Positions 1-64,000 of a stretch of 64,000 nucleotides of DNA are shown here, in pieces (positions within the stretch are counted from its first letter, which is position 1; the number at the start of each line of letters is the position of its first letter). The position numbers were made by a program, and so were the translations under genes. The notes beneath the pieces are model-generated. The model was not told where the DNA came from, did no database searches, and was given only the letters and a program-made list of their open reading frames with translations. The stretch spans positions 92,415-156,414 of the forward strand of contig JBBIUB010000001.1 of assembly GCA_037440465.1 (NCBI GenBank), given 5' to 3'. The DNA is from Coprothermobacterota bacterium. Lineage in GTDB: Bacteria > Coprothermobacterota > HKB111.

Positions 1-633
1 GCTTAACTGAGCCAGAGTTTCCACATTACTCACCACCGTTGGGTAACCGAAGAGACCTTTCTCCACAGGATAAGGAGGTTTATCCAGAGGAAATCCAGCA
101 AAAACCCTCTTATCTATTAAAGATATGAGGGCAGTTTCCTCTCCCTCCACATATCTTCCCCTGGTAAAAAAGAGATGTATCCTGACCTTTAAAAGGTCTT
201 CCACCATATGAAAATAGGGTTTCAGCCTATCTCCTTCAGATAAATATTCATGTCTTAAAGCAAAATATACTTCACTAACGCCAAGGGTTTTAATGGAAGC
301 AGCCAGAGCCAGAACTATTCGCTGAGGCGACCTCCTCAAAAGGAAGAAGTCGCTATATATCCCCTTTTCTCCTTCACAACCGTTAGCTATCAATATGCGA
401 GGAGGTCTGTTTTTTAAAGCTAATTGCCACTTTAGGTGAAGAGGAAAGCCTCCGCCCCCCCTACCTCTGAGATTACTCCTCTCAACTAAGTGAATAATCT
501 CTTCAGAGCTCAAACTCTGTAATCTTTCTAATACTTCACTCAGACTTATATCCCGTAGGATTGACTCTAAGTAGGGAGGTTTGGTCAAAGTTGTTATTCG
601 GGGTATAACCTTGCCATGCAATTCAACTTTCAA
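1..633 (-). CDS. NuoF-like NADH-binding flavoprotein subunit; N-terminal part only, gene runs off the window start
   Basis: Own minus-strand translation (absent from ORF track, non-ATG start): ...ERSNLRGRGGGGFPLHLKW...ANGCEGEKG...YVEGEETALISLI..., blocks typical of the NuoF/HydB 51-kDa family. TTG at 631-633 with GGAGG 9 nt upstream. Confidence 0.6.
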   Translation of the reverse strand, partial: MKVELHGKVIPRITTLTKPPYLESILRDISLSEVLERLQSLSSEEIIHLVERSNLRGRGGGGFPLHLKWQLALKNRPPRILIANGCEGEKGIYSDFFLLRRSPQRIVLALAASIKTLGVSEVYFALRHEYLSEGDRLKPYFHMVEDLLKVRIHLFFTRGRYVEGEETALISLIDKRVFAGFPLDKPPYPVEKGLFGYPTVVSNVETLAQLS

Positions 634-674
634 GTATAGATACCTCCTTCCTTAATCTATGAAATAAAACAATC

Positions 675-1094
675 CTATTTCTTGCCCAACTCTTTTTCAA
701 TCTTCGACTTCAAATCATCTCTTATCTCTCTGAAAACAACCCTGATTTCTTCTTCGCTACCTGTCGCCTCTGCAGGGTCAGGGAAACTCCAGTGAAGATA
801 TTTTGTCGCTGTTCCGGGGAAAAAGGGACAGGTAGCCCTGGCTTTATCGCACACTGTTATTACAAAATCAAATTCCTGTCCCAGGAACTCCTTCAGGGAC
901 TTTGATCTGTGATGAGATATGTTAATTCCTATCTCATCCATGACCTCAATAGATTTCGGGTTGACATTAGACGGGTGAGAACCAGCGCTGAAGACTTCAA
1001 AATTGTTTCCATAAAAGTGACGCAAAATCCCTTCAGCCATCTGAGACCGGGCAGAGTTCTGGGTACAGAGAAACATAACCTTTTTTTTCACCAC
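675..1094 (-). CDS. arsC: Arsenate reductase, thioredoxin-coupled LMW-PTPase type
   Basis: 139 aa. P-loop CTQNSARS near N-terminus (CX5R) plus VCDKARATCP giving the Cys82/Cys89-like pair of pI258/B. subtilis ArsC. Confidence 0.85.
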   Translation of the reverse strand: MVKKKVMFLCTQNSARSQMAEGILRHFYGNNFEVFSAGSHPSNVNPKSIEVMDEIGINISHHRSKSLKEFLGQEFDFVITVCDKARATCPFFPGTATKYLHWSFPDPAEATGSEEEIRVVFREIRDDLKSKIEKELGKK

Positions 1095-1108
1095 AGGATT
1101 ATCCTCTA

Positions 1109-1753
1109 TTAATCGGGGAGGACATAGAAAAGCATAGCGATGTAATGACTAATACTACCACCAAGAACAAAGAGGTGCCAGATTGTATGGTTAAATGGGA
1201 TCTTTCTAATAGCAAAAAATATTACTCCCAGGCTGTAAAATAAACCACCAATAATCAACCAGATAACTCCTCCTGCAGGTAATCTCTGAAGCAAGGGGCC
1301 AAAAGCCACAACAGCTAACCAACCCATTAATAGATAAAATGTAGTAGAAAGAATTTCATACCTTGTCTTAAAAATAATCTTATAAGTTATTCCCATAAGA
1401 CCTAATCCCCAGATAATACCAAGTATAGTCCACCCCCATATTCCTCTTAAAGTCACCAGGGCAAAGGGAGTGTAAGTGCCTGCTATTAATATATAAATTG
1501 CAGAATGGTCTATTATTCTGAAGATGCTTTTTACTTTCTTTTGCTGGAAACTATGGTAAAATGTAGAAGCTGCATATAACAAAACCAGGCTGGAACCATA
1601 AATACTAAAACTAACTATCCGCCAGACATCTCCTTTTGAACTTGCCAAAACCAGTAACATAACCAGACCAAAGATACTCAATCCAAAGCCAATTCCATGA
1701 GTGATACTATTAGCTATCTCTTCAGCAAAACTTTTTATTCTGGACCTAATCAT
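1109..1753 (-). CDS. Hemolysin III / PAQR family membrane protein
   Basis: Seven hydrophobic segments with HSFQ...DHSAIYILIAGTYTPF...HxxxH-like tail typical of HlyIII. ORF track starts at 1837, but Met29 (1753) avoids a 92-nt overlap with the upstream MFS gene. Confidence 0.75.
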   Translation of the reverse strand: MIRSRIKSFAEEIANSITHGIGFGLSIFGLVMLLVLASSKGDVWRIVSFSIYGSSLVLLYAASTFYHSFQQKKVKSIFRIIDHSAIYILIAGTYTPFALVTLRGIWGWTILGIIWGLGLMGITYKIIFKTRYEILSTTFYLLMGWLAVVAFGPLLQRLPAGGVIWLIIGGLFYSLGVIFFAIRKIPFNHTIWHLFVLGGSISHYIAMLFYVLPD

Positions 1754-3128
1754 CCCTGCTACCTCCAACATCATGATCAGGTAAAAGGTCTTCTGCTTCC
1801 CTAATTGCTTTGAAAGTATAACTACCCAAACCAACAAGAGCCCCTAACAACCCAAAAATTATAAACATTAAACTCATCCCTGAACCTTTATCAGTACCGA
1901 CTAACCAACCAAAGGATAAGGCGAGAGTTGAATTATTACTCATAGCAGGTTCAAATACATAATCAGCCAGTGGACCTGCAATAAGCATTGCTACAGGAGC
2001 GGTTATCTGGGCAATTAATCTTCTGACAGCAAAAACGCGCCCCTGTACATCAGGTGCTACCTTAGCCTGCCATATTCCCTGGTTGGAACCGTTAATTATA
2101 GGCAAGAAGAATGATGCAAAGAAGGAAGCTATCATCCATATTGGAAGGTTATGGCCAGCTCCCATCAAAACCATGCCCAGAAGGCTACTTCCCACCATCC
2201 CCAGTAATACTCCATGTACTCGTTGTTTTGGCCCTCCCCATATACTTAATAAAAGAGCACCGAGAACTCCACCAACACCTGAGGTTGACCAAACGCTTCC
2301 CAGAATCACAGAATTATTTCCAGTACGAGCAAGAATCATTGGTGCAAGGACGGTATAGGCAATAGTGGCCATAAAGTTACTGGCAAAAAATACCAGTTGA
2401 AGACCCAGAAGACTTGGTCGTTGTAAGATATATTCAAATCCATATAGGGATTCCCGCCAGATACTTCCTTTCCCTTTCTGACCAGCTTCGGTTTTAGGAG
2501 GTTGAGGTATATACACCATAAGGAGAGCACCAATAGCAAAAATAAAAGTTAATATATCAATGGTCATAACACCTGCTATTCCAATAAACTTAAGTAAAAT
2601 CCCAGCCAATATAGGAGCAGCAATTACTGAAGCTGAGTCGGCCAGAGAAAGCATTCCACTTGCCCTCGTATAGTGTTTTTTGGGAAGCATCATAGTTATA
2701 GCAGCAGAGTAGGCAGGAAATTGGAAGGCCTGGAAGGCGCCTGTTATGGCACCAGTAATAAACAGGTGCCAGATCTGAAGTTTGCCTGTAATATACAGTG
2801 TAAGAACTATAATAGTCATAATCCCTGCTATAAGGTCAGTCATTATCATGATTGTTTTTCGATTCCACCTGTCCACAAGAGCACCAGCTATGGGGCTTAA
2901 TATAACAGTAGGTCCAAAAGAGAAAAAAGCCACCAGCGCCAGGGCAGTTACCTTACCTGTTATCTGCCATGCCCAGATTGTCAGGGCAAAACCGGTCATA
3001 GTTGTTCCAAGCAGAGAAACTAATTGCCCAAACCAGACCACCGTAAAACCAGGCATCCCGGTAAAACGATTTCTTTCATCATTAAAGGATTTATCTTCTG
3101 AGCTATTAGTATTTTTTACTTCATCCAA
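1746..3128 (-). CDS. MFS transporter (MFS_3 / EntS-like efflux type)
   Basis: 460 aa with about 12 hydrophobic helices and a DRWNRK loop after TM2. TTG start with GGAGGAAG 7 nt upstream. Confidence 0.75.
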   Translation of the reverse strand: MDEVKNTNSSEDKSFNDERNRFTGMPGFTVVWFGQLVSLLGTTMTGFALTIWAWQITGKVTALALVAFFSFGPTVILSPIAGALVDRWNRKTIMIMTDLIAGIMTIIVLTLYITGKLQIWHLFITGAITGAFQAFQFPAYSAAITMMLPKKHYTRASGMLSLADSASVIAAPILAGILLKFIGIAGVMTIDILTFIFAIGALLMVYIPQPPKTEAGQKGKGSIWRESLYGFEYILQRPSLLGLQLVFFASNFMATIAYTVLAPMILARTGNNSVILGSVWSTSGVGGVLGALLLSIWGGPKQRVHGVLLGMVGSSLLGMVLMGAGHNLPIWMIASFFASFFLPIINGSNQGIWQAKVAPDVQGRVFAVRRLIAQITAPVAMLIAGPLADYVFEPAMSNNSTLALSFGWLVGTDKGSGMSLMFIIFGLLGALVGLGSYTFKAIREAEDLLPDHDVGGSRDD

Positions 3129-3216
3129 ATTTATTCTTCCTCCAACTAATATATAGGGATGATTCTCACGTACTTAAAAAAAGTTTTCAATTACATTCAA
3201 GTAAGCTGTTTTTATC

Positions 3217-4566
3217 TTATTTCATAGAAGCACAATGGCTATATAATACATCGTTCAATATTTTATTTAAAGCCGCTGATGATTTTATCATGAGCTCATC
3301 TTCATCAATAAATAGTAGTTTGCCATTTAAACATAATGGTTTACCGTCAACAATGGTGGACTCTACTGAATAAGCATTTAATGCATAAACCAGGAGAGAG
3401 TAAGGATTAGCCTCACCAATAGGCCAGGCATTAATCTTTTTGGGATTTATGATAACCATATCTGCTTTTTTCCCCACTTCTAAACTACCAACCTCTTTAT
3501 TTAGACCCAGGGCTTTTGCACCTCCCAGCGTTGCCAGAGTAAAAGTAGTTTCCGCAGGCATAGTTGTAGGTCCATGAATTGGCTTTTGTATTAGGGAAGC
3601 GAGACGCATTTCCATGAATACATCCAGATTATTATTACAGGGAGCACCGTCAGCACCTAACGAAACATCAATACCCATTTCCAACATTTTTGGGATTGGT
3701 GCTATACCTGATGCCAGTTTAAGGTTAGAAGAGGGACAGTGGAGTACTTTTGTTCCAGTATTCTTGAGCGTTTCCAGCTCTTTTTCGGTTACATGTACAC
3801 AGTGAGCTAAAAGAAGATTTTCTCCAGTTAGTCCTAACGAATCGAGGTATTCAATATTATCCTTTCCAAATCTTTCTTTTACAAGTCTCACTTCTTCTCT
3901 GTTTTCTGAAGCGTGAGTGTGAAGTAAGAGGTTATTTTTTTGAGCTAATTCTTTAGCACTAATAAGGAGTTCTTCAGTAGAAGATATAACAAACCGAGGT
4001 GTAACTGCATAACGAATCCTACCTCCATCTTTAAGATGAAATGTTTTTATGAGTTCTTCAGTTTCCCTGAGAGTATTTGAAGTTCTTTCTTTTAACAGAT
4101 CAGGACTATCAGATCCAAAATCCATCATTACTTTCCCACAAGTGGCCCTTATTCCTGTCTCAAGTAGAACATCAAAAACCACTTCGCTATGGTGAACAGT
4201 AGCCATATCTAATATACAGGTGGTTCCACCTCTAATGAGTTCTGCCACTCCCAGTAATGCTGAAATCCTTATAGTTTCTTTATCAAGAGAAGTTTCAAAA
4301 GGTAAGATTCTTTTTTTTAACCAGTCTAAAAGCTCCAGGTCATTTGCTTGATTGCGAAAAAGTGTCTGAATTAAGTGAATGTGAGTCTGTATCAACCCTG
4401 GAATTACCCATTTACCTTCTGCATCTATTACCAGGTTAGCTGTGTTCCGGGAACTTTCAAGCTCTTTTATAATGTTCCCTTCTACATAAATATCGCCTTT
4501 GAACACCCTTCTTCGGGGGTCCATAGTAATTAATAGTCCATTTTTTACCAGAATGGATGAGTTCAT
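3217..4566 (-). CDS. Amidohydrolase-superfamily enzyme, SsnA/chlorohydrolase/deaminase-like
   Basis: 449 aa. N-terminal VIPGLIQTHIHLIQ (HxH metal motif), HTHASE and SLGADG blocks of the cytosine/guanine/MTA-deaminase-SsnA group. 4-nt ATGA overlap with the ygeW-like gene. Confidence 0.7.
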   Translation of the reverse strand: MNSSILVKNGLLITMDPRRRVFKGDIYVEGNIIKELESSRNTANLVIDAEGKWVIPGLIQTHIHLIQTLFRNQANDLELLDWLKKRILPFETSLDKETIRISALLGVAELIRGGTTCILDMATVHHSEVVFDVLLETGIRATCGKVMMDFGSDSPDLLKERTSNTLRETEELIKTFHLKDGGRIRYAVTPRFVISSTEELLISAKELAQKNNLLLHTHASENREEVRLVKERFGKDNIEYLDSLGLTGENLLLAHCVHVTEKELETLKNTGTKVLHCPSSNLKLASGIAPIPKMLEMGIDVSLGADGAPCNNNLDVFMEMRLASLIQKPIHGPTTMPAETTFTLATLGGAKALGLNKEVGSLEVGKKADMVIINPKKINAWPIGEANPYSLLVYALNAYSVESTIVDGKPLCLNGKLLFIDEDELMIKSSAALNKILNDVLYSHCASMK

Positions 4567-5576
4567 AAACGTCCATTTCCCATTATCAGAGCCATCAATG
4601 CTTTCTGAATGTGGAGCCTGTTTTCTGCCTCATCTTTAACTACTGAATGTGGTCCATCAATGACCTCATTAGTGACCTCAAATCCCCTGTCAGCAGGAAG
4701 GGGGTGCATATATAGAGCGTGTTTTTTAGTTAGGCTCATCATCTGAAAGTCGCATCTCCAGGAAGGATATTTCTTAATAAGTTCTATTCCTTCTTTTTGA
4801 TCCTGTGTGTATACTAAAGGACCCCAGGACTTAGGAATAACTACATCAGCATCCTTGAAAGCCTCATCCATACCTTGAGGATCGCTGACTATTTTGAGGT
4901 TTCCCCCACCATCCTGTGCCCTTTGTTGTGCCAGCTCTACAATCTCTTTTTGAAGATTAAACTCGGGAGGATGAGCTAAAACCACATCTATACCATAACG
5001 GGGCATAAGAGTAATCAAACTCTGAGGGACAGAGATAGGTCTAACATAATTAGGGGCATGGGTCCATGATACGCCAAGCTTTAAACCTTTTAGATTGCGG
5101 GTGGAGAATTTTTCCATCATAGTCAATAAATCTCCCATTATCTGAGGAGGATGATAAACATCATCCTGCATGTTGATAACAGGAATAGAAGCGTACTTTT
5201 CAACTTCCCTGAGGTATTTATGTCCTTCATTATAAGTACAATATCTTATAGATATCCCATGACCATAACGACTCAAAACCTCTGCTGTATCTTTTGGACC
5301 CTCTCCATGAGAAATCTGCAAGGCAGAAGGGCTCAAAAAATGGGCATGACCACCAAGCTGGGTCATACCAGCCTCAAAAGAGTTTCTTGTTCTGGTAGAA
5401 GAGTCAAAAAATATCATAAATAGGGTTTTATTCTTAAGTATCTCGTGGGGGAAACCAAGACCAAAAAGCATTTTAAGGTAAAAAGCTACCTCTATTATGG
5501 TATCCAGCTCTTCTCTATTCCAATCTTCATGTGTTATAAAATGTCTTCCTCTTAAGTCAGTTCGCAAAACAGTCAC
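4563..5576 (-). CDS. ygeW: YgeW-like (knotted) carbamoyltransferase
   Basis: STRTR carbamoyl-phosphate motif. The stretch KLGVSWTHAPNYVRPISVPQSLITLMPRYGIDVVLAHP...EAFKDADVVIPKSWGP closely parallels recalled E. coli YgeW. HPLPADRG replaces HCLPA. The TTG at 5567 (8 nt after AAGGAGG) is a better start than the GTG at 5576. Confidence 0.75.
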   Translation of the reverse strand: MTVLRTDLRGRHFITHEDWNREELDTIIEVAFYLKMLFGLGFPHEILKNKTLFMIFFDSSTRTRNSFEAGMTQLGGHAHFLSPSALQISHGEGPKDTAEVLSRYGHGISIRYCTYNEGHKYLREVEKYASIPVINMQDDVYHPPQIMGDLLTMMEKFSTRNLKGLKLGVSWTHAPNYVRPISVPQSLITLMPRYGIDVVLAHPPEFNLQKEIVELAQQRAQDGGGNLKIVSDPQGMDEAFKDADVVIPKSWGPLVYTQDQKEGIELIKKYPSWRCDFQMMSLTKKHALYMHPLPADRGFEVTNEVIDGPHSVVKDEAENRLHIQKALMALIMGNGRL

Positions 5577-5606
5577 CTCCTTATAATAAATCTAAAATTT
5601 TCACTG

Positions 5607-5638
5607 GAATCCTTGACCCCTTGAATCCTTGACTCCTA
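5607..5638. repeat. Tandem 16-nt repeat in the ygeY-ygeW spacer
   Basis: Plus strand gaatccttgaccccTT / gaatccttgactccTA (5607-5622, 5623-5638). Minus-strand RNA reads GUCAAGGAUUCAAGGG GUCAAGGAUUCCAGUG. Confidence 0.8.
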
Positions 5639-5654
5639 TGTTTATTTAAATATG

Positions 5655-6857
5655 TTACCCATTTCTTTGGCTGAAAACATGTGGAAATAGAGCATAAAAC
5701 TCTGTAGCCTTTAAAAGATGGTCAACAGGAACCTGATCATTGCTGGTATGAGCATACTCTTCCTCACCAGGTCCATACCCTATAGTTGGAATGCCTGCTT
5801 TACCCATCCAGTATACTCCGTTGGTACTGAAATTCCACCTACCCAACGTAGCTTTCTCGCTCGTTAATAAATAATGTGTTTCCTGAGCTACTTTGACAAA
5901 GGGAGACATTTCAGGAAGAGCCCAGGAAGGAAAATAGTGTTCTAATTTAAGGTTCATGCCGGTATAAGCCTTAAAAACAGACTCTATAACTTCTATCTTT
6001 CCTCCATAAGGCTGAATAGCTTCCTCAATCTCTTTTTTTACTCTTTCCAGAGTCTCACCCGCTGTCAACCTTCTATCAATAAAAAGAGTAGCTTTTGCAG
6101 GTACAGCGTTAATAGATGAAGTATCTACCTTCAAGTCTGAAACAACGAGGCTACCCTTCCCAAGAAAATGGTCTTCCAGAAAATTTTTATTCAACTCTTC
6201 CAATTCTAATAGAGCCTTTGAAGATTTAATAAGTGCGTTTTCCCCTAAATGAGGCATGGAAGCATGAGCAGAACGACCGGTAAAAGATATGGAAAATTCA
6301 ACTCTACCTCTATGACCACGATAAATTCTAAGTCCTGTAGGTTCACCAATAACAACACCCTCTGGTCTCATGCCTTTATTTTCTACAAGCACCTGGCTGG
6401 CTAAACCGTCGCATATTTCTTCAGCATTACCTTGAAGGTAAAGAGTAAATTCGGAAGGAAGAAGATTTAGCTCTCTGGCAATTACCATACCAAAAAACAT
6501 AGAGGCAAAACCACCTTTTTCATCACCTGCCCCCAATCCATAAATTACTCCATCTTCTTCGTAAGCATTAAAAGGGTCTCCCTTCCAGGAATTAATATCT
6601 CCAACGCCTACTGTATCTAAATGAGCATCGTAAACCATGGCTCGGGGCCCTTCACCTATTCTAATAAGAGCATTACCCATAGGGTCTCTTTCAAAATCCA
6701 GTCCCCATTGGATCGCCTGGTTTTCAACAAAGGTTACTATATCTTTAATGTCTCCACAAATGCTTTTAATACCAATTAAATCCCTTAATAAATTTTTTAT
6801 CTCATTCTTTTTTTTAAAACCAACTTCCTTAATCTTATTTATCAACTCTTCTTTCAT
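5655..6857 (-). CDS. ygeY: YgeY-like M20 family peptidase/deacylase
   Basis: 400 aa. Blocks DPMGN, DAHLDTVG, GAGDEKGG, YRGHRGR, FLGKGSLVVS, IDRRLTAGET, WNFSTNG and GIPTIGYGPG parallel recalled E. coli YgeY. Confidence 0.65.
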   Translation of the reverse strand: MKEELINKIKEVGFKKKNEIKNLLRDLIGIKSICGDIKDIVTFVENQAIQWGLDFERDPMGNALIRIGEGPRAMVYDAHLDTVGVGDINSWKGDPFNAYEEDGVIYGLGAGDEKGGFASMFFGMVIARELNLLPSEFTLYLQGNAEEICDGLASQVLVENKGMRPEGVVIGEPTGLRIYRGHRGRVEFSISFTGRSAHASMPHLGENALIKSSKALLELEELNKNFLEDHFLGKGSLVVSDLKVDTSSINAVPAKATLFIDRRLTAGETLERVKKEIEEAIQPYGGKIEVIESVFKAYTGMNLKLEHYFPSWALPEMSPFVKVAQETHYLLTSEKATLGRWNFSTNGVYWMGKAGIPTIGYGPGEEEYAHTSNDQVPVDHLLKATEFYALFPHVFSQRNG

Positions 6858-7877
6858 CTATTCAATAACCTCTATTTTTTCAAGTATAGCAATTTGTTCT
6901 TCAGTAAGCCCTGTTTGATGTTCCCTTTCTGGAATCTCTACTACCTTTTCTTCTCCTAATAGTGCTGTAGAAAGGTACCGAAAGCCATGATCATTAAACA
7001 TGGTTATCACTCTTTTAAATTTAGGATGTTTCTTCTTGAGCTTCAAAGCCCCAACCACGTTAGCTCCAGTAGATATTCCAACAAAAAGACCTTCTTCTCT
7101 GGACATTCTGTTAGCCATATCAATAGCTTCCTGGGATGAAACAAGAACCACACCGTCAAGAAGGGTAATATCAAAAATAGAAGGTACAAAACCATCACCT
7201 ATTCCTTCTATCTTATGGTAACCCCAACCCCTCCCAGCTAAAATAGCGCACTCTTTAGGTTCTATGGCAAATATTCTAATTGAGGGGTTCTTCTCTTTCA
7301 AAAACTTGGCAACACCTGTAATTGTCCCTGCACTACCTTGCGTTGCTATAAAGGCATCAATAGTTCCACCTGTCTGTTCCCATATTTCGGGACCAGTTGT
7401 CATATAGTGAGCCTCTACATTTAAAGGATTATTAAACTGATTTACCCAAAAATATTTGCCCGGTTCCACTTCTAATAATTCCTGAACTTTCTTAAGAGTA
7501 AGATCTACATCAGATTCTGCTCCTGGTGTAAACATTATTTCTGCTCCAAAGGCTCGGATAGCTTTCTTCCTTTCTTCACTCATACCATCGGGCATTATTA
7601 TCAAAACTGGATGACCCAAAAAAGCTCCCATCATAGCTGTAGCAATTCCCGTATTGCCTGTAGTAGCTTCAAGAATAGTTATTCCAGGTTTTAGCTTTCC
7701 TTCCTTTATTGCTGAGGTTAGAATGTGGAGAAGGATTCTGTCCTTCAGGCTACCTGAAGGATTTAGAAATTCACACTTCCCAAGAATCTCCAATTCCTCC
7801 TTAACTCCAATCCTGGTAAGTTTTAAAAGAGGAGTTTTACCAATAAGCTGAGTTAGGTTCTCTTTATACTTTGACAT
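6858..7877 (-). CDS. PLP-dependent fold-type II enzyme, cysteine synthase (CysK/CysM)-like
   Basis: 339 aa. GKTPLL, NPSGSLKDR (PLP lysine), TTGNTGIA and GISTGAN blocks. Occupies the position that the fold-type II enzyme YgeX/DpaL has in the E. coli ygeW cluster. Confidence 0.7.
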   Translation of the reverse strand: MSKYKENLTQLIGKTPLLKLTRIGVKEELEILGKCEFLNPSGSLKDRILLHILTSAIKEGKLKPGITILEATTGNTGIATAMMGAFLGHPVLIIMPDGMSEERKKAIRAFGAEIMFTPGAESDVDLTLKKVQELLEVEPGKYFWVNQFNNPLNVEAHYMTTGPEIWEQTGGTIDAFIATQGSAGTITGVAKFLKEKNPSIRIFAIEPKECAILAGRGWGYHKIEGIGDGFVPSIFDITLLDGVVLVSSQEAIDMANRMSREEGLFVGISTGANVVGALKLKKKHPKFKRVITMFNDHGFRYLSTALLGEEKVVEIPEREHQTGLTEEQIAILEKIEVIE

Positions 7878-7910
7878 TAAAATTACCTCCAGATATTTTT
7901 ATAAACCTCC

Positions 7911-9107
7911 TCATATCCGAGGAAAGGGCTTGCTTAAAGCATGAGTTGGGCAGAGAGAATAGCAGAGTCCGCAGCCCACGCAACAGTCTTCATCAAGAAA
8001 AAGATAGCTTCTACCGTTTTCCTCTTTGATACTCAAGGCTTCACTCACGCAGGTTTTTACACAGAGTCCACAGGTTTTACACTTTTCTTCATCAACTACA
8101 GTTGCTACCCGTTCCACCACTTCATCTTGACCATCCTTCAGGGAGCGAAGGTAAAGACCCTGGATATCCTTCACAGAAGTGAAATCATGCTCTTCTAACC
8201 ACTCCTCTAACTCCCTTACCACTCTGCCGAAGATAGAAGGTCCCTCTAGTATGGCACCAGTACATATCTGAACCATAGAAGCTCCTGCCATTAAAAATTC
8301 CACTACATCACTCCCCGATAAAACACCGCCTACTCCAATAACTGGCCTTTTTGTAGAACGAGCAATGTCAAAAACAATCCTCAGAGCTAATGGTTTAATA
8401 GGTGCTCCTGATATCCAGCCAAAGCCATACTTGCTTCCCAGTACAGGTTCAACCTTATCAATATCAAAAGTTAACGTAGGACCTAAGGAATTGATAGCCA
8501 CAAAACCATCTACATAAGGTTCTAAGGCTTGTACTAACTCAATAACATCAGGGACATTTGGAGAAATCTTGGGAAATATTGGGATAGATACAGCATTTCT
8601 AAGGGATTTAGCTGTATCTACCAAAGGTTCCAGACTTTTACCCAGGTAATGCAGGGAAAACTCAATAGCTGAAACCCCCTTTTTCTCCACTAAAGGACCT
8701 ATCTCCCTAACTTGAGCTGGAGAATATCCTATGCTGGCAATCACTGGAAGATTAGAGCTAAGGGCTATATCATACTCCTTATTAAGCCAGTCTTCTAAAG
8801 GTTTTTCAGACCAGAGTTCAGTATTTAGAAGAGCCTGGCTTAATTTGATCTTAACCCTCGAGGCTTTAACTAACTTACCTTGAATTACCGTAGATATCTC
8901 ATGAAGCAATTCCCCTCTTTGTGGAACCATCATATTAGGTTTAGGTACTTTAGCAGGGTTGGTTGATACAGTCTTGGTAACCAAACCACCTGCACCACCT
9001 TTAGCCATCTTTAAAAGGGTATCACCGTCACGGGAAGGAGTGCCTGCTGCCACCAGAATCGGGTTCGGGAATCTGATTCCACAAAGATCTACCCTAAGAT
9101 CCACCAT
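7911..9107 (-). CDS. Dihydroorotate/dihydropyrimidine dehydrogenase (PreA)-like flavoprotein with C-terminal 2x[4Fe-4S] ferredoxin domain
   Basis: N-terminal LCGIRFPNPILVAAGT and GGVLSGSDVVEFLMAGASMVQICT TIM-barrel blocks. C-terminal CKTCGLCVKTC and CVGCGLCYSLCP cluster motifs. 14-nt overlap with the upstream AOR gene. Confidence 0.7.
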   Translation of the reverse strand: MVDLRVDLCGIRFPNPILVAAGTPSRDGDTLLKMAKGGAGGLVTKTVSTNPAKVPKPNMMVPQRGELLHEISTVIQGKLVKASRVKIKLSQALLNTELWSEKPLEDWLNKEYDIALSSNLPVIASIGYSPAQVREIGPLVEKKGVSAIEFSLHYLGKSLEPLVDTAKSLRNAVSIPIFPKISPNVPDVIELVQALEPYVDGFVAINSLGPTLTFDIDKVEPVLGSKYGFGWISGAPIKPLALRIVFDIARSTKRPVIGVGGVLSGSDVVEFLMAGASMVQICTGAILEGPSIFGRVVRELEEWLEEHDFTSVKDIQGLYLRSLKDGQDEVVERVATVVDEEKCKTCGLCVKTCVSEALSIKEENGRSYLFLDEDCCVGCGLCYSLCPTHALSKPFPRI

Positions 9108-11037
9108 CCTTCCTCCTTATAACCCTACCATAACTTTCCAGCTCCAGAGCTACATCTTCCAAGCCAGCTTCAGCCAGGGTTTCGTAATAAAAATTACTCG
9201 TCTCAGAATCATATTTCCTGACTTCATAATATTCCTTAAGCATTGGTTCCAGTTTACATACCTGCCCTTTAGCTGGGCCAGAGGGCATTGGTTCTTCGGT
9301 AAAACGAGGGTGTAAGGTATCTTTTGAAAGTCCAGCTCTCATATTAAAGGCTCTTCTAAGGTGAGCGATTCTTCTTGCTAACTTTCTTACTTCCTCAACA
9401 TCTAAGTATTTTCTAAGACCTGTTGAGTAAGCAATAACTTTAGAGAACTCTGGAAAATAATAAATGGGAGGCCACATAACCCCGTACTTACAGAGAATAA
9501 GAGAATCACAGATAGCAAAGGCTTCCTCCTGGTCAGCTACCATGTATCCTTTATAAGTTTCATCCAGTAGATTACAGCAGATATCAGGATCAAGATGAGG
9601 AAACCGCTCTAAGGATTTGTTTCTGAAGCCCAGTTCATCAATGATACTCAAGCTTCTAAGGTGATCTGCCCCCCTTACATTGATTGCATAAGTAAGTCCA
9701 ACAGATTTATGAGCTCTTGGATCTTGAGCAGAGGCGTCCATACCATTTACTTCTATAGCATACCTTTCCGCTCCTTTTCCAATCTTCTTTGAAGCAAGAT
9801 AAACCCCTTCAGCCAGTACATCACCAATTCCTTCTCTTCTTACTATCATCTCAAGAAGTTTAAGAGCTACATCTCCGTCTCCCCATTTAATCTCTAAACC
9901 ATCTGTATCTTCTTTTGTCAGGATGCCTTTCTCAAAAAGCTCCATAGCAAAAGCTACCATAGAACCAGTAGAGATAGTATCAACCCCATAAGCATTAGCA
10001 AGATAATTAGCCCTAACAGGTATGTCCAGGTCAGAAACCATGATATTAGGACCCCAGGCATCTACTGTCTCATATTCTGGTCCTTCAGACTTCGTGCCAG
10101 AATACTTTCCTTCTTTTATCAAGGAGAAGTACTTACATTGAATGCCACAACCAAAACATGATTTATGGGCTATACGATAACCTTTCCTTATAGCTTCTCC
10201 ACCTACCTTCTCAATTTCCGGGTAAAATCCATCGTAATGATTTTTAACTGGAAGTCGACCAATGGTATTCATGGCATCCATAAGACCGGTAGTACCATAT
10301 TTTCTGGAAGTATGTTTAATGTAGTTGGACCATTCTCCATATTTATGTTCTTTAAACATTTGGGTTGAAAAATCCATAAATTCTTGAGAATGTTTGACTC
10401 TTACAGGAAGGCTACCTCTTACTGCAATTGCTTTAAGATTCTTTGAGCCCAGAACAGCACCTATGCCTGTTCGTCCTGCAGCTCGATAGTAATCAGACAT
10501 TACTGCAGAAAAACGAACCAGTTTTTCACCTGCAGGACCAATGGTAAGAACTCTGATATCTGGATCATTATGTTCTTTTTCCAGCATAGCAGTAGTATCA
10601 AAGGTTGTTTTTCCCCATAAATGGGAAGCGTTTCTTATTTCTACTCTTTCATCTTCTATAAAAAGATATACTGGAGAATCTGATTTACCAGTAATAACAA
10701 TTAAATCATAGCCAGCATACTTAAGCTCAGGACCAAAAAAACCACCTGCATGAGCTTCTCCCCAGCGAAGCGTTTGAGGAGATAAAGACGCTACCATATA
10801 TCTACCCGAAGGCGGAAAGAGAGTTCCAGTTATTGGACCCACTGCCAAAACAAAGACATTCTCAGGAGATAATGGGTTTATACCTTGCTTTATATTATCC
10901 CAGAGAACTTTAGCAGCAAAACCGTCTCCACCAAGATAATCTTTAGCCCAAGAAATAGGTAATTCTCTTTTTTCTACTTTCCCTGAAGATAGGTCTACGA
11001 AGATATACTTACCCTGATAACCTCCAAGAGGATACAT
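9094..11037 (-). CDS. Aldehyde:ferredoxin oxidoreductase (AOR) family tungstopterin enzyme, paralog 1
   Basis: 647 aa. N-terminal GKYIFVDLSSGKV...YLGGDGFAAK, a CFGCGIQC (CxxCxxxC) cluster motif, GPEYETV, and RGADHLRS blocks typical of AOR/FOR. Confidence 0.9.
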   Translation of the reverse strand: MYPLGGYQGKYIFVDLSSGKVEKRELPISWAKDYLGGDGFAAKVLWDNIKQGINPLSPENVFVLAVGPITGTLFPPSGRYMVASLSPQTLRWGEAHAGGFFGPELKYAGYDLIVITGKSDSPVYLFIEDERVEIRNASHLWGKTTFDTTAMLEKEHNDPDIRVLTIGPAGEKLVRFSAVMSDYYRAAGRTGIGAVLGSKNLKAIAVRGSLPVRVKHSQEFMDFSTQMFKEHKYGEWSNYIKHTSRKYGTTGLMDAMNTIGRLPVKNHYDGFYPEIEKVGGEAIRKGYRIAHKSCFGCGIQCKYFSLIKEGKYSGTKSEGPEYETVDAWGPNIMVSDLDIPVRANYLANAYGVDTISTGSMVAFAMELFEKGILTKEDTDGLEIKWGDGDVALKLLEMIVRREGIGDVLAEGVYLASKKIGKGAERYAIEVNGMDASAQDPRAHKSVGLTYAINVRGADHLRSLSIIDELGFRNKSLERFPHLDPDICCNLLDETYKGYMVADQEEAFAICDSLILCKYGVMWPPIYYFPEFSKVIAYSTGLRKYLDVEEVRKLARRIAHLRRAFNMRAGLSKDTLHPRFTEEPMPSGPAKGQVCKLEPMLKEYYEVRKYDSETSNFYYETLAEAGLEDVALELESYGRVIRRKDGGS

Positions 11038-11039
11038 TG

Positions 11040-11528
11040 CTAACCTTCCTTCTGTATAAGAGAAATATATTTCAACATCTTTTCTGCTCCCAGCCTCTTT
11101 TTTCTTAAGCCAACTTTATCTGCTGCGGCATATTCAATAGCCTCAACAGGACAAAACTCTACACATTTAGGGGTTCCACCACATAAATCACATTTCATGG
11201 CAACTTTCTTTAAAGAATGAACCGAAGCACCCCCAAAAGGGCAAACCATAATACAGGTATAACATCCAATACACTTCTTTTCATTTAAAAGTACAACTCT
11301 CAACTGACTATCCCTATAAAGAGCCCGAGAGGGGCAAGACTCCAGGCACAAAGCAGTTTCACATTGCTGGCAAGTTATAGGTATGTCTATACCATCTCTC
11401 TTAAAACTGACCACCGAAATCCGGGAAAGCCTTGGATTAAAGACACCTTCGTGCTCAAAAGAGCATGCCAGTTCACAGATACGACAACCGGTACATTTAT
11501 CAAGATCTACTATAAGTAATTTATCCAT
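11040..11528 (-). CDS. Four-cluster 4Fe-4S ferredoxin-like electron-transfer subunit (AorA/DmsB-like)
   Basis: 162 aa with CTGCRICELAC, CQQCETALCLESCP, CIGCYTCIMVCP and CDLCGGTPKCVEFCP motifs. Abuts the AOR gene. Confidence 0.85.
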   Translation of the reverse strand: MDKLLIVDLDKCTGCRICELACSFEHEGVFNPRLSRISVVSFKRDGIDIPITCQQCETALCLESCPSRALYRDSQLRVVLLNEKKCIGCYTCIMVCPFGGASVHSLKKVAMKCDLCGGTPKCVEFCPVEAIEYAAADKVGLRKKRLGAEKMLKYISLIQKEG

Positions 11529-11756
11529 TTAACCTCCACCTATAGACCAGAGAATTTTAACCTGGTCTCCGTTCTTTAATGGTGTTTCCATGCTCTTGAA
11601 ACTTTCATTTACCAGGATTAGGAAAGGGGCAAAAGAAGGAAGTTCTAAATGAGTTATTAGATCTGAAACAGTTGAGTCTTCTAACAACCCTATTACTTCT
11701 TCCCTACCCTGGTAAAATTCCCGTAATGGTCCAAAAACGCTTACTTTAATCTTCAT
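11529..11756 (-). CDS. MoaD/ThiS-family ubiquitin-like sulfur-carrier protein
   Basis: 75 aa, beta-grasp size, ending ...GDQVKILWSIGGG with the C-terminal Gly-Gly typical of MoaD/ThiS. Directly abuts the ferredoxin gene. Confidence 0.65.
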   Translation of the reverse strand: MKIKVSVFGPLREFYQGREEVIGLLEDSTVSDLITHLELPSFAPFLILVNESFKSMETPLKNGDQVKILWSIGGG

Positions 11757-11805
11757 AATAATTGTTTTTCTCCCACTTTGCTGCTAATTAAGGTTGGAAG
11801 ATTCC

Positions 11806-11831
11806 GTGACATGTAATGTGTGACATGTAAT
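11806..11831. repeat. Direct repeat, 2 x 12 nt (gtgacatgtaat) separated by 2 nt
   Basis: Read directly at 11806-11817 and 11820-11831, in the 176-nt spacer between the two AOR operons. Confidence 0.8.
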
Positions 11832-11932
11832 AAGTAATATGAAATCTGTGAAATGTAAATTATAATTATCTCTCATCGCTTGTCTCCTTTAATCTATAAT
11901 CTGTTAATTATTACTCGTTACTCATCACCCAC

Positions 11933-13828
11933 TTATTCATAATAGCCTTCCGGTAAATCAGGGATAAGCTCATCTAATCCTAATTCTTTGAGTGTTGAAG
12001 GTCTGGGAATACCGTCCAAGGTCCATCCTCTCTCTTTATAATAATCATCTAACATATAAGACAATTCTACAACCTGCCCTTTAGCGCCACCTTCTGTGGC
12101 TTTTTCCTTTAAGAGCCGCTCCGGTAGCGTATCTTCTTTACGAGAAAGACCCAAACGTACGTTGTACATCCTCTGGAGATTAATAATCCTCTCGCCTAAC
12201 TTTTCAAGTTCTTTTATACTATAATCCCAACCTACTGTCAATTTCAGGGCTTTTGTAAGCTCTTCATAACCTAAAGTTGGTGGAACCATCGTCCCATATT
12301 TGCAAACTACTGATGACTCTACTACAGCTCCCCAGTTCTCATTAACATAAATCATATGCCCCTTATGGACAGGGTTTAATCTGTCAGCCATTTCGGGCAT
12401 ATACTTTGCTCCATAGATTCTTTCTACTTCTTCGTCAAATCCACCTTCATCCAAAACTGGAAAAGCATAAAGATGGTCAGCTCCCCGAGCAGAAACTGCT
12501 ATGGCTAAACCCATGGATTTTTGACCTCTTGGCTCCTGGCCAGCTATTTCCATTTTTTTAACTGCCATCACATAATTTATTGCTTCCCCACCTATTATCT
12601 GAGCTGCTTTAAAAGAACCTTCAGCTAAGAGGTTAGCTAAGGGGCCTTCACGATAAGCGATGCGTTTAGTGAGTTCAACGACTGTCTCAGCATCTCCAAA
12701 GAAAAGATCTAAATCATCTCTGTACTCAACGGGTAGGAGTCCAAGATCTGCCAATTCCATAGCAAAGGAAATGACAGCACCCGTACCGATAGTATCTAAA
12801 CCAAGATTATTGCAGAGATAACCAGCATAAATAATCGCTTCAAGATCGTTAACACCACAACGAGAACCAAGGGCAGCTACTGTCTCAAACTCAGGACCCC
12901 CTGTAATACAGCTATATTTACCTTCTTTTACCTGGCAATACCTCCCACAACGCTGAGCACAGGAGAAATCAGCCCGAGGTTTTATCAGATATTTATCTCT
13001 GAGCTCTTTGCCACTTATTAGATGAGCATCTTTAAAATAACCTGAGCGGAGGTTGTTTGTAGGGAGCCTTCCTATTTCAGACATAATCTCTGTAAGACCA
13101 GCAGTACCATAAATCACACGTGTACCTGCAATTGGGTCTTGAATAAGTTTCTGAATTAATTCTTTCATATAAGGAAGATAATTTATCTTATCAAAGACTT
13201 CTATACCCTGGTTTCCTTTAACTACTATTGCCTTAACTTTTTTTGAACCCATTACAGCTCCCACTCCTGAGCGAGCTGCTACCCTATCCCTATCGTTCAC
13301 TATTGAAGAAATAAGAACCAATTTTTCACCTGAAGGACCTATGGATATAATCCTCACATCACTCCCAAGTTCATTCTTTATTATATCTTCTGTTTCATGA
13401 ACAGTCTTACCCCAGATATGAGTGGCTTCCTTAATTAAAACCCTATCATTATTAATATAAATATAAACAGGTTCGGCTGAACTACCTTCAAGCACCAAAC
13501 CATCATATCCAGCGAATTTAAGTTCAGGAGCCCAATGGCCTGCAGAATGTGCTTCACCCCATATGCCAGTCAAAGGTGATTTTGTGGTAACCACATAGCG
13601 ATTGCCCTGTGGCCAGAGAGTACCAGTCAAAGGACCGGTAAAGACGAATAATTTGTTTTCTGATGATAAAGGTTCTACTTCTGCACCTACTTCATGATAA
13701 AGAAAATAAGAAGCAAGTCCCGTTCCCCCCAGATATTTAATCAGAAGTTGATCATCCAAACTTTCTTTTTTGTAGCTTTTATCATCCAGATTTATTCTAA
13801 GAATCTGTCCTCTGTATCCCTTATTCAC
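11933..13828 (-). CDS. Aldehyde:ferredoxin oxidoreductase (AOR) family enzyme, paralog 2
   Basis: 631 aa. GQILRINLDD...YLGGTGLASY, GPEFETV and RGADHLYA blocks. The cluster motif reads SCAQRCGRYC (Cx3Cx3C), not the usual CxxCxxxC. Confidence 0.9.
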   Translation of the reverse strand: MNKGYRGQILRINLDDKSYKKESLDDQLLIKYLGGTGLASYFLYHEVGAEVEPLSSENKLFVFTGPLTGTLWPQGNRYVVTTKSPLTGIWGEAHSAGHWAPELKFAGYDGLVLEGSSAEPVYIYINNDRVLIKEATHIWGKTVHETEDIIKNELGSDVRIISIGPSGEKLVLISSIVNDRDRVAARSGVGAVMGSKKVKAIVVKGNQGIEVFDKINYLPYMKELIQKLIQDPIAGTRVIYGTAGLTEIMSEIGRLPTNNLRSGYFKDAHLISGKELRDKYLIKPRADFSCAQRCGRYCQVKEGKYSCITGGPEFETVAALGSRCGVNDLEAIIYAGYLCNNLGLDTIGTGAVISFAMELADLGLLPVEYRDDLDLFFGDAETVVELTKRIAYREGPLANLLAEGSFKAAQIIGGEAINYVMAVKKMEIAGQEPRGQKSMGLAIAVSARGADHLYAFPVLDEGGFDEEVERIYGAKYMPEMADRLNPVHKGHMIYVNENWGAVVESSVVCKYGTMVPPTLGYEELTKALKLTVGWDYSIKELEKLGERIINLQRMYNVRLGLSRKEDTLPERLLKEKATEGGAKGQVVELSYMLDDYYKERGWTLDGIPRPSTLKELGLDELIPDLPEGYYE

Positions 13829-14222
13829 GGAAATCCTCCTTTAGCTCTATGACTCCAGAGGGACAAATTGTGACACATTTCTCACAGACCTCGCAGATGA
13901 GGGGTGTTTTTTTCTCAGGATGAAGACTCACAGCTTCATAAGGACAGATTTCTTCACAGATTCCACATAAGATGCATAGTTCCTCATCAATAGATACCAC
14001 TCCCTCTTTTTTTCTCAAAGCCAGAGTCGAGCAATTATCAATACAAGGTGCGGGTTCACAATTTTGACAGAACTTCACTTCGTCCCTGCTATCATCAAAA
14101 CGTTTGGTTTTAGCCCGAGATACAGCAGGATTTATCACTCCATAATGAACGAAAGAACAAACAGATTCATGTATCCTGCACCCCGTACAAACAAGAGGGT
14201 TAACCTTCAAATGGCGACCCAT
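13821..14222 (-). CDS. 4Fe-4S ferredoxin-like subunit partnered with AOR paralog 2
   Basis: 133 aa. CQNCEPAPCIDNC, CILCGICEEICP and CEVCEKCVTICP motifs. The first motif is CTGCRIHESVC, with His where the third Cys is expected. 8-nt overlap with AOR2. Confidence 0.8.
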   Translation of the reverse strand: MGRHLKVNPLVCTGCRIHESVCSFVHYGVINPAVSRAKTKRFDDSRDEVKFCQNCEPAPCIDNCSTLALRKKEGVVSIDEELCILCGICEEICPYEAVSLHPEKKTPLICEVCEKCVTICPSGVIELKEDFRE

Positions 14223-14404
14223 TCCTTTTTCTCCTTTTTACATTCCATACTTGACTCCGTGAAACCTTTTTTCTATTTAACTAAATGATTGTTTAAACAA
14301 AGATTTATATTTACTATTAAAACACATAAAGAGAATAAATTGTTACAAATAGTACAAGTATTTATCATCTATGTTGTGCTATAATTCAAAATAGGAACTC
14401 ATAA

Positions 14405-15205
14405 ATGGAAAGGTATAAAGTACAAACAAGATTCAAGGAAATAGGAGAAGGTGGTCAGGCTAAATTAGCTGAAGGAAGAGTTTGTATTATTGGCCTGGGG
14501 GGTCTTGGGGGGTTTTTAAGCGAACTTCTTACCAGGGCGGGTGTTGGTCGAATAACCCTTATAGATTTTGATTCAGTTGAAATATCCAACCTACAAAGAC
14601 AGATTCTTTACAACGAAGATGATGCAAATGAAGGAAAGTTAAAAGTAGAAACCGCATTAGAGAAACTTAGTAAAATAAACAGTGAAATAGACTTAGTTGG
14701 TTATTCTCTGTACCTTTCTCCGCAGAATGCTGAAAAATTCTTACTTGGTCATGACTTGATCCTTGATGGAACTGACAACTATGGAACCCGTTATTTATTA
14801 AATGACATTGCTGTTAAACATTCAATCCCCTGGATATTCCAGGCAGTTGCTGGAGCTTATGGTATGGCATCAATGATAATTCCTGGGGAAACACCTTGTC
14901 TGAAAGAAATATTACCTGAAGATATTAGCTCTCAGGCTCTACATTGTTCCACTGTAGGTGTAATCTCACCTATCATAGCATCAACAACTGCTTTTACTAT
15001 TACTCAAACATTAAAGTTTTTAACCCAAGGCAAAGAAAACATCGATAGAGGTCTGGCTTTGATAGACCTTTGGCATCCATCTTTTGAATTAATAGAATTG
15101 AATAAAAACCTTCAAGATCCTTGTCCTGTATGCGAATTGAGAAAATTTGAATACCTGGAAGGTGATAAATTTCCCAAACCAAGTGTTAAAGGATCTGCTT
15201 GTTAA
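14405..15205 (+). CDS. ThiF/MoeB/HesA-family E1-like adenylyltransferase
   Basis: 266 aa. Nucleotide loop IIGLGGLGG, DFDSVEISNLQRQ, a conserved Cys region HCSTVGVISP, and a C-terminal CPVC zinc motif. Confidence 0.8.
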   Translation: MERYKVQTRFKEIGEGGQAKLAEGRVCIIGLGGLGGFLSELLTRAGVGRITLIDFDSVEISNLQRQILYNEDDANEGKLKVETALEKLSKINSEIDLVGYSLYLSPQNAEKFLLGHDLILDGTDNYGTRYLLNDIAVKHSIPWIFQAVAGAYGMASMIIPGETPCLKEILPEDISSQALHCSTVGVISPIIASTTAFTITQTLKFLTQGKENIDRGLALIDLWHPSFELIELNKNLQDPCPVCELRKFEYLEGDKFPKPSVKGSAC

Positions 15206-15220
15206 TATAAAGGAGGAAGA

Positions 15221-15559
15221 ATGTATAAGGTTTATGAAAAAGAAGTTAAACCCGAAATAGTTGAAGAGGGTAAAGCTGCTACTATCAAATGGATATTACA
15301 TAAAGGTATTGGGGTACCAAACTTTGAGTTGCGTATTTTTGAGATTCAACCAGGCGGGCGTACACCTGAACATGTGCATCATTGGGAACATGAAGTGTAT
15401 GTATTATCTGGTAATGGGAAGGTTAAAAGTGAAAGGGGGGATGCAGAGTTAAAACCTGGAGTGGCAGTATTTGTTCCTCCTCAGGAAAAACATGTTTTTG
15501 TAAATGATGGGGAGGAAGAATTAAAGTTTATCTGTGTTATACCTCGTAGAGAGGGATAA
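15221..15559 (+). CDS. Small cupin-domain protein (metal-binding)
   Basis: 112 aa. Cupin motif 1 GGRTPEHVHHWEHEVYVLSGNG and motif 2 PPQEKHVFVND. Confidence 0.7.
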   Translation: MYKVYEKEVKPEIVEEGKAATIKWILHKGIGVPNFELRIFEIQPGGRTPEHVHHWEHEVYVLSGNGKVKSERGDAELKPGVAVFVPPQEKHVFVNDGEEELKFICVIPRREG

Positions 15560-15567
15560 AAATACTC

Positions 15568-15597
15568 TTGACAGGAACCAATATAGATGAGTAAAAT
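15568..15597 (+). promoter_or_regulatory. Sigma-70-type promoter candidate for the BMP-ABC operon
   Basis: TTGACA (15568-15573), 18-nt spacer, TAAAAT (15592-15597), about 68 nt upstream of the GTG start. Confidence 0.45.
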
Positions 15598-15665
15598 CAT
15601 ATTGTAATTATGCAGTACTCATTTATAATAAACTGCAAAATTTAAAAAAAATTAGGAGGTATAAA

Positions 15666-16928
15666 GTGAGGAAATTTTTAATAGGTTCGTTGGTTGTAAC
15701 TTTAATTTTAGGTTCACTTTCACTGTTTTTTTCTCTTACCTCTAACAGCCTTGTAGAAGCTGGAGAAAAAATCAAGATTGGTTTGGTAACTGATGTAGGT
15801 GGGAGAGGAGACAAATCGTTTAACGATTCTGCCTTAAGAGGTCTGGAAAACTGGGCTGCTGGCTTAAAGATGGTTGCTGGTGTTGGTTATCAAGCATTAA
15901 CCGATGCAGAGTACAACAAAATCATTGAAGATGAAGCACCAGGTTTGCTGGATCGTGGTATAAGGAAGTTTGATGTCGAACCCATGATTCTTGAATCAAA
16001 AGCTAGTGAAGACTATATACCTAATCTTAAAACCTTAGCTGATCAGGGTTGTAAACTCGTTATTGGCGTTGGTTTCATGCTTACTGATGCTATTGAAGAA
16101 GTTGCCCCTCTCTATCCAAACACTTACTTTATGTTAATTGATGGTTTTATTGAGACACCTCCTCCAAATGTAGTATGCTACTTATTCAAAGAAGAAGAAG
16201 GCTCATTCCTGGTTGGAGCTCTGGTTGGTAAAATGACCACTACAAATAAAGTCGGCTTCGTTGGAGGAATGGACTTATTTATCATTCACAGATTTGAAGC
16301 AGGTTATAAAGCAGGCTTAAAAACAGTTAATCCCGACGCAGAAACATTTGTAGGATACACAGGAAATTTCACCAGCGCTGAAGATGGTCAGAAAATTGCT
16401 AAAACACAGTTCGACCAGGGAGCAGACATTGTCTACCATGCTTCCGGTGCTTGTGGAATTGGTGTAATCGAAGAAGCAAAAGGAAGACCTGCAGGCTACT
16501 ACGCTGTTGGAGTTGACTCTGACCAGGATTACCTCGCTCCTGGTAAGGTTCTTACATCGATGATAAAGCACGTAGATTACGCTGTATGGCTTTCCATAGA
16601 ATCAGTTGTAATTAATACCTTCACAAGTGGCCATGTTACCCTTGGTGTTAAAGAGGGTGGCGTTGGTATTTCACCATTAAAATATACTAAAGACTTAATT
16701 CCATTAGCCGTCCTTGATGAAGTAGAAGAACTTAAAGACATGATAATTGCTGGCGACATCAAAGTTCCAGCATCAAGAGAAGAGTACGATGAGTGGGTAA
16801 AAACGCTTGCGGAAGAACCAGAACCAGAAGAACCTGCTAAAAAGACAAATTGGTTGTTAATTGCAGGACTTATTGTTGTTGCTTTAGCTATCGTTAAATT
16901 CCTCTTTTTGAAAGGTAAGAAAAAATAG
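15666..16928 (+). CDS. BMP-family (PnrA/Med-like) ABC substrate-binding protein, probably nucleoside-binding, with C-terminal membrane anchor
   Basis: 420 aa. IKIGLVTDVGGRGDKSFND and VGVDSDQ blocks of the BMP family. N-terminal signal peptide without lipobox Cys. C-terminus EPEPEEPAKKTNW-LLIAGLIVVALAIVKFLFL-KGKKK. Confidence 0.85.
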   Translation: MRKFLIGSLVVTLILGSLSLFFSLTSNSLVEAGEKIKIGLVTDVGGRGDKSFNDSALRGLENWAAGLKMVAGVGYQALTDAEYNKIIEDEAPGLLDRGIRKFDVEPMILESKASEDYIPNLKTLADQGCKLVIGVGFMLTDAIEEVAPLYPNTYFMLIDGFIETPPPNVVCYLFKEEEGSFLVGALVGKMTTTNKVGFVGGMDLFIIHRFEAGYKAGLKTVNPDAETFVGYTGNFTSAEDGQKIAKTQFDQGADIVYHASGACGIGVIEEAKGRPAGYYAVGVDSDQDYLAPGKVLTSMIKHVDYAVWLSIESVVINTFTSGHVTLGVKEGGVGISPLKYTKDLIPLAVLDEVEELKDMIIAGDIKVPASREEYDEWVKTLAEEPEPEEPAKKTNWLLIAGLIVVALAIVKFLFLKGKKK

Positions 16929-16970
16929 CAGGAGTATAACTTTTTAAAATACACTTTTAAGCCAAAGGAA

Positions 16971-17000
16971 AAGGGTGGGAAGAAATCCCACCCTTTTCTT
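16971..17000 (+). terminator. Intrinsic terminator/attenuator hairpin after the binding-protein gene
   Basis: Perfect 10-bp stem AAGGGTGGGA (16971-16980) / TCCCACCCTT (16986-16995), 5-nt loop, then TTCTT. Lies between the SBP gene and the ATPase gene. Confidence 0.6.
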
Positions 17001-17016
17001 AACGGAGGTGAAAGAT

Positions 17017-18552
17017 TTGGTAAATGCTATAGAAGTAAAAAATATTACAAAAGTATTTCCAGAAGTAGTAGCAAACGATAACATTTCCTTTGAAATAAAA
17101 AAAGGTGAGATATTCGCAATTATTGGAGAAAATGGAGCTGGTAAAACAACTCTAATGAACATTCTTTATGGCTTGTACACTCCTGATAGCGGAGATGTTT
17201 ATATTGGTGGGAAGAAGATTATTCATAACTCACCGAAAAAAGCCATAGATTTAGGTGTTGGCATGGTCCACCAACATTTTATGCTTATTCCAAAATTTTC
17301 AGTCACAGACAATATTGTATTGGGACAAGAATTTACTGTAAATGGTCTTGTATTAGATCAAAAAAAATCAATTCAAAGCGTAAGAGAAATATCTGAGAAA
17401 TATAAATTAAAAGTTGACCCTGAGGAGAAAGTAGAAAATCTTTCAGTTGGTGTACAACAACGAGTTGAGATACTTAAAGTCCTCTTCAGAGGAGCAGTTA
17501 TTCTTATTCTGGATGAACCCACAGCAGTTCTTACTCCTCAAGAGTCAAGGGAGCTCTTTGATACCATTAGAGCATTAAAGGAGCAAGGTAAAACAGTCAT
17601 ATTTATTTCTCACAAACTAAAAGAGGTTCTGGAAATAGCAGACAGAATTGCTGTTTTGAAAAATGGAAGAGTTGTGGGAATCAAAGGAAAGGAAGAAACA
17701 AGTGAAAAGGATTTAGCAAGAATGATGGTAGGGAGAGATGTTATATTTGAATCTCCAAAAAAGTATGCTGAACCCGGTGAAGTAACTTTAGCAGTTGAAA
17801 ACATTACTATCATTGGAGATAAAGGAATACCTACTGTCAAAAACATCTCATTTAAATTAAGAAAAAGTGAAATCCTTGGAATCGCTGGAATAGAAGGTAA
17901 TGGGCAGGCTGAACTGGTCGAAGCTTTGACAGGTCTTCGTCCGATTGAGTCAGGGACAATAAAAATAAATGACCAGGTCATAGAAGAGTTTACTCCCTGG
18001 AATATCAGGAAGAAAGGGGTAGCTCATATCCCTGAAGATAGAAGGAAAAGAGGTCTAATATTACCCTTTACTGTTTCATACAACCTAATTCTTGGAAGGC
18101 AGAGAGAAAAGAATTTTTCGAGAAGTATCTTACTTAATAATTCAGGTATATCTAAATATTCTGAAGGTAAAATTGATGAGTTTGATATTAGGCCAAGAAA
18201 TAAAAACCTAAAAACAGAATCCCTGTCAGGTGGTAATCAACAAAAGATAATCGTAGCAAGAGAAATATCTTATAATCCTGAAATACTTATCGCTTCCCAG
18301 CCCACAAGAGGACTCGATGTAGGTGCTATAGAATTTGTTCATAAAAGGCTCGTGGATCAAAGAGAATTTGGAAAGGCAATTCTCCTGATTTCTTTAGAGC
18401 TTGAAGAAATAATGATGTTATCAGATAGAATTGCAGTTATTTATAACGGTGAGTTCGTGGGAATTCTCAATAGAAATGAAGCATCAGAAGAAGAAATAGG
18501 CTTATTGATGTTAGGAGCTAAAAGGCAACCTAAAGAGGAGATGAGAGTATGA
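17017..18552 (+). CDS. ABC transporter ATP-binding protein with two fused ATPase domains (sugar/nucleoside importer type)
   Basis: Two Walker A / LSGG / Walker B sets (GENGAGKTT...LSVGVQQR...ILDEPT, and LSGGNQQK... in the second half). TTG at 17017 lies 6 nt after GGAGGTG. The ORF-track GTG at 16975 falls inside the terminator hairpin. Confidence 0.88.
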   Translation: MVNAIEVKNITKVFPEVVANDNISFEIKKGEIFAIIGENGAGKTTLMNILYGLYTPDSGDVYIGGKKIIHNSPKKAIDLGVGMVHQHFMLIPKFSVTDNIVLGQEFTVNGLVLDQKKSIQSVREISEKYKLKVDPEEKVENLSVGVQQRVEILKVLFRGAVILILDEPTAVLTPQESRELFDTIRALKEQGKTVIFISHKLKEVLEIADRIAVLKNGRVVGIKGKEETSEKDLARMMVGRDVIFESPKKYAEPGEVTLAVENITIIGDKGIPTVKNISFKLRKSEILGIAGIEGNGQAELVEALTGLRPIESGTIKINDQVIEEFTPWNIRKKGVAHIPEDRRKRGLILPFTVSYNLILGRQREKNFSRSILLNNSGISKYSEGKIDEFDIRPRNKNLKTESLSGGNQQKIIVAREISYNPEILIASQPTRGLDVGAIEFVHKRLVDQREFGKAILLISLELEEIMMLSDRIAVIYNGEFVGILNRNEASEEEIGLLMLGAKRQPKEEMRV

Positions 18553-19685
18553 ATGAACTATTACATTGGTGGAATAGAAAAAGGGAGAATGTCCTGGATT
18601 TTGCTGTACCCATAATGGCAATATTAACGGGGTTTTTTGTAGCTGCTATTTTAATAAAAGCTACTGGAAAAAGCCCTATAGATGCATATAGGCTATTAAT
18701 TCAAGGCGCTTTTGGGAGAACCTTCCAGGAATTACTATCCTTAAGGTTAGCTGGTGAAGGGTTGTTGAAGGGAGGGATTCTTGCTCTAACTGGACTCTCA
18801 GTAGCTGTAGCTTTTAAATCCGGTTTATTTAATATCGGAGCTGAAGGGCAGTTCATAGTAGGTTCTATTACTGCAGCATTTTTGGGCTTTAAATTACATT
18901 TCCCACCTTGGATAAATATCCCTATTATTCTCCTGGCTGTAATACTCACATCTGGATTATATGGAGCTTTAGCTGGTTATCTTAAAGTAAAAAAAGGTGT
19001 TCATGAAGTTATAACAACCATTATGTTGAACTGGACAGCGGTTCACCTCATAGAAAATTGGATAGTTGTTGGACCCTTCAATATCTTAAGATATTATCCC
19101 AGAGCAATCCGAGCGGGGACTCCTTATGTTCAGGATAATTCTCGCTTGTTTCCTCTTTTTGAGGGTACAAGATTGAACGCCACAATTTTTATTGCTATTA
19201 TAGCTGTAATAGTGGTTTACTATCTATTAAACAAGACCGTCACTGGTTACGAAATACAGGCAACTGGAAAAAATCCAGAAGCAGCGAGATATTCGGGTAT
19301 AAAAACAGGAAAATCAATGATATTAGCAATGTTTATCTCTGGAGCTCTTGCTGGATTAGCCGGAGCATGTATGATACTCGGCACAGAAAAACAGTACCCT
19401 GGCGTATTCAGACCTGGTTATGGATTTGATGGAATTGCTATGGCTTTAATCGGAGCTACATCTCCAATTGGAACCTTTGCAACATCTCTTTTCTTTGGTT
19501 TTCTACGATCAGGAGCTACAAGCATGCAGCTTATTGGAATCCATAAAACATTTGCAGATATTATCCAGGGTACAGCAACCCTTTTTGTTGCCAGTCAGCT
19601 GGCAATAAGATATTTGATTATGAGGTTAGAAAAACGTAGAAAACCTGAGGTTAAAGAGATTATAAAAAGCGAGGTGCCCAAATGA
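18549..19685 (+). CDS. ABC transporter permease (BMP/ribose-type, subunit 1)
   Basis: 378 aa polytopic membrane protein, 4-nt overlap with the ATPase gene. Typical FNIGAEGQ block. Confidence 0.85.
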   Translation: MNELLHWWNRKRENVLDFAVPIMAILTGFFVAAILIKATGKSPIDAYRLLIQGAFGRTFQELLSLRLAGEGLLKGGILALTGLSVAVAFKSGLFNIGAEGQFIVGSITAAFLGFKLHFPPWINIPIILLAVILTSGLYGALAGYLKVKKGVHEVITTIMLNWTAVHLIENWIVVGPFNILRYYPRAIRAGTPYVQDNSRLFPLFEGTRLNATIFIAIIAVIVVYYLLNKTVTGYEIQATGKNPEAARYSGIKTGKSMILAMFISGALAGLAGACMILGTEKQYPGVFRPGYGFDGIAMALIGATSPIGTFATSLFFGFLRSGATSMQLIGIHKTFADIIQGTATLFVASQLAIRYLIMRLEKRRKPEVKEIIKSEVPK

Positions 19686-20632
19686 GTATAATACAGATAA
19701 TCATTTCTGTAATCTCTTCACTTCTAAAATTTGGGACACCCTTAATTTTAGCTGGCTTGGGTGGAGTGATTACTGAAAATGCAGGAGTTGTAAATATTGC
19801 TCTTGAAGGAATGATGCGGATAGGTGGATTTTTTGCTGTCTTTGGTTCTTATTTAACAGGAAATCCCTGGTATGGTTTAATATTAGGACTAATTGCTGGA
19901 GCTATAGCTGGATTACTCCATGCATATATTTCTGTTTCTCTTAAAGGAAATCAGATTGTAAGCGGAGTGGCCATAAACATATTCGCTCTTGGAGGAATTA
20001 CATTTTTTTTGGAGAGATACTTTAACACAACTGGTCATTCACCTTCAGTTAATTCCTTTATAGACAAACCACTTTTCCCAATATTAGTTAAAATACCTGT
20101 TATAGGAGAAATATTTTCTGTTATGAACATATTTGTTTTTCTGGCAATAACACTTCCCTTCATAATTCACTTCTATCTTTATAGAACTTCCTGGGGGTTA
20201 AGACATCGTTCAGTTGGCGAAAATCCTAAGGCTGCTGATACTATGGGAATAAATGTATATCTTGTCAGGTATATCGCAGTTATTATCTCTGGAGCACTGG
20301 CAGGTTTATCCGGAGCATCTATTTCTATCGGTCAGTTAAGCCTTTTTGATAACCATATGCCTGCTGGCCTTGGTTTTATTGCCCTTGCAGCAATGATTTT
20401 TGGAAAATGGAAACCCATCGGCACTCTAATTGCTGCTTTTTTCTTTACCATGGCTACTGTGGCTCAGATATATATCCAGACACTTGCTCCTCACATTCTT
20501 AAAATAATACCCAGAGGCTTTTTCTTAGCTTTTCCATATATTCTCACCATATTAATCCTTGCTGGTTTTGTTGGAAGAGCAGTAGCACCAGCTGCTGATG
20601 GTGTTCCATATGAGAAGGGAGAAAAACTCTAA
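19682..20632 (+). CDS. ABC transporter permease (BMP/ribose-type, subunit 2)
   Basis: 316 aa polytopic membrane protein, 4-nt overlap with the preceding permease. NIALEGMM block. Confidence 0.85.
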   Translation: MSIIQIIISVISSLLKFGTPLILAGLGGVITENAGVVNIALEGMMRIGGFFAVFGSYLTGNPWYGLILGLIAGAIAGLLHAYISVSLKGNQIVSGVAINIFALGGITFFLERYFNTTGHSPSVNSFIDKPLFPILVKIPVIGEIFSVMNIFVFLAITLPFIIHFYLYRTSWGLRHRSVGENPKAADTMGINVYLVRYIAVIISGALAGLSGASISIGQLSLFDNHMPAGLGFIALAAMIFGKWKPIGTLIAAFFFTMATVAQIYIQTLAPHILKIIPRGFFLAFPYILTILILAGFVGRAVAPAADGVPYEKGEKL

Positions 20633-21012
20633 AGAGAGGTTGTAAACTCTTGGTATTTTTCAAAAGATAAAAGCTCTTCTATCTTTTCTGATTCTGAGGG
20701 CTTTATTTTTGCTATCCACCCATCTTCATAAGGGCTTTGGTTTATATATTCGGGGTTTTCAGGCAAGGAATTATTAATATCTACAACTTCTCCGTCCAAT
20801 GGCATGTAAACTTCGCTAGCAGACTTAACTGACTCAACAACAGCTAATACATCTCCTGTTTTTAACAGTTTTCCAACTTGGGGTAATTCAACAAAAAGAA
20901 TATCACCTAATTGCCTCTGAGCATAATCTGATATTCCTACATTAAAAAACCCTTCTTCTTTAGGGCAAATCCATGTATGATCCTTAGTAAACCTTAAACT
21001 TGATTCATCCAT
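20629..21012 (-). CDS. gcvH: Glycine cleavage system H protein-like lipoyl carrier
   Basis: 127 aa. FTKDHTWI...GISDYAQ...VESVKSASEVYMPLDGEV with the lipoyl-lysine motif. Confidence 0.85.
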   Translation of the reverse strand: MDESSLRFTKDHTWICPKEEGFFNVGISDYAQRQLGDILFVELPQVGKLLKTGDVLAVVESVKSASEVYMPLDGEVVDINNSLPENPEYINQSPYEDGWIAKIKPSESEKIEELLSFEKYQEFTTSL

Positions 21013-21647
21013 TTTTCTTTCTCCTTCATTAAAATATTTAATATTTCTTCTTCACTTACTGGATAAAACTCATTATAGAACTCCCCCACAGCATAGAAAA
21101 TATCTGGTACATGAAGAATAATTACATCTGAGGCTTTTATTTTAAGCCTTTCTACTGACTCTCTTGAACTAACCGGCGCTGCAACTATCACTTCAGAAGC
21201 TCCTTCACGAAGTAAATAATGGAGAGCTGCCTCTACAGATAACCCCGTAGCAAGACCATCATCTATAAGAAGAACTTTCTTATTTTTAACTTCTCTCTTC
21301 ACCAAGACTTTTCTGTAAGTTTTATCACGTTCCTTTAGTTCTCTATGGAAATTAGATGCTGTTTTTGTTAAATAATCGCTGGGTAACTGAGCTATAACAT
21401 ATTCATCTTTTCCTTTGAAAATTTCCCCATCTAAAGTTACAATAGCTATTGCATACTCGGGATTACCTGGTGGTCCAATTTTTTTTACCAAAACAAAATC
21501 CAGTGGTATTCTCATATTATCTGCTACTACGCTGGCTACTACCAATCCACCTCGAGGGAGTCCAATAATCAGGTCAGCTTGAAACTCCATTTTAGATAAG
21601 TATTTATCTAAAAGTTCCCCAGCTTCGTTACGATTCTGATATCTCAT
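20994..21647 (-). CDS. Phosphoribosyltransferase-domain protein (COG1926-like)
   Basis: 217 aa. IGLPRGG and PRPP loop VLLIDDGLATGLS. Overlaps gcvH by 19 nt and the bactofilin gene by 20 nt. Confidence 0.7.
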   Translation of the reverse strand: MRYQNRNEAGELLDKYLSKMEFQADLIIGLPRGGLVVASVVADNMRIPLDFVLVKKIGPPGNPEYAIAIVTLDGEIFKGKDEYVIAQLPSDYLTKTASNFHRELKERDKTYRKVLVKREVKNKKVLLIDDGLATGLSVEAALHYLLREGASEVIVAAPVSSRESVERLKIKASDVIILHVPDIFYAVGEFYNEFYPVSEEEILNILMKEKEKWMNQV

Positions 21648-22008
21648 CTGACTTAATATCTACTTTACCTTTTAAAACTGCACCATCCTGCAATTCTACA
21701 CGAGCAGCAGATATATTACCCTTAATATGAGCAGAACTTAAAAGTTCTACTTTTTCAGTACAATTGATATCGCCTTCAACTTTTCCTAATACACTCAAAT
21801 TAGTAGAAGTGATATTACCTCTAACAACACCTTTCTTGCCAATCACTACCAATGATTCTATCTTTATTTCCCCTTCTACTACTCCATCTATTCTTAATCC
21901 ATCTTTTCCTTCAAGATTTCCAATTACCTTGCTGCTTTCTCCAATGATTGTTCCAATAGCGGCTTCTTCTATCTTTTTGACTTTTTCTTTACTTCCAAAA
22001 ATTGGCAT
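21628..22008 (-). CDS. Bactofilin-family cytoskeletal protein
   Basis: 126 aa. Repetitive beta-helix pattern (G.I.G.L.V.G.V.G.I...) typical of the DUF583/bactofilin core. Confidence 0.8.
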   Translation of the reverse strand: MPIFGSKEKVKKIEEAAIGTIIGESSKVIGNLEGKDGLRIDGVVEGEIKIESLVVIGKKGVVRGNITSTNLSVLGKVEGDINCTEKVELLSSAHIKGNISAARVELQDGAVLKGKVDIKSDEISES

Positions 22009-22039
22009 ATTAATAACCTCTTAAATAATTATTAATAAA

Positions 22040-22954
22040 TTATGGCAAATATGGTAAGGGATCAATAGATGCTCCCTTATAACGAACTTCATAATGGAGA
22101 TGAGACCCAGTTGTAATACCGCTTGTGCCAACATAACCAATGATTTGTCCTTTTGTGACTTCCTGACCTTTTTTTACTATAGCCTTGCTCAAATGAGCAT
22201 ATAGAGTAGAAATTCCATCCCTGTGATATACTGTCACAGTCTTCCCCAGGCTACCAGAATATCCAACTTCTGTTACTTTCCCATCAGCAGAAACTCTAAT
22301 TCCAGTCCCATAAGAAGCAAGAATATCAATACCTCTATGGAAATCTCTACCTTTCCATACAGGGTGCCTTCTCCAGCCAAAATAAGATACAATAGGACCT
22401 AAGACAGGATAAATATCAGGTGTTTTTTGTTTTAATTCTTTAAATATGTCTGTTGCTTCCTGCAATGCTGTAAGAGTTTCAGCTGTACTTCTAGCATCAA
22501 GATTAAGCTGAGTCAATGATTCCGAAATGGAAAGAAATTCATCGTTAGCATTTCTACTCACTGACCATATATTTGAATCTCTACCTGCAAGAAGATCATC
22601 AAGAGATACTTTAGTGGGACCTAATTTTAGGGATTCCCTTACCTCTTCTTCAATTTGTCCAAGATATGTTAAATAATTTTTTATTACCTCACTCTCTTCT
22701 TTAACACTCATCAAGAGGTTGTTCAATTGCCTATTATGGGATTGAACCTTTTTGAGAGTCTGCCAAGATTCCTGTCTAAGGTGACGCTCACTCAAGTAAA
22801 GGGGCAAAAGAGTTAGAGTAGAAAGGATACCTATTACCCAGAGTGAAATCAGTCCAAGGAGTATATCTTTTAAAACCCTTTTTCTAACTGAAAACCTAAA
22901 TGATTTCCCTTCCTGGTGAGGAATAATGTATATTGTAAATTTATCTTCTTTCAT
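22040..22954 (-). CDS. Membrane-anchored M23 (LytM-type) metallopeptidase
   Basis: 304 aa. N-terminal TM segment, coiled region, and C-terminal HRGIDI...GTSGITTGSHLHYEV (HxxxD ... HxH). Confidence 0.8.
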   Translation of the reverse strand: MKEDKFTIYIIPHQEGKSFRFSVRKRVLKDILLGLISLWVIGILSTLTLLPLYLSERHLRQESWQTLKKVQSHNRQLNNLLMSVKEESEVIKNYLTYLGQIEEEVRESLKLGPTKVSLDDLLAGRDSNIWSVSRNANDEFLSISESLTQLNLDARSTAETLTALQEATDIFKELKQKTPDIYPVLGPIVSYFGWRRHPVWKGRDFHRGIDILASYGTGIRVSADGKVTEVGYSGSLGKTVTVYHRDGISTLYAHLSKAIVKKGQEVTKGQIIGYVGTSGITTGSHLHYEVRYKGASIDPLPYLP

Positions 22955-23426
22955 CCCTTAATTTATTCCAGGTTTCTTTTAACATATTCTCTTCTTCCTC
23001 AGAAATAGGAGATTGTGGTACTCCTGAATCTATCTCCCTCATAAATACTCTACTTCCATCACGACTACTCATTACAGTTATCACAAAACCATCGCCATTC
23101 TTATTTATAACGCCTAAGGAGTAGCCAAGACCATTTACTGCATCACCAAAAGGTTTAAATCTGGTAAATCCAACCCCTTTTAGACTCATTTCATCAGACT
23201 TAACAAGTCCTTTTACTGATTTCTCAACTTCTTCCAGTTTTTTTATATATTGGTCTAAATTCTTAACCTGTCGACTATTACGCTGGTAAACTTGGAATAT
23301 TCTAATTAAAAAATATAAAGTTGTCAGTGCAATAAAAAAAGCAATAATAGATATTAATATAAGCCTCTCAAACCCAACTTCTTTAATATCTGATAGGAAC
23401 AACGTATTTAACATAACATTCTCCAT
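22941..23426 (-). CDS. DUF4446-like membrane-anchored protein
   Basis: 161 aa. One N-terminal TM helix. The block GFTRFKPFGDAVNGLGYSLGVINKNGDGFVITVMSSRDGSRVF...ISEEE resembles my recollection of the DUF4446 family. Confidence 0.55.
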   Translation of the reverse strand: MENVMLNTLFLSDIKEVGFERLILISIIAFFIALTTLYFLIRIFQVYQRNSRQVKNLDQYIKKLEEVEKSVKGLVKSDEMSLKGVGFTRFKPFGDAVNGLGYSLGVINKNGDGFVITVMSSRDGSRVFMREIDSGVPQSPISEEEENMLKETWNKLRDERR

Positions 23427-23432
23427 TTCATA

Positions 23433-23469
23433 AAAGGGCGTTGTAAGTTAATTACTCACAACGCCCTTT
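23433..23469 (-). terminator. Intrinsic terminator after the HU gene
   Basis: Perfect 12-bp stem AAAGGGCGTTGT (23433-23444) / ACAACGCCCTTT (23458-23469). On the minus strand it is followed by TTTTAT. Confidence 0.65.
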
Positions 23470-23480
23470 AATTAACAATT

Positions 23481-23768
23481 CTAACCCATTGCAACAGATT
23501 TCCTAAGTTCCTTACCTGCTCTGAAAACTGGAACCTTTTTAGCTGGAATTTTGATACGAACTTTTTCTTTGGCTTTTCTGGGATGAACTCCCATTCGAGC
23601 TGCTCTTGTGCGAACATCAAAGGTACCAAAACCCACTATCTTAACTGGTTCTCCTTGTGCATTGCTATCAAGAATAGAATCAAAAACAGCGTTAATAACA
23701 CCAGCTGCGACTTTTTTAGTTACGCCAGCTTTCTCTGCTACTACATTAATTAATTCGGGCTTATTCAC
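23481..23768 (-). CDS. hup: HU-family nucleoid DNA-binding protein
   Basis: 95 aa. MNKPELINVVAEKAGVTKK...GFGTF...RNPRTG-like arm (ARMGVHPRKAKEKVRIPAKKVPVFRAGKELR). GTG start 7 nt after GGAGGTGA. Confidence 0.9.
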   Translation of the reverse strand: MNKPELINVVAEKAGVTKKVAAGVINAVFDSILDSNAQGEPVKIVGFGTFDVRTRAARMGVHPRKAKEKVRIKIPAKKVPVFRAGKELRKSVAMG

Positions 23769-23822
23769 TTACATATCACCTCCTTTCTTTAATATTTACA
23801 CAAATGGAGTATACAAGAATAA

Positions 23823-24974
23823 TTATAAATTGTCAAGATATTTTAAGGTTTCTTCTAAATATTTTTCATCATTTGAGTTGGCTGGTAATTCAAAGTCAGG
23901 AATTAAACCCTTGTCATTTATAAATCTACCTGATGGTAACTTATATTTTGCAATGGTGAGTTTTAAAGCGGTACCATCTTTTAAATTCCAAACTCTTTGA
24001 ACCGAACCTTTTCCAAATGTTTTTCTCCCAATAAGAATAGCAGCATCATGGTCCTGTAAAGCTCCTGCTATAATCTCAGAAGCACTGGCAGTACCTTCAT
24101 CAATCCATACAGAAAGTGGTAATTTGTACCGTGGATCTGTTCCTTTATAAGTTTGAGATCTGCCATCGTTATCAACTATAGAAACAATCTCACCTTTTAT
24201 AAATAATTTTGCGACATCTACTGCTGGTTCGAGAAGTCCGCCAGGATTTTTTCTAAGATCAATAACAAAGCCTTTTGACCCCAATTTGACTAAATTAGAA
24301 ATAGCTTTTTCAACATCATCCGGGGTAACCTCATTAAATAAAGAAATCTTTAAATAACCAAGTGTTTTATTGAGCATCTTAGATTCAACTGTAATTATCT
24401 TTATTATCTGCCGGATAAGATTCACTTCATAAGCAGAATCTCCCCTTTTAAATTCTATTTGAACTTTAGTATCTGGGTTACCTCTAATCATACCCGCTAC
24501 CCTTTCAAGTGTAAACCCTTCTACATTTATTCCATCAACCTTTATTACAATATCTCCAGATTGAACCCCTGCTCTTGAAGCAGGAGTATCAGGAAAAGGT
24601 GCAATTACTATTTTATTACTTTCTTTTAAACCGAGCTGTATTCCAACTCCCCCATAAAAACCTCTGGCTTCATCTTTAAGATGCTTATAATCTTCTTCTT
24701 CCAGTGTATAGGAGTATGGATCACCTAAAGATTGAACAATACCTGAAAGTAAGCCTTTAAATATTTTTGTCCAATCAAATTCATTTTTAAAATATGACTC
24801 TTTCTCTATTAGATTTATTGTATCTTTTAGAACACTTTTTTGCTCCTGGCTTAGCGGTAAAATTTCCTTTGAAATAACAGGAACAAAGTATCTACCGGTT
24901 AGGTATCCCCCCGAAAAGAGGATAAGACCAATAGCAATAAATACAATATACTTTTTAAACTTATCCAAATTCAT
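23823..24974 (-). CDS. S41 family C-terminal processing peptidase (Ctp)
   Basis: 383 aa. N-terminal anchor, PDZ block (GVQSGDIVIKVDG), and DLRKNPGG...GTASASEI...GRKTFGKG catalytic Ser/Lys blocks. Confidence 0.85.
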   Translation of the reverse strand: MNLDKFKKYIVFIAIGLILFSGGYLTGRYFVPVISKEILPLSQEQKSVLKDTINLIEKESYFKNEFDWTKIFKGLLSGIVQSLGDPYSYTLEEEDYKHLKDEARGFYGGVGIQLGLKESNKIVIAPFPDTPASRAGVQSGDIVIKVDGINVEGFTLERVAGMIRGNPDTKVQIEFKRGDSAYEVNLIRQIIKIITVESKMLNKTLGYLKISLFNEVTPDDVEKAISNLVKLGSKGFVIDLRKNPGGLLEPAVDVAKLFIKGEIVSIVDNDGRSQTYKGTDPRYKLPLSVWIDEGTASASEIIAGALQDHDAAILIGRKTFGKGSVQRVWNLKDGTALKLTIAKYKLPSGRFINDKGLIPDFELPANSNDEKYLEETLKYLDNL

Positions 24975-24993
24975 TCTCCTTATTATTAAATAA

Positions 24994-26148
24994 CTAAGGT
25001 AGCCACTTTTGAGGATCTACATGCACTCCGTTTATAATAATTTCAAAATGAAGGTGAGGACCTGTAGAATACCCTGTGCTACCACATAGACCAATTATTG
25101 TGCCTTGTTCAACCCATTGACCTTTACTTACTAAAATCTTACTAAAATGAGCATATCTTGTAGCAATACCATCTCCATGATATATTAGCACGGTTAAACC
25201 ATAGAAGGCACGCCAACCTGTGAAAACAACTTCTCCACTCCTGGAAGCAATTATTGGAGTACCGGTCGGAGCTGCAATATCAATACCCCAATGTCTTCCT
25301 AGGTACTTTCTCCAAACTCCAAAAGGTGAGGTTATTCTCCCTATTAAGGGCCAAATAAAACCTTCACCTGAACGAGATGCTGTAGAAGTGCCTTTCTTTT
25401 TTCTTTCTTCCTCCAGTTTCTTTAATAATGATTGAATTTCTCTTTGTTCTTTAAATATCTGAGCCTTAAGCTCTGCAGATCGCTTTGCGTAATCCTCTTT
25501 TTCAGATTGAACATCCTCCAATAATGACTCTTTTTGAGAAACAGCTCTATTTAAATCCTTTTTCTTTTGAGATAAATCATCTTTTAGTTTAGCTACTCCC
25601 TCAAGCTTCACAACTAAATCTTCTTTTTTACTTGTCAGCTCTTTATGCTTAATCCGACTTTCTTCAAGAAGGTTCTTATCCGAAGAAAAAATGAATCCAA
25701 AATGTTTACTATATTTGCTTAAGTCGGTAAGGTTATTCTCGCCATTAAAATAAAATATCAGTACTCCACCTCTCAAAATACGTTCAAGATGAACTAACCT
25801 TTTTTTTATCTTTTCTAAATGATCTTTTATAGCTAACTCTAATCTCATTATCTCTTTTTCTGTTTTTCTTGTCTCTTTTTCAAGGGTACTCAATCTGTTT
25901 TCAAGATATTTTATATCTTTTTCTCTACTCTCAATCTCTCGGTCTAATTTCTGAATCTCCTTAAAAAGATTTTTTTCCTTGGTAGCTAATTTACTAACAA
26001 TTTGATTTACAGAATTTAAAGTTTTTTGTAATAGAGTAAGTTTATCTTGCTTAGTTTTAATATCTTTCTGAGTTTCACTAAAAGCTAATTCAGACATAGA
26101 AAAAATAATAATTATTATTAAAAATAATGCGATAATTCTTTTAATCAT
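24994..26148 (-). CDS. EnvC-like coiled-coil M23 peptidase (FtsEX partner type)
   Basis: 384 aa. Signal sequence, about 230 aa of heptad-rich coiled coil, and C-terminal HWGIDI...GSTGYSTGPHLHFEI. Immediately downstream of ftsX. Confidence 0.8.
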   Translation of the reverse strand: MIKRIIALFLIIIIIFSMSELAFSETQKDIKTKQDKLTLLQKTLNSVNQIVSKLATKEKNLFKEIQKLDREIESREKDIKYLENRLSTLEKETRKTEKEIMRLELAIKDHLEKIKKRLVHLERILRGGVLIFYFNGENNLTDLSKYSKHFGFIFSSDKNLLEESRIKHKELTSKKEDLVVKLEGVAKLKDDLSQKKKDLNRAVSQKESLLEDVQSEKEDYAKRSAELKAQIFKEQREIQSLLKKLEEERKKKGTSTASRSGEGFIWPLIGRITSPFGVWRKYLGRHWGIDIAAPTGTPIIASRSGEVVFTGWRAFYGLTVLIYHGDGIATRYAHFSKILVSKGQWVEQGTIIGLCGSTGYSTGPHLHFEIIINGVHVDPQKWLP

Positions 26149-27060
26149 TTAGGCTTCCCTCAAATATCTTTGAGTAGCAAACAGGGCTCCCAGGGCGCCA
26201 ATAAAAGCACCAATGATAATAAGGCTAACCCATAGGTACCACCAGTTACCAAGAGCAAAATTACCAAGTGGGTTTAATAACCTGAGCATATCATGTAAAA
26301 ATTTCTTAAGAGTTGGATGAAAAATTATTAAGATTGTTAGAGCTACTGCTCCCCCTAAAAACCCATATAAAAGACCTTCTAATATAAATGGTCTCTTAAT
26401 ATAGCCTGGTGGTGCTCCCACCAAATACATAACCAGCACTTCCTCCTTTCTATTTCTTATTGCCAGACCAACGGTTAATGATATAAGGATAGTAGCAAAT
26501 ATTGTAAATAAAGTAAAGACCAATCCACCTATTAGCCTGACCATAGAAAGTAAATTACTTACTCTTGAAATGGCTTCACCCATATTTAATATCTCTGTTA
26601 TGATGGGAATTTCTCTTAAGAGAGTAATAATTTTAGGAGCATCTTCAAGATAGTTTAAAGTGATTTCTACGGAATAAGGAATTGGGTTTTCATCCAAAGA
26701 TAGAATTATTGCTCCTTCTTCTCCAAGTACAGCAGCTAATTGATTTAACGCTTCCTGGGGAGTTATAAGCTCAGCAGACTTAACCTCAGGTCTCTTCTTG
26801 ATAAAATCAAGCATGCCATCCATAGCTTCTTCTAAAGTATTTTTCTCAATGTAAGCCACAATAGAAATCTGTGACTGTAAATGATAGACAACCTCCCTAA
26901 AAACAAGGATGGTAACAACAGAAACAAAGAGAACAGTTAGAGCTATTGCTATCGAAAAAGTTGCAGCCAGAGTTACATATATATTCCTATACAAGCCTTT
27001 AGTAGCCTGCTTAAATGCTCTTAACCATCCAGTAATTAGTAGAAGGTGGTTATCTTTCAC
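26149..27060 (-). CDS. ftsX: Cell-division ABC transporter permease-like protein FtsX
   Basis: 303 aa. Four TM segments with a large first extracytoplasmic loop. 11-nt overlap with ftsE. Confidence 0.85.
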   Translation of the reverse strand: MKDNHLLLITGWLRAFKQATKGLYRNIYVTLAATFSIAIALTVLFVSVVTILVFREVVYHLQSQISIVAYIEKNTLEEAMDGMLDFIKKRPEVKSAELITPQEALNQLAAVLGEEGAIILSLDENPIPYSVEITLNYLEDAPKIITLLREIPIITEILNMGEAISRVSNLLSMVRLIGGLVFTLFTIFATILISLTVGLAIRNRKEEVLVMYLVGAPPGYIKRPFILEGLLYGFLGGAVALTILIIFHPTLKKFLHDMLRLLNPLGNFALGNWWYLWVSLIIIGAFIGALGALFATQRYLREA

Positions 27061-27712
27061 TAATGACCCTCCCTTCTTTAATTCTAATTACTCTCCCTGG
27101 AATTTTCTTTACAAGCTCTTCATTATGGGTAGCTACAACTAAAGTCATACCTTTTCTATGTAACATTTCCAGTAAATCTATTATAGCATGGGTAGTTTCT
27201 GAATCAAGATTAGCAGTGGGTTCATCCGCTAAAATGAGATAAGGTTCAAAAGCTATCGCCCGGGAAATAGCTACCCTTTGCTGCTCACCACCTGATAACT
27301 CATTCGGGAAGAGATCACCTTTATTTTTTAAATCAACGAGTTCGAATAGTTCTGCTAATCTATATTTAATATCATTATCCGACCAACCTAATACCTCAAG
27401 TGGGAGTGAAACATTCTCAGCAACTGTTCTATATGGAACCAGTCTAAAATCTTGAAATATCACACCTATCTGTCTTCTTAGGGATGCTATCTCATCATAT
27501 GATATTTTGGAAAGGTTCTTCCCCTTGAAAGAAACGGTTCCAAAAGTAGGTGTTTGAGCCCTGTATGCTAACTCAAGAAGAGTAGTTTTACCAGACCCAG
27601 TGTGGCCATGAATGTAAATAAACTCACCTTCATCAATATTAATATTTATATCTCTTAAGGCAACTACCCTACGAGATGGATAAACTTTAGTTACATGATG
27701 GTAGGTTAGCAT
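27050..27712 (-). CDS. ftsE: Cell-division ATP-binding protein FtsE
   Basis: 220 aa. GHTGSGKTT, LSGGEQQRVAISRA and ILADEPT. Confidence 0.9.
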   Translation of the reverse strand: MLTYHHVTKVYPSRRVVALRDININIDEGEFIYIHGHTGSGKTTLLELAYRAQTPTFGTVSFKGKNLSKISYDEIASLRRQIGVIFQDFRLVPYRTVAENVSLPLEVLGWSDNDIKYRLAELFELVDLKNKGDLFPNELSGGEQQRVAISRAIAFEPYLILADEPTANLDSETTHAIIDLLEMLHRKGMTLVVATHNEELVKKIPGRVIRIKEGRVISER

Positions 27713-28782
27713 AATTTTTTAGAAATGCCTCAATAAAAATTTCAATTTCTCCTCTCATAACTGCTTCTACATTACCTGTCTCAGTATTAGTACGATGATC
27801 TTTCACTAATTGATAAGGTTGAAATACATACGATCTTATCTGATTCCCCCAGGATGCACTTTTATGTTCACCTTTTATAATTTTTAATTCTTCTTTCTTT
27901 TCATCTTCTCTCTTTTGAAAAAGACGGGAGTATAGAACCTTCAAGGCAGTTGCCTTATTCAAGTGTTGTGATCTCTCATTCTGGCAGGAAACAACTAATC
28001 CCGTTGGAAGATGAACAATCCGCACAGCGGAATCCGTTTTTTGAAGATGTTGCCCTCCCTTTCCAGAAGCACGAAACGTATCAATTCTTAAATCTTTATC
28101 ATCTATTTCATAATTTACCTCTTCTATCTCAGGAGTAATCTCAACAAGAGCAAATGATGTGTGCCGCTTTTTATTTGTATCATATGGAGAAATCCTTACT
28201 AGTCTATGAACACCTGCCTCTCCCTTAAGATATCCATAAGCGTAATCTCCTTTAATATGATAGGTTATACTCTTTATTCCAGCTTCCTCACCTGGAGAAA
28301 GGTCTATTGTCTTTACTGTAAAACCTCTTTTTTCACTCCATAAAACATACATATGAGCAAGAAGTTCTGCCCAGTCCTGAGCATCCACCCCACCAGAACC
28401 AGCATGGATGGAAAGATATACAGAGTTTTGATCAAAAGGGTCTTTGAATAAAAGTAAAAGCTTAAATTCTGAGGCTTCTTTAATTCCCTTTTCAAGTTTT
28501 ACCTCAAACTCTTTTATAAGAGATAAATCCTGAGTTTCTTCTATAAGTTCTTTAAACGCTACAAGTTCTTCTTCAAATTTTTCCAGTTCTTCAAAACGAG
28601 ATAACAGTCTTTTCAGTCCTTCTTTTTCTTTAAGAATCTTGTGAGTGTCTGTTTGGTTTTGCCAAAAAACAGGATCTTCTGTTTTAAGTATCAAATCATT
28701 TAACCGGTCTCTGAAACCACTTCTTTCAAAGAAACCCCCTTATTTCCATCATTTCTTCTTTAAAACCAGTTTCATCTATCAA
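27687..28782 (-). CDS. prfB: Peptide chain release factor 2, requiring a programmed +1 frameshift
   Basis: Frame 0: TTG(28782) IDETGFKEEMMEIRGFL then TGA. The +1 frame continues ERSGFRDRLNDLILKTEDPVFWQ... through SPF and GGQ (SGKGGQH) motifs to 27687. Confidence 0.85.
28726..28740 (-). promoter_or_regulatory. RF2 autoregulatory +1 frameshift site
   Basis: Minus strand reads AGGGGG TTT CTT TGA A. An internal SD-like AGGGGG (28735-28740) sits 3 nt before the slippery CTT followed by in-frame TGA (28726-28731). Confidence 0.8.
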
Positions 28783-31136
28783 TTATGTCTTCCTCTTTTC
28801 TGTGCACTTGATGATGAAGAAGAATCTCGAACCTGAAAATGAAACAACATTCTTAGAGTTTCTTTTTTTATCGAAAAAAGCATTTCTGTGAATAAGCGAT
28901 GAGCCTCATAACGAAACTCTATTAGAGGTTCTTTTTGAGCGTAAGCCCTTAAGCCAATACCTTCTTTTATATGATCAATATTCAACAGATGTTCTTTGAA
29001 GTGCCAATCAAGAGTCCTTAAGAACACATATCTTTCTGCTGATCTCATAAGAGAATGTCCATATGTATGCTCTCTTTCATCGTATTTTTGAATGCAAAAT
29101 GAAGTCAACTCATCTTCTTTTAGAGATCCTTCATTAAGGTCATAAGGAAGGGATCCAAAAATCGCCAGGAACTCTTTTTTTAAATAATCAAAATCCAACA
29201 TACCTTCTTCTAAAATTCGGATGTAATATTGTATTACATCTTTAATCATAGAATGAATTTGTTCCTTTAAATTGTCAGAATAAAGAACCTGTTTGCGTTC
29301 TTTATATATAAAGTCTCTCTGGCGGTTCAAAACATCATCATAATTTAAAAGGGCTTTACGAATCTCAAAATTGTATTTCTCAACTCTTTTTTGAGCAGTC
29401 TCAATAGCTCTACTTAATAGTGGATGGTCCAGTGGCTCATCTTCTGGAAAGTTCAATCGAGTCATTAGGCTTTGTATCGTTTCACCTCCAAATATTCTCA
29501 TCAACTCATCATTCAATCCTACAAAGAAACGCGACTCACCAGGATCGCCCTGTCTTCCAGAACGACCCCTAAGTTGATTATCTATTCTTCTACTTTCATG
29601 TCTTTCAGTTCCCAAAACATATAACCCACCAAGCGCTTGAACACCTTCCTCAAGAACAATATCAACTCCCCTACCAGCCATATTAGTTGCTATAGTCACA
29701 GCATATTTTTTGCCTGCTTTAGCAATTATAGCAGCTTCTTTTTCATGATATTTAGCATTAAGGACTTCATGAGGTACTCCTTCTCTCTTGAGCATAGAGC
29801 TCAGTACTTCAGACTTCTCTATAGATCTGGTACCTACCAATACAGGTCTGCCTATTTTGTAATTCCTTATTATATCTTTTATTATAGCTTTGAATTTAGC
29901 TTTCTCAGTTTTATAAACAATATCATTATTATCAACCCTGATCATAGGTTTATGAGTAGGAATTACCACTGTCTCAAGACCATATATAGACCTAAATTCC
30001 TCTGCTTCAGTATAGGCTGTTCCAGTCATTCCTGAAAGCTTCTTATACATTCTAAAGAAGTTCTGAATGCTTATAGTAGCAAGAGTTTGTGTTTCTTCTC
30101 GGACAAGCACCCCTTCTTTAGCTTCGATGGCTTGATGAAGACCTTCGCTGTACCTTCTACCGGGAAGCAACCTACCTGTAAACTCATCTACTATAATTAC
30201 TTCTCCTTCTTTAGCAACATAGTCAACATCTTTTCTAAAGAGCTGATGAGCTCTAATGGCTTGAGTGATATATTTCAATACATTGGAATGTTCAGGATCA
30301 TACAAATTATCTACTTTAAGCAGATTTTCTAATTTTTTAACACCATCATCAGTAAGAGTAGCTGTTTTAGTTTTGTGGTCTAACTCAAAGTCTTCTCCTT
30401 CTTTAAGCCGTGAAGCCCAACGATTAGCTCGATAATAAGAAGTTGTGGATTCTTCAGCTGGACCGGCTATAATAAGAGGAGTTCTTGCTTCATCTATAAG
30501 AATAGAATCTACCTCGTCTACTATAGCATAATTAAGCTCTTTCTGAAAAATTTCTTTTACATCTAAAGACATATTATCTCTTAAGTAATCGAACCCAAAC
30601 TCCGAATTAGTACCATAAATAATATCAGCTTGATAAACTTTTTTCTTTTCCTCATGACTCTGTCCATGTTTAATTACTCCTACTTCAAGTCCAAGGAAAT
30701 TATAAATAGGACCCATCCATTGAGCATCCCTTTGAGCAAGATACTCGTTGACAGTAACTATATGAACCCCTTTTCCAGTAATAGCATTAAGACAAACAGG
30801 TAGAGTAGCTACAAGAGTTTTGCCTTCACCTGTTTTCATTTCAGCAATCATTCCCTTGTGAAGAACAATACCACCAAGAATCTGAACATCAAATGGTCTT
30901 AGACTGATTGTTCTCCAGGCAACTTCCCTTGTCACAGCAAATATGTCAGGGATAAGTTTATCCAGAGCTTCACCATTCTGAAACTTATTTTTTTGAAGGA
31001 AAAAACTGTTTCTTAGTTCGGTATCAGAATATTTCTTAAATTCATCATCCAATGAGTTTATTCTTACTAGTAAAGGTTTTATAGTATTTAAAATTTTGTT
31101 AGAAGGGTCGAGATACCCTTTCAAAAAATTTAGCAA
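28779..31136 (-). CDS. secA: Preprotein translocase ATPase SecA
   Basis: 785 aa. MKTGEGKTLV Walker A, DEVDSILIDEARTPLII, TNMAGRGVDI and RGRSGRQGDPG. The C-terminus is Ser-rich and lacks the CxCxSGxKxKxCH zinc tail. Confidence 0.95.
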   Translation of the reverse strand: MLNFLKGYLDPSNKILNTIKPLLVRINSLDDEFKKYSDTELRNSFFLQKNKFQNGEALDKLIPDIFAVTREVAWRTISLRPFDVQILGGIVLHKGMIAEMKTGEGKTLVATLPVCLNAITGKGVHIVTVNEYLAQRDAQWMGPIYNFLGLEVGVIKHGQSHEEKKKVYQADIIYGTNSEFGFDYLRDNMSLDVKEIFQKELNYAIVDEVDSILIDEARTPLIIAGPAEESTTSYYRANRWASRLKEGEDFELDHKTKTATLTDDGVKKLENLLKVDNLYDPEHSNVLKYITQAIRAHQLFRKDVDYVAKEGEVIIVDEFTGRLLPGRRYSEGLHQAIEAKEGVLVREETQTLATISIQNFFRMYKKLSGMTGTAYTEAEEFRSIYGLETVVIPTHKPMIRVDNNDIVYKTEKAKFKAIIKDIIRNYKIGRPVLVGTRSIEKSEVLSSMLKREGVPHEVLNAKYHEKEAAIIAKAGKKYAVTIATNMAGRGVDIVLEEGVQALGGLYVLGTERHESRRIDNQLRGRSGRQGDPGESRFFVGLNDELMRIFGGETIQSLMTRLNFPEDEPLDHPLLSRAIETAQKRVEKYNFEIRKALLNYDDVLNRQRDFIYKERKQVLYSDNLKEQIHSMIKDVIQYYIRILEEGMLDFDYLKKEFLAIFGSLPYDLNEGSLKEDELTSFCIQKYDEREHTYGHSLMRSAERYVFLRTLDWHFKEHLLNIDHIKEGIGLRAYAQKEPLIEFRYEAHRLFTEMLFSIKKETLRMLFHFQVRDSSSSSSAQKRGRHN

Positions 31137-31166
31137 TGGGATATTTCCATTAAAAGTTCTTAATAA

Positions 31167-31697
31167 TTAAAACTCACCCAGAATAAGACCAAGGTCCCCC
31201 TCAGTCCTTTTGTATATAAGTCCGATATTGCCAGTGGAAGCATGAAGGAAAAGAAAAAAATCATGCCCAAGAAGCTCCATTTCTTCTATGGCTTCATCTT
31301 CATCCATCAGTCTTAAGAAAAACCTCTTTGTCTTAACAACTTTTGATTTCTTCTCTTTAACTGCACTTTCTTCTTTTATTGCTCTTATGACCTCATTTGG
31401 TTGAGAACGAGATGATAGTCGTTCCTTATAACGCCTTATTTGCTTTTCAAGTTTTTCAATTGCAAAGTCTATAGCTAAATACATATCAGAACCTAATTCT
31501 TCGCTTCTGACTACTTTACCTGAAGCTAAAAGCGTTATCTCTGCAGTACTTCTTCCTCTCTCTAACCCTAAAGTAATAGTAACACTCTGAATGTTTCCAA
31601 AATAACGGGTCATTTTGTTAAGTTTGTTTACAGCATATTCTTTCAAATCTTCGGTAATCTCAATATTTTTACCTTGTACATTTATATTCATCGTCAT
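31167..31697 (-). CDS. hpf: Ribosome hibernation-promoting factor, long form
   Basis: 176 aa. N-terminal S30AE/YfiA fold (NINVQGKNIEITEDLKEYAVNKL) plus a C-terminal dimerisation domain (HDFFLFLH...IGLIYKRTEGDLGLI). Confidence 0.9.
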   Translation of the reverse strand: MTMNINVQGKNIEITEDLKEYAVNKLNKMTRYFGNIQSVTITLGLERGRSTAEITLLASGKVVRSEELGSDMYLAIDFAIEKLEKQIRRYKERLSSRSQPNEVIRAIKEESAVKEKKSKVVKTKRFFLRLMDEDEAIEEMELLGHDFFLFLHASTGNIGLIYKRTEGDLGLILGEF

Positions 31698-31767
31698 TTA
31701 CCTCCATTAATAAGCAACTTAATTAATTCCTATTATCACACCATCTGATGTAATAGTTTACCAGATT

Positions 31768-32412
31768 TCATAGTTGTTTACACAATGTGAATGTTTCAAC
31801 AGTTATAGCGCCATTTAATTTGAGTACTTTTTGACAGGATTTGATGGTTTCGCCAGTTGTAAAAACATCATCAATTAATATTATTCTTTTTCCTTTTATA
31901 TCCTTACAAGATGAAAAGACGCCTTTTACATTTTCTCTTCTTTGAGCAGATGAAAGACCTACCTGAGGTCTCGTCTCTTTAACCTTTACCAAGCATCTTT
32001 TTAAATTTGGCATTGGATACTCGCATATAAATCCCTTTACTAAAGCTTCAGACTGATTATAACCTCTATTTCTTAACTCCCTTCTATGCAAAGGGACTGG
32101 AATAATTCCGTCAAAAAATGAGTTGGTCAGTGTATTGAAATATCTACCCATAATCATCCCAAGTATAACTCCTAAATCATAAAAACCTTTATATTTCATT
32201 AGGTGAACTAATTCTCTTATTTTTCCCTCGTAGAAAAAAAGGCTAAATGATTGAAGCTTTTCATCCCTCATTGGCTTAGCCAGGGTTTCTATTTCCTTCA
32301 GACAAGAAGGACATAAAACAGTAAAACCATAGATTCCACAAAGAACACATCTTGATGGGATAAGGACTTCCCTAAGTTCCTTAAATAAGGGAATAAACCA
32401 GCTTCCCTTCAA
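31768..32412 (-). CDS. comFC: ComF-family phosphoribosyltransferase-domain protein
   Basis: 214 aa. N-terminal CVLCG...CPSC zinc-finger pair and C-terminal PRT loop ILIDDVFTTGET. Confidence 0.75.
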   Translation of the reverse strand: MKGSWFIPLFKELREVLIPSRCVLCGIYGFTVLCPSCLKEIETLAKPMRDEKLQSFSLFFYEGKIRELVHLMKYKGFYDLGVILGMIMGRYFNTLTNSFFDGIIPVPLHRRELRNRGYNQSEALVKGFICEYPMPNLKRCLVKVKETRPQVGLSSAQRRENVKGVFSSCKDIKGKRIILIDDVFTTGETIKSCQKVLKLNGAITVETFTLCKQL

Positions 32413-33613
32413 AGACTGCTCCCTTTACATGAGAAACTCCAACCCTATATCCCAGATGCTTAAAATCAGGAAAATCCATGATAATCATATCTGCGCTTTT
32501 ACCTTCCTCTATACTTCCAGTTATTCTGTCTATTCCAAGCGAATAAGCAGCATTTAGTGTAGCTGCTATAATAGCTTCTTGTAAGGGCATACCAAGTAGG
32601 GTTACTGCAAGAGAGATAATAAATTCCATACTTTCCACCATAGATGTACCTGGATTAAAATCAGTCCCTAAAGCTACTTTCAAACCAAGCTCCTTGAAGC
32701 GTTTGTATTGTGGATACATGTCCAACCCCAGTGAATATACAGTACCAGGTAATAATATTGCAACTACTCCCTTATCTGCCATAGATTTAAGTGATTCATC
32801 ACTACTCCTGAGAAGATGATCGGCACTCATAGCCCCTGTTTCTGCAGCAAGAAGAGCTCCACTAATATCATTGAATTCATCGGCGTGAAGTCTTATTTTG
32901 AAACCAAGTTTTTTCGCTTCATTTAAGAAGGGTAAAACTTCTTCTGATGTAAAAACACCCTTTTCTACAAAAGCATCAACAAAAGTAGCCAATCCTCTTT
33001 TGGCTATTTCTGGTAGTACCTGGTAAGTCATGTAATCAACATAATCTCCTGGATTATTTTTAAACTCTGGGGGTAAAGCATGCAAACCAAGAAATGTTGG
33101 AATTAAGCGAGCAATTTTTTCATGATTTAGAGCTTTAACCACATAGAGCATCTTGATTTCACTTTCAAGATCTAATCCATAACCACTCTTAACCTCAAAT
33201 GTAGTTGAACCGCTTTTTAATAGTGCCAAAAGATTTCTTTTTGATGAAGCAAATAAATCTTCGAAACTACTTTCTCTTACCTTTTTTACTGTTTGGAGAA
33301 TTCCACCTCCAGATTTTAGAATCTCAAGGTAAGAAGCTCCTTGAAAACGTAAGTGAAATTCGTTCTCTCTAAAGCCAGAAAAAACCAGGTGAGTATGTGG
33401 ATCAACAAATCCTGGTAAAACCGTTCCTCCTTCTGCATCCAGTTCCTTCCCATCATTTTTTAATAATAGATCACTACTATAAGGTCCAACATAAACAACC
33501 TTTCCTTCATTTACACCTATTAGACCATTTAGAATGATCTTAAGTATATCGCACCCTGTTTCTGGTGTAACTATTTGAGATATATTTTTTATAATAAGAT
33601 CACACTCAATCAT
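32381..33613 (-). CDS. hutI: Imidazolonepropionase
   Basis: 410 aa. PGFVDPHTHLVFSG, GSTTFEVKSGYGL, HADEF, SADHL and GTDFNPG blocks. Confidence 0.85.
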   Translation of the reverse strand: MIECDLIIKNISQIVTPETGCDILKIILNGLIGVNEGKVVYVGPYSSDLLLKNDGKELDAEGGTVLPGFVDPHTHLVFSGFRENEFHLRFQGASYLEILKSGGGILQTVKKVRESSFEDLFASSKRNLLALLKSGSTTFEVKSGYGLDLESEIKMLYVVKALNHEKIARLIPTFLGLHALPPEFKNNPGDYVDYMTYQVLPEIAKRGLATFVDAFVEKGVFTSEEVLPFLNEAKKLGFKIRLHADEFNDISGALLAAETGAMSADHLLRSSDESLKSMADKGVVAILLPGTVYSLGLDMYPQYKRFKELGLKVALGTDFNPGTSMVESMEFIISLAVTLLGMPLQEAIIAATLNAAYSLGIDRITGSIEEGKSADMIIMDFPDFKHLGYRVGVSHVKGAVFEGKLVYSLI

Positions 33614-34511
33614 ATAATTTTTCCAGAAGTCTTTCCTCCAGAGTTATATTTGAAGTAGGTCCTTTAAGCTTAATAAAGTAAGCAAGTGATTGGATAAGAG
33701 CTCTTGCTGGTGGAAGACCAATAATCTCGCTTTCAAGCACTTCTACCCCATATCTCTGTGCTTCTAATTTGACGAGTTCATATACTCTATAAAGAGGAGT
33801 AGATTCAAAATCCAATAGATTCATAGTTACCTGAATAATTCCTTGCTCTTTAAGTTCCATCCCTTTCGCCTGGACACCGATCAAGCCACCAGATGATTCT
33901 CTGACCGCTTTTGCTACCTTCTCGGCTACCTTTAAGTCATCTGTCTTAAGGTTTATGTTGTATGCTAAGAGGAACTTACGAGCACCAACTGCTACTGCTC
34001 CTGCTGTAGGATGAAGACAGGGCTCTCCGAAATCTGGAAACCTTTCTTTCTTTTTTATCTCTTCCTTAAGTTCTTCAAATTCACCCTTCCTGACATCTGG
34101 TAATCTTATTCTTTGAGGAACAGTAGCAGAATAAGCATAAAGGTAAGCTGGAATATGGAGCTCGGAAGCAATCCTCTGACCTAATTCTCTTGATAAGCCA
34201 ATGCAATCTTTCATTGTGACATTTCTAAAAGGAATGAAAGGTATTACATCCATAGAACCTATGCGAGGGTGAGTTCCTTTATGCTTGTTAAGATCGATTA
34301 GTTCTGAAGCCTTCTCTGTACCTCGGAAAAGCGCTTCTAAAATCGGAGCTGGCTTACCTACTAAAGTTACCACCGATCGATTATGGTCAGAATCGGAAGA
34401 GAGATCTAGAACATGGGCCCCCTGAACAGAAGATAAAGCACTAACAATCTTATCAATAACCTCTTGTTTCCGCCCTTCACTGAAGTTTGGGACACTTTCT
34501 ACTAATTGCAT
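33606..34511 (-). CDS. Glutamate formimidoyltransferase (FtcD N-terminal type)
   Basis: 301 aa starting MQLVESVPNFSEGRK, with DHNRSV and HPRIGSMDVIPF blocks. 8-nt overlap with hutI. Confidence 0.85.
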   Translation of the reverse strand: MQLVESVPNFSEGRKQEVIDKIVSALSSVQGAHVLDLSSDSDHNRSVVTLVGKPAPILEALFRGTEKASELIDLNKHKGTHPRIGSMDVIPFIPFRNVTMKDCIGLSRELGQRIASELHIPAYLYAYSATVPQRIRLPDVRKGEFEELKEEIKKKERFPDFGEPCLHPTAGAVAVGARKFLLAYNINLKTDDLKVAEKVAKAVRESSGGLIGVQAKGMELKEQGIIQVTMNLLDFESTPLYRVYELVKLEAQRYGVEVLESEIIGLPPARALIQSLAYFIKLKGPTSNITLEERLLEKLYD

Positions 34512-34730
34512 AATAGTAACTCCTTTCTAAGTAAAATTATAACTTACAGTTAAGTAGAATTTTTATACCACATCTTTTCCTTAATTATAACCTCCCATCC
34601 TTCTTTTTAATATGTTATAATTGTTTTTGTTAAATTGATAATCTCAATATTAACATCGAGGGACCCTTAAAGTTAAGTAACCAAACGTAAGAAGAACATT
34701 TTAAATTAAATTTTATAAGGGAGATCCACA

Positions 34731-35444
34731 ATGATTGAAGTTCAAGAGTTAAAAAAGAACTTTAATAAAGTAGAAGCACTCAGGGGTATTTCCTTTAATG
34801 TTAAACCAGGGATAATCTTTGGTCTCTTAGGACCCAATGGAGCTGGCAAGACCACTAATATTAGAATCATTTCCACTATTATCAAACCAACTGCAGGTAA
34901 AGTTCTTGTTGATGGGATAGATATTGATAAGAACCCGGATAGAGCAAGAGCAAAACTCGGTATACTTTATGAAAATGCTGGTCTATATAGAAGACTCACA
35001 GGAGAAGAGAATGTTCTTTACTTCGCTGGTTTATTTGGATTAGATATGACAACCGCTAAGAAAAGGATGAAAGACTTCTTTGAGGTATTGGAAATAGATT
35101 ATGCTAAACGTATTGCAGGGCAATACTCAAAAGGAATGTCCCAGAAGGTTGCCTTAGTTCGTGCTCTTATTGCTAATCCTCCCATCGTAATGCTGGATGA
35201 ACCCACTGCTGGACTGGATGTAACATCATCAGTAAAGGTGAGAGAATCTCTTAACTATTTAAAAGAAAATGGTAAGACTGTCATAGTATCTACCCACCTG
35301 ATGTCAGAAGTAGAAGCCCTTTGCGATGAAGTAGTTATCATTGACCGTGGTCTATTAGTTGAGCAAGGTAGCCCAAAGGATATTAAGAATCGCTATAACT
35401 CATCTAACTTAGAAGAAGCCTTTATAAAAGTGGTGAAAAAATGA
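34731..35444 (+). CDS. ABC-2 type exporter ATP-binding protein (NatA-like)
   Basis: 237 aa. GPNGAGKTT, YSKGMSQKV (LSGG variant) and MLDEPTAGLD. Confidence 0.8.
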   Translation: MIEVQELKKNFNKVEALRGISFNVKPGIIFGLLGPNGAGKTTNIRIISTIIKPTAGKVLVDGIDIDKNPDRARAKLGILYENAGLYRRLTGEENVLYFAGLFGLDMTTAKKRMKDFFEVLEIDYAKRIAGQYSKGMSQKVALVRALIANPPIVMLDEPTAGLDVTSSVKVRESLNYLKENGKTVIVSTHLMSEVEALCDEVVIIDRGLLVEQGSPKDIKNRYNSSNLEEAFIKVVKK

Positions 35445-36595
35445 AGACACAACTTATCTTCCTGAAAGAATTAAAAGATGCTTTTAGAGATAAAAGAACT
35501 ATTATTATGACCATAGTTATACCAACCCTCCTTATCCCCCTAATGCTTTTCGGGCAGTTTTTTATACAAAAAACAGAAATAGAACGAGCTCAAGAACAGG
35601 TTGTTAAATTAATTTACTCAGGACCTGCTGATATAAAAGAACTTCTCGTTGTTGATAAAAAAATTGTTTTTCTTCCTTTTTCTGATGAAATTGGCAAAAA
35701 AATAGAAGAAAAAGATGCTGATGCAGCTTTAGTAATTCAGGATGGAAAAGCCGTTATTCATTATGACCCCACTAAACCTACTTCTGCTTATGCCAGCCAG
35801 AAGTTAAAGAATTATCTACTAATTTATAGCGAAAAAGTAATTGAAGCAAGACTCCAAAATATTGGGTTAGATCCGAATATCATTAAGGTCTTTGATATAA
35901 AAGAGGAAAGTGTAGCTTCTCCAAGTAAAATGGGAGCTTTCTTTGCAGCAATGCTTATACCAATAATGATACTTTCTATAGGAATATCGGGGAACATGTA
36001 CCTCTTTTCTGACATAGGTGCAGGAGAGAAAGAAAGGGGAACATTAGAACCTTTGTTAGCTACACCTGCTAAACGACAAGAAATCGCTACAGGTAAATGG
36101 TTAGCAGTAAGCTCATTATCCTTTTTCTCAATAGTTCTTATGCTGGTGGTGATGCTTCTTACCATTAACTATGGCCAACCATTATTTCTCATGCCCGGTC
36201 AAGAAGGGGCATCCTTAAAGCTTGAACCAATAGCACTGATAATCCTGACTCTGGGAGGACTTCTTTTAGCTCTTTCAGGTGGTGCTTTACAGTTTACCAT
36301 CTCCATCTGGGCGCGGAACATCCGGGAGGCTCAGCTCTACCTTGGCTATCTACCTATGGTAGTAATTTTACCAGTAGTATTTCTTAATATCATGGGGATT
36401 ATGGGGAATATCCCTAACTGGTCTTACTATATACCTCTAATTAATCTCTATCCCATCATATATACAGCCATTATGAATGAGATGGTATTTAGCAAGATAC
36501 TAATAGCTTTGAGTACAAATACACTACTGACCATCCTGGGAATAATGCTGGTTACCAGAATCCTAAATCGTGAGGAAGTTATTTTGAGGACTTAG
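35441..36595 (+). CDS. ABC-2 family permease (NatB-like)
   Basis: 384 aa. N-terminal TM, large extracytoplasmic loop, five C-terminal TM segments. GEKERGTLEPLLATP block typical of NatB-like proteins. 4-nt overlap with the ATPase gene. Confidence 0.65.
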   Translation: MKTQLIFLKELKDAFRDKRTIIMTIVIPTLLIPLMLFGQFFIQKTEIERAQEQVVKLIYSGPADIKELLVVDKKIVFLPFSDEIGKKIEEKDADAALVIQDGKAVIHYDPTKPTSAYASQKLKNYLLIYSEKVIEARLQNIGLDPNIIKVFDIKEESVASPSKMGAFFAAMLIPIMILSIGISGNMYLFSDIGAGEKERGTLEPLLATPAKRQEIATGKWLAVSSLSFFSIVLMLVVMLLTINYGQPLFLMPGQEGASLKLEPIALIILTLGGLLLALSGGALQFTISIWARNIREAQLYLGYLPMVVILPVVFLNIMGIMGNIPNWSYYIPLINLYPIIYTAIMNEMVFSKILIALSTNTLLTILGIMLVTRILNREEVILRT

Positions 36596-36923
36596 ATATT
36601 TTCAAAACTTACATTATAAATTGGGAAAAGTTGAAAAGCTGAATTTTTAATGTTCAAAAATTGAGTAGGTTAAGTTCAAGGTGACAAAAAACCTGACATC
36701 ATTTTTGTTACTATTAAGACAATTTAGCCTTTAATTTCACTCCGCTTTTCTACTTTTAATCAGTTAAAAACCATAAACTGAATAGTATGTCATGGACATT
36801 ACACAGGGCAATAGATGGTAATGGCACCATAACAGTATTTATCCAGTAATTAAAATATAAGAAATAGTAGCGAGAGTAAATTAATTAATAATATTTAAGT
36901 TATTTTCCCAATAAGTGAATTAG

Positions 36924-37619
36924 TTACAACTTCCAGAGTAATCTGTTGGATATAATCTTATAACTAATCAGGCCTCTTGACAGTAGAGAGGATAGATATG
37001 CCATTATTGGTGTGTTTACCAGATAATACTCTCCCATACCTGTAATGTTGACTCCATGGTGATCACATAATTCTTTCAAAATCCCGGATACTTCTTTCTC
37101 TTCTTTGAGAATATCAAGAATAAGGTTTTCGTTTTCTTTGATAGCATTCAAGTTAAACTCTATCAACTCTTTTAGATTATCCCCTGGTTGAGCATGGGTT
37201 GGCACATAAAACTTATATTTTGATTCTCTCAACCAATTCAAAGTATCCTTACATTTATCGATATCAATGGCGAAAATTACTCTGTATTTATCTATTATTT
37301 CTCTTGAAAATATAGCATCTGCGAGGAAAAGTACCCCATCAATTTCCAGTCCAATCTGGTTGGGAGAATGACCCGCTAGAGGAATCACTTTAAACTCCAC
37401 TTCATTCAATTTAAAATCTTTTTCTGATATGACCATATCTACACAAGATGGTTTAGATAAAAAGAATTTTTCTGTTAAAGTAGAGGGAGGATTAGCACCA
37501 GAAAAAAGATACAAAGGCTCAAGAATGGGATTTTCTATGATGGCCAATTCAACTGAAGGTGCAAGAATCTTTGCACCTGTCTTTTCTTTAATGAAATAAT
37601 TCCCTCCAAATATCCCTTT
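36924..37619 (-). pseudogene. 5'-truncated metallo-beta-lactamase-fold gene remnant
   Basis: The reading frame opens right after a TAG at 37620-37622 as KGIFGGNYFIKEKTGAKILAP... and retains the later GHSPNQ motif. The HxHxDH motif and everything N-terminal to it are missing, with no SD or ATG. livF ends only 37 nt upstream. Confidence 0.5.
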
Positions 37620-37656
37620 CTATCTTAATAAGCTCCAATATAAGAACCTCCGGAAC

Positions 37657-38364
37657 TTATCCTCCTAAGTATGCTTCCTTTACCTTAGGGTTCTCTTTTA
37701 GATTTTTACATGACCCCTCTAATACTATATTGCCAACCTCCATTAAATAACCGTAGTCGGAGTATTCTAAAGCCATTCTGGCATTTTGTTCTACCAGAAG
37801 AATAGTTGTCCCAAACTCATTTATTTTTTTTATAACTTCAAAAAGTTCATTAACCAGGACTGGTGCTAAACCCATAGATGGTTCATCCAATAGCATCAGC
37901 TTACCTTTTGTTACCATGGCACGTGCCACAGCTAACATCTGCTGTTCTCCTCCAGAAAGTGTTCCAGCAGTCTGTGTTGACCTTTCCTTAAGTCGAGGGA
38001 ATAGTGAAAAAACCAGTTCAAGGTCACCTTTTATCTCTTTTTTATTTTTTCTTGTCCAACCCGCTAATTCGAGATTCTCTAAAACAGTTAGGGTAGAAAA
38101 TACTTTCCTTCCTTCTGGGACATGTGCAATCCCCATAGAAACGATTTCATGTGCAGGCGTTTTTGTAATATCCTTTCCGTCAAAGATTATGATCCCTTCT
38201 TTGGGAACTAACCCGGAGATTGCTCGTAATGTCGTTGATTTACCTGCTCCATTAGCTCCAATGAGAGTTATAATCTTTCCTTTCTCAACCTGGAAATTTA
38301 TCTCTTTTAGAGCCCTTATTCCTCCATAGGACACTTTGAGGTTTTTTGCTTCCAGTATTATCAT
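37657..38364 (-). CDS. livF: Branched-chain amino acid ABC transporter ATP-binding protein LivF-like
   Basis: 235 aa. GANGAGKST, LSGGEQQMLAVARA, LLDEPSMGLAP. Confidence 0.85.
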   Translation of the reverse strand: MIILEAKNLKVSYGGIRALKEINFQVEKGKIITLIGANGAGKSTTLRAISGLVPKEGIIIFDGKDITKTPAHEIVSMGIAHVPEGRKVFSTLTVLENLELAGWTRKNKKEIKGDLELVFSLFPRLKERSTQTAGTLSGGEQQMLAVARAMVTKGKLMLLDEPSMGLAPVLVNELFEVIKKINEFGTTILLVEQNARMALEYSDYGYLMEVGNIVLEGSCKNLKENPKVKEAYLGG

Positions 38365-39140
38365 TACAGTTCAACCCTCCCCTTCCCCAGATAAGCCTCA
38401 ATAACTTTAGCATTGTTCTGAATATCACTAGGTGTACCTTCTGCTATAGTTACTCCAAAATCCATAACTTTTATCCACTCACATATCTTCATAACAAATC
38501 TCATTTGGTGCTCAATAACTAAAAGGGTAAGGCCAAATTCTCTCTTTATATTTAGAAGTAGCTCCATTAAGGCATCTATTTCTCTAGGGTTCATACCTGC
38601 TGCTGGTTCGTCCAGTAATAGTACTCTGGGTTTGGTTGCCAAAGCTCGGGCTATCTCCAGCCTCCTTTGCTCTCCATAAGGTAAGTTTTTAGCCAATTCT
38701 CCTGCTCTATGCACCAAACCAAGGGTTTCCAGTAGCTGTATTGATTCACCTTTTATTCTTTTTTCTTCTCTATCATAAAAGGAATTCCTCAAAAAAACAT
38801 CAAAATATCTGGCTTTATATTTAAGGTGAAAACCTATTCTAACGTTGTCAAGAACAGTAAGATTTCCAAATAACCTTATATTCTGGAATGTCCTGGCTAC
38901 ACCCCTGGAAATTACCTCATGAGGTTTGAGTTTTGTTATTTCTTCACCTTTGAAATAAATAGAGCCCTTTGTGGGGATATATACACCTGTAACAAGATTA
39001 AAAACTGTTGTTTTACCAGCACCGTTTGGTCCTATTATTCCCCATAAGGCACCTTCTGGTAGTTCAAGATTAAAGTTAATAACAGCCTTGAGTCCACCAA
39101 AGAACTGAGTTAACTCGGTGGTAGTTAGTACAGCTCCCAT
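38364..39140 (-). CDS. livG: Branched-chain amino acid ABC transporter ATP-binding protein LivG-like
   Basis: 258 aa. GPNGAGKTT, LPYGEQRRLEIARA, LLDEPAAGMNP and a C-terminal BCA_ABC_TP_C-like tail. Confidence 0.85.
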   Translation of the reverse strand: MGAVLTTTELTQFFGGLKAVINFNLELPEGALWGIIGPNGAGKTTVFNLVTGVYIPTKGSIYFKGEEITKLKPHEVISRGVARTFQNIRLFGNLTVLDNVRIGFHLKYKARYFDVFLRNSFYDREEKRIKGESIQLLETLGLVHRAGELAKNLPYGEQRRLEIARALATKPRVLLLDEPAAGMNPREIDALMELLLNIKREFGLTLLVIEHQMRFVMKICEWIKVMDFGVTIAEGTPSDIQNNAKVIEAYLGKGRVEL

Positions 39141-40148
39141 TTATCTATCCTCCTCAGGAATAAGTATTTTTGCCTCTTTTCCCCCAAACAACCCTTCAGG
39201 TCTGAAGAGAATAATTATAATAAGTAAGAAGGAATAAAGTACCATCCTCCATTCCTGCCCTACCTCAAAACCCCACCTTGGCAGTGTAAAACTACTCATT
39301 GAAGAAAAAAGCACAGGAAGAGCATATCTTTCCAGAACAGTTAGAACAAAGGCTGCTAGAATTGAGCCTGTCAGACTTCCCATTCCTCCAACATATAAAA
39401 ATACCAGTAATAAAATTGAACCCATAAAACCAAATTGCGTAGGGTGAGCAATCTTAATAAGATGGCAGAGTAAACCACCACCAATTCCAGCAAAGAATGC
39501 CCCTACTGTGAAGGCGAACATCTTATATTTTGTGGTATCAACACCAACCAAAGCGGAGGCTATATAGTCTTCCCGAATAGATAAAAGGGCACGACCATAG
39601 CTGGAATAAATAATATTTCTTAATATTAGTATGGTCAGGAAGGTTATCAAAAATATAATTGTGAAGTCTGAAATACGGGGTATTCCTAAAAGACCTCTTG
39701 GTCCTCCAACATAGTCAATGTTATTAATAATCACCCTTATCATTTCTCCAAACCCCAGGGTAGTTATTGCCAGATAATCACCCCTAAGTCTGAAGCTAGG
39801 GATGCTTATTAAGAAACCAGCTAACGCTGCAGCGATTCCACCTAAAGTGAGGGCAACCAGGAAAAGTGGTACGCGAGTATGCATGGGAGTATCAATAGAT
39901 AATTTCCAGATCAGGGTGGTTAAAATACCAGAAATGTAAGCTCCGATACCTGCAAAACCCATATGTCCAATAGAAAACTGGCCAGTAAAACCGTTAATGA
40001 GATTCAAACTGGATGTAAGAATCATATAAACCAAAGATAAATTTATAACTAACATGGGGAAATCGCCAAGAAACCCTATAGTTTTTAATCCAAATACAAC
40101 CAGATAAACTGCCAGACCTGCTAAAATAAGTTTTAAATCCCTTTTCAT
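39141..40148 (-). CDS. livM: Branched-chain amino acid ABC permease LivM-like
   Basis: 335 aa polytopic. GQFSIGHMGFAGIGAY block. Confidence 0.85.
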   Translation of the reverse strand: MKRDLKLILAGLAVYLVVFGLKTIGFLGDFPMLVINLSLVYMILTSSLNLINGFTGQFSIGHMGFAGIGAYISGILTTLIWKLSIDTPMHTRVPLFLVALTLGGIAAALAGFLISIPSFRLRGDYLAITTLGFGEMIRVIINNIDYVGGPRGLLGIPRISDFTIIFLITFLTILILRNIIYSSYGRALLSIREDYIASALVGVDTTKYKMFAFTVGAFFAGIGGGLLCHLIKIAHPTQFGFMGSILLLVFLYVGGMGSLTGSILAAFVLTVLERYALPVLFSSMSSFTLPRWGFEVGQEWRMVLYSFLLIIIILFRPEGLFGGKEAKILIPEEDR

Positions 40149-40156
40149 ATCTTCTC

Positions 40157-41068
40157 CTACACCTTTTCAGCAGTCTTCTCCCCCAGTATTCCTTGAGGTC
40201 TAAAGAGAAGAACTAATATTAAGATAGCAAAGGCTATACCCTCTCCGTATAGAGAGCGATAAGCAGTGGCATAAGTTTCAGCAATGCCCATTATATAGCC
40301 ACCCAGCATTGCACCAGGTATATTCCCTATACCTCCTAAAACAGCAGCTACAAAAGCTTTTAAGCCTGGTAGAATACCCATGTAGGGAAAAATCCTGGGG
40401 TATGTTATGGAAGCCAGAAGGCCTGCAGCACCAGCAAAAGAACCCCCTATAAAAAATGTGAAAGTAATAATTTTCTCTACATCTATTCCCATAAGTCTTG
40501 CAGCATCTTTATCCAGAGCCACTGCCCTCATTGCTTTCCCCATCATCGTTTTTCTTACTATAAAAGTAAGGAAAAGCATTAAACTTATTGTCACAGCCAG
40601 ATTAATTATCTGATAGTTATTAAGTTGTATTAAACCAAATTGATAAGGTCTTCTCTGAATAATCTCAGGAAAAGCCCTAAAGGAAGCGCCTATAAAAGGT
40701 AATGAGGAAAAGAGGTATTCGATAAACATAGATACACCAATTGCTGCGATCAGGGCAGAAAGTCTTGGACGGTATCTTAGAGGCTTATAGACTAATCGAT
40801 TGGTTAACATGGCTGCGCATGCAGAAGCAAGCATACTCCCAATAAATATCAGCACAATGGGAGCATTACCTAGCCTTGCTACTAAATAAGTGGACATAAA
40901 AAAAGCAGCATAGGCACCTATCATAAAAAAATCCCCATGAGCAAAATTTATCAACCTAATTATGCCATACACCATGGTATAACCCAGGGCAATCAGAGCA
41001 TATATAGAGCCTAATTGAATCCCATTAACTAACTGCTTGAAATTGAATATAGCGCTGATAGTTTCCAT
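40157..41068 (-). CDS. livH: Branched-chain amino acid ABC permease LivH-like
   Basis: 303 aa polytopic. INFAHGDFFMIGAY block. Confidence 0.85.
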   Translation of the reverse strand: METISAIFNFKQLVNGIQLGSIYALIALGYTMVYGIIRLINFAHGDFFMIGAYAAFFMSTYLVARLGNAPIVLIFIGSMLASACAAMLTNRLVYKPLRYRPRLSALIAAIGVSMFIEYLFSSLPFIGASFRAFPEIIQRRPYQFGLIQLNNYQIINLAVTISLMLFLTFIVRKTMMGKAMRAVALDKDAARLMGIDVEKIITFTFFIGGSFAGAAGLLASITYPRIFPYMGILPGLKAFVAAVLGGIGNIPGAMLGGYIMGIAETYATAYRSLYGEGIAFAILILVLLFRPQGILGEKTAEKV

Positions 41069-41120
41069 AGAGTATTAACTTTCTCCTTTATTCACGCATA
41101 AATCAAAACGATTTTTATAA

Positions 41121-41155
41121 CAAAAGATGGGGGGAGGCAGATGTGCTCTCCCCCC
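41121..41155 (-). terminator. Intrinsic terminator/attenuator hairpin after the LivJ-like gene
   Basis: 8-bp G/C stem GGGGGGAG (41129-41136) / CTCCCCCC (41148-41155). On the minus strand it is followed by ATCTTTTG. Lies between the SBP and permease genes. Confidence 0.55.
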
Positions 41156-41181
41156 TTTAATTACAAACCTGCTATATCAGT

Positions 41182-42318
41182 TTATGGCTCTACGGTTGCT
41201 CTGTAAATGTGCTTACCACCCTTAATCTCAATTATTACAGCAGACTTAATGGGGTCACCATTTTCATCAAATTGAATAACACCAGAAACAGCACTGAACT
41301 TAGCTACTTTCAGAGCATCCTTAATCTTTGTGCCATCTGTTGAGCCAGCTCTCTTAATAGCATCAAACATAACATTTGCAGCATCATAAGCTAAAGCTGC
41401 CAGAGCATCAGGGTCTGTGCCAAATTTGGCTTTGAACCTGTTCACAAAATCCTGCACAATAGGCCTTGTGTCATCTTTAGAAAAATGGTTGGTATAGAAG
41501 CCTCCTTCAATAGCATCTCCACCTATCTTGACAAGATCCGGAGAATCCCATCCATCTCCACCAAGGAAAGCACCTGTGAAGCCAAGGGCTCTGGCTTGTT
41601 TGGCAATTAATCCAGCATCGTTGTAGTAATCCGGGATGTAAATAAGTTCTGGGCCTGCAGCAATAATTTTTGTTAGTTGAGCATGAAAGTCGGTAACTCC
41701 AGCTGGATGTCCTTCAAAAGCTACAATGGTTCCACCAAGCTTTACAAACTGAGCTTGAAAGAATTCTGCTAGTCCTTTTGTATAGTCGTTTGCAATATCG
41801 TAAAGTACTCCTACTTTCTTTAGTCCGAGATTCTTGTAAGCAAAGTTTGCCCCTACTGTTCCCTGGAATGGGTCAAGGAAACAAGCCCTGAAGATAAAAT
41901 CTTTACCAATCGTAACTTTGGGGTTAGTAGAAGTTGGAGAGATCATAGGGATCTTACTTTCTTGAGCTACAGAAGACATAGGAATAGAGCACTTACTCAT
42001 AACTGTCCCCACAATTGCATATACCTTCTCCATCTCAATTAACCTGGTTGCTTCACTTACTGCTGTTGTAGGGTCTCCCTTATCGTCTGCTACTTTCAAG
42101 AAAATTTTTCTCCCAAGAATCCCTCCATTGGCATTCCACTCCTCAGCAGCAAGCTCTACTCCCTGCTTAGTAGAAATGCCAAAGGTAGCAGCTTCACCAC
42201 TTATTGGAGCTACAACCCCAATTACAATATCTCCCACTTCAGCTTTAGGTTTAACAAAATAATATGCAACACCAGCAACTACAAGCACCACTACTAAAAT
42301 CCAAACCCAATTTTTCAT
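41182..42318 (-). CDS. LIV-type (Peripla_BP_6) amino-acid ABC substrate-binding protein
   Basis: 378 aa. IVIGVVAPISGEAATFG, GILGRKI and VYAIVGTVMS blocks. N-terminal hydrophobic anchor with no lipobox Cys. Confidence 0.85.
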   Translation of the reverse strand: MKNWVWILVVVLVVAGVAYYFVKPKAEVGDIVIGVVAPISGEAATFGISTKQGVELAAEEWNANGGILGRKIFLKVADDKGDPTTAVSEATRLIEMEKVYAIVGTVMSKCSIPMSSVAQESKIPMISPTSTNPKVTIGKDFIFRACFLDPFQGTVGANFAYKNLGLKKVGVLYDIANDYTKGLAEFFQAQFVKLGGTIVAFEGHPAGVTDFHAQLTKIIAAGPELIYIPDYYNDAGLIAKQARALGFTGAFLGGDGWDSPDLVKIGGDAIEGGFYTNHFSKDDTRPIVQDFVNRFKAKFGTDPDALAALAYDAANVMFDAIKRAGSTDGTKIKDALKVAKFSAVSGVIQFDENGDPIKSAVIIEIKGGKHIYRATVEP

Positions 42319-42348
42319 GCCTTTACCTCCTTAAAAATAGTTTCGCCT

Positions 42349-42377
42349 ATTCTATCAATCATTTTCAATTCTGTCAA
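42349..42377 (-). promoter_or_regulatory. Sigma-70-type promoter candidate for the liv operon
   Basis: Minus strand: TTGACA (42372-42377), 17-nt spacer, TAGAAT (42349-42354). About 30 nt upstream of the ATG, with AAGGAGG in between. Confidence 0.55.
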
Positions 42378-42772
42378 TGTTTTTTACAAAAGTTGATGTT
42401 ACTATTTTGAAATGTTAAGGATTATTAGTATTATGAAACAATATGCTGAAACGATGATAAATTAAGTTCAGCACATAGTTCAACATGAAAATAATAAAAT
42501 AGATTCAGAAGATAAAAAAATAGATATTTATTTATAGTCAAGACCTTAACCTTAATCTACTCCGCTTTTTAATTTTAAATATCCTGTTATTTAACAATTC
42601 CTAAACATATTTTTTAAAAACACCTTTTTATCTAAGAATAACCAAAAAAATTAGAATTTTTAAATGAAAAAAATACTTAAATAAAGGAATCATATAGCAT
42701 ACCAGGAAATATTCATATGATTTAAATAGCATTAAAAAGTATAGTTAAACACTAAGATATGTTTATTGGAAG

Positions 42773-43591
42773 TTATTTAATCTTCTCTTCAAGAAAGAGG
42801 GTCTTCTGGTAAGCAGCCCAAACGGCTTTTGATATAGCTGTTCTGAAATTTTCTTTTTCCAGTTGATAAAGAGCTTCTGCTGATGTTCCTCCTGGTGAAG
42901 TTACCATATTCTTAAGTTCTGCTGGATGTTGTGATGTATGGATAGCCAGAAGAGTAGAGCCAAGTATAGTCTTTAATACCATTTCTTTTGCAAGATCTCG
43001 AGGAAAACCCAGATGAACTGCTGCATCTACAAATGCTTCAATAAAAAGAAAAATATAACTGGGTCCTGTTCCACTTACTGCTGTGGCCATGGCAACATAC
43101 TGTTCATCTTCTACATATATCTCCTCCCCGAGAGCCTTCAACACTTCCCTTACCTTTTCCTTTGTATCATCATCAACCTCAGGAGTGCCTGTCCAGAGGG
43201 TTACTCCCTTTCCTATCTGGGCTGGAGTATTGGGCATAGACCTCACTATCTTGTTGTGTTTTAAACCTTCCCGGAGAAAAGATAGGGTAGCACCAGCAGC
43301 AATGGATATGACAACCTGTTTTTCCTCAAGCTTTCCCTGAAGGTCAGAAAAAACCGCCTTAAGGTTCTGCGGTTTTACTGATAAAACTATAATATCAGAA
43401 CCCTGAGCTGCTTCTAAATTAGAAGTAGTTACTTTTATTCCGAATTCGTTCTTTAAGCCATCTAATTTAGAAAGACGAGGTCCACTGGCGATGATATTTT
43501 TCGCACCTGATAGTTTATTAGTAAGTAATCCCTGAATAAAACTCCTGGCCATGGCTCCGCCGCCAATAAAAGATATTTTATCTATTTTCAT
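42773..43591 (-). CDS. proC: Pyrroline-5-carboxylate reductase
   Basis: 272 aa. FIGGGAMA Rossmann start, RSMPNTPA and VTSPGGTS blocks. Confidence 0.9.
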   Translation of the reverse strand: MKIDKISFIGGGAMARSFIQGLLTNKLSGAKNIIASGPRLSKLDGLKNEFGIKVTTSNLEAAQGSDIIVLSVKPQNLKAVFSDLQGKLEEKQVVISIAAGATLSFLREGLKHNKIVRSMPNTPAQIGKGVTLWTGTPEVDDDTKEKVREVLKALGEEIYVEDEQYVAMATAVSGTGPSYIFLFIEAFVDAAVHLGFPRDLAKEMVLKTILGSTLLAIHTSQHPAELKNMVTSPGGTSAEALYQLEKENFRTAISKAVWAAYQKTLFLEEKIK

Positions 43592-43653
43592 ATTAGTCTC
43601 CTTCTTCTGATAGAATCAATTCATATTGTTTCTCAGTACTTATCTGATTATTA

Positions 43654-45168
43654 CTAAATTTTACCTTCAACACCAGAGGACTTTAACAAAAACCTTTTGA
43701 AATCCTCAAGTTCCCTACTTAAAGATCTATCTTCTTTGAAGGGAGTAAGGAATTTACTATTTTCATCAAAAAAACGACGTGTTCCTCTGCCAGATAATTC
43801 CAAGCCTTGTCTTCTTACTGCTTCAAAAGAAACATACAATTCGATTGTAACTAATGAATAAAGATTATTAATTAGATCAAGAAGTTTCAAGACAGCATTC
43901 ATCCCCATGCTTACATGGTCTTCCTGCCCTTGTGCTGTTGGTATAGAATCTGAAGAAGCAGGGTGGGTAAGGACTTTATTATAATTCACCAGAGAGGCAG
44001 CCTGATATTGAAGAAGCATAAGCCCATTATCAACTCCAGGTCTTTCTGCCAGATAAGTATGAAGTGATTTTTCGTATGTGCCACTTAAAATTTTATCAAC
44101 TCTTCTTTCAGAGATAGACCCAAGAAAACTCAAAGCCAAATTTAGTGTATCCGCAGCCCAAGCAAGAGGAGCACCATGAAAATTACCCTGACTGATAACC
44201 CGACCGTCAGAGGTAATAAGAGGATTGTCTGTGACAGAGTTTATTTCAGTTTCAATGATATCTTTTATAATTGATAAAGCCAAAAAAACAGTTCCATGTA
44301 CTTGAGGAATGCATCTTATAGAATAGGCTTCTTGAACTCTATGAAGAGGAAGTGGGTTTATCAATTTACTATCCCGTAGATTATCTCTAATACTAAGTAT
44401 GGTTTCTTTGAACCCTTTATGCGGACGTAAAGTAAAAACTTCATCTTCTAAAAAAGATGTTGAGGATCTCATAGCTTCAATTGTCATAGAAGCTGCTAAG
44501 TTAAATAGTTTCCAGAGGTTTTTTCCAAGATGATAAGAATAGATAAGAAGGGATAACATTGCTTGAGTTCCATTTATTAATGCAAGCCCTTCCTTGAGCT
44601 TTAGAGGATAAGGTTTTAGTTTTAAAAAATCAAGAGCTTCGTTGCCTTTCATATGTTGGCCCTTCAACTGAACCTCTCCTTCTCCTACTAAGGGTTGAGC
44701 TAAGTGTGCTAAAGGAATTAGATCGCCAGAAGCTCCAACTGAACCTCTTCTTGGAACTACAGGGTATACTTCATTGTTTAGAAACTCAATAAGATACCTA
44801 ACCAGTTCCCCCCTTACACCTGAATAATTATTAAGTAGAGTGTGCGCTCTTAAAAGAAGCATAGCCCGTATCACAGGCTCTGGCAATGGTTCCCCTAAGC
44901 CCTGAGCATGGCTTAGAATCAATTTTTTCTGAAGAAGGTGCGATTCTTCAGGAGTTACACCAATTTCCGATAGCGATCCAAACCCTGTAGTAATTCCATA
45001 AATCTGCTGACCACTCATAACAATTTTCTCTAAAACCAAGAATGTTTCATTCATCTTATTAAGTATAGTAGGATGTAGAATTACTTTTCTCTTTTCAAGA
45101 GCTACTTCGAGAACTTCATAAAGAGTTATGGGTTGATCACTTAGAATAAGTTCGTCTTTGTTATCCAA
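43654..45168 (-). CDS. hutH: Histidine ammonia-lyase
   Basis: 504 aa. MIO-forming GSVGASGDLIPLAH motif, plus NGTQ and QEDHVSMG blocks. Confidence 0.9.
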   Translation of the reverse strand: MDNKDELILSDQPITLYEVLEVALEKRKVILHPTILNKMNETFLVLEKIVMSGQQIYGITTGFGSLSEIGVTPEESHLLQKKLILSHAQGLGEPLPEPVIRAMLLLRAHTLLNNYSGVRGELVRYLIEFLNNEVYPVVPRRGSVGASGDLIPLAHLAQPLVGEGEVQLKGQHMKGNEALDFLKLKPYPLKLKEGLALINGTQAMLSLLIYSYHLGKNLWKLFNLAASMTIEAMRSSTSFLEDEVFTLRPHKGFKETILSIRDNLRDSKLINPLPLHRVQEAYSIRCIPQVHGTVFLALSIIKDIIETEINSVTDNPLITSDGRVISQGNFHGAPLAWAADTLNLALSFLGSISERRVDKILSGTYEKSLHTYLAERPGVDNGLMLLQYQAASLVNYNKVLTHPASSDSIPTAQGQEDHVSMGMNAVLKLLDLINNLYSLVTIELYVSFEAVRRQGLELSGRGTRRFFDENSKFLTPFKEDRSLSRELEDFKRFLLKSSGVEGKI

Positions 45169-45174
45169 TAAGCC

Positions 45175-45552
45175 TCACTCCAATATTACCAGAGAGTCTC
45201 CGGTATTAACTACCTTTCCTTCTGAAACTAAAAGTTCAAATACTATACCATCTCGAGGTACCAATATCTCACTTTCCATTTTCATCGCTTCTATTAAAAT
45301 AATTGCTTCTCCTTTTTTAATTGACTGGCCTTTTTGTGTCCTTATCTTTAAAATCCTACCAGGCAAGGGGGCTTTTACAATAACTTTTGAGCTTTCAGTA
45401 GACAAAGATGTTTGTTTTACAGTATCAACTTCTGAAGTTAAATTTCTTTCAATAATCTCCTGCTGTTGCACTTGTCTAACATCTTCCTTTATCTCTTCAA
45501 CCTCGACTTCAAATAATTTTCCTTCTACTCTAACCCGAAAACGTCGTTGCAT
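45175..45552 (-). CDS. Biotin carboxyl carrier subunit (decarboxylase gamma / MmdC-type)
   Basis: 125 aa. C-terminal biotinyl domain with the EAMKME biotin-lysine motif. Confidence 0.8.
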   Translation of the reverse strand: MQRRFRVRVEGKLFEVEVEEIKEDVRQVQQQEIIERNLTSEVDTVKQTSLSTESSKVIVKAPLPGRILKIRTQKGQSIKKGEAIILIEAMKMESEILVPRDGIVFELLVSEGKVVNTGDSLVILE

Positions 45553-45555
45553 ATA

Positions 45556-45870
45556 TTACCTCCATGATAGTCTTCGTGAAGATTCCAAAATTGAACATAC
45601 TAAATTTCTAGATGTCTGCTTACGACCTGGTAAAATAATTCTATTTTCTTTCTCCTCTTCAAGTAGATAAAGAACTGCCCCCAGAACAGCAGCTTGAGTC
45701 AAATGAATTTCGCTTTTTTCCATTTTATTCCTGCTTATGTTTTCAGTTATCATTTTTCTTTTGGTTCTGGTAAGTAAAATACCCATAAGAAAAACAAGAA
45801 ACCCTAAAGAACCAAGCACTACAAAAGTAGTAAACAATCCATTAATAGAAATTAATAAAACATCTTTCAC
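45556..45870 (-). CDS. OadG/MmdD-like small membrane subunit of a Na+-translocating decarboxylase
   Basis: 104 aa. N-terminal hydrophobic helix INGLFTTFVVLGSLGFLVFLMGILL. Positioned between the carboxyltransferase and the BCCP. Confidence 0.55.
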   Translation of the reverse strand: MKDVLLISINGLFTTFVVLGSLGFLVFLMGILLTRTKRKMITENISRNKMEKSEIHLTQAAVLGAVLYLLEEEKENRIILPGRKQTSRNLVCSILESSRRLSWR

Positions 45871-45890
45871 TTCTATACTCCAAAGATTAA

Positions 45891-47432
45891 TTATAAAGGC
45901 ATATTACCGTGTTTTCTCGGAGGTCTAAACTCTCTCTTATTTACAGCAACGAGAAGAGCCTGGCATAATCTCCAGCGTACATCTGTAGGTTCAAGAATAT
46001 CATCTATGTATCCTCTCGCAGTAGCCACATAAGGGTTTGCGTATCTTGATTTATAATTTTCAATAAGAGAAGACCTTGTTTCTCCAGGGTTAGGGCTACC
46101 CTCTATTTCTTTCTTAAATATTATGTCAGCAGCTCCCTCTGGACCCATTACAGCAATCTCAGTAGTTGGTAATCCAAAAACATAATCCCCTCCCAGATGT
46201 CTACTACTCATAGCAATATATGCTCCACCATAAGCCTTTCTCACTATTAAAGTTATCTTAGGTACCGTTGCTTCAGAATATGCATATAAAAGTTTAGCTC
46301 CATGTCTAACTATTCCCCCATATTCCTGCATTCTTCCAGGCATATAACCTGGAACGTCAACTAAAGTAAGAAGAGGAATGTTAAAGGAATCGCAAAACCG
46401 AACAAATCGCGAAGCTTTATCAGATGAATCAATATCAAGAACACCAGCTAAGTATTGTGGTTGATTTGCAACAATTCCAACTACCCTACCACCAAGAGTA
46501 CCAAAACCTATTACAAGGTTCGGGGCAAATGATTCTTGAATCTCAAAGAAATTCTTATTATCCAGTATTTCCTTAATAACTTCTTTCATATTGTATCCCT
46601 TTGTGGAGTCAACGGGAATAATCTCCTGTAAATACTGGGTTGACCTATCCAAAGGATCTGAGTTTTCTTTAGTAGGCGGGTCCTCACTATTGTTAGAAGG
46701 TAAAAATGAAAGAAGTCTTCGGGTTAAAAGAAGAGCTTCTTTATCATCTGGAGCTACAAAATGGATGTTGCCACTGTGTTGAGCATGAACCTCAGCACCA
46801 CCAAGATCCTCAAGAGAGATTTCTTCTTGTGTTACTGTTTTTACAACTTGAGGACCTGTTATAAACATATAAGCAATTTTACTCATAATCGTAAAATCTG
46901 TCAAAGCAGGTGAATATACAGCACCACCAGCGCAGGGCCCAAGGAGTACGGAAATCTGGGGTATAACACCAGAAGCAATAGTATTTCGATAAAAAATTTC
47001 TCCATATCCCTTTAAGGAATCAATTCCTTCCTGGATTCGTGCTCCACCAGAGTCATTGAGACCAACAAGAGGAACGCCATATTTTAAAGCGGCTTCCTGA
47101 ACCTTCACAATCTTCTGGGCATGGGTTTCACCTAACGAGCCACCAGCGACAGTAAAATCCTGAGCAAAAACATAAACCAAACGACCATCTATGGTACCGT
47201 ATCCTGCAACGACACCGTCTCCAGGAAGTTCCTGCTTATCTAAACCAAAATCTGTTGCTCTATGCCTGGCGAATAAATCCTGTTCAACAAAAGTTGTTTT
47301 ATCAAGTAGTATCTCCAGGCGTTCACGAGCAGTTAGTTTCCCTTGTTGGTGGTGTTTTTTAATCCTTTCTTCTCCCCCTCCTAACTTAAGAGTCCTTTTG
47401 CGGTTCTTTAAGTCGTCAATCTTCTCCTCCAT
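45891..47432 (-). CDS. Acyl-CoA carboxyltransferase (methylmalonyl-CoA decarboxylase alpha / PccB type)
   Basis: 513 aa. LGGGEERIKKHHQQGKLTARER, two crotonase-like halves, and GPCAGGAVYSPALTDF and GRMQEYGGIVRHGAKLLYA blocks. Confidence 0.9.
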   Translation of the reverse strand: MEEKIDDLKNRKRTLKLGGGEERIKKHHQQGKLTARERLEILLDKTTFVEQDLFARHRATDFGLDKQELPGDGVVAGYGTIDGRLVYVFAQDFTVAGGSLGETHAQKIVKVQEAALKYGVPLVGLNDSGGARIQEGIDSLKGYGEIFYRNTIASGVIPQISVLLGPCAGGAVYSPALTDFTIMSKIAYMFITGPQVVKTVTQEEISLEDLGGAEVHAQHSGNIHFVAPDDKEALLLTRRLLSFLPSNNSEDPPTKENSDPLDRSTQYLQEIIPVDSTKGYNMKEVIKEILDNKNFFEIQESFAPNLVIGFGTLGGRVVGIVANQPQYLAGVLDIDSSDKASRFVRFCDSFNIPLLTLVDVPGYMPGRMQEYGGIVRHGAKLLYAYSEATVPKITLIVRKAYGGAYIAMSSRHLGGDYVFGLPTTEIAVMGPEGAADIIFKKEIEGSPNPGETRSSLIENYKSRYANPYVATARGYIDDILEPTDVRWRLCQALLVAVNKREFRPPRKHGNMPL

Positions 47433-47472
47433 ACTTCCTCCCTAATTATTAGTAATAAGTTAAGAGTAATGA

Positions 47473-47546
47473 GTAACGAGTTTAAAATCCTTAAATCTCA
47501 AATCCTCAAATCCTGTTTTTATTACTCATCACCAGTCACTCGTTAC
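47473..47546 (-). promoter_or_regulatory. Hairpin-flanked repeat element in the ftsH-carboxyltransferase spacer
   Basis: Perfect 9-bp inverted repeat (plus strand gtaacgagt 47473-47481 / actcgttac 47538-47546) encloses 56 nt. On the minus strand these include AGGAUUUG AGGAUUUG AGAUUUA AGGAUUUU (47484-47515). Confidence 0.4.
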
Positions 47547-47569
47547 AAGTCACATATATAGGCGACAGA

Positions 47570-49384
47570 TCAACTTACCGGGACAATTTGAATATTGGCT
47601 TCATATTTGTTAATAATATCGTCTAAATCACTTGCTTGAAGAACCTCTTTTTCTTTTAACTGATAGGCTACTTCCTCAGCTAAATTTTTCCTTTCTACTA
47701 ATATTTCTTTCACTTTTTTATAGCACTCATCTACAATAGACCTAACTTCTGCATCAATTAGAGAAGCTATTTCTGCGCTTAACGCTTTTGCTTTTACAAG
47801 ATCCCGACCCAGAAATACCATACCTTCCTTCTCTGCATAGTTTATGGGACCAAGTTGACTGCTCATCCCATACTCTACAACCATCCTATGAGCTATTTCA
47901 GTGGCTTGTTCAAGGTCATTCTCTGCGCCGGTCGTAATTTCATTAAGGATAATTTCCTCTGCTACTCTTCCACCAAGAAAAACAGAGATTTTCGCTAAAA
48001 GTTGTTCTCTTGTCATGATATAACGGTCTTCCGAAGGTAAAGGGATAGTATATCCAAGAGCCCTTCCTCTGGACACTACTGAGATACGATGCACCGGATC
48101 AGCTTGCGGAATACACTTAGAAACTATGGCATGTCCTGTTTCATGAACAGCAATAATCAATTTCTCTCTTTCGCTTACAACTCTATTCTTCTGAGGACCA
48201 GCAATTATTCTATCAACAGCTTCTTCTAATTCACTGGCATATATCATCTTCTTCCCGCGTCTGGCCGCTAAAAGAGCAGCCTCATTTAATAAATTACCAA
48301 GATCAGCACCGGAAAACCCTGGCGTACGTTTTGCAAGAGTCTCAAGGTTAACATCAGGTGCGAAAGGTTTCCCTTTGCTATGAACCTTTAAAATCTCCAA
48401 ACGACCTTTAATGTCAGGTATATCAATCAACACCCTGCGGTCAAAACGACCTGGCCTTAGTAAAGCAGGATCTAAAATATCAGGCCTGTTAGTTGCAGCT
48501 ATAACAATGACTCCAAGGTAAGGGTCAAAACCATCCATTTCAACAAGGAGTTGGTTCAAAGTCTGTTCTCTTTCATCATGGCCTCCTCCAATCCCCGCTC
48601 CTCTCTGACGACCTACAGCATCTATCTCATCAATAAAGATAATACATGGCGCTTGCTTCTTTGCTTGGTCAAAAAGATCTCTTACCCGAGAAGCTCCTAC
48701 CCCTACGAATAATTCTACAAACTCAGAGCCACTTACCGTAAAAAATGGTACACTTGCTTCTCCAGCCACAGCTCGTGCTAACAGTGTTTTGCCACACCCT
48801 GGAGGCCCTATTAAAAGTACACCTTTTGGTATTTTAGCACCAAGAGTCTGGAATTTGCGTGGATCCCTTAAAAATTCTACGACTTCCTGAAGCTCCATCT
48901 TGGATTCCTCAACACCTGCAGCGTCTTTAAATGTTACCTTAGGCTTATTATCAAGGAATAGCTTGGCTTTGCTTCTTCCAAAAGAGAATGCTTGACTGTT
49001 GGCTCCTTGAAGCTGCCGGACGAAAAAAAAGACTAGAAAAATAAGGGCTGCCAATGGTAGAATATTAAAAAATATTGTCCCCAACCAGTCAGTACGCGGG
49101 GGTTTAGCAATAATATCAACATCATAACTTCTGATTCTCTCTACTGCTGCATCATCCAACCAGGGAACGTGAACTGAGTATTTTATCCCTTCTTGTAGTG
49201 TCACTTTCAAGGTTTTATCTTCAATGACAACTGAACTTACCTTATTTTGGGATAATAATTCTTGAAATTCGGTATAGGAAATATCAGAAACTTTTGTATT
49301 TTGAGAATAGGATTGATAAAAACTCCACACCAGAATCCCTATTAATATCATAATAAAGAAGTATCTACTAAATTTAATATCCAT
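47570..49384 (-). CDS. ftsH: ATP-dependent zinc metalloprotease FtsH
   Basis: 604 aa. Two N-terminal TM segments, [23 protein letters not shown] region and HETGHA zinc motif. Confidence 0.95.
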
Positions 49385-49402
49385 ATTTTATTATAGCACC
49401 TG

Positions 49403-49939
49403 TTATAAATAAAGTTCTTCCTTGAGTACTCCTACAAACGGAAGGTTCCTATGTTTCCCACCAAAATCGAGTCCATACCCCACTACAAATTTATTCGGTA
49501 TGGAAAAACCTATGTACTCTACATTAACTTCTACTTTACGCCTTTCTTTCTTATCAAGAAGTACACAAGTCCTTAAACTTTTTGGATTCCTTGAAGTCAA
49601 TAACTCTTGAATATATTTAAGTGTCAATCCAGTATCTACAATGTCCTCTATAAGTAAAACATTCTTGTCTTCGACAGGCTCATCCAAATCTTTAATAATA
49701 CGAACTACTCCAGAGGATTCTGTAGCCTTTCCATAGCTGGAAACTCCAATAAAATCTATTGTCACGGGAATCTCAAGTTTTCGTATAAGGTCAGATGCAA
49801 AAATTGTAGCTCCCTTCAGCACAGATACTGTGTGGATAGTTTCGCCTTTGTAATCCTTGCTAATCTCTTTAGCCAGTTCTTCTACCCTAGCCTGAAGCAC
49901 TTCTTCACTAATTAATACCTCTTCTATAAGATTTCCCAT
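49403..49939 (-). CDS. hpt: Hypoxanthine phosphoribosyltransferase
   Basis: 178 aa. VLLIEDIVDTGLTL PRPP loop and a VVGYGLDF tail. Confidence 0.9.
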   Translation of the reverse strand: MGNLIEEVLISEEVLQARVEELAKEISKDYKGETIHTVSVLKGATIFASDLIRKLEIPVTIDFIGVSSYGKATESSGVVRIIKDLDEPVEDKNVLLIEDIVDTGLTLKYIQELLTSRNPKSLRTCVLLDKKERRKVEVNVEYIGFSIPNKFVVGYGLDFGGKHRNLPFVGVLKEELYL

Positions 49940-50021
49940 TTTACATCCTCCATGTTAATTATTTTTAGATAATCTTTCTTATTTATTAATTTAGTGGGTC
50001 ATTCTCCTATTAAGTTGCGTA

Positions 50022-51410
50022 TTATAGCTTAAGGATTCCCTTTTCTTTAACTGTTATGAGAATCCCTTCTTCCCCGACACCAACTTGGGCTTTATCAACG
50101 CCTATTATCCAAAAAACTCTTTCGTTATCCGCTAATACAGGTATGGCTTCCCTTTTATCTCTTTCAATTTTTTTATCAATCATTATATCCTGTATTTTCC
50201 TGGTATGACCTTGTATTCTTCTAAGACTTATCTTATCTCCGGGTAATCTTGATCTTACAATTAATGGATAACGATAGCTATTTAAGGGAAGAAATATCTC
50301 ATTATCTCTTTCTTCTACTGGTTTTTTTGCATATTCTACTTTCAAAGTTACGCCAGATTCATCAATACGAGTGATCCCGGGTATAGCTAGAGTGTAATTA
50401 AAACTACACTTATCTGGCAAATCCTTTACTTCTACAAGTAAGGGTGAAATAGGTAATATTAAAAATTGTCCTTCTTTTTTGGCAATATAGCCAGTTTTAA
50501 GGTCTACTTCAACATCTTTACTTCTAGTTGTGATACTTAGTACTCTGTGTATCATATCTCTGCTTGCTTTAATGTCTAAATCTTCAAGAATAGTAAGAAT
50601 TAATCTTTTCTTTAAAACTGAAGGAATACCACTGAAAAGGGAAAGGTCTACCCTCCAAAAACTGCCTACTTTTTTAGCAATTTTTTCTAAAATACCTTTT
50701 ACGATATTTTCCATAAAGTAATCTACCTCTTTAGCATCTTCGGCTATAGAAAATAAGTGCTCTTTAAAACCTGGGTTGATTTTTAGTAATTCTGGAAAAA
50801 TCTGGAGACGGACCTTATTTCTTATATACTGCATATCAAAATTGCAGGAATCTACTACAAAAGGAATTCCTTTCACGCTTGCATATTCTAAAATCTCGTT
50901 GCGATAGAATGGTAAAAGAGGTCTAAATAAATCCTCTTTGAGAATCTCCATTGCCTTAAGACCCCTGATACCTACTCCAGTAAGTAATCTATAAAATACA
51001 GTTTCCACCTGATCATCAGCATTATGTGCGGTCACAATATAACCTTCCCCTAATGAATCAAGACAGTCTCTTAAACCTTTATATCTCAATATTCTCCCTG
51101 CTTCTTCGGGGGATATCTTTTTTTTATTAACGAAATCTTTTACAGACTTTTTCTCTACAATCAAAGGAATAGACCACTCCCTGGTTACCTTTTGAAGAAA
51201 AATAACATCTCTGTCTGCATCTTCTCTCATTCCGTGATGAAGATGATAAGCATAAAGGTTAAAACAAAATTCCTGAGCTACCTCTTTAAGAAGATAAGTA
51301 AGAACCATAGAATCCACTCCTCCTGATAATCCAATTAGTAAAAGACAACCATTAGAAGGTAGTGTCAAGGATGAAATTATTTTCTTTAATTTGGGAATTG
51401 GGTTTAACAT
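50022..51410 (-). CDS. tilS: tRNA(Ile)-lysidine synthetase
   Basis: 462 aa. PP-loop LSGGVDSMVL. Conserved tilS-hpt-ftsH gene order. Confidence 0.9.
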   Translation of the reverse strand: MLNPIPKLKKIISSLTLPSNGCLLLIGLSGGVDSMVLTYLLKEVAQEFCFNLYAYHLHHGMREDADRDVIFLQKVTREWSIPLIVEKKSVKDFVNKKKISPEEAGRILRYKGLRDCLDSLGEGYIVTAHNADDQVETVFYRLLTGVGIRGLKAMEILKEDLFRPLLPFYRNEILEYASVKGIPFVVDSCNFDMQYIRNKVRLQIFPELLKINPGFKEHLFSIAEDAKEVDYFMENIVKGILEKIAKKVGSFWRVDLSLFSGIPSVLKKRLILTILEDLDIKASRDMIHRVLSITTRSKDVEVDLKTGYIAKKEGQFLILPISPLLVEVKDLPDKCSFNYTLAIPGITRIDESGVTLKVEYAKKPVEERDNEIFLPLNSYRYPLIVRSRLPGDKISLRRIQGHTRKIQDIMIDKKIERDKREAIPVLADNERVFWIIGVDKAQVGVGEEGILITVKEKGILKL

Positions 51411-51418
51411 ATTAGTAG

Positions 51419-51492
51419 TGGCGGCGCAGGGATTCGAACCCCGGACACTACGGGTATGAGCCGTATGCTCTAACCAACTGAGCTACACCGCC
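51419..51492 (-). tRNA. tRNA with CAU anticodon, most likely elongator tRNA-Met (tRNA-Ile2 not excluded); no encoded CCA
   Basis: Hand-folded cloverleaf: acceptor GGCGGUG/CGCCGCC (one G-U), D arm GCUC-AGUUGGUUA-GAGC, anticodon arm UACGG-CUCAUAC-CCGUA, T arm CGGGG-UUCGAAU-CCCUG, A73. Resembles recalled Bacillus elongator tRNA-Met. Confidence 0.85.
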
Positions 51493-51511
51493 CTGCGCAA
51501 CTAATAATAAA

Positions 51512-51588
51512 TGGTAGCGGGGGAAGGATTTGAACCTTCGACCTCCGGGTTATGAGCCCGGCGAGCTACCTGGCTGCTCCACCCCGCG
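51512..51588 (-). tRNA. Initiator tRNA-fMet (CAU), CCA encoded
   Basis: CGCGGGGUGGAGCAGCCAGGUAGCUCGCCGGGCUCAUAACCCGGAGGUCGAAGGUUCAAAUCCUUCCCCCGCUACCA. It has a C1:A72 mismatch and three G-C pairs closing the anticodon stem, and is near-identical in pattern to E. coli tRNA-fMet. Confidence 0.92.
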
Positions 51589-51598
51589 ATAACTATTT

Positions 51599-51628
51599 AT
51601 TATACCCTTAAAAATAGGATCTTGTCAA
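51599..51628 (-). promoter_or_regulatory. Sigma-70-type promoter candidate in front of the tRNA pair
   Basis: Minus strand: TTGACA (51623-51628), 18-nt spacer, TATAAT (51599-51604). The -10 box ends 10 nt before tRNA-fMet position 1. Confidence 0.6.
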
Positions 51629-51637
51629 TTAAAGTAT

Positions 51638-52594
51638 TTAAGAATCCCTGACAATCCAGGTTCCTGTCTCATTTCTTAAAGCGGATATCAGAGAATCAGG
51701 AGAAGCTATAAGCACCTTTCCATTTATTTTTTCGAGGTACTTTATGGACGCCAAAATTTTAGGGCCCATGCTCCCCGCTGGAAAATGCCCTTCATTATAA
51801 TACCTCTTGGCTTCAAATAGAGTCATTTTACTTATCTTCTTCTCATTATCTTTGCCGAAGTTTAAAGCTACTTGAGAAACGCCTGTTAGAATTATAAACA
51901 AACCAGCTCCGAGTTCTTCAGCTAAAAGAGCAGAGCCTAAATCTTTATCAATAACTGCCTCCACACCTATTAATTTTCCACCATCATTACATACAGGTAT
52001 TCCCCCACCACCAACAGCAACAACAAGGTGACCTCTTTCAGTTAGATCCTCGATGGCTCTGTATTCTATTATCTCACGGGGTATTGGTGAAGGTACAATC
52101 CTTCTCCATCCACGTCCTGAATCTTCCTTAACAACCCAACCTTTTTCTTTACTCAACTTGCAGGCTTCCTCTTCAGAATAGAAAAGACCAACATATTTTG
52201 TAGGATTTTTAAAGGCTGGATCTTCCTTATCTACTAAGGTTCGTGTTACAACAGAAACAACAGATCGATTAACTCCAGCTTGATTCAAGGCTTCCTGAAG
52301 TGGTTGGATCATCATATATCCTATACTTCCCTGAGTTTCTGCACCACACACATCCAATGTATGGGGAGGGACTGCATGTTGACTAAGCTCCGAACGCAAA
52401 AGGGTATTTCCAACCTGGGGACCGTTGCCATGGGTTATTACGATATTCAGATCCTCTCTCATCAGAAATGGGAGAAGATGCTTTACTGTCTCTTTTATGT
52501 TTTTGTATTGTTCTTCAACAGTACCTTTTTCGCCAGTTCGCAAAATAGCATTTCCACCGAGTGCTATCACTATGAACTCTTTACCGTTTCTCAA
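51638..52594 (-). CDS. arcC: Carbamate kinase
   Basis: 318 aa. IALGGNAIL, THGNGPQVG and VAVGGGGIPV blocks. Confidence 0.9.
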   Translation of the reverse strand: MRNGKEFIVIALGGNAILRTGEKGTVEEQYKNIKETVKHLLPFLMREDLNIVITHGNGPQVGNTLLRSELSQHAVPPHTLDVCGAETQGSIGYMMIQPLQEALNQAGVNRSVVSVVTRTLVDKEDPAFKNPTKYVGLFYSEEEACKLSKEKGWVVKEDSGRGWRRIVPSPIPREIIEYRAIEDLTERGHLVVAVGGGGIPVCNDGGKLIGVEAVIDKDLGSALLAEELGAGLFIILTGVSQVALNFGKDNEKKISKMTLFEAKRYYNEGHFPAGSMGPKILASIKYLEKINGKVLIASPDSLISALRNETGTWIVRDS

Positions 52595-52603
52595 TTTAGA
52601 CTC

Positions 52604-53530
52604 CTAAAGTAAAAGAGCCAGGATGGCTTTCTGAGCGTGCAGCCTATTTTCAGCTTGGTCAAAAACCACTGATTGAGGTCCATCCATTACCTCGTTGGTT
52701 ATCTCTTCTCCTCTGTGTGCGGGTAGGCAGTGTAACACAACAGCTTCAGGAGAAGCAAAGTTTAGAAGTGAAGAATTAACTTGATAAGGTATAAAGACCT
52801 TCTTCCTCTCTATAGCCTCCTCTTCTTGCCCCATACTGGCCCAAACATCTGAATATACTACATCTGCTTTCTCTATAGCTTCTTCAGGATTGGAAACTAC
52901 CTTGATGGTGCCACCACTCTTCAAAGCTTCCGCCTGAGCCATTTCTACGACAAAAGCTGATGGTTCATAGTAAGGAGGCGAAGCTACTCTTATATGCATT
53001 CCCACCTTGGCTCCACCAAGAAGAAGGGCGTTACACACATTGTTTCCATCACCTATATAAGCCATGGTCACCCCCTTAAGACTTCCCTTCTTCTCCTTGA
53101 CAGTCATAAGATCTCCAAGAACCTGGCAGGGGTGATATAGGTCAGATAAACCATTTATCACTGGTATAGAAGCATATTCAGCTAACTCCTCAAGAGTCTT
53201 ATGAGAATAGACTCTTGCCATTATACCGTTTAAATAACGAGAAAGTGTGCGAGCTGTGTCTGCAATGGTTTCTCCTCTTTTAAGCTGAAGATCTTGAGCT
53301 CCGAGATAAAGGGCATGGCCTCCAAGCTCATACATAGCAACTTCAAAAGAGACCCTGGTGCGAGTTGAGGGTTTCTCAAAAATCATACCGAGAGTCTTAC
53401 CCTGCAAAGAATTATGAATTATATTGCTTCTCTTCATCCTTTTCAACATAAACCCTGTTTCTAAAATTTCTTCTATCTCTTCTAAGGATAAATCTCCCAG
53501 GCTTAATAGGTCTCTTCCCCTAAGATTCAT
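52604..53530 (-). CDS. argF: Ornithine carbamoyltransferase
   Basis: 308 aa. FEKPSTRTRVSFE, HPCQ, DGNNV and HCLPAHRGEE motifs. The anabolic versus catabolic role cannot be decided from sequence. Confidence 0.9.
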   Translation of the reverse strand: MNLRGRDLLSLGDLSLEEIEEILETGFMLKRMKRSNIIHNSLQGKTLGMIFEKPSTRTRVSFEVAMYELGGHALYLGAQDLQLKRGETIADTARTLSRYLNGIMARVYSHKTLEELAEYASIPVINGLSDLYHPCQVLGDLMTVKEKKGSLKGVTMAYIGDGNNVCNALLLGGAKVGMHIRVASPPYYEPSAFVVEMAQAEALKSGGTIKVVSNPEEAIEKADVVYSDVWASMGQEEEAIERKKVFIPYQVNSSLLNFASPEAVVLHCLPAHRGEEITNEVMDGPQSVVFDQAENRLHAQKAILALLL

Positions 53531-54873
53531 GCTTCCACCTCCTTTTCCTTGATTATATGAGGAATTCTCTCTTTAAGAATGGAGCTCAGGGTAGGCTCCC
53601 CAATCTCTTGAAGCTCGTAAGTCACACGGACCGCTGGCTTATTTAGTTTTACTAGCCTTCGTAAATCTATGGGTGTAGCTACAATTACCAAATCAGCTGG
53701 AATTTGATTAAGGGTCTCTTCCATCTCCTTTATCTGGTTCTCGCTATAACCCATAGCTGGTAGAACATCTTCAGTTTGAGTATAGCGGGTAAAGGTACCT
53801 TTAATGGTTCCTACTGCATAAGGTTTTGGGCTAATAATTTCAGATGCCCCATATTTCAGAGCTGCAACATAGCCAGCGCCATACGCCATCTCTCCATGAG
53901 TTAAAGTAGGACCATCTTCAACTATCACTACTTTCTTTCCTCTTATCTTCCCCCCTTCCTCTACATATATAGGAGAAGCAGCTTCAACTATAATTGCCCG
54001 GGGATTAAACTTACGGGCACTAACCCTTACCTTATTCACATTATCAAGAGAAGCTGTATCAAGCTTATTTATAACTAAAACATCGGCTGATCTCAGATTG
54101 GTCTCACCTGGGTGATAACCAATCTCATGACTGGCCCTCAGCGGATCAAGAACCACTATACTTAAATCACTCTTATAGAATGAAAAGTCATTATTTCCAC
54201 CATCCCACACAACCACATCTGCTTCTCGCTGAGCAGATTCCAGAATATCGCCGTAGTCAACACCAGCATATACAATCATTCCCTTAATAATATGAGGTTC
54301 ATACTCTTCCATCTCTTCTATGGTGCATTTGTGCTTTTCAAGGTCAGCAATGGTCTCAAATCTCTGTACTCTCTGGATGGCAAGGTCACCATAGGGCATG
54401 GGGTGCCTGACAACAACCACTTTGAGTCCCATCTCCTTTAAAATGCCGGCAACCCTTCTGGTAGTCTGACTCTTACCTGCCCCAGTTCTAATAGCCCCTA
54501 CAGAAACTACCGGTTTTCTTGCTGCGATCTGGGTGCTACCTGGCCCTAAAAGCCAGAAATCTGCTCCTGAAGCAAGAGTAAGAGATGCCTTGTGCATAAC
54601 ATATTCGTGAGAAACATCGCTATAAGAAAAAACTATTACTTTTACACCCAGTTCTTTAATTAAACGGGTAAGCTCTTCTTCAGCATATATAGGAATACCC
54701 ATTGGATATAATTTACCAGACAGAGATGAAGGATACTTCCTGCCCTCTATATCGGGAATCTGAGTGGCTGTAAAAGCAATAACTTCATACTTCTCATTAT
54801 CTCTGAAAAAAACATTGAAATTATGAAAATCACGTCCAGCTGCTCCCATAATGAGCACTTTGATTCTTCCCAT
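53527..54873 (-). CDS. Uncharacterised P-loop GTPase-like protein (COG2403 / cyclic-2,3-diphosphoglycerate-synthetase-like family)
   Basis: 448 aa. P-loop IRTGAGKSQTT and an NKLD (NKxD) guanine-specificity motif. The family assignment is from memory of the MGAAGRDFHNFN N-terminus. 4-nt overlap with the OTC gene. Confidence 0.55.
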   Translation of the reverse strand: MGRIKVLIMGAAGRDFHNFNVFFRDNEKYEVIAFTATQIPDIEGRKYPSSLSGKLYPMGIPIYAEEELTRLIKELGVKVIVFSYSDVSHEYVMHKASLTLASGADFWLLGPGSTQIAARKPVVSVGAIRTGAGKSQTTRRVAGILKEMGLKVVVVRHPMPYGDLAIQRVQRFETIADLEKHKCTIEEMEEYEPHIIKGMIVYAGVDYGDILESAQREADVVVWDGGNNDFSFYKSDLSIVVLDPLRASHEIGYHPGETNLRSADVLVINKLDTASLDNVNKVRVSARKFNPRAIIVEAASPIYVEEGGKIRGKKVVIVEDGPTLTHGEMAYGAGYVAALKYGASEIISPKPYAVGTIKGTFTRYTQTEDVLPAMGYSENQIKEMEETLNQIPADLVIVATPIDLRRLVKLNKPAVRVTYELQEIGEPTLSSILKERIPHIIKEKEVEA

Positions 54874-54896
54874 GTTGAGACCCCCTTAATTGAAAA

Positions 54897-55295
54897 TTAT
54901 CTCTTTCTATACTGACGATCTTTACGAGCTCGATGAAGACCAAATTTCTTTCTTTCTTTCTCACGTGGGTCTCTGGTTAATAACCCTTCTTTTCTTAAAA
55001 CTGGCTTGAGCTCGGGGTCAAGATTAACAATAGCTCTTGCAATTCCCAAACTTAAAGCTCCAGCCTGCCCTGAAATACCTCCTCCCCCGACCCGAGCAGA
55101 AATATCCAGTAGAGAAAGTGTATTCGTAACAATGAGAGGCTTAGTTACACGCAATTCTAAGGATTTCCTCTCCTGAAGAAGTTCCAATAATGATTTTCCA
55201 TTAACCACTATATTTCCAGTACCTTTTCTCGCCAAAATCACAGCCACAGCCCTTTTTCTTCGACCAGTAGCTTGAATTGTTGTAATTGGAATCAT
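54897..55295 (-). CDS. rpsI: 30S ribosomal protein S9
   Basis: 132 aa. GGGISGQAGALSLGIARA and a basic ...RARKDRQYRKR tail. Confidence 0.95.
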   Translation of the reverse strand: MIPITTIQATGRRKRAVAVILARKGTGNIVVNGKSLLELLQERKSLELRVTKPLIVTNTLSLLDISARVGGGGISGQAGALSLGIARAIVNLDPELKPVLRKEGLLTRDPREKERKKFGLHRARKDRQYRKR

Positions 55296-55750
55296 GCCTC
55301 TTCCCTCTCTTTTACAATATCAATTAACTTCGGTTCCTGTGCAGAATGAGGATGCAAAGGACCCGAATAAACTTTAAGCCTTTTATACATCTTCCTACCA
55401 AGTGTTGTTTTTGGAAGCATAAGGCGCACTGCTTTTTCTAAAACCCTCTCAGGGAAATTTTCTAATACCTTGGAAAGAGGGGTCGCTTTTAAACCCCCCT
55501 GGTAACCAGAATAGTGGTAGTATTTCTTTTGAGCCAACTTCTTTCCGGTTATTTTTATATCTTTAGCATTGATAACTATAACAAAACTACCCATATCAAC
55601 ATGCGGTGTAAACTCTACTTTATTCTTTCCCTGAAGATAGCGACTAATTTGAGATGCCAGCCTTCCAAGAATCTTACCCTTAGCATCAACAAGATGCCAG
55701 TCTCTTTTTACCTCTTTAATATTTATAAACCTTGTTTTAGTAGTTTCCAT
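55292..55750 (-). CDS. rplM: 50S ribosomal protein L13
   Basis: 152 aa. WHLVDAKGKILGRLAS...NAKDIKITGKK...YYHYSGYQGG. Confidence 0.95.
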   Translation of the reverse strand: METTKTRFINIKEVKRDWHLVDAKGKILGRLASQISRYLQGKNKVEFTPHVDMGSFVIVINAKDIKITGKKLAQKKYYHYSGYQGGLKATPLSKVLENFPERVLEKAVRLMLPKTTLGRKMYKRLKVYSGPLHPHSAQEPKLIDIVKEREEA

Positions 55751-55792
55751 TTCTTAAATGGTCTTATGCCTCCTTAAAAATAACTAAAAAAC

Positions 55793-55821
55793 ATTCTAAA
55801 ACAAACCCCTCTCTTTGTCAA
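55793..55821 (-). promoter_or_regulatory. Sigma-70-type promoter candidate for rplM-rpsI
   Basis: Minus strand: TTGACA (55816-55821), 17-nt spacer, TAGAAT (55793-55798). AAGGAGG lies between it and the ATG at 55750. Confidence 0.55.
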
Positions 55822-56137
55822 GCACGGTGTTTGTTCTCAAATAATTATTAAATATAATATTTATCATAATAATTATACACTATCTTCTCATTAAGGGTAC
55901 ATATTTTACTTACCTATATCGGATAGGATATCTATTCCCGTCAAACTGAATTTATTTTATGAGACCCTGAAACAATCCTGAATAGATTTTAGGACAGGGC
56001 CCAAGGTGACCCCCCACCCCACTCTCCCTCTACGAAGGGGAGGATTAAGGAGGGGGTGACAAAACTGAAATGCTTTTCAGCTTTTTCAAATAAAAACTCC
56101 TCTTTTGAATTTTACTTAATATGGATTATAAAAAGTC

Positions 56138-56166
56138 TTGACATTTATAAATATTATTATTATAAT
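56138..56166 (+). promoter_or_regulatory. Consensus sigma-70 promoter of the KAS III-like operon
   Basis: Perfect TTGACA (56138-56143), 17-nt spacer, perfect TATAAT (56161-56166). AGGAG at 56191-56195, ATG at 56201. Confidence 0.65.
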
Positions 56167-56200
56167 GTGAAAGGTGAATCAGGTATAAAAAGGAGTGCTT

Positions 56201-57199
56201 ATGGAAAACAAAAGGACGTCGAGAATTATAGGAACAGGTCTACATGTACCAGAAAAGGTTTTAACAAACCAATATTTTAATGATTTCTTTAAGGAAGATG
56301 TTGGTTCATGGCTTGAAGGTGTTGTAGGTCAAAAGGAAAGGCATGTCCTTGGAGATAATGAATCGGTGGTAGATATTGCTGTTCCTGCAGCTATTATGGC
56401 TATTGAAGAAGGTAAAATCAAGCCCGAAGACATAGACATTATCATTGTTTCTTCTGATACTCATGAATACATTTCACCACCAACATCCTTTGTTGTACAA
56501 AATAAATTGGGTGCTAAAAATGCAGCAGTATTTGATTTAAACGCCTCATGCGCCTCATTTGTAACAGCTCTTGTAACAGCAGATAAATGGCTTAAAGATG
56601 AGGAAAGTTTTAAATATGTATTAGTTATTGGTGAATATGGAATGACAAAATATCTAAACTGGAATGATAAATACACTGCTACCCTCTTTGCTGATGGTGC
56701 AGGAGCTTTTCTTCTTAAAGCAGAAAATGATGAAGAAGAAGGAGTAATAGACTCCGTATTTATAGCTGATGGAAGTTATTATGATTATATTGGGGTCTTC
56801 GGTGGAGGAACAAGGTTCCCCTTAAGAGAAGAAACTATTCAACAGGGTTTACATCAATTGAGAATAATGAAAAGGTATCCACCCGACATTAACTCCAGGA
56901 ACTGGCCAATTCTTATAGAAAATCTCCTCCAAAAAGTTGGAAAAGAAGTTACAGACATAGACATGATTTTCTTTACTCAAATTAATCTTGGTACAATTAA
57001 AGAGGTAATGACTAATCTAAATATTCCAATAGAGAAAACCCACTGGATAATGGATAAATACGGCTACACCGGTTCTGCTTGTATACCTATGGCTGTTCAT
57101 GATGCCCGATTAAATAATAAATTAAAAAAAGGAGATTTCGTGGTAATGATAGCCTCTGGAGCAGGCTTTGCTATGGGAGCTATAGCACTAAAATGGTAA
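56201..57199 (+). CDS. KAS III (FabH)-like thiolase-superfamily protein, paralog 1, non-canonical active site
   Basis: Aligns by eye along E. coli FabH: IIGTG start, FDLNASCASF (Cys112 equivalent kept), FADGAGA, but FFTQINLG (His244 to Thr) and GYTGSACIP (Asn274 to Tyr). ATG at 56201 preferred over GTG at 56195. Confidence 0.8.
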   Translation: MENKRTSRIIGTGLHVPEKVLTNQYFNDFFKEDVGSWLEGVVGQKERHVLGDNESVVDIAVPAAIMAIEEGKIKPEDIDIIIVSSDTHEYISPPTSFVVQNKLGAKNAAVFDLNASCASFVTALVTADKWLKDEESFKYVLVIGEYGMTKYLNWNDKYTATLFADGAGAFLLKAENDEEEGVIDSVFIADGSYYDYIGVFGGGTRFPLREETIQQGLHQLRIMKRYPPDINSRNWPILIENLLQKVGKEVTDIDMIFFTQINLGTIKEVMTNLNIPIEKTHWIMDKYGYTGSACIPMAVHDARLNNKLKKGDFVVMIASGAGFAMGAIALKW

Positions 57200-57244
57200 T
57201 TTATATTAATCAAAACCAGTTTAGTAGAGGAGATTTTAAATAAT

Positions 57245-58228
57245 ATGCGGTCGGTAAAAATAAGTTCTACTGGAATATATTCACCTTCCAGAACTATGTT
57301 CACTGAAGAAATAAATGAATTAGTTGGTGAGGATATAACTTACTGGGCGGTAGAGAAGATGGGCTTAAAAGTAAAAAAAATCTCAGAACCCGATGAAGCA
57401 GCCTCAGATTTAGCAGTAAAAGCAAGTATTGAAGCTATTAATAAAGCAGGAATAAAACCAGAAGACCTTGATCTTCTGATAGTAGCAACAGATACCCCTG
57501 ACTATTTTTCCCCTGCTACATCTTCAATTGTTCAATGTAAATTAGGTGCTAAAAATGCAGGTACTTTTGATGTCAATTGTGCTTGCGCTGGCTTGGTTAC
57601 GGCATTGGATATAGCTACTAAATATATCCTTACGGATAGTTCTTTTAAAAAGGTTCTTATAGTTGGTACTTACGCTATGACTAAGTTTCTCAATTGGAAA
57701 GATAAAGTAACAGCTCCTATTTTTTCAGACGGCGCAGGAGCAATTATACTGGAAGAAACAGATAATGGTCCTGGATTCCTGACCTCTAAACTAATTGCAG
57801 ATGGTTGTTTCTATGACTATTTAGGTGTTTACCTCGGCTCAGGAGCAGTACCCACACCTGAATACATAGAAAAAGGGTTACATTTCGTCAGATATAACAA
57901 AAGATATCCTGATGTAAATTCAGAAAATTGGCCAAGCTTGGTGCGAGATACGCTCAAAAAGGTAAATCTTACTTCTCAAGATATTGACATGATAATCTTC
58001 ACTCAAGTCCGTAAATTTACCATAGAAGAAGTAATGGAAAAACTCAATCTCCCTCTTTCTAAAACATACATGGTTATGCACAAATATGGGTACACAGGCT
58101 CCGCCTGTATCCCTATGGCTTTGAATGATGCCCTTGAAGAAAGGAAAATAAAAAAGGGAGACCTTGTAGTTTTTTGCTCATCAGGAGGTGGGTATGCGAT
58201 GGCAGCATACGCCATGAGATGGGTTTAA
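57245..58228 (+). CDS. KAS III (FabH)-like thiolase-superfamily protein, paralog 2, non-canonical active site
   Basis: 327 aa, clearly paralogous to the preceding gene. FDVNCACAGL (Cys kept), IFTQVRKF (His to Thr, QAN Asn to Arg) and GYTGSACIP (Asn to Tyr). Confidence 0.8.
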   Translation: MRSVKISSTGIYSPSRTMFTEEINELVGEDITYWAVEKMGLKVKKISEPDEAASDLAVKASIEAINKAGIKPEDLDLLIVATDTPDYFSPATSSIVQCKLGAKNAGTFDVNCACAGLVTALDIATKYILTDSSFKKVLIVGTYAMTKFLNWKDKVTAPIFSDGAGAIILEETDNGPGFLTSKLIADGCFYDYLGVYLGSGAVPTPEYIEKGLHFVRYNKRYPDVNSENWPSLVRDTLKKVNLTSQDIDMIIFTQVRKFTIEEVMEKLNLPLSKTYMVMHKYGYTGSACIPMALNDALEERKIKKGDLVVFCSSGGGYAMAAYAMRWV

Positions 58229-58248
58229 AAATAAAAGGAGGTACGACC

Positions 58249-59016
58249 ATGCCATATTTACCATTTAAGAACGGAAATTTATACTATGAAGAATCAGGAG
58301 AAGGCGATAGGAAACTCCTCTTTGTGCATGGAAACATCGCTTCTCTTAATTACTGGAGAAAATTAAGACCTTATTTACCAACTAAGATAAAGTGTTTTTT
58401 CCTCGACCTTCCCGGATATGGTAAATCTGATAATATTTCGCCATATAACCTTGAATCCTTTGCTGATTCAATTATCTATTTTGCTGAAAAATTAGAGCTC
58501 AAAACCTTTACCTATGTTGGACATTCCACCGGGGGGCTTATAGGTATAATATCTACCTTAAAAGGTGCTCCAATAGCAAAACTTATCCTTATATCTACCG
58601 TTCCTGCAAGTGGATATCCTCTTACAGAAGATTCCAGAGCTGCTTTTACCTTTCTTATGACTAATAGGGACTTCCTCGAGCAGACCTTAAGGAACCATGT
58701 ATTTCCTAGCATCTCAGATGAAAACTTAGCACTTGAACTTATTCAAGATGCAGTAAGAGCCATTCCCCAGGGTTACACCGATGTTCCAGAAAGCCTGGGT
58801 GAAACAAATGTCCTTAAGGAGGCTAAAGAACTAAAGATTCCCATCCTTTTTATCCATGGGACAGAAGATAAAGTCATTCCACTTGATTGGGCAAGAGAAA
58901 CTTTTGACACAATAAATGGGAAGGTAATTATTCTGAAAGGTGCCGGTCACACACCTCAGATTTCTTTCCCACAGGAAGTAGCAACACATATAGTGAACTT
59001 TGTAAAGGAGAATTAA
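58249..59016 (+). CDS. Alpha/beta-fold hydrolase
   Basis: LLFVHG oxyanion region, nucleophile elbow GHSTGG, and C-terminal GAGHTPQ (catalytic His). ATG at 58249 lies 8 nt after AAGGAGG; the ORF-track start at 58174 overlaps the previous gene. Confidence 0.8.
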   Translation: MPYLPFKNGNLYYEESGEGDRKLLFVHGNIASLNYWRKLRPYLPTKIKCFFLDLPGYGKSDNISPYNLESFADSIIYFAEKLELKTFTYVGHSTGGLIGIISTLKGAPIAKLILISTVPASGYPLTEDSRAAFTFLMTNRDFLEQTLRNHVFPSISDENLALELIQDAVRAIPQGYTDVPESLGETNVLKEAKELKIPILFIHGTEDKVIPLDWARETFDTINGKVIILKGAGHTPQISFPQEVATHIVNFVKEN

Positions 59017-59018
59017 AT

Positions 59019-59762
59019 ATGGGAAAGTTTGAAAACAAAATAAGTATTGTTACAGGTGGTGGAAGAGGAATTGGTAAAGAGATATGCCTATCTTTTGCTA
59101 CAGAAGGAGCTAAGATAGTCATCTGGGATATAGACCAAGAAAGAGCACAGGAGGTTAAAGGTCGGTGTGAAGCACTGGGCATAGAAGTCCTGGTTCAACG
59201 GGTTGATGTAACCAATAGAAACCAGATTAAAAATGCAGTTGATGAAGTTATTGGCAAGTGGGGTAGAATAGATATTCTTGTTAATAATGCAGGCATAACC
59301 CGAGATGCTTATCTTTCAAAAATGTCAGAAGAAGATTTCGATATGGTTATAAACATTAATCTTAAGGGCGTATTTAACTGTACTCAATTAGTTGTTCCTC
59401 ATATGATGACCCAAAACTACGGAAATATAATATGTATCTCCTCTATAGTAGGTAGAGATGGAAATATCGGGCAAACCAACTATGCTGCTTCCAAAGCTGG
59501 AGTAATAGGTATGGTCAAGACCTGGGGTAAAGAACTCGCCAGGTTTAACATTAGAGCCAATGCTATTGCTCCTGGCTTTATCGCTACAGAAATGACCCAA
59601 AAAGTTCCAGAGAAGGTCATTGAGATGGTAAAGGAAAAAACACCCTTGAAACGCCTGGGAACACCGCAAGAAATAGGAAGACTGGCTGTTTTCCTCGCCT
59701 CTGAAGAATCCTCCTTCATCACCGGCCAGGTCATAAGTGTTGATGGAGGTCTTGTCCTCTAA
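59019..59762 (+). CDS. Short-chain dehydrogenase/reductase, FabG (3-oxoacyl reductase)-like
   Basis: 247 aa. TGGGRGIG, NNAG and S...YAASKAG catalytic set, with PGFIATEM. Confidence 0.85.
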   Translation: MGKFENKISIVTGGGRGIGKEICLSFATEGAKIVIWDIDQERAQEVKGRCEALGIEVLVQRVDVTNRNQIKNAVDEVIGKWGRIDILVNNAGITRDAYLSKMSEEDFDMVININLKGVFNCTQLVVPHMMTQNYGNIICISSIVGRDGNIGQTNYAASKAGVIGMVKTWGKELARFNIRANAIAPGFIATEMTQKVPEKVIEMVKEKTPLKRLGTPQEIGRLAVFLASEESSFITGQVISVDGGLVL

Positions 59763-59776
59763 TTAAGGGTGATGAG

Positions 59777-61000
59777 TTGAGTAAAAGAGAACCAAGAACT
59801 TCCAAGGGAATTAGAGCAAAAGATCTGCTCATTGAAAAAGCTGAAGAATTATTTTACCAGAAAGGCTATTTTCAGACTTCTATCCCAGCCATAGTTAAAG
59901 AAGCTCGTCTAAGTGTACCTTCTTTTTATCAATATTTTAAAAATAAGGAAGATGTTCTACTGGAGATTGTCTCAGTCCTATCTAAAGAGTTCCTGGGTGA
60001 ATTACGGAAATCCCTGGAAAATACTGATAATACAGAAATTGCCATTCATAATTTCTATAAAACATTTCTTACCTTCCTTTATAACAACAAGAAGAAGTAT
60101 AAAATCTTCAGAGAAACAGAGTTTGCAGGCTACTCTTTCGTGAAGGATTTCTATATCCACCTAACAGACTTAGTAAAGGAATTTCTTTATAAAGATATTC
60201 CTTCAGACAAATTAAAAGATGACTTATCATATACCCTGATTGGTTCTGCATATTTCGTTGCTTTAAAAAAGATTGACTGGGAGAGCTCCTCAAACATAGA
60301 TTTTCTTGCTGATAATCTTATTCAATTCTTTCTAAAAGGCATTGATAAAAAAAGAAACTATGTTTTTTCACCTGCCTGGAAGGAAAGAATAGAAATAACC
60401 TCTCAAGAACAAGTACTAACAAGGGGAGAGCGTACTCAGAAAGATATCCTAAAAGCTGCAGAAAAGCTTTTTGGAAATAAAGGTTTCTGGGAAACTCATA
60501 TCTCTGATATAACTAACGATATTGATATTGGTCAAGGTACTTTCTACCTATATTTTGACTCTAAGATTGAACTCTTGAGCAAATTAGTAAAAGAAATTAA
60601 TAGAGGGTTAAGATATACGGTTTACCAGTATATAAAAGAAGCCAGTGATAGGCGAGAGATAGAAGTTAAAGGTTTAGTAGCTTTCTCAGATTACATAATA
60701 GAACACAAAAACGCTTACCGTGTGGTACGAGAAGCTGAATTCGTTGATAGGGAAATAGGTAAATGGTATTACAACCGGGTTGTAGAGCCTTACGCTATCA
60801 AACTTAAAGAAGCCATTGAAAAAGGAGAAGTTTCCAGTATTGACCCTGAGATATTAGCACTGGCTATTATAGGAGTTGGTCATTTTCTGGGATTACGTTG
60901 GGTAGTCTGGAACAACGATAATAATAAAGGAATACCCTCTGAATCTCTTTACAATACTCTAAAGATTATTTTATGGGGAGCAAAAAATGAAAAGAATTGA
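59777..61000 (+). CDS. Tandem-duplicated (single-chain double) TetR-family regulator
   Basis: 407 aa with two TetR_N HTH units: res ~14-60 (RAKDLLIEKAEELFYQKGYFQTSIPAIVKEARLSVPSFYQYFKNKEDVL) and ~218-265 (TQKDILKAAEKLFGNKGFWETHISDITNDIDIGQGTFYLYFDSKIELL). FRETEF / VREAEF repeat in each half. TTG start. Confidence 0.8.
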   Translation: MSKREPRTSKGIRAKDLLIEKAEELFYQKGYFQTSIPAIVKEARLSVPSFYQYFKNKEDVLLEIVSVLSKEFLGELRKSLENTDNTEIAIHNFYKTFLTFLYNNKKKYKIFRETEFAGYSFVKDFYIHLTDLVKEFLYKDIPSDKLKDDLSYTLIGSAYFVALKKIDWESSSNIDFLADNLIQFFLKGIDKKRNYVFSPAWKERIEITSQEQVLTRGERTQKDILKAAEKLFGNKGFWETHISDITNDIDIGQGTFYLYFDSKIELLSKLVKEINRGLRYTVYQYIKEASDRREIEVKGLVAFSDYIIEHKNAYRVVREAEFVDREIGKWYYNRVVEPYAIKLKEAIEKGEVSSIDPEILALAIIGVGHFLGLRWVVWNNDNNKGIPSESLYNTLKIILWGAKNEKN

Positions 61001-62270
61001 TATAGATGATCTTTTGAGGATTATCCCACCTAAAGCAAGTATCGTTGTAGGAATGGTTGCTGCTCAACCAAAAGAATTTCTTTTTAACCTTCACAGGAAA
61101 CAAGATGTAGAACTTATTACAGTGACTTTAGCTCTACCACTTGAGGCATATGAATTTTTTTCAAATCCTCTATATAAGGACAAATTTCTACTGGAAGCCT
61201 GGTATCATGGTCCTTTTGCCAGGAAGGCGTATGAGTTAGGAACTGTCACTTTTGTCCCCAATCAACTTAACAAAGCAGGTATTGATAGACAAGAAGTAAA
61301 TCCGCCAGATGTTATAGTTCTTACTTCGCCACCCATTGATCAATATGGATACTTTAACCTTTCTCTCTCTGTAACTTATGAAAAATACCTGGCTCTTCAA
61401 AAGAAAAAAGGAGCCATGGTTGTCATTGAAATCAATAAAAATCTTCCAAGAGTACTGGGAGATACATTTCTTCCCCATAGTTATGTTGATTACTATTATG
61501 AGACGGACATGCCCTTATTTTCACTTGAAGAACAGAAAACCCAGAGAGAGGAAGAAAAAATTGGCCATTTAATTTCAGAGTTAGTTGAAGATGGCTCAAC
61601 TATTCAATTGGGAATAGGAGGCATTCCAAATACAGTTGCCTATCTTTTAGAAAAAAAAGAAGACCTCGGTGTTCATACCGAGATGATAACAGAAAGTATG
61701 GCTTATCTTTACAGAAAGGGGGTGATTAACGGAAGAAAGAAGAGTTTTTATCCTGCTACTATGGTAGGAACTTTTATTTATGGTTCAGCAAAGCTCTACG
61801 AATTTGCTCATGAAAACCCTGCTGTCACACTTTTACCCGGACATATAACCAATGATCCATACGTTATAGGGCAACAACACAAGATGGTTTCAATAAATAC
61901 AGCTCTTATGATAGATTTAAATGGTCAGGTATGCTCAGAAAGTATTGGTCTTGAGCAGATAACAGGTACAGGTGGTCAGGTAAATTTCCACACAGGTGCT
62001 CAGTTCTCTCGTGGAGGAAAAGGGATTTTAGCCATAAAATCAACAGCTCGAAATGGTGAATTGTCCTCTATAGTACCTGTACTACCTCTCGGTTCAACAG
62101 TGACCCTATCTCGTAACGATGTAGATTACATAGTAACTGAATATGGTGTTGGAAGGTTAAAAGGTAGAAGTGTAAAGGAAAGAGTAGAAATATTAATTTC
62201 TATCGCTCACCCGAAGTTCAAAGATTACCTTCGGGAAGAAGCAAAAAGACTAAAAATCTATAATTGGTAG
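60987..62270 (+). CDS. Acetyl-CoA hydrolase/transferase-family CoA-transferase (4-hydroxybutyrate CoA-transferase-like)
   Basis: 427 aa. LGIGGIPN, HTEMITE, INTALMIDLNGQVCSE and ITGTGGQVNF blocks. 14-nt overlap with the TetR gene. Confidence 0.75.
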   Translation: MKRIDIDDLLRIIPPKASIVVGMVAAQPKEFLFNLHRKQDVELITVTLALPLEAYEFFSNPLYKDKFLLEAWYHGPFARKAYELGTVTFVPNQLNKAGIDRQEVNPPDVIVLTSPPIDQYGYFNLSLSVTYEKYLALQKKKGAMVVIEINKNLPRVLGDTFLPHSYVDYYYETDMPLFSLEEQKTQREEEKIGHLISELVEDGSTIQLGIGGIPNTVAYLLEKKEDLGVHTEMITESMAYLYRKGVINGRKKSFYPATMVGTFIYGSAKLYEFAHENPAVTLLPGHITNDPYVIGQQHKMVSINTALMIDLNGQVCSESIGLEQITGTGGQVNFHTGAQFSRGGKGILAIKSTARNGELSSIVPVLPLGSTVTLSRNDVDYIVTEYGVGRLKGRSVKERVEILISIAHPKFKDYLREEAKRLKIYNW

Positions 62271-62279
62271 GAGGAGAAT

Positions 62280-63845
62280 GTGAAAAAAATTATCAGTATG
62301 TTATTAGTGTTAAGTATTTTTGCATGGGGCGCTCCTCAATCGATCGCTCAAACTGAAGGAGATGGTTTGCTTTTGGTTTTGCAGGTAGGATCAACATCTT
62401 ACTTTAAAAACGGAACTAAACTTGAAATTGATGTAAAACCAGAAATTCTTAAAGGAAGAACCTTCGTACCTATTAGATTTGTGAGTGAAGCCATGGGAGC
62501 TAAGGTTACATGGGTTGAAGCTACTAAAACTGTTATAGTATCCACTGATAAAACCACTATTACCTTAAAAGTGGGCAGCATAGAAGCTCTAATAGATGGC
62601 AAGAAACATACTTTAGAAGCCGCTCCTTACATTAAAACCGGCAGAACTATGGCACCAGTAAGGTTAGTTAGCGAAGGATTAGGTCTTAATGTTTACTGGG
62701 AAGGTAAAGCCAAGCAGATTTTCCTTAGAGGAAAACCAATGGTAACAGTTCCTGGAATTTCTGACAATGAGATTAAAATTGGTTCATTTATTGCCCTCAC
62801 AGGAGTTCTGGCTTTTATAGGAGTACCTTACTATCAGGGGTTTCAATCATACCTCAATATGGTGAATGACGAGGGCGGAATCAATGGAAGAAAAATTAAT
62901 CTTATTGTGGAAGATGACCGTTTTGACCCTGCAAGAACCGTAATTGGAGTTAGAAAACTTGTTGAAGAAGATAAAGTCTTCGCTATTGTTGGTGGACTTG
63001 GAACTCCAGGTAGCCTTGCAGTTATGGATTATCTGAATAAAGGCAAGGTTCCTTTTGTATATCAAGCATCTGGTGTCTCTGTACTATCTATTCCTGCTAA
63101 GCGTTATATATTCTCTGTTCAGCCAAATTACTATAATGAAGGTCAGATATTCGTAAGATACATTGTAGGAGAATTGAAACAAAAAAAGATTGCTGTACTT
63201 TACCAGAATGATGACGCTGGTAGAGAAGGCTTATTCGGAGTTAATACTGGAATAAGGAGATTTGGAGGAAACCTTGTTGCTGACCTCCCCTTCCCTGGTA
63301 CAGAAACAGACTTTACTCCATATCTTTTAAGAGTTAAAGCCAGCGGCGCAGAATCCCTGATAGTCTATACTCTCAGTGCAGGCATTGGTGGTACGATCGT
63401 TAAAGCGGCAAAGGCTTTGGGGCTTACTCAAAAAATATTCCTGCCATATCCACATGCTGGAATTATCGCTGCGGCTGGTGATGCCTCAGAAGATGTGTAT
63501 GTAACTGGTTGGGTTGATTTTTCAGATGCAAAAGATCCAGGTGTCATTAAATTTTGGGAAACTTGGCTTAAGTACTATCCTAAAGGTGACCCCCTACTTT
63601 TTGCTTATGCAGTAGCTGGTTTTGTTGCTGGTGAAGTATTTGTGGAATCACTAAAAAGACTTGGACCTTATCCAAGCCGTGAAGCACTAATCTGGGCGCT
63701 TGAAGCCTTTAAGGGATGGGATGGTTATCTTGTTAAAGACCTTAGCTACGGACCTAAAGAAAGATCAGGTAAATACTCCATGTTCTTTATGCAGGTTCAG
63801 AAAAAGGAGCTTAAGAAAGTTAGCAGCTGGATTTCTGTTTTCTAA
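62280..63845 (+). CDS. LIV-type ABC substrate-binding protein fused to an N-terminal copper-amine-oxidase-N-like (Cu_amine_oxidN1) domain
   Basis: Signal peptide ...APQSIAQ. Residues ~30-150 show the two-fold LKGRTFVPIRFVSEAMGAKVTW / KTGRTMAPVRLVSEGLGLNVYW pattern. The rest is Peripla_BP_6-like (IKIGSFIALTG...GGINGRKINL...VFAIVGGLG). GTG start after GGAGGAG. Confidence 0.8.
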   Translation: MKKIISMLLVLSIFAWGAPQSIAQTEGDGLLLVLQVGSTSYFKNGTKLEIDVKPEILKGRTFVPIRFVSEAMGAKVTWVEATKTVIVSTDKTTITLKVGSIEALIDGKKHTLEAAPYIKTGRTMAPVRLVSEGLGLNVYWEGKAKQIFLRGKPMVTVPGISDNEIKIGSFIALTGVLAFIGVPYYQGFQSYLNMVNDEGGINGRKINLIVEDDRFDPARTVIGVRKLVEEDKVFAIVGGLGTPGSLAVMDYLNKGKVPFVYQASGVSVLSIPAKRYIFSVQPNYYNEGQIFVRYIVGELKQKKIAVLYQNDDAGREGLFGVNTGIRRFGGNLVADLPFPGTETDFTPYLLRVKASGAESLIVYTLSAGIGGTIVKAAKALGLTQKIFLPYPHAGIIAAAGDASEDVYVTGWVDFSDAKDPGVIKFWETWLKYYPKGDPLLFAYAVAGFVAGEVFVESLKRLGPYPSREALIWALEAFKGWDGYLVKDLSYGPKERSGKYSMFFMQVQKKELKKVSSWISVF

Positions 63846-63861
63846 ATAAAGAACCTGTAAC

Positions 63862-63890
63862 GAGGTGGGGGTAAAACCAACCCCCACCTC
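63862..63890 (+). terminator. Intrinsic terminator/attenuator hairpin after the fused SBP gene
   Basis: 11-bp stem GAGGTGGGGGT (63862-63872) / ACCCCCACCTC (63880-63890), 7-nt loop. The downstream T-tract is weak (AATTATC). Confidence 0.5.
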
Positions 63891-63915
63891 AATTATCTAA
63901 GAAAGGGGAGAAGAG

Positions 63916-64000
63916 TTGTTAAAAGTAGAAAACCTTACAGTCAGGTTTGGTGGATTGGTAGCAATAAATAAACTTTCTTTTGAGGTAAAACAAGGCTCTA
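63916..64000 (+). CDS. LivG-like ABC ATP-binding protein, N-terminal fragment (runs off window end)
   Basis: Own translation from TTG 63916 (after GGGGAGAAGAG): MLKVENLTVRFGGLVAINKLSFEVKQGS, the standard LivG N-terminus. Confidence 0.6.
   Translation, partial: MLKVENLTVRFGGLVAINKLSFEVKQGS

Follow-up and report, generated by a model that had tools for sequence, protein, structure and literature searches.

The urate and 2,8-dioxopurine cluster of Escherichia coli comprises xdhD-ygfM, ygfK, ssnA, hyuA, ygeW, yqeA, ygeY as well as ygeX, and the variant urate cluster of C. difficile carries UacX and UacY (PMC12507026; 10.1101/2025.04.24.650524). The reduction is thermodynamically demanding, for which reason YgfK has to be coupled to SsnA; UacX is of the ferredoxin type (PMC12507026). 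E. coli YgeY hydrolyses a mono-ureido-diaminopropionate (PMC12507026; 10.1101/2025.04.24.650524), and C. sporogenes offers a precedent for a carbamate kinase encoded at a distance (10.1101/2025.04.24.650524). Described tungsten systems include AorABC(+AorD/E) of Aromatoleum aromaticum and the Moorella AOR (PMC6365974; PDB 8c0z), built from a polyferredoxin, a tungsten subunit and a third redox subunit, with MoaD-like genes (in Aromatoleum aorD and aorE) in the operon (PMC6365974). The window analysed here, a stretch of 64,000 nucleotides from an uncultured subsurface bacterium, holds tungsten-type AOR genes joined to what is tentatively read as an anaerobic purine-breakdown set, where the known versions have a molybdenum enzyme. 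To our knowledge no AOR-family enzyme acts in nucleobase catabolism, and a 2025 review of tungsten enzymes does not mention one there. The literature searched contained no description of a tungsten or AOR version of the purine pathway, in agreement with the earlier note, which had suggested that such a variant would be new.

Organization of the operon

The genes at 3217-14222 form a single tight operon on the minus strand with overlapping genes, in the order Fd2-AOR2, MoaD-like, Fd1-AOR1, DPD/PreA-like FMN-FeS protein, CysK-like, YgeY, carbamoyltransferase and amidohydrolase (Table 1). The interval between AOR2 and the MoaD-like gene is 176 nt. The gene order, strand and 14-nt and 4-nt overlaps given in the earlier note are all present in the sequence, and every one of its family-level labels was confirmed by Pfam and NCBIfam. 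Scans for promoter and terminator consensus sequences returned background levels and were uninformative on transcription units. The MFS transporter gene may be the last gene of the unit, an arrangement that is the same on the source contig, but its membership is uncertain because it is not conserved in related loci.

Table 1. Features of the operon and of genes discussed with it (positions in the window).
Feature	Coordinates	Strand	Details
MFS transporter	1746-3128	-	460 aa; MFS_1; 88 nt downstream of operon
cog0402 amidohydrolase, clade I	3217-4566	-	449 aa; NF005557; 4-nt overlap with carbamoyltransferase
Carbamoyltransferase, uncharacterised family	4563-5567	-	334 aa from called start 5567; longest ORF to 5576
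YgeY-family M20 hydrolase	5655-6857	-	400 aa; TIGR03526; abuts CysK-like gene
CysK-like fold-type-II PLP enzyme	6858-7877	-	339 aa; PALP
DPD/PreA/UacX-like FMN protein, C-terminal 2x[4Fe-4S] domain	7911-9107	-	398 aa; DHO_dh + Fer4; 14-nt overlap with AOR1
AOR1, AOR-family tungstopterin subunit	9094-11037	-	647 aa; AFOR_N + AFOR_C
Fd1, AorA-like polyferredoxin, four [4Fe-4S] clusters	11040-11528	-	162 aa; 16 Cys in four cluster motifs
MoaD/ThiS-like small protein	11529-11756	-	75 aa; C-terminal GGG; Pfam ThiS 42.6 bits
AOR2, AOR-family tungstopterin subunit	11933-13828	-	631 aa; AFOR_N + AFOR_C
Fd2 polyferredoxin, AOR2 partner	13821-14222	-	133 aa; Pfam Fer4 families; 8-nt overlap with AOR2
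ThiF/MoeB-like E1 enzyme, divergent	14405-15205	+	ThiF 213.8 bits
Small cupin protein, divergent	15221-15559	+	Cupin_2
Bmp/PnrA-type ABC importer (binding protein, double ATPase, two permeases)	15666-20632	+	Bmp, ABC_tran x2, BPD_transp_2 x2
Carbamate kinase	51638-52594	-	TIGR00746, 386 bits vs cut-off 358; only one found in window

The MoaD-like protein, which the divergently encoded ThiF protein may activate, is presumably a sulfur carrier for the tungsten cofactor; ThiS genes recur in 22 of the PreA-like loci. The neighbouring ABC system, called nucleoside-type in the earlier note, is of the Bmp/PnrA type by its Pfam domains and is presumed to take up nucleosides or nucleobases. Transporters of this type flank the AOR/PreA block in L089, L090 and L136 and are also found in other PreA-like loci. 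Homologues of the Mo hydroxylase, YgfK and HyuA were found neither in the scanned ORFs of the window (nearly all of at least 100 aa) nor in the called genes of the 10 kb to its left, and the canonical XdhD/YgfK set is absent from the window, as had been claimed.

The two AOR-polyferredoxin pairs

By sequence, both AORs are AORs sensu stricto in which the aldehyde-oxidising residues are kept. The best PDB match of AOR2 is the P. furiosus AOR 1aor (456 bits), and its [4Fe-4S] motif (DFSCAQRC) has Asp as the first ligand. AOR1 scores 411 bits against 1aor and retains PfAOR Glu313, His448, the Tyr/Thr second shell, the four Cys and the pterin Asp. In the tree, AOR1 falls into a clade of AORs encoded directly upstream of PreA-like genes, and AOR2 into a separate AOR2-type clade common to L089-L091 and the distal AORs of other loci. 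This match between clade and gene position indicates long co-inheritance. Fd1 is closest in the PDB to 9mqx_E (152 bits) and AorA 8c0z_C (137 bits), and its orthologues (55-94% identity) precede the AOR1 orthologues. Fd2 is 41% identical to Fd1, with orthologues (44-48% identity) in the same position in L089-L091.

AOR1 also matches AorB (370 bits, catalytic residues kept), and the PreA-like gene occupies the aorC slot behind Fd1-AOR1. Unlike AorABC, however, the third subunit is a DPD-like FMN plus 2[4Fe-4S] protein rather than the FAD/NAD-binding AorC, its homologues bind pyrimidine-like substrates, and the operon runs on into ureide-catabolic genes. The WOR1-type five-subunit enzymes of Eubacterium and Acetomicrobium (reviewed in PMC12096430) likewise pair a large AOR subunit with a small polyferredoxin subunit and add an accessory redox module that can be exchanged, but the AOR1 accessory is a single DPD-like subunit, a type that is not listed with the known accessory modules of AORs. 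The organism is AOR-rich, and a third AOR, encoded just left of the window, lies with a NuoF/NuoG-type module as in the WOR1-type enzymes.

It is somewhat unlikely, yet deserves weight, that the AORs are ordinary aldehyde:ferredoxin oxidoreductases that serve as a dedicated low-potential electron source and never touch the heterocycle. AOR1, Fd1 and the PreA-like protein would then form an AorABC-like complex in which the DPD-like subunit replaces the FAD/NAD subunit AorC, and oxidation of an aldehyde, whose source could be the sugar of the nucleoside or some other part of metabolism, would drive the thermodynamically hard dearomatisation of the heterocycle. All cluster AORs retain the canonical AOR active site, and true AORs are the closest structures; the order polyferredoxin-AOR-X equals aorA-aorB-aorC, with an AorA-like Fd1; and the genes are tightly coupled, by the overlap here and by AOR-PreA-like gaps of no more than 60 nt in 17 loci. 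The PreA-like protein has an FeS entry domain and lacks the FAD/NAD domain, and it is unfavourable to reduce yanthine with NAD(P)H (PMC12507026). Related loci also hold PfkB, IF-2B and PNP genes, which hint at sugar phosphates as side products. Against this, the clusters share no conserved aldehyde-generating enzyme, and a single donor function does not readily account for two or three dedicated clades of AOR paralogues in each cluster. In the Dehalococcoidia contig L172 the AORs have their own AorC/PadH-like subunit and a YgfK-like reductase, whose E. coli type works with NAD(P)H; there, no AOR needs to be wired to a DPD-like subunit. An electron source would also leave unexplained why AOR and Mo hydroxylase genes did not occur together, as described below. 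For a part of the AORs in purine breakdown it is unfavourable that AOR1 and AOR2 are closest to broad-specificity AORs and that the organism has many AORs. Since both are, by sequence, AORs sensu stricto with aldehyde-oxidising residues retained, their catalytic role in the pathway is one that we infer.

The PreA-like flavoprotein

The PreA-like protein resembles the ferredoxin-dependent dihydropyrimidine dehydrogenase of Clostridium chromiireducens, PydAc, and the E. coli protein PreA (PMC7332683) in its FMN TIM-barrel with a [4Fe-4S] ferredoxin domain and no FAD/NAD(P)H domain, and it is expected to draw electrons from a low-potential FeS donor. It differs from them in scoring only 177 against the PreA cut-off of 335, in having IEFSxHY where DPD has ELNLSCPH, with no equivalent of the catalytic Cys671 or its loop, and in neighbouring AORs and purine-type genes rather than PydB/PydC.

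That the substrate is a pyrimidine, degraded by a ferredoxin-type reductive pathway, is improbable. The amidohydrolase would deaminate cytosine or open a dihydropyrimidine, the PreA-like protein would reduce uracil or thymine as PydAc does, the carbamoyltransferase or YgeY would take the carbamoyl group off N-carbamoyl-beta-alanine, and an AOR would oxidise the (methyl)malonic semialdehyde that arises later, its electrons returning to the reductase in a redox-neutral cycle. This redox balance would be simple, ferredoxin-dependent uracil reduction has a precedent in PydAc (PMC7332683), and DPD is what the PreA-like protein matches best both in fold (pig DPD, TM 0.71) and in sequence. Of the three Asn that bind the pyrimidine, two are conserved, as is the Glu, and cyclic amidohydrolases that come close to dihydropyrimidinase and allantoinase recur in AOR-linked loci. 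The clusters, however, share no conserved beta-alanine aminotransferase, and the catalytic Cys loop is missing. YgeY, together with SsnA, YgeX and the partial YgfK-like protein of L172, ties the gene set to the purine pathway, and the genes found around carbamoyltransferase relatives include those of xanthine-dehydrogenase type, XdhC, adenine deaminase and xanthine/uracil permeases.

Conservation of the gene arrangement

Immediately upstream of the PreA-like homologue stands a polyferredoxin-AOR pair in at least 28 of 59 loci, or 18 of the 50 lineages into which the 59 loci fall at 85% identity. Carbamoyltransferases, and amidohydrolases of the cog0402 or the cyclic type, are found in such loci too; ring amidohydrolases are present in 15/18 AOR-linked loci with long flanks. 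AOR and Mo hydroxylase genes did not co-occur in the PreA-like loci (0/18 versus 6/23 loci, p = 0.027). The block Fd2-AOR2-MoaD-Fd1-AOR1-PreA is colinear in L089-L091 at 40-69% identity. In L089 and L090 it adjoins carbamoyltransferases, a carbamate kinase and a Bmp ABC importer, and L089 has a cog0402 amidohydrolase in addition. The order Fd1-AOR1-PreA-CysK-YgeY is repeated in L088 (75-94% identity), where an additional Fer4 gene is inserted behind that of the PreA-like protein. Contig L172, which is only 17 kb long, so that a Mo hydroxylase could lie beyond its ends, encodes a partial YgfK-like protein, a carbamoyltransferase (48%), a PRK07228 amidohydrolase (50%) and a CysK-like protein (56%), then bona fide YgeX and SsnA, a polyferredoxin (56%), an AOR (64% to AOR1), a further AOR, ThiS and the AorC/PadH-like protein; orthologues of five window genes stand beside bona fide SsnA and YgeX and the partial YgfK-like protein.

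The co-conservation of AOR genes with a ygeW block, which the earlier note had made its test, held for the redox block: AOR and DPD-like genes are co-conserved with amidohydrolases and carbamoyltransferases in three Bacillota loci, the Dehalococcoidia MAG and many metagenome contigs, with carbamate kinase in the closest Bacillota relatives. It did not generally extend to the carbamoyltransferase family of the window, in which the closest relatives of the window's own gene adjoin Mo hydroxylases. A mosaic without functional meaning, in which a general AOR cluster of an acetogen-like, AOR-rich organism lies by chance upstream of a purine-ureide module, is very improbable. The AORs would then serve acid reduction or aldehyde detoxification, with the PreA-like protein merely their electron-transfer subunit. 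In its favour, 25 kb contain at least three AOR loci next to Wood-Ljungdahl genes, an AOR of the AOR1 clade in Sulfolobales stands apart from any nucleobase genes, and the carbamoyltransferase-YgeY block differs from the AOR block in its evolutionary neighbourhood, that of Mo hydroxylases. The AOR/PreA-like block is nevertheless found repeatedly with amidohydrolases and carbamoyltransferases across many lineages and phyla, in the closest Bacillota relatives also with carbamate kinase and in some lineages with Bmp importers. The position-matched AOR clades and the AOR1-PreA-CysK-YgeY junction kept in L088, but for the extra Fer4 gene, likewise argue against chance.

The ureide-catabolic genes

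The carbamoyltransferase meets no NCBIfam cut-off, those of the YgeW models included, and carries the motifs STRTR, HPPQ, KSWG and HPLP; in fold it best matches AOTCase (TM 0.85) and Pf OTC. It falls into clade A1, apart from the canonical OTCs, and belongs to a separate family of 325-335 aa that is neither YgeW nor OTC; the YgeW-like label of the earlier note therefore applies at superfamily level only, and the clustering with ordinary OTCs that it had considered is not seen. Across genomes the family neighbours YgeY, in many cases directly, and carbamate kinase. The closest relatives of the window's gene adjoin Mo hydroxylases. Genes for a Mo hydroxylase or XdhC are present in relatives that share this carbamoyltransferase (L001, L084-L086), and where the amidohydrolase type is shared too, in L001 and L086, the Mo hydroxylase is coupled to that amidohydrolase; this favours the tungsten-linked reading proposed below. 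That the family is not AOR-linked in 30-odd other genomes counts against that reading.

The amidohydrolase passes NF005557 (595 vs 522) and fails the SsnA models (182-184 vs 444-455), its nearest PDB entries being 3hpa and the 8-oxoguanine deaminase 7ww2; orthologues at 50-55% identity occur in L001, L086 and L172. It belongs to a cog0402 clade sister to SsnA, nearest to 8-oxoguanine and guanine deaminases, so that "SsnA-like" again fits only the superfamily. Because these nearest relatives are exocyclic deaminases, it may deaminate rather than open a reduced ring as the earlier note proposed. YgeY scores 410.7 with TIGR03526, above the cut-off of 321.5, and is presumed to be a ureido or N-carbamoyl amidase. 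The carbamate kinase said to cash in the carbamoyl phosphate is real and a candidate consumer, but it lies 47 kb from the purine-type operon, in a separate operon, where a canonical OTC (52604-53530) and a functionally uncharacterised P-loop protein are encoded upstream of it.

Proposed pathway

With some reserve, the operon is read as a tungsten-linked version of the cluster for anaerobic, reductive degradation of purines, of the urate/2,8-dioxopurine type. It shares with that cluster a YgeY-family hydrolase above the NCBIfam cut-off, a carbamoyltransferase that in relatives is paired with carbamate kinase, a cog0402 amidohydrolase and a DHO_dh-type FeS flavoprotein without FAD domain, like UacX. 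It differs in that the Se/Mo hydroxylase is missing and its place is taken by two AOR-polyferredoxin pairs, the carbamoyltransferase is not of the YgeW family, the amidohydrolase belongs to the SsnA sister clade, HyuA is absent, a CysK-like gene replaces YgeX and the carbamate kinase is distal. The arrangement of AOR and purine-type genes recurs in many uncultured anaerobes.

The following steps are ones that we infer from gene content, orthology and conserved synteny. Nucleosides or bases would enter through the adjacent Bmp-type importer, and the clade-I amidohydrolase would deaminate an aminopurine or hydrolyse a ring amidine bond. The AorA-like Fd1 would wire AOR1 to the DPD/UacX-like protein, Fd2 acting likewise for AOR2, and AORs and PreA-like protein would together supply the redox steps of XdhD with YgfK or UacX in E. 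coli and C. difficile. The AORs, replacing the Se/Mo hydroxylase, would shift one ring carbon between the carboxyl/lactam and aldehyde/imine levels, either directly on the ring or by acid-aldehyde chemistry on a ring-opened ureido-imidazole carboxylate followed by reclosure, and the PreA-like protein would dearomatise the ring with low-potential electrons. Ring-opened ureides would be stripped by the carbamoyltransferase through phosphorolysis and by YgeY through hydrolysis, the carbamoyl phosphate yielding ATP by way of the distal carbamate kinase. The operon shows no obvious second ring-opening enzyme, and because SsnA-, HyuA- and YgeX-type genes are missing from it, the route from the ring to a C3 amino acid is incomplete as encoded there. 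The resulting C3 amino acid would be processed by the CysK-like enzyme, which scores 348 vs 344 with the cysKM model and 342 vs 351 with the cysK model, has the SLKDR lysine and a TTGNTG loop, and has orthologues in L088 (84%), L007 (59%), L172 (56%), L117 (51%) and L154 (46%).

Gene content and genomic setting

The region at 3217-14222 holds ten genes in close succession on the minus strand (table), and the positions and overlaps given for them in the earlier note are correct. The gene content, orthology and conserved, position-specific synteny of this operon are established, and it is apparently a conserved, undescribed variant of a recently discovered pathway. The anaerobic route of purine breakdown via 2,8-dioxopurine was elucidated no earlier than 2025, and a selenium-dependent molybdenum hydroxylase is believed to be needed for it. 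Interconversion of urate and 2,8-dioxopurine is the work of XdhD/DOPDH, the ring is dearomatised by YgfK or, in C. difficile, by the ferredoxin-type DHO_dh protein UacX, the rings are opened by SsnA and HyuA, two ureido groups are removed by YgeW with carbamate kinase and by YgeY, and YgeX converts 2,3-diaminopropionate to pyruvate (PMC12507026; 10.1101/2025.04.24.650524). A DHOD-like 'dehydrogenase X1' had already been linked to ygeW, ygeY and ssnA by Barba et al. in 2013.

Homologues of Mo hydroxylase, YgfK and HyuA are absent from the window ORFs scanned (nearly all of at least 100 aa), as previously claimed, and from the called genes 10 kb leftward. Likewise, no XdhD/DOPDH-type Se-Mo hydroxylase was found within the window or 10 kb to its left. 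The operon contains neither HyuA nor YgeX, a CysK-like enzyme being present in YgeX's stead. An MFS transporter gene lies 88 nt past the amidohydrolase gene; divergent from the operon run genes for a ThiF/MoeB-like protein, a cupin and a Bmp/PnrA-type ABC importer. No riboswitch or other RNA element, Moco and purine riboswitches included, was detected in the window, and promoter and terminator scans were at shuffle level and uninformative. The sequence originates from a subsurface metagenome and was found in DNA runs only, from subsurface and hot-spring metagenomes. Directly left of window position 1, at 10462-15652 of L171 (source contig), a third AOR of 610 aa is encoded, preceded by NuoF-like, NuoG/Fer2-like and polyferredoxin genes and followed by a ThiS-like gene, an arrangement of the WOR1 multi-subunit type. 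Acetyl-CoA synthase corrinoid (CdhD) genes lie farther along the same contig; together with the third AOR they indicate an AOR-rich organism that probably uses the Wood-Ljungdahl pathway.

Features of the operon and of other loci in the window
Feature	Position	Strand	Remark
Fd2, polyferredoxin	13821-14222	-	8-nt overlap with AOR2
AOR2, AOR-family subunit	11933-13828	-	176-nt gap after it
MoaD/ThiS-like	11529-11756	-	75 aa
Fd1, polyferredoxin	11040-11528	-	four-cluster ferredoxin
AOR1, AOR-family subunit	9094-11037	-	
PreA-like flavoprotein	7911-9107	-	DHO_dh and 2x[4Fe-4S]; 14-nt overlap with AOR1
CysK-like	6858-7877	-	PLP enzyme
YgeY	5655-6857	-	M20 hydrolase
Carbamoyltransferase	4563-5567/5576	-	
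Amidohydrolase	3217-4566	-	4-nt overlap with carbamoyltransferase
Bmp/PnrA-type ABC importer	15666-20632		
Amidohydrolase adjoining glutamate formiminotransferase	32381-34511		histidine-utilisation type
Aromatic amino acid (histidine) ammonia-lyase	43654-45168		histidine-utilisation type
Carboxyltransferase set	45175-47432		
Two tRNA genes	51419-51588	-	
Carbamate kinase	51638-52594		
Canonical OTC	52604-53530		
P-loop protein	53527-54873	-	448 aa; 4-nt overlap with canonical OTC

AOR subunits and polyferredoxins

Both AORs possess AFOR_N and AFOR_C domains, [4Fe-4S] ligands, the pterin-binding Asp, Glu313, His448 and a Tyr/Thr second shell. In AOR1 the two catalytic-site residues, the second shell, the cluster cysteines and the pterin aspartates are all kept, and these motifs are conserved in essentially all AORs of the comparison clusters. 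AOR2 carries Asp in place of Cys as the first [4Fe-4S] ligand (DFSCAQRC); several further cluster AORs of the alignment share this change, which has been described for WOR5/ASOR (PMC12096430). AOR sensu stricto is the nearest relative of both, P. furiosus AOR scoring 411 bits with AOR1 and 456 bits with AOR2, and Aromatoleum AorB about 370 bits. Identity with BamB, FOR, WOR5 or GAPOR was rejected, since AOR sensu stricto structures score far higher. On sequence, both subunits are assigned to AOR sensu stricto and are predicted to contain tungsten and to act as aldehyde:ferredoxin oxidoreductases. In the AOR tree the genes sort by position: those directly upstream of the flavoprotein gene, AOR1 included, form one clade, downstream AORs its sister clade and AOR2-type sequences a third.

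Fd1 finds its matches among AOR-associated polyferredoxins, namely 9mqx_E and AorA. The AorA-like four-cluster ferredoxin and MoaD-like gene of the AorABC system are also found here, and the order of polyferredoxin, tungsten subunit and third subunit, with MoaD-like genes, is that of aorABCDE of Aromatoleum (PMC6365974). However, the AorC FAD/NAD subunit is missing after the tungsten subunit, its slot being held by the DPD-like DHO_dh/Fer4 protein; an AorC/PadH-like gene was seen only in L172, a Dehalococcoidia contig.

The flavoprotein

The flavoprotein consists of a DPD-type FMN barrel and a C-terminal 2x[4Fe-4S] domain, with eight invariant Cys for two clusters. It failed the NCBIfam PreA model (NF006183; 177 bits, cut-off 335), which rejects membership in PreA, and no PreT-like gene occurs in the window. 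Its best fold match is pig DPD (TM 0.71; predicted model, pLDDT 81), a likeness seen also by sequence. The catalytic Cys (pig Cys671) is missing, the active-site loop is shortened, and an invariant IEFSxHY replaces ELNLSCPH. By architecture, a PF01180 protein with FeS clusters and without an FAD domain, it could be of the type of UacX, the yanthine reductase of C. difficile. PydAc is a ferredoxin-dependent DPD (PMC7332683). Adjacency of the flavoprotein gene to SsnA-like genes is present in type-B relatives and absent in the window. At about residues 56-95 a beta-hairpin insertion is predicted with low model confidence; it is found in most aligned members, Bacillota included, and is absent from Asgard-archaeal and Chloroflexi members.

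The carbamoyltransferase, amidohydrolase and YgeY

The carbamoyltransferase had been called YgeW-like, a label that holds at superfamily level only: no curated cut-off was reached (186 and 199 bits against 500 for TIGR03316 and 453 for NF005538), and its length is 334-337 aa, compared with about 390-400 aa for YgeW. The closest solved structures of a YgeW would be 3q98 and 2yfk, whereas P. furiosus OTC (278 bits) outscored 3q98 (255 bits) in sequence comparison with structures, and a fold search placed N-acetylornithine transcarbamylase (AOTCase) and P. furiosus OTC on top, with YgeW outside the top 50. Models, length and structure matches therefore rule out YgeW. OTC is likewise ruled out by the score with TIGR00658 (247.6 bits, cut-off 280.85), by the motifs KSWG and HPLP, and by the tree; STRTR and HPPQ are present as well. 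The canonical OTC of the window, 41% identical, has the ornithine-binding motifs SMG and HCLP instead of KSWG and HPLP; the operon enzyme forms its own clade away from canonical OTCs, so that the clustering with ordinary OTCs by which the earlier note would have been refuted is not what the tree gives. It belongs to a distinct family of about 330 aa with several thousand matches, the 119 relatives listed being 60-70% identical.

YgeY and carbamate kinase genes adjoin the carbamoyltransferase gene in relatives: in about 32 genomes from many phyla, genes of the family have a YgeY-like M20 gene, carbamate kinase, PALP enzymes and amidohydrolases for neighbours. The closest relatives (67-70% identity) are from Bacillota, Moorellaceae and related MAGs, in purine-type clusters with xanthine-dehydrogenase-type Mo hydroxylases, XdhC, xanthine/uracil permease, adenine deaminase, dihydropyrimidinase/hydantoinase, carbamate kinase and serine dehydratase. 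In two loci (L001, L086) an orthologue of the window amidohydrolase (52-55% identity) is translationally coupled to Mo-hydroxylase subunits. The placement of the closest carbamoyltransferase relatives in Mo-hydroxylase purine clusters indicates that the lower half of the operon belongs to a module for purine catabolism whose usual partner is a Mo hydroxylase. A pyrimidine substrate, with which the DPD-like fold of the flavoprotein could be reconciled, is quite improbable beside these purine-type neighbours. The forward reading as pyrimidine biosynthesis by carbamoyltransferase, amidohydrolase and DHOD-like protein was rejected because the carbamoyltransferase is not ATCase-like and because electron flow from DHOD-type oxidation to AOR-type acid reduction would be strongly uphill.

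A second, distinct carbamoyltransferase paralogue stands beside the A1-family one, usually directly upstream, in Chloroflexota and Actinomycetota (L006, L014, L015, L022, L023, L026, L027, L029, L030); in the tree it forms its own clade near canonical OTCs. The carbamate kinase named in the earlier note is genuine; as a partner of the operon it is distal, behind the canonical OTC and a P-loop protein. The latter, soluble and 448 aa long, has a Walker-A-like motif (GAIRTGAGKSQT) and no Pfam or NCBIfam family match, nothing beyond a faint resemblance to cyclic 2,3-diphosphoglycerate synthetase being seen. Its homologues (56-62% identity) lie near OTC genes in L036, L043, L050, L051, L053 and L079.

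The amidohydrolase was described as SsnA-like, but it reaches only 182 and 184 bits with the SsnA models (cut-offs 455.5 for TIGR03314 and 444 for NF005540) and belongs to cog0402 clade I, separate in the tree from the SsnA-like clade II; scores and clade exclude SsnA. It passes NF005557 (PRK07228; 595 bits, cut-off 522), the functional name of which, 5'-deoxyadenosine deaminase, is only putative for this clade, and among solved structures it comes closest to 3hpa and 7ww2, the latter an 8-oxoguanine deaminase. Membership of YgeY in its family, as had been proposed, is borne out by TIGR03526 (410.7 bits, cut-off 321.5).

Conservation of the AOR-flavoprotein block

None of the approximately 32 carbamoyltransferase loci has an AOR within 10 kb of the gene. 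Taken alone, these loci would refute the AOR link, but the searches from the flavoprotein and AOR sides reversed that conclusion. In the closest relative (L088; 87% identity) the order Fd1-AOR1-PreA-CysK-YgeY is repeated with one extra Fer4 gene past the flavoprotein gene; this gene, at 3506-4228 of that locus, codes for a QueG-like Fer4 protein of 240 aa and separates the PreA-like from the CysK-like gene, the two being only 33 nt apart in the window. The block Fd2-AOR2-MoaD-Fd1-AOR1-PreA is colinear, at 40-69% identity, in three Bacillota loci, two of them MAGs (L089, L090) and one a metagenome contig (L091). In both MAGs it is surrounded by carbamoyltransferases (two, of which L090 shows one), carbamate kinase, a third AOR and a Bmp ABC importer. 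L089 adds a purine nucleoside phosphorylase and a cog0402 amidohydrolase; on L091, which is shorter, only carbamate kinase and a third AOR are visible.

A metagenome scan with the flavoprotein yielded 80 further loci, and neighbours were counted over 84 loci, the window included. The flavoprotein gene was accompanied by AOR genes in 44/84 loci, polyferredoxins in 40/84, cog0402 amidohydrolases in 34/84, carbamoyltransferases in 23/84, ThiS/MoaD in 22/84, an allantoinase/hydantoinase-like cyclic amidohydrolase in 16/84, a threonine-synthase-like PLP enzyme in 14/84, carbamate kinase in 12/84, a PfkB kinase in 10/84 and a Mo hydroxylase in 6/84. An AOR stands directly upstream in at least 28 of the 59 loci with enough flank, in many beside amidohydrolases and carbamoyltransferases, so that for the redox block the co-occurrence check proposed in the earlier note comes out positive. 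By tier, the AOR takes this place in 26 of 33 loci at 47-55% identity (script count), in all four closest relatives above 55% (gene-order listing) and in none of 22 below 47%; de-replicated at 85% identity, 18 of 50 lineages show the arrangement. Among loci with long flanks, a Mo hydroxylase is present in 0/18 AOR-linked and 6/23 other ones (Fisher p = 0.027). That the arrangement is a mosaic without meaning is very improbable beside this conserved order, even with the AOR-free carbamoyltransferase loci on its side.

Remoter members occur in AOR-free orders, such as carbamoyltransferase-carbamoyltransferase-carbamate kinase-SsnA-like-PreA-like, and another with Mo hydroxylases. In L138, L139 and L158 the former order is continued by a threonine-synthase-like gene and accompanied by paired IF-2B family genes of the ribose-1,5-bisphosphate isomerase type, an arrangement suggestive of a connection with the salvage of nucleoside sugars. 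Between the AOR and flavoprotein genes of L103, L110, L113, L114, L116, L118 and L145 (one or two lineages) lies a gene for a CLC-type chloride channel with CBS domains, so that translational coupling of the two is not obligatory.

In the reverse direction, from AOR1, two loci were looked at, one positive (L172) and one negative. The Dehalococcoidia contig L172 encodes an AOR 64% identical to AOR1, in the order YgfK-like (partial), carbamoyltransferase (48%), PRK07228 amidohydrolase (50%), CysK-like (56%), YgeX, SsnA, polyferredoxin (56%), AOR, AOR, ThiS and AorC/PadH-like protein. Its YgeX (630 bits, cut-off 532) and SsnA (662 bits, cut-off 444) are bona fide, the latter alongside the window-type amidohydrolase. 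Through this short contig the AOR1 clade is connected with the canonical pathway by a line of evidence in which the DPD-like protein plays no part. Such neighbours are lacking around another member of the clade, a Sulfolobales AOR (L173).

Proposed role

The observation in the earlier note of an N-heterocycle module linked to AORs and a flavoprotein is confirmed, and its interpretation is supported in part. With a chance put just short of even, the AOR-polyferredoxin pairs would replace the Se/Mo hydroxylase and, jointly with the DPD-like reductase, supply the reductive steps, while the lower module would strip ureido groups and yield ATP via carbamoyl phosphate. The AORs might perform acid-aldehyde chemistry on a ring-opened ureido-imidazole carboxylate, possibly made by the clade-I amidohydrolase, followed by reclosure, the net result being dehydroxylation. 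Because the AOR active site is canonical, such ordinary chemistry is favoured over direct action on the ring, the more novel option. Against this reading stand the lack of SsnA, HyuA and YgeX equivalents in the operon, the distal carbamate kinase and the shortness of L172.

The AORs might instead do no more than supply the reductase with low-potential electrons drawn from an unrelated aldehyde; this is compatible with the canonical active site and with the position of AOR1 next to the flavoprotein and, given the link through L172, is regarded as somewhat unlikely. Direct action of an AOR on the purine itself in place of the Se-dependent Mo hydroxylase, which would be the first tungsten-dependent purine hydroxylase/dehydroxylase, is unlikely; electrons would pass via polyferredoxin to the DPD-like subunit in one AOR-polyferredoxin-flavoprotein complex, coupling ring-carbon redox and dearomatisation without a free redox carrier.

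If the replacement of the Se/Mo hydroxylase by AORs is true, a widespread tungsten-AOR version would extend the AOR family to nucleobase catabolism, a role absent from the 2025 tungsten review, and the DPD-like flavoprotein would be a new kind of accessory subunit for AOR complexes. It would explain nucleic-acid base recycling and ATP formation via carbamoyl phosphate in anaerobes of the deep subsurface and of hot springs, in Dehalococcoidia and possibly in Asgard and other archaea, and would point to the function of three large uncharacterised families, namely the ~330-aa carbamoyltransferase, the clade-I cog0402 amidohydrolase and the IEFSxHY flavoprotein. Both 2025 pathway studies leave tungsten and AOR unmentioned, the tungsten-enzyme review (PMC12096430) mentions neither purines nor pyrimidines, and a targeted literature search found no paper on AOR with DPD or on AOR with purine and carbamoyltransferase, in keeping with the novelty presumed for a tungsten/AOR variant. 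The operon arrangement merits experimental follow-up.

Other features of the window

The ammonia-lyase and the amidohydrolase-formiminotransferase pair are of the histidine-utilisation type, although no urocanase was seen in the window. The set at 45175-47432, comprising a 513-aa carboxyltransferase, a small biotin-carrier protein and a 104-aa protein without assigned function, resembles a biotin-dependent decarboxylase. The two tRNA genes lie between the carbamate kinase and tilS-like genes.

Follow-up and report, generated by a model that had tools for sequence, protein, structure and literature searches.

A ketoacyl synthase III-like clade with threonine and tyrosine in place of the FabH catalytic histidine and asparagine, and its putative role in organic-acid catabolism

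Escherichia coli FabH requires both H244 and N274 for decarboxylation, while the acylation of its cysteine, the other half-reaction, needs neither residue. Two adjacent genes in the 64,000-nucleotide stretch of DNA analysed here (the window) encode ketoacyl synthase III (KAS III)-like proteins that carry other residues where FabH has this His/Asn pair. The locus raises the question of whether such proteins are FabH enzymes at all and, if they are not, which chemistry they could perform. We refer to the clade to which both proteins belong as CTY, a label given here, and use E. coli FabH numbering for its positions. The window contains no canonical FabH. The two genes and their upstream elements are as follows.

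56117 to 56132 and 56144 to 56159: inverted repeat around the -35 box, from sequence match
56138 to 56166, forward strand: candidate operon promoter, TTGACA-17-TATAAT, from a 12/12 match to the sigma-70 consensus only
56201 to 57199, forward strand: KAS III-like paralogue A, CTY clade, 332 residues (Pfam, FabH-structure alignments, AF2 model); signature residues Asp86, Ser92, Cys117 (codon 56549 to 56551), Thr259 (56975 to 56977), Tyr289 (57065 to 57067), Cys294 and Ser319
57245 to 58228, forward strand: KAS III-like paralogue B, CTY clade, 327 residues (Pfam, FabH-structure alignments, AF2 model); signature residues Asp83, Ser89, Cys114 (codon 57584 to 57586), Thr253 (58001 to 58003), Tyr283 (58091 to 58093), Cys288 and Ser313

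Active-site positions of the two paralogues

The two proteins are 49% identical to each other, and both match the Pfam models ACP_syn_III and ACP_syn_III_C above cut-off. Paralogue A starts at the ATG at 56201, with GGAG at 56192, and its length of 332 residues is that of the gene calls on the source contig. AF2 models of A and B have pLDDT values of 96.3 and 94.5, and model A overlays on FabH crystal structures in Foldseek with TM scores of 0.87 to 0.95, an rmsd of about 1.9 Å and 27 to 30% identity. HMMER alignment to solved FabH structures pairs fdlnasCasf and fdvncaCag with the Cys motif, ffTqin and ifTqvr with pHqan, and kygYtgsacip with kygNtsaasip, in each case with top posterior probabilities. 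A MAFFT alignment with E. coli FabH agrees: in both proteins Cys112 is kept, His244 is replaced by Thr and Asn274 by Tyr. In the AF2 models of A and B the Cys lies at a helix N-terminus, the Thr right after a strand and the Tyr right before a helix, as in FabH, with three-dimensional equivalence judged from the superposition score and topology rather than from coordinates. The first-pass annotation had assigned the same three equivalences by eye, and the HMMER, MAFFT and AF2 comparisons all bear it out. Elsewhere in the CTY chain, no His or Asn is conserved that would be an obvious stand-in for the missing pair.

The inverted repeat around the -35 box could be an operator for the TetR-type regulator encoded further along the operon. 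No Rfam match was found upstream of paralogue A (55600 to 56300), and the public runs that hold the window sequence are of DNA only, from a subsurface metagenome, with no transcript runs among them.

A clade distinct from canonical FabH

Conservation of the three residues is close to absolute. Among 210 distinct full-length CTY members, Cys and Tyr are present in all and Thr in 209, the remaining sequence having Ser; H244 and N274 never occur. The 108 nearest canonical FabH representatives all have Cys/His/Asn, and Asp81 is found in none of them. Five further changes are specific to the clade (T81 to Asp, F87' to Ser, S276 to Gly, S279 to Cys and F304 to Ser), and the full signature of D81, S87', C112, T244, Q245, Y274, G276, C279 and S304 is present in both A and B. 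These five changes, like the gene context and the related family PRK06840 described below, go beyond the first-pass annotation. Across these alignments the Thr and Tyr substitutions are a clade signature and not chance. When 1.84 billion representatives were searched with a profile, the full signature was present in most matches that scored above about 300 bits, the exceptions being one C/N/Y sequence and a few fragments, and canonical FabH starts near 295 bits. Judged from these scores and residues, CTY is a discrete, widespread and uncharacterised clade in the FabH (KAS III) branch of the thiolase superfamily, spread over at least 12 phyla that include Thorarchaeota. Searches of the PDB, of curated models and of the full-text literature returned no structure, model or publication on the clade. 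The PDB and literature searches likewise returned no family with its residue set, in line with the earlier statement that no Cys/Thr/Tyr set was known. Longer CTY representatives have no informative extra domain that would indicate a gene fusion; one candidate, P0145, which joins a partial KAS to a partial α/β-hydrolase, was set aside because it looks like a frameshifted gene call.

Neither protein reaches the cut-off of a curated FabH model: A and B score 205.5 and 220.6 bits against TIGR00747 (cut-off 292.1), and 227.1 and 238 against NF006829 (cut-off 249). The basic ACP-docking patch of E. coli FabH (R36, K214, R249 and K256/K257) is not conserved in CTY, in which R36 becomes V, N or I, K214 becomes E or D, R249 becomes S, N or G, and 256/257 are variable; R249 is Arg in 86 of the 108 canonical representatives. 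The W32 position, which contacts CoA, is still aromatic in CTY proteins, with Lys at the R151 position in most of them, and the Gly-rich oxyanion loop is kept. The recurrent gene clusters, in the window operon and in 80 genome loci, contain none of acpP, fabD, fabF or plsX and only a FabG-type reductase. With His and Asn replaced, the ACP-docking residues lost and no FabH cut-off reached, canonical decarboxylative condensation with malonyl-ACP is therefore unlikely, as the first-pass annotation had argued from the two substitutions. Triad, docking patch, model cut-offs and gene context together led us to reject initiation of fatty-acid synthesis as the role of these proteins.

The shared substitutions in two adjacent paralogues had also been taken to suggest a heterodimer. 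Of the 80 genome loci compared, which represent at least 12 phyla, most have a single CTY gene, and the tandem pair occurs solely in the window and in three Caldisericota/Cryosericum relatives. The heterodimer idea thus fails for the clade as a whole, the pair being confined to four genomes. On this distribution the gene was duplicated within this Caldisericota-related lineage only, so that a heterodimer is not a general rule for CTY; the single copy in most loci, including another Caldisericota genome (L071) to whose gene B is the closer of the two paralogues (70% identity), makes a homodimer the ancestral state. An obligate A–B heterodimer within the lineage, which would fit any of the chemistries proposed below, is possible, although we do not favour it. 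All four genomes of the lineage have kept the pair. The A and B sequences fall into two separate clades, with about 60% identity among the orthologues of each, so the duplication is old and neither copy has since been lost. In enzymes of the FabH fold, which are dimers, each subunit extends into its partner's pocket, and some Bacteroidota/Ignavibacteria operons hold a CTY gene together with a gene of the related family PRK06840. However, A and B keep every signature residue and neither resembles a non-catalytic partner; a degenerate subunit of the PqsB type was rejected since both retain Asp, Cys, Thr, Tyr, Cys and Ser.

Operon context and proposed chemistry

Downstream of the paralogues, the following genes lie on the same strand.

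58249 to 59016, forward strand: serine α/β-hydrolase with a GHSTGG nucleophile elbow (Pfam Abhydrolase_1)
59019 to 59762, forward strand: FabG-type short-chain dehydrogenase/reductase (SDR), for 3-oxoacyl or 3-hydroxyacyl thioesters (TIGR01830)
59777 to 61000, forward strand: double TetR-family regulator with two TetR_N domains (Pfam)
60987 to 62270, forward strand: family I CoA-transferase of the 4-hydroxybutyrate CoA-transferase type (PDB 3eh7, E 4e-89)
62280 to 63845, forward strand: Peripla_BP_6 solute-binding protein of an ABC importer (Pfam)

Two ATPase and two permease genes follow the binding protein directly past the end of the window. The best NCBIfam match of the hydrolase is an intracellular scl-PHA depolymerase, below cut-off, and in the PDB its top hit is the Bacillus thuringiensis PHB depolymerase 8ynv (E 7e-17), with the match confined to the N-terminal half; haloalkane dehalogenase models match it worse than esterase or lactonase models do. 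The SDR scores 310 bits against TIGR01830 (cut-off 298) and 262 against an acetoacetyl-CoA reductase model (cut-off 302). The best matches of the regulator are the acyl-CoA-sensing proteins FasR and FadR, all below cut-off. From these assignments the operon looks built for the import and breakdown of an organic acid or its esters, and not for fatty-acid synthesis.

The same components recur across the clade. Serine α/β-hydrolases, an acyl-CoA ligase or CoA-transferase, an SDR or MaoC, a TetR-type regulator and importers are the recurrent neighbours, with an AMP-dependent ligase in 55 and an α/β-hydrolase in 52 of the 70 loci scorable for neighbour counts, and stop and start codons often overlap. 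The hydrolase is the most constant neighbour, and its Ser is kept in 93/93 cluster members. The ligases best match acyl-CoA synthetases, and the CoA-transferase of the window stands where most other loci have the ligase. High-GC Myxococcota loci were mis-called by the simple ORF caller, and one of them, L070, has the same components when checked by hand. Links to PHA appear in several places: Lipase_2 proteins that match the PhaZ7 model only are found in eight loci of two phyla, AtoS/AtoC-like regulators in four loci, and in Blastocatellia the CTY gene adjoins a PhaR gene that passes its cut-off, a PhaC-like gene of class III and phasin-like genes. The PHA-related hydrolase matches all fall under curated cut-offs, and the clear PHA genes (PhaR and PhaC-like) occur in few, phylogenetically clustered loci. 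Four clusters (L037, L071, L078 and L083) include a canonical thiolase, so the CTY enzyme is not simply the missing thiolase of the pathway, and many Pyrinomonadaceae operons have MaoC without a dehydrogenase, which leaves a 3-oxoacyl-CoA substrate uncertain.

We tentatively favour the reading that CTY is a CoA-dependent, non-decarboxylating acyl-Cys enzyme in the catabolism of hydroxy acids or esters. In this process, the Cys would still be acylated by an acyl-CoA, and malonyl-ACP would not be decarboxylated. The conserved Asp, at the position of Glu79 in HMG-CoA synthase, could act as a general base on the acyl-Cys intermediate, and the Tyr, Thr and Ser hydroxyls could polarise the carbonyl of the second substrate in place of His and Asn. 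The likeliest reaction would be a non-decarboxylative cleavage or formation of a C–C bond beside the thioester, either a thiolase-like Claisen/retro-Claisen or an aldol-type step. Its likely substrate would be a short 3-oxo- or 3-hydroxyacyl-CoA that arises from a hydroxy acid, or an oligo-ester of one, taken up by the cell, plausibly 3-hydroxyalkanoates from PHA. A transfer of acyl (ester) groups that depends on CoA ranks only slightly behind this C–C chemistry.

In this acyl-transfer alternative, an O-/S-acyl transferase would move the Cys-bound acyl group between an oxygen ester and CoA, for example in a CoA-dependent thiolysis or transesterification of 3-hydroxyalkanoate oligomers that yields 3-hydroxyacyl-CoA without spending ATP per monomer, with the Asp as the base for a hydroxyl or thiol. 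We rate it lower than the favoured C–C chemistry, and rather unlikely in itself, even though the carbanion-stabilising His and Asn are gone and the Cys is kept, a pattern shared with the known Cys-retaining KAS III-like enzymes with partial triad loss (CerJ, DpsC-type), which are acyltransferases. The constant company of ester hydrolases and CoA-activating enzymes, the PHA-related neighbours and the separate thiolase of some operons are in keeping with it, as is the use of SDR and MaoC as alternative accessories that both act on (R)-3-hydroxyacyl-CoA, which fits a CTY step upstream of that intermediate. However, we found no precedent for such a reaction in the FabH fold, the operon hydrolases would render the step dispensable, and a carboxylate at the base position of HMG-CoA synthase, which also occurs in the His-containing PRK06840 family, fits enolate chemistry at least equally well. 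A decarboxylating enzyme like NphT7 would instead condense acyl-CoA with malonyl-CoA, using the Tyr and Thr hydroxyls as an oxyanion hole, and pass 3-oxoacyl-CoA to the FabG-like reductase, for instance for PHA synthesis. The FabH fold, the Cys and the aromatic W32 position, the adjacent SDR above the FabG cut-off and the PHA genes next to CTY in Blastocatellia speak for this, but it is improbable given that H244 and N274, both needed for decarboxylation, are present in all 108 nearest canonical relatives and absent from CTY, that the operons lack genes for malonyl-CoA, ACP or carboxylase functions, that importers, CoA-transferase or ligase, and hydrolases indicate catabolism, and that the clade occurs in Thorarchaeota. 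The hydroxyls of Tyr and Thr might still, in principle, stabilise a malonyl-derived enolate, and the window SDR scores as FabG; both observations count against the favoured non-decarboxylating reading.

Biosynthesis of an olefin or β-lactone by an Ole/Lst-like set, in which a KAS III-like (hetero)dimer performs head-to-head condensation and a reductase, an AMP-ligase-type β-lactone synthetase and an α/β-hydrolase follow, would account for four superfamilies found together (KAS III-like, α/β-hydrolase, AMP-binding enzyme and SDR), and the tandem KAS III-like genes recall LstA/LstB. OleA structures, however, give only weak matches limited to the N-terminal part (E 1e-10 to 1e-15), CTY has neither the His nor the Asn, and a Ser stands at what we presume to be the position of the OleA Glu base from the partner subunit. 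The ligases resemble acyl-CoA synthetases and are replaced by a CoA-transferase in the window, the SDR is of the classical FabG type and not the 3β-HSD type, the hydrolase is nearer to esterases or lactonases than to haloalkane dehalogenases, and importers and regulators lie within the operon. Such a set is very improbable in our view, and the residues, the types of ligase and SDR, and the importer context led us to reject it. Loss of two of the three canonical catalytic residues could also mark a dead FabH relic with a structural or regulatory role, an explanation that is barely credible for a protein that shows almost no variation over at least 12 phyla at the Cys, in the Gly-rich oxyanion loop and at eight other active-site positions, and for which both AF2 models are very confident.

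CTY genes are labelled 'ketoacyl-ACP synthase III' or '3-oxoacyl-ACP synthase' in hundreds of genomes from at least 12 phyla, Thorarchaeota included. If they do not start fatty-acid synthesis, metabolic reconstructions that treat them as FabH are in error, and the same mis-annotation would touch arguments about bacterial-type lipid synthesis in archaea. With a strictly conserved Asp/Cys/Thr/Tyr/Ser/Cys site built into the FabH fold, CTY would give the thiolase superfamily a new active-site solution, and the operon yields a concrete hypothesis of hydroxy-acid or ester uptake and CoA-dependent processing, possibly of PHA breakdown products. Pyrinomonas methylaliphatogenes, Archangium gephyra and Chondromyces apiculatus are cultured carriers in which genetics could be done.

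Comparison with known systems

FabH enzymes (E. coli 1hnj and 1ebl, Aquifex aeolicus 2ebd, Bacillus subtilis FabHA 8vd9) share the fold and the Cys with CTY but differ at H244, N274, T81, F87', S279 and F304 and in the ACP-docking Arg and Lys residues that CTY lacks; the CTY operon is of a catabolic and import type, with no fab genes nearby except the FabG-type SDR. Thiolases, with a Cys-Asn-His-Cys site, perform non-decarboxylative Claisen and retro-Claisen reactions on CoA thioesters through an acyl-Cys intermediate. They belong to a different branch of the superfamily, and their models give only marginal matches to A and B (19 to 29 bits); CTY has neither the His nor a second Cys at the thiolase position, although its Ser at FabH F304 lies, by our reading of loop equivalences, presumably in the same catalytic loop as that second Cys.

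KAS III-like enzymes with altered triads, which also include OleA and LstA/LstB, catalyse acyl transfer or non-decarboxylative condensation, and some are heterodimers of paralogues. CerJ/ChlB6 are Cys-His-Asp acyltransferases, DpsC has Ser-His-Asp, and PqsBC is a heterodimer with a degenerate PqsB, whereas both paralogues in the window keep the full residue set. To our knowledge, all of these enzymes retain a His in at least one subunit and none combines Thr/Tyr with Asp81. Ltp2, a steroid side-chain retro-aldolase of the thiolase superfamily, is a precedent in that it uses Tyr residues as acid/base and partners a MaoC-type hydratase on a 3-hydroxyacyl-CoA; a member of the SCP-x/thiolase branch, it depends on a DUF35 partner and has no nucleophilic Cys, and we liken it to CTY by function and not by sequence comparison.

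HMG-CoA synthase (Glu79-Cys111-His233) forms an acetyl-Cys, and its general base is a carboxylate that directly follows the same β-strand. In hhalign with Staphylococcus aureus MvaS, for which the query sequence was checked against PDB 1xpk, the CTY Asp aligns with Glu79 and the Cys with Cys111, and a YTGS motif is present in both. The relationship is distant (probability 96%, 21% identity), A and B score 67 to 76 bits against the HMG-CoA synthase model NF003274 (cut-off 244), and CTY lacks the catalytic His and a mevalonate-pathway context.

The closest distinct family is PRK06840 (NCBIfam NF005308, '3-oxoacyl-ACP synthase', uncharacterised), which aligns with CTY over the full length (hhalign E 1.7e-47) and for which the full-text literature returned nothing. 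The window proteins score 171 and 190 bits against its model (cut-off 315), and true members score 417 to 459. By profile comparison PRK06840 is the sister family of CTY: the two have in common an acidic residue at position 81 (an invariant Glu in PRK06840), Lys209, Trp220 and Gly276, but PRK06840 has Glu81/Cys/His245/His274/Asp279/Ala304 where CTY has Asp/Cys/Thr244/Tyr274/Cys279/Ser304. A bolder proposal, which we hold to be somewhat doubtful, is that the two families together make up a catalytic class within the thiolase superfamily that has gone unrecognised, in which a carboxylate base and a pocket lined by Tyr/Thr/Ser hydroxyls act on an acyl-Cys intermediate in a reaction new to the fold, such as a CoA-dependent, energy-conserving cleavage of hydroxyalkanoate oligo-esters or a retro-aldol or retro-Claisen step. 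If this were true, the class would mark a widespread pathway, so far unannotated, by which bacteria and Asgard archaea scavenge esters of PHA-type or related hydroxy acids. The operons of PRK06840 resemble those of CTY, with an ABC importer, a CoA-transferase or ligase, an α/β-hydrolase, and MaoC or an SDR, and genes of the two families sometimes lie in one operon.

Active site of the paralogues and their relatives

The KAS III (FabH)-like paralogues A and B lie head to tail, 45 nt apart in the ORF list, and their products are 49% identical over their full length, with both FabH Pfam domains present in each.

56201–57199, + strand: KAS III-like A, ORF of 332 aa
57245–58228, + strand: KAS III-like B, ORF of 327 aa

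In the mechanical ORF list A begins at GTG 56195; ATG 56201, which has GGAG six bases 5′ of it, is the predicted start rather than this GTG, and gene calls for the source contig give a 332-aa product. The opposite strand beneath the pair contains no ORF of 80 aa or more.

From an alignment by eye, the first-pass annotation had proposed that both proteins keep the FabH cysteine and replace its histidine and asparagine. The same assignment comes out when HMMER aligns the proteins to solved FabH structures and when MAFFT aligns them with E. coli FabH: Cys112 is retained (Cys117 in A, Cys114 in B), His244 is replaced by threonine (Thr259, Thr253), and Asn274 by tyrosine (Tyr289, Tyr283). From a 40-sequence alignment, AF2 gives models of very high confidence (pLDDT 96.3 for A and 94.5 for B) that match the FabH topology, with the cysteine at a helix N-terminus, the threonine right after a strand, and the tyrosine right before a helix. 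Superposed on crystal structures of FabH, model A gives a TM score of 0.87–0.95 and an rmsd of ~1.9 Å over ~330 columns. With alignments, predicted topology, and superposition in accord, the equivalence is sound at the level of a model.

The top 120 homologues (46–75% identity) all have Cys/Thr/Tyr, save one with serine for threonine. When 1.84 billion representative proteins were searched with a profile, the highest scores (475 to ~300 bits) went to about two dozen clusters at 50% identity that have the signature, and canonical Cys/His/Asn FabH starts at ~295 bits. Residues were counted over a pool of 210 distinct full-length members, with 108 canonical representatives for comparison.

Clade residues at E. 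coli FabH positions among the 210 members
C112: Cys, 210/210
H244: Thr, 209/210
N274: Tyr, 210/210
T81: Asp, 209/210
F87′: Ser, 205/210
S276: Gly, 209/210
S279: Cys, 209/210
F304: Ser, 209/210

The Cys/Thr/Tyr set thus holds across homologues. Because this signature is near-invariant in the clade and His244 and Asn274 occur in 108/108 canonical representatives, A and B belong to a discrete clade whose active site has been rebuilt, here called the CTY clade. At position 81, the canonical set commonly has V, S, I, T, or A; Asp does not figure among its common residues. The clade-specific aspartate (Asp86 in A, Asp83 in B) lies in an (A/S)-(T/S)-D-T motif, two residues past the strand preceding the Cys-bearing half of the fold. 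In a profile-to-sequence alignment, this aspartate falls on Glu79, the general base of S. aureus HMG-CoA synthase (sequence checked against PDB 1xpk), and the clade cysteine on Cys111.

In E. coli FabH, R36, K214, R249, K256/K257, W32, and R151 have docking or contact roles. The basic ACP-docking residues are not conserved in the clade (R36 becomes V/N/I, K214 E/D, and R249 S/N/G; K256/K257 are variable), the W32 position stays aromatic (F/W), and the R151 position is Lys in most, not all, members. We read this loss of docking residues, with the aromatic residue kept, as predicting CoA rather than ACP substrates. In E. coli FabH, Phe87′ comes from the partner subunit and closes off the acyl pocket, so its replacement by serine implies a pocket that would be roomier or more polar.

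Operon context and possible substrates

At 56138–56166, 35 nt 5′ of A, the sequence TTGACA-17-TATAAT matches the sigma-70 consensus at 12/12 positions. A 16-nt inverted repeat with arms TAATATGGATTATAAA and TTTATAAATATTATTA flanks the −35 box of this promoter, a possible operator for the TetR-type regulator of the operon; promoter and repeat together occupy 56117–56166. Within 55980–56090, the otherwise A+T-rich divergent intergenic region has a G+C-rich stretch (ggcccaaggtgaccccccaccccactctccc...ggagggggtga) and, 3′ of it, a 14-nt hairpin (56057–56070/56075–56088); 55980–56090 gave no Rfam match and no terminator call. The genes 3′ of B are closely packed, with gaps of −14 to +20 nt.

58249–59016, + strand: serine α/β-hydrolase
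59019–59762, + strand: FabG-type SDR (TIGR01830, 310 bits, cut-off 298)
59777–61000, + strand: double TetR regulator, two TetR_N domains fused in one 407-aa chain
60987–62270, + strand: CoA-transferase, 4-hydroxybutyrate CoA-transferase family (PDB 3eh7, E 4e-89)
62280–63845, + strand: Peripla_BP_6 binding protein

The binding protein carries a Cu_amine_oxidN1 ("copper amine oxidase N-terminal") domain N-terminal to Peripla_BP_6, and beyond it the source contig encodes two ABC ATPases and two permeases before a strand switch. This contig belongs to a MAG (GCA_964562715.1) obtained from a subsurface metagenome. The double TetR architecture also adjoins CTY genes in Caldisericota and Bipolaricaulota loci. 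Upstream of A, rplM, rpsI, argF, and arcC occupy the other strand. There, a carbamate kinase-like (AA_kinase) gene adjoins an ornithine carbamoyltransferase gene (51638–53530, − strand), a pair that by sequence would be two genes of arginine deiminase pathway type. A 448-aa ORF between argF and rpsI (53527–54873, − strand) has a P-loop-like motif and no Pfam or NCBIfam match; its sole PDB match, to cyclic 2,3-diphosphoglycerate synthetase (9sxb), is weak (E 2e-4).

At least 600 loci matched in a pattern scan that took one genome from each species. ORFs from the best 80 were clustered and named with Pfam and NCBIfam, and neighbours within four genes of the CTY gene were counted in 70 scorable loci. 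An AMP-dependent acyl-CoA ligase occurs in 55/70 and a serine α/β-hydrolase, often two and often with a 4-nt overlap with the CTY gene, in 52/70, followed by TonB-type outer-membrane receptors (27/70), TetR regulators (25/70), MaoC (21/70), MFS transporters (19/70), and FabG-type SDRs (16/70). The importer varies by phylum (TonB receptor and MFS, sodium:solute symporter, ABC system, or unnamed outer-membrane protein), as does the regulator (TetR, double TetR, MarR, or AtoS/AtoC-like). The constant core is hydrolase, CTY enzyme, and CoA-activating enzyme, with a CoA-transferase replacing the ligase in anaerobic lineages. This constant core with changing importers and regulators indicates an operon that takes up and breaks down a carboxylic acid or its esters; the pattern does not fit fatty-acid or secondary-metabolite synthesis.

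CTY operons of Ignavibacteriota, Myxococcota, and Zhuqueibacterota repeatedly encode an unnamed protein of ~525–555 aa (L037:11225–12802 and L070:13374–15038 in the collected loci) that has a signal peptide and C-terminal Phe and no Pfam or NCBIfam match; this protein is probably an outer-membrane barrel. The 412-aa metagenomic protein P0145 looks like a fusion of partial KAS-like and α/β-hydrolase domains, but a gene call that runs through a frameshift between the two adjacent genes most likely accounts for it.

Each hint to the substrate either scores under a curated cut-off or has a patchy phylogenetic distribution. For the window hydrolase, the best NCBIfam match is an intracellular scl-PHA depolymerase (115 bits, cut-off 300) and the best structural match, in its N-terminal half, is PHB depolymerase 8ynv from B. 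thuringiensis (E 7e-17), with lactonases and esterases next. Eight loci in Acidobacteriota and Myxococcota encode Lipase_2 proteins with PhaZ7, an extracellular PHA depolymerase, as sole NCBIfam match; in three Blastocatellia loci a class III PhaC-like gene (355 bits, cut-off 365) adjoins the CTY gene, two of them with PhaR (above cut-off) and small phasin-like ORFs; and four loci have AtoS/AtoC-like regulators. SDR and MaoC, which both act on (R)-3-hydroxyacyl thioesters, are alternative accessories, and the window CoA-transferase is of C4 hydroxy-acid type. Together these provide leads only, toward short 3-hydroxy- or 3-oxo-acids and oligo-esters such as PHA breakdown products. In Blastocatellia loci L029 (10983–17317), L040, and L075, two class III PhaC-like genes flank the acyl-CoA ligase beside the CTY gene, and an unnamed 403-aa α/β-hydrolase-like protein is also encoded there.

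Duplication and a sister family

The best 80 loci come from Acidobacteriota (chiefly Pyrinomonadaceae and Blastocatellia), Myxococcota, Bdellovibrionota, Anaerolineae, Caldisericota/Cryosericum, Ignavibacteriota, Bacteroidota, Calditrichota, Elusimicrobiota, Bipolaricaulota, Zhuqueibacterota, and Thorarchaeota; the nearest protein relatives of the source contig are labelled candidate division WS2 and Cryosericum. The CTY gene is single-copy in most of the 80 loci; among them, tandem pairs are confined to the window and three Caldisericota/Cryosericum MAGs. A neighbour-joining tree separates A from B, and each forms a clade with orthologues from the same three genomes (~60% identity within each). 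A further Caldisericota MAG (L071) has one copy, which joins B at 70% identity. With every signature residue kept in both, this pattern argues for an old, lineage-specific duplication. The heterodimer suggested by the first-pass annotation is consequently not general, since most loci are single-copy and the enzyme outside this lineage must, judging from gene content, be a homodimer; nor is it of PqsBC type, since both copies keep the signature. Within this lineage an A/B heterodimer is possible.

Two loci contain a second, divergent KAS-like gene belonging to NF005308 (PRK06840; 417–459 bits, cut-off 315), a family named only "3-oxoacyl-ACP synthase" in NCBIfam that is itself non-canonical and KAS III-like and appears uncharacterised. 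Genes of this family lie at the following positions.

L048:4286–5293, PRK06840 gene
L078:5420–6445, PRK06840 gene
L082:8001–9032, PRK06840 gene
L083:8001–9035, PRK06840 gene

Its members are >70% identical from Bacteroidota to Clostridia, align with the CTY clade over their full length (hhalign, E 1.7e-47), and have Glu81, Cys112, His245, His274, Asp279, and Ala304. Their operons are equivalent to that of the window, and the gene sometimes adjoins a CTY gene: one Bacteroidota MAG operon runs SDR, CTY gene, symporter, ligase, PRK06840 gene, outer-membrane protein, hydrolase, thiolase. The Proteiniborus ethanoligenes operon, with sigma-54 activator, MaoC, binding protein and ABC importer, KAS-like gene, CoA-transferase, α/β-hydrolase, and chemoreceptors, mirrors the window operon. 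Three methyl-accepting chemotaxis protein genes (L082:7159–7983 and 11431–15360) flank its KAS-like/CoA-transferase/hydrolase genes, which hints that the pathway substrate is also a chemoattractant. Both families thus carry an acidic residue where HMG-CoA synthase has its base, and both lie in the same pathway context. The His274...Asp279 pair of PRK06840 suggests by analogy that Tyr274 of the CTY clade may contact its second cysteine, Cys279.

Proposed chemistry and relation to known families

The fold, the invariant residue replacements, the loss of the ACP patch, and the operon are observations. The non-canonical chemistry anticipated by the first-pass annotation is likely. Acylation of the FabH cysteine relies on the helix dipole and a backbone oxyanion hole, not on His or Asn, so acyl-CoA would still acylate the clade cysteine. 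Malonyl decarboxylation would be lost, the aspartate could act on the acyl-Cys intermediate in the general-base role that Glu79 has in HMG-CoA synthase, and Tyr/Thr/Ser hydroxyls could polarise the partner carbonyl. We tentatively favour non-decarboxylative C–C chemistry beside the thioester, thiolase-like or aldol-type, on short 3-oxo- or 3-hydroxyacyl-CoA, a reading that falls somewhat short of an even chance.

CoA-dependent acyl or ester transfer, which would also begin from an acylated cysteine, comes next, at a somewhat lower probability. Retained decarboxylative condensation would have the FabH fold and cysteine in its favour and is improbable given the replaced His and Asn. An Ole/Lst-like biosynthetic set, set beside operons of catabolic appearance, is very improbable, and a dead relic, set beside 210 members with a near-invariant signature, is scarcely credible. 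A simple thiolase role is argued against by a canonical thiolase in the same cluster at four loci and by many operons that have no dehydrogenase.

A literature search found no published work on the CTY clade, Pfam and NCBIfam contain no clade-specific model, and the public names of its proteins are generic. The closest solved structures to A and B are canonical FabH (best E 1e-47 to 1e-52, ~30% identity). The clade has the FabH fold without the FabH triad, model cut-offs, ACP patch, or fab context, and it lacks the defining features of HMG-CoA synthase, OleA, PqsBC, and thiolase. On these comparisons it is best described as a new member of the KAS III-like branch of the thiolase superfamily.
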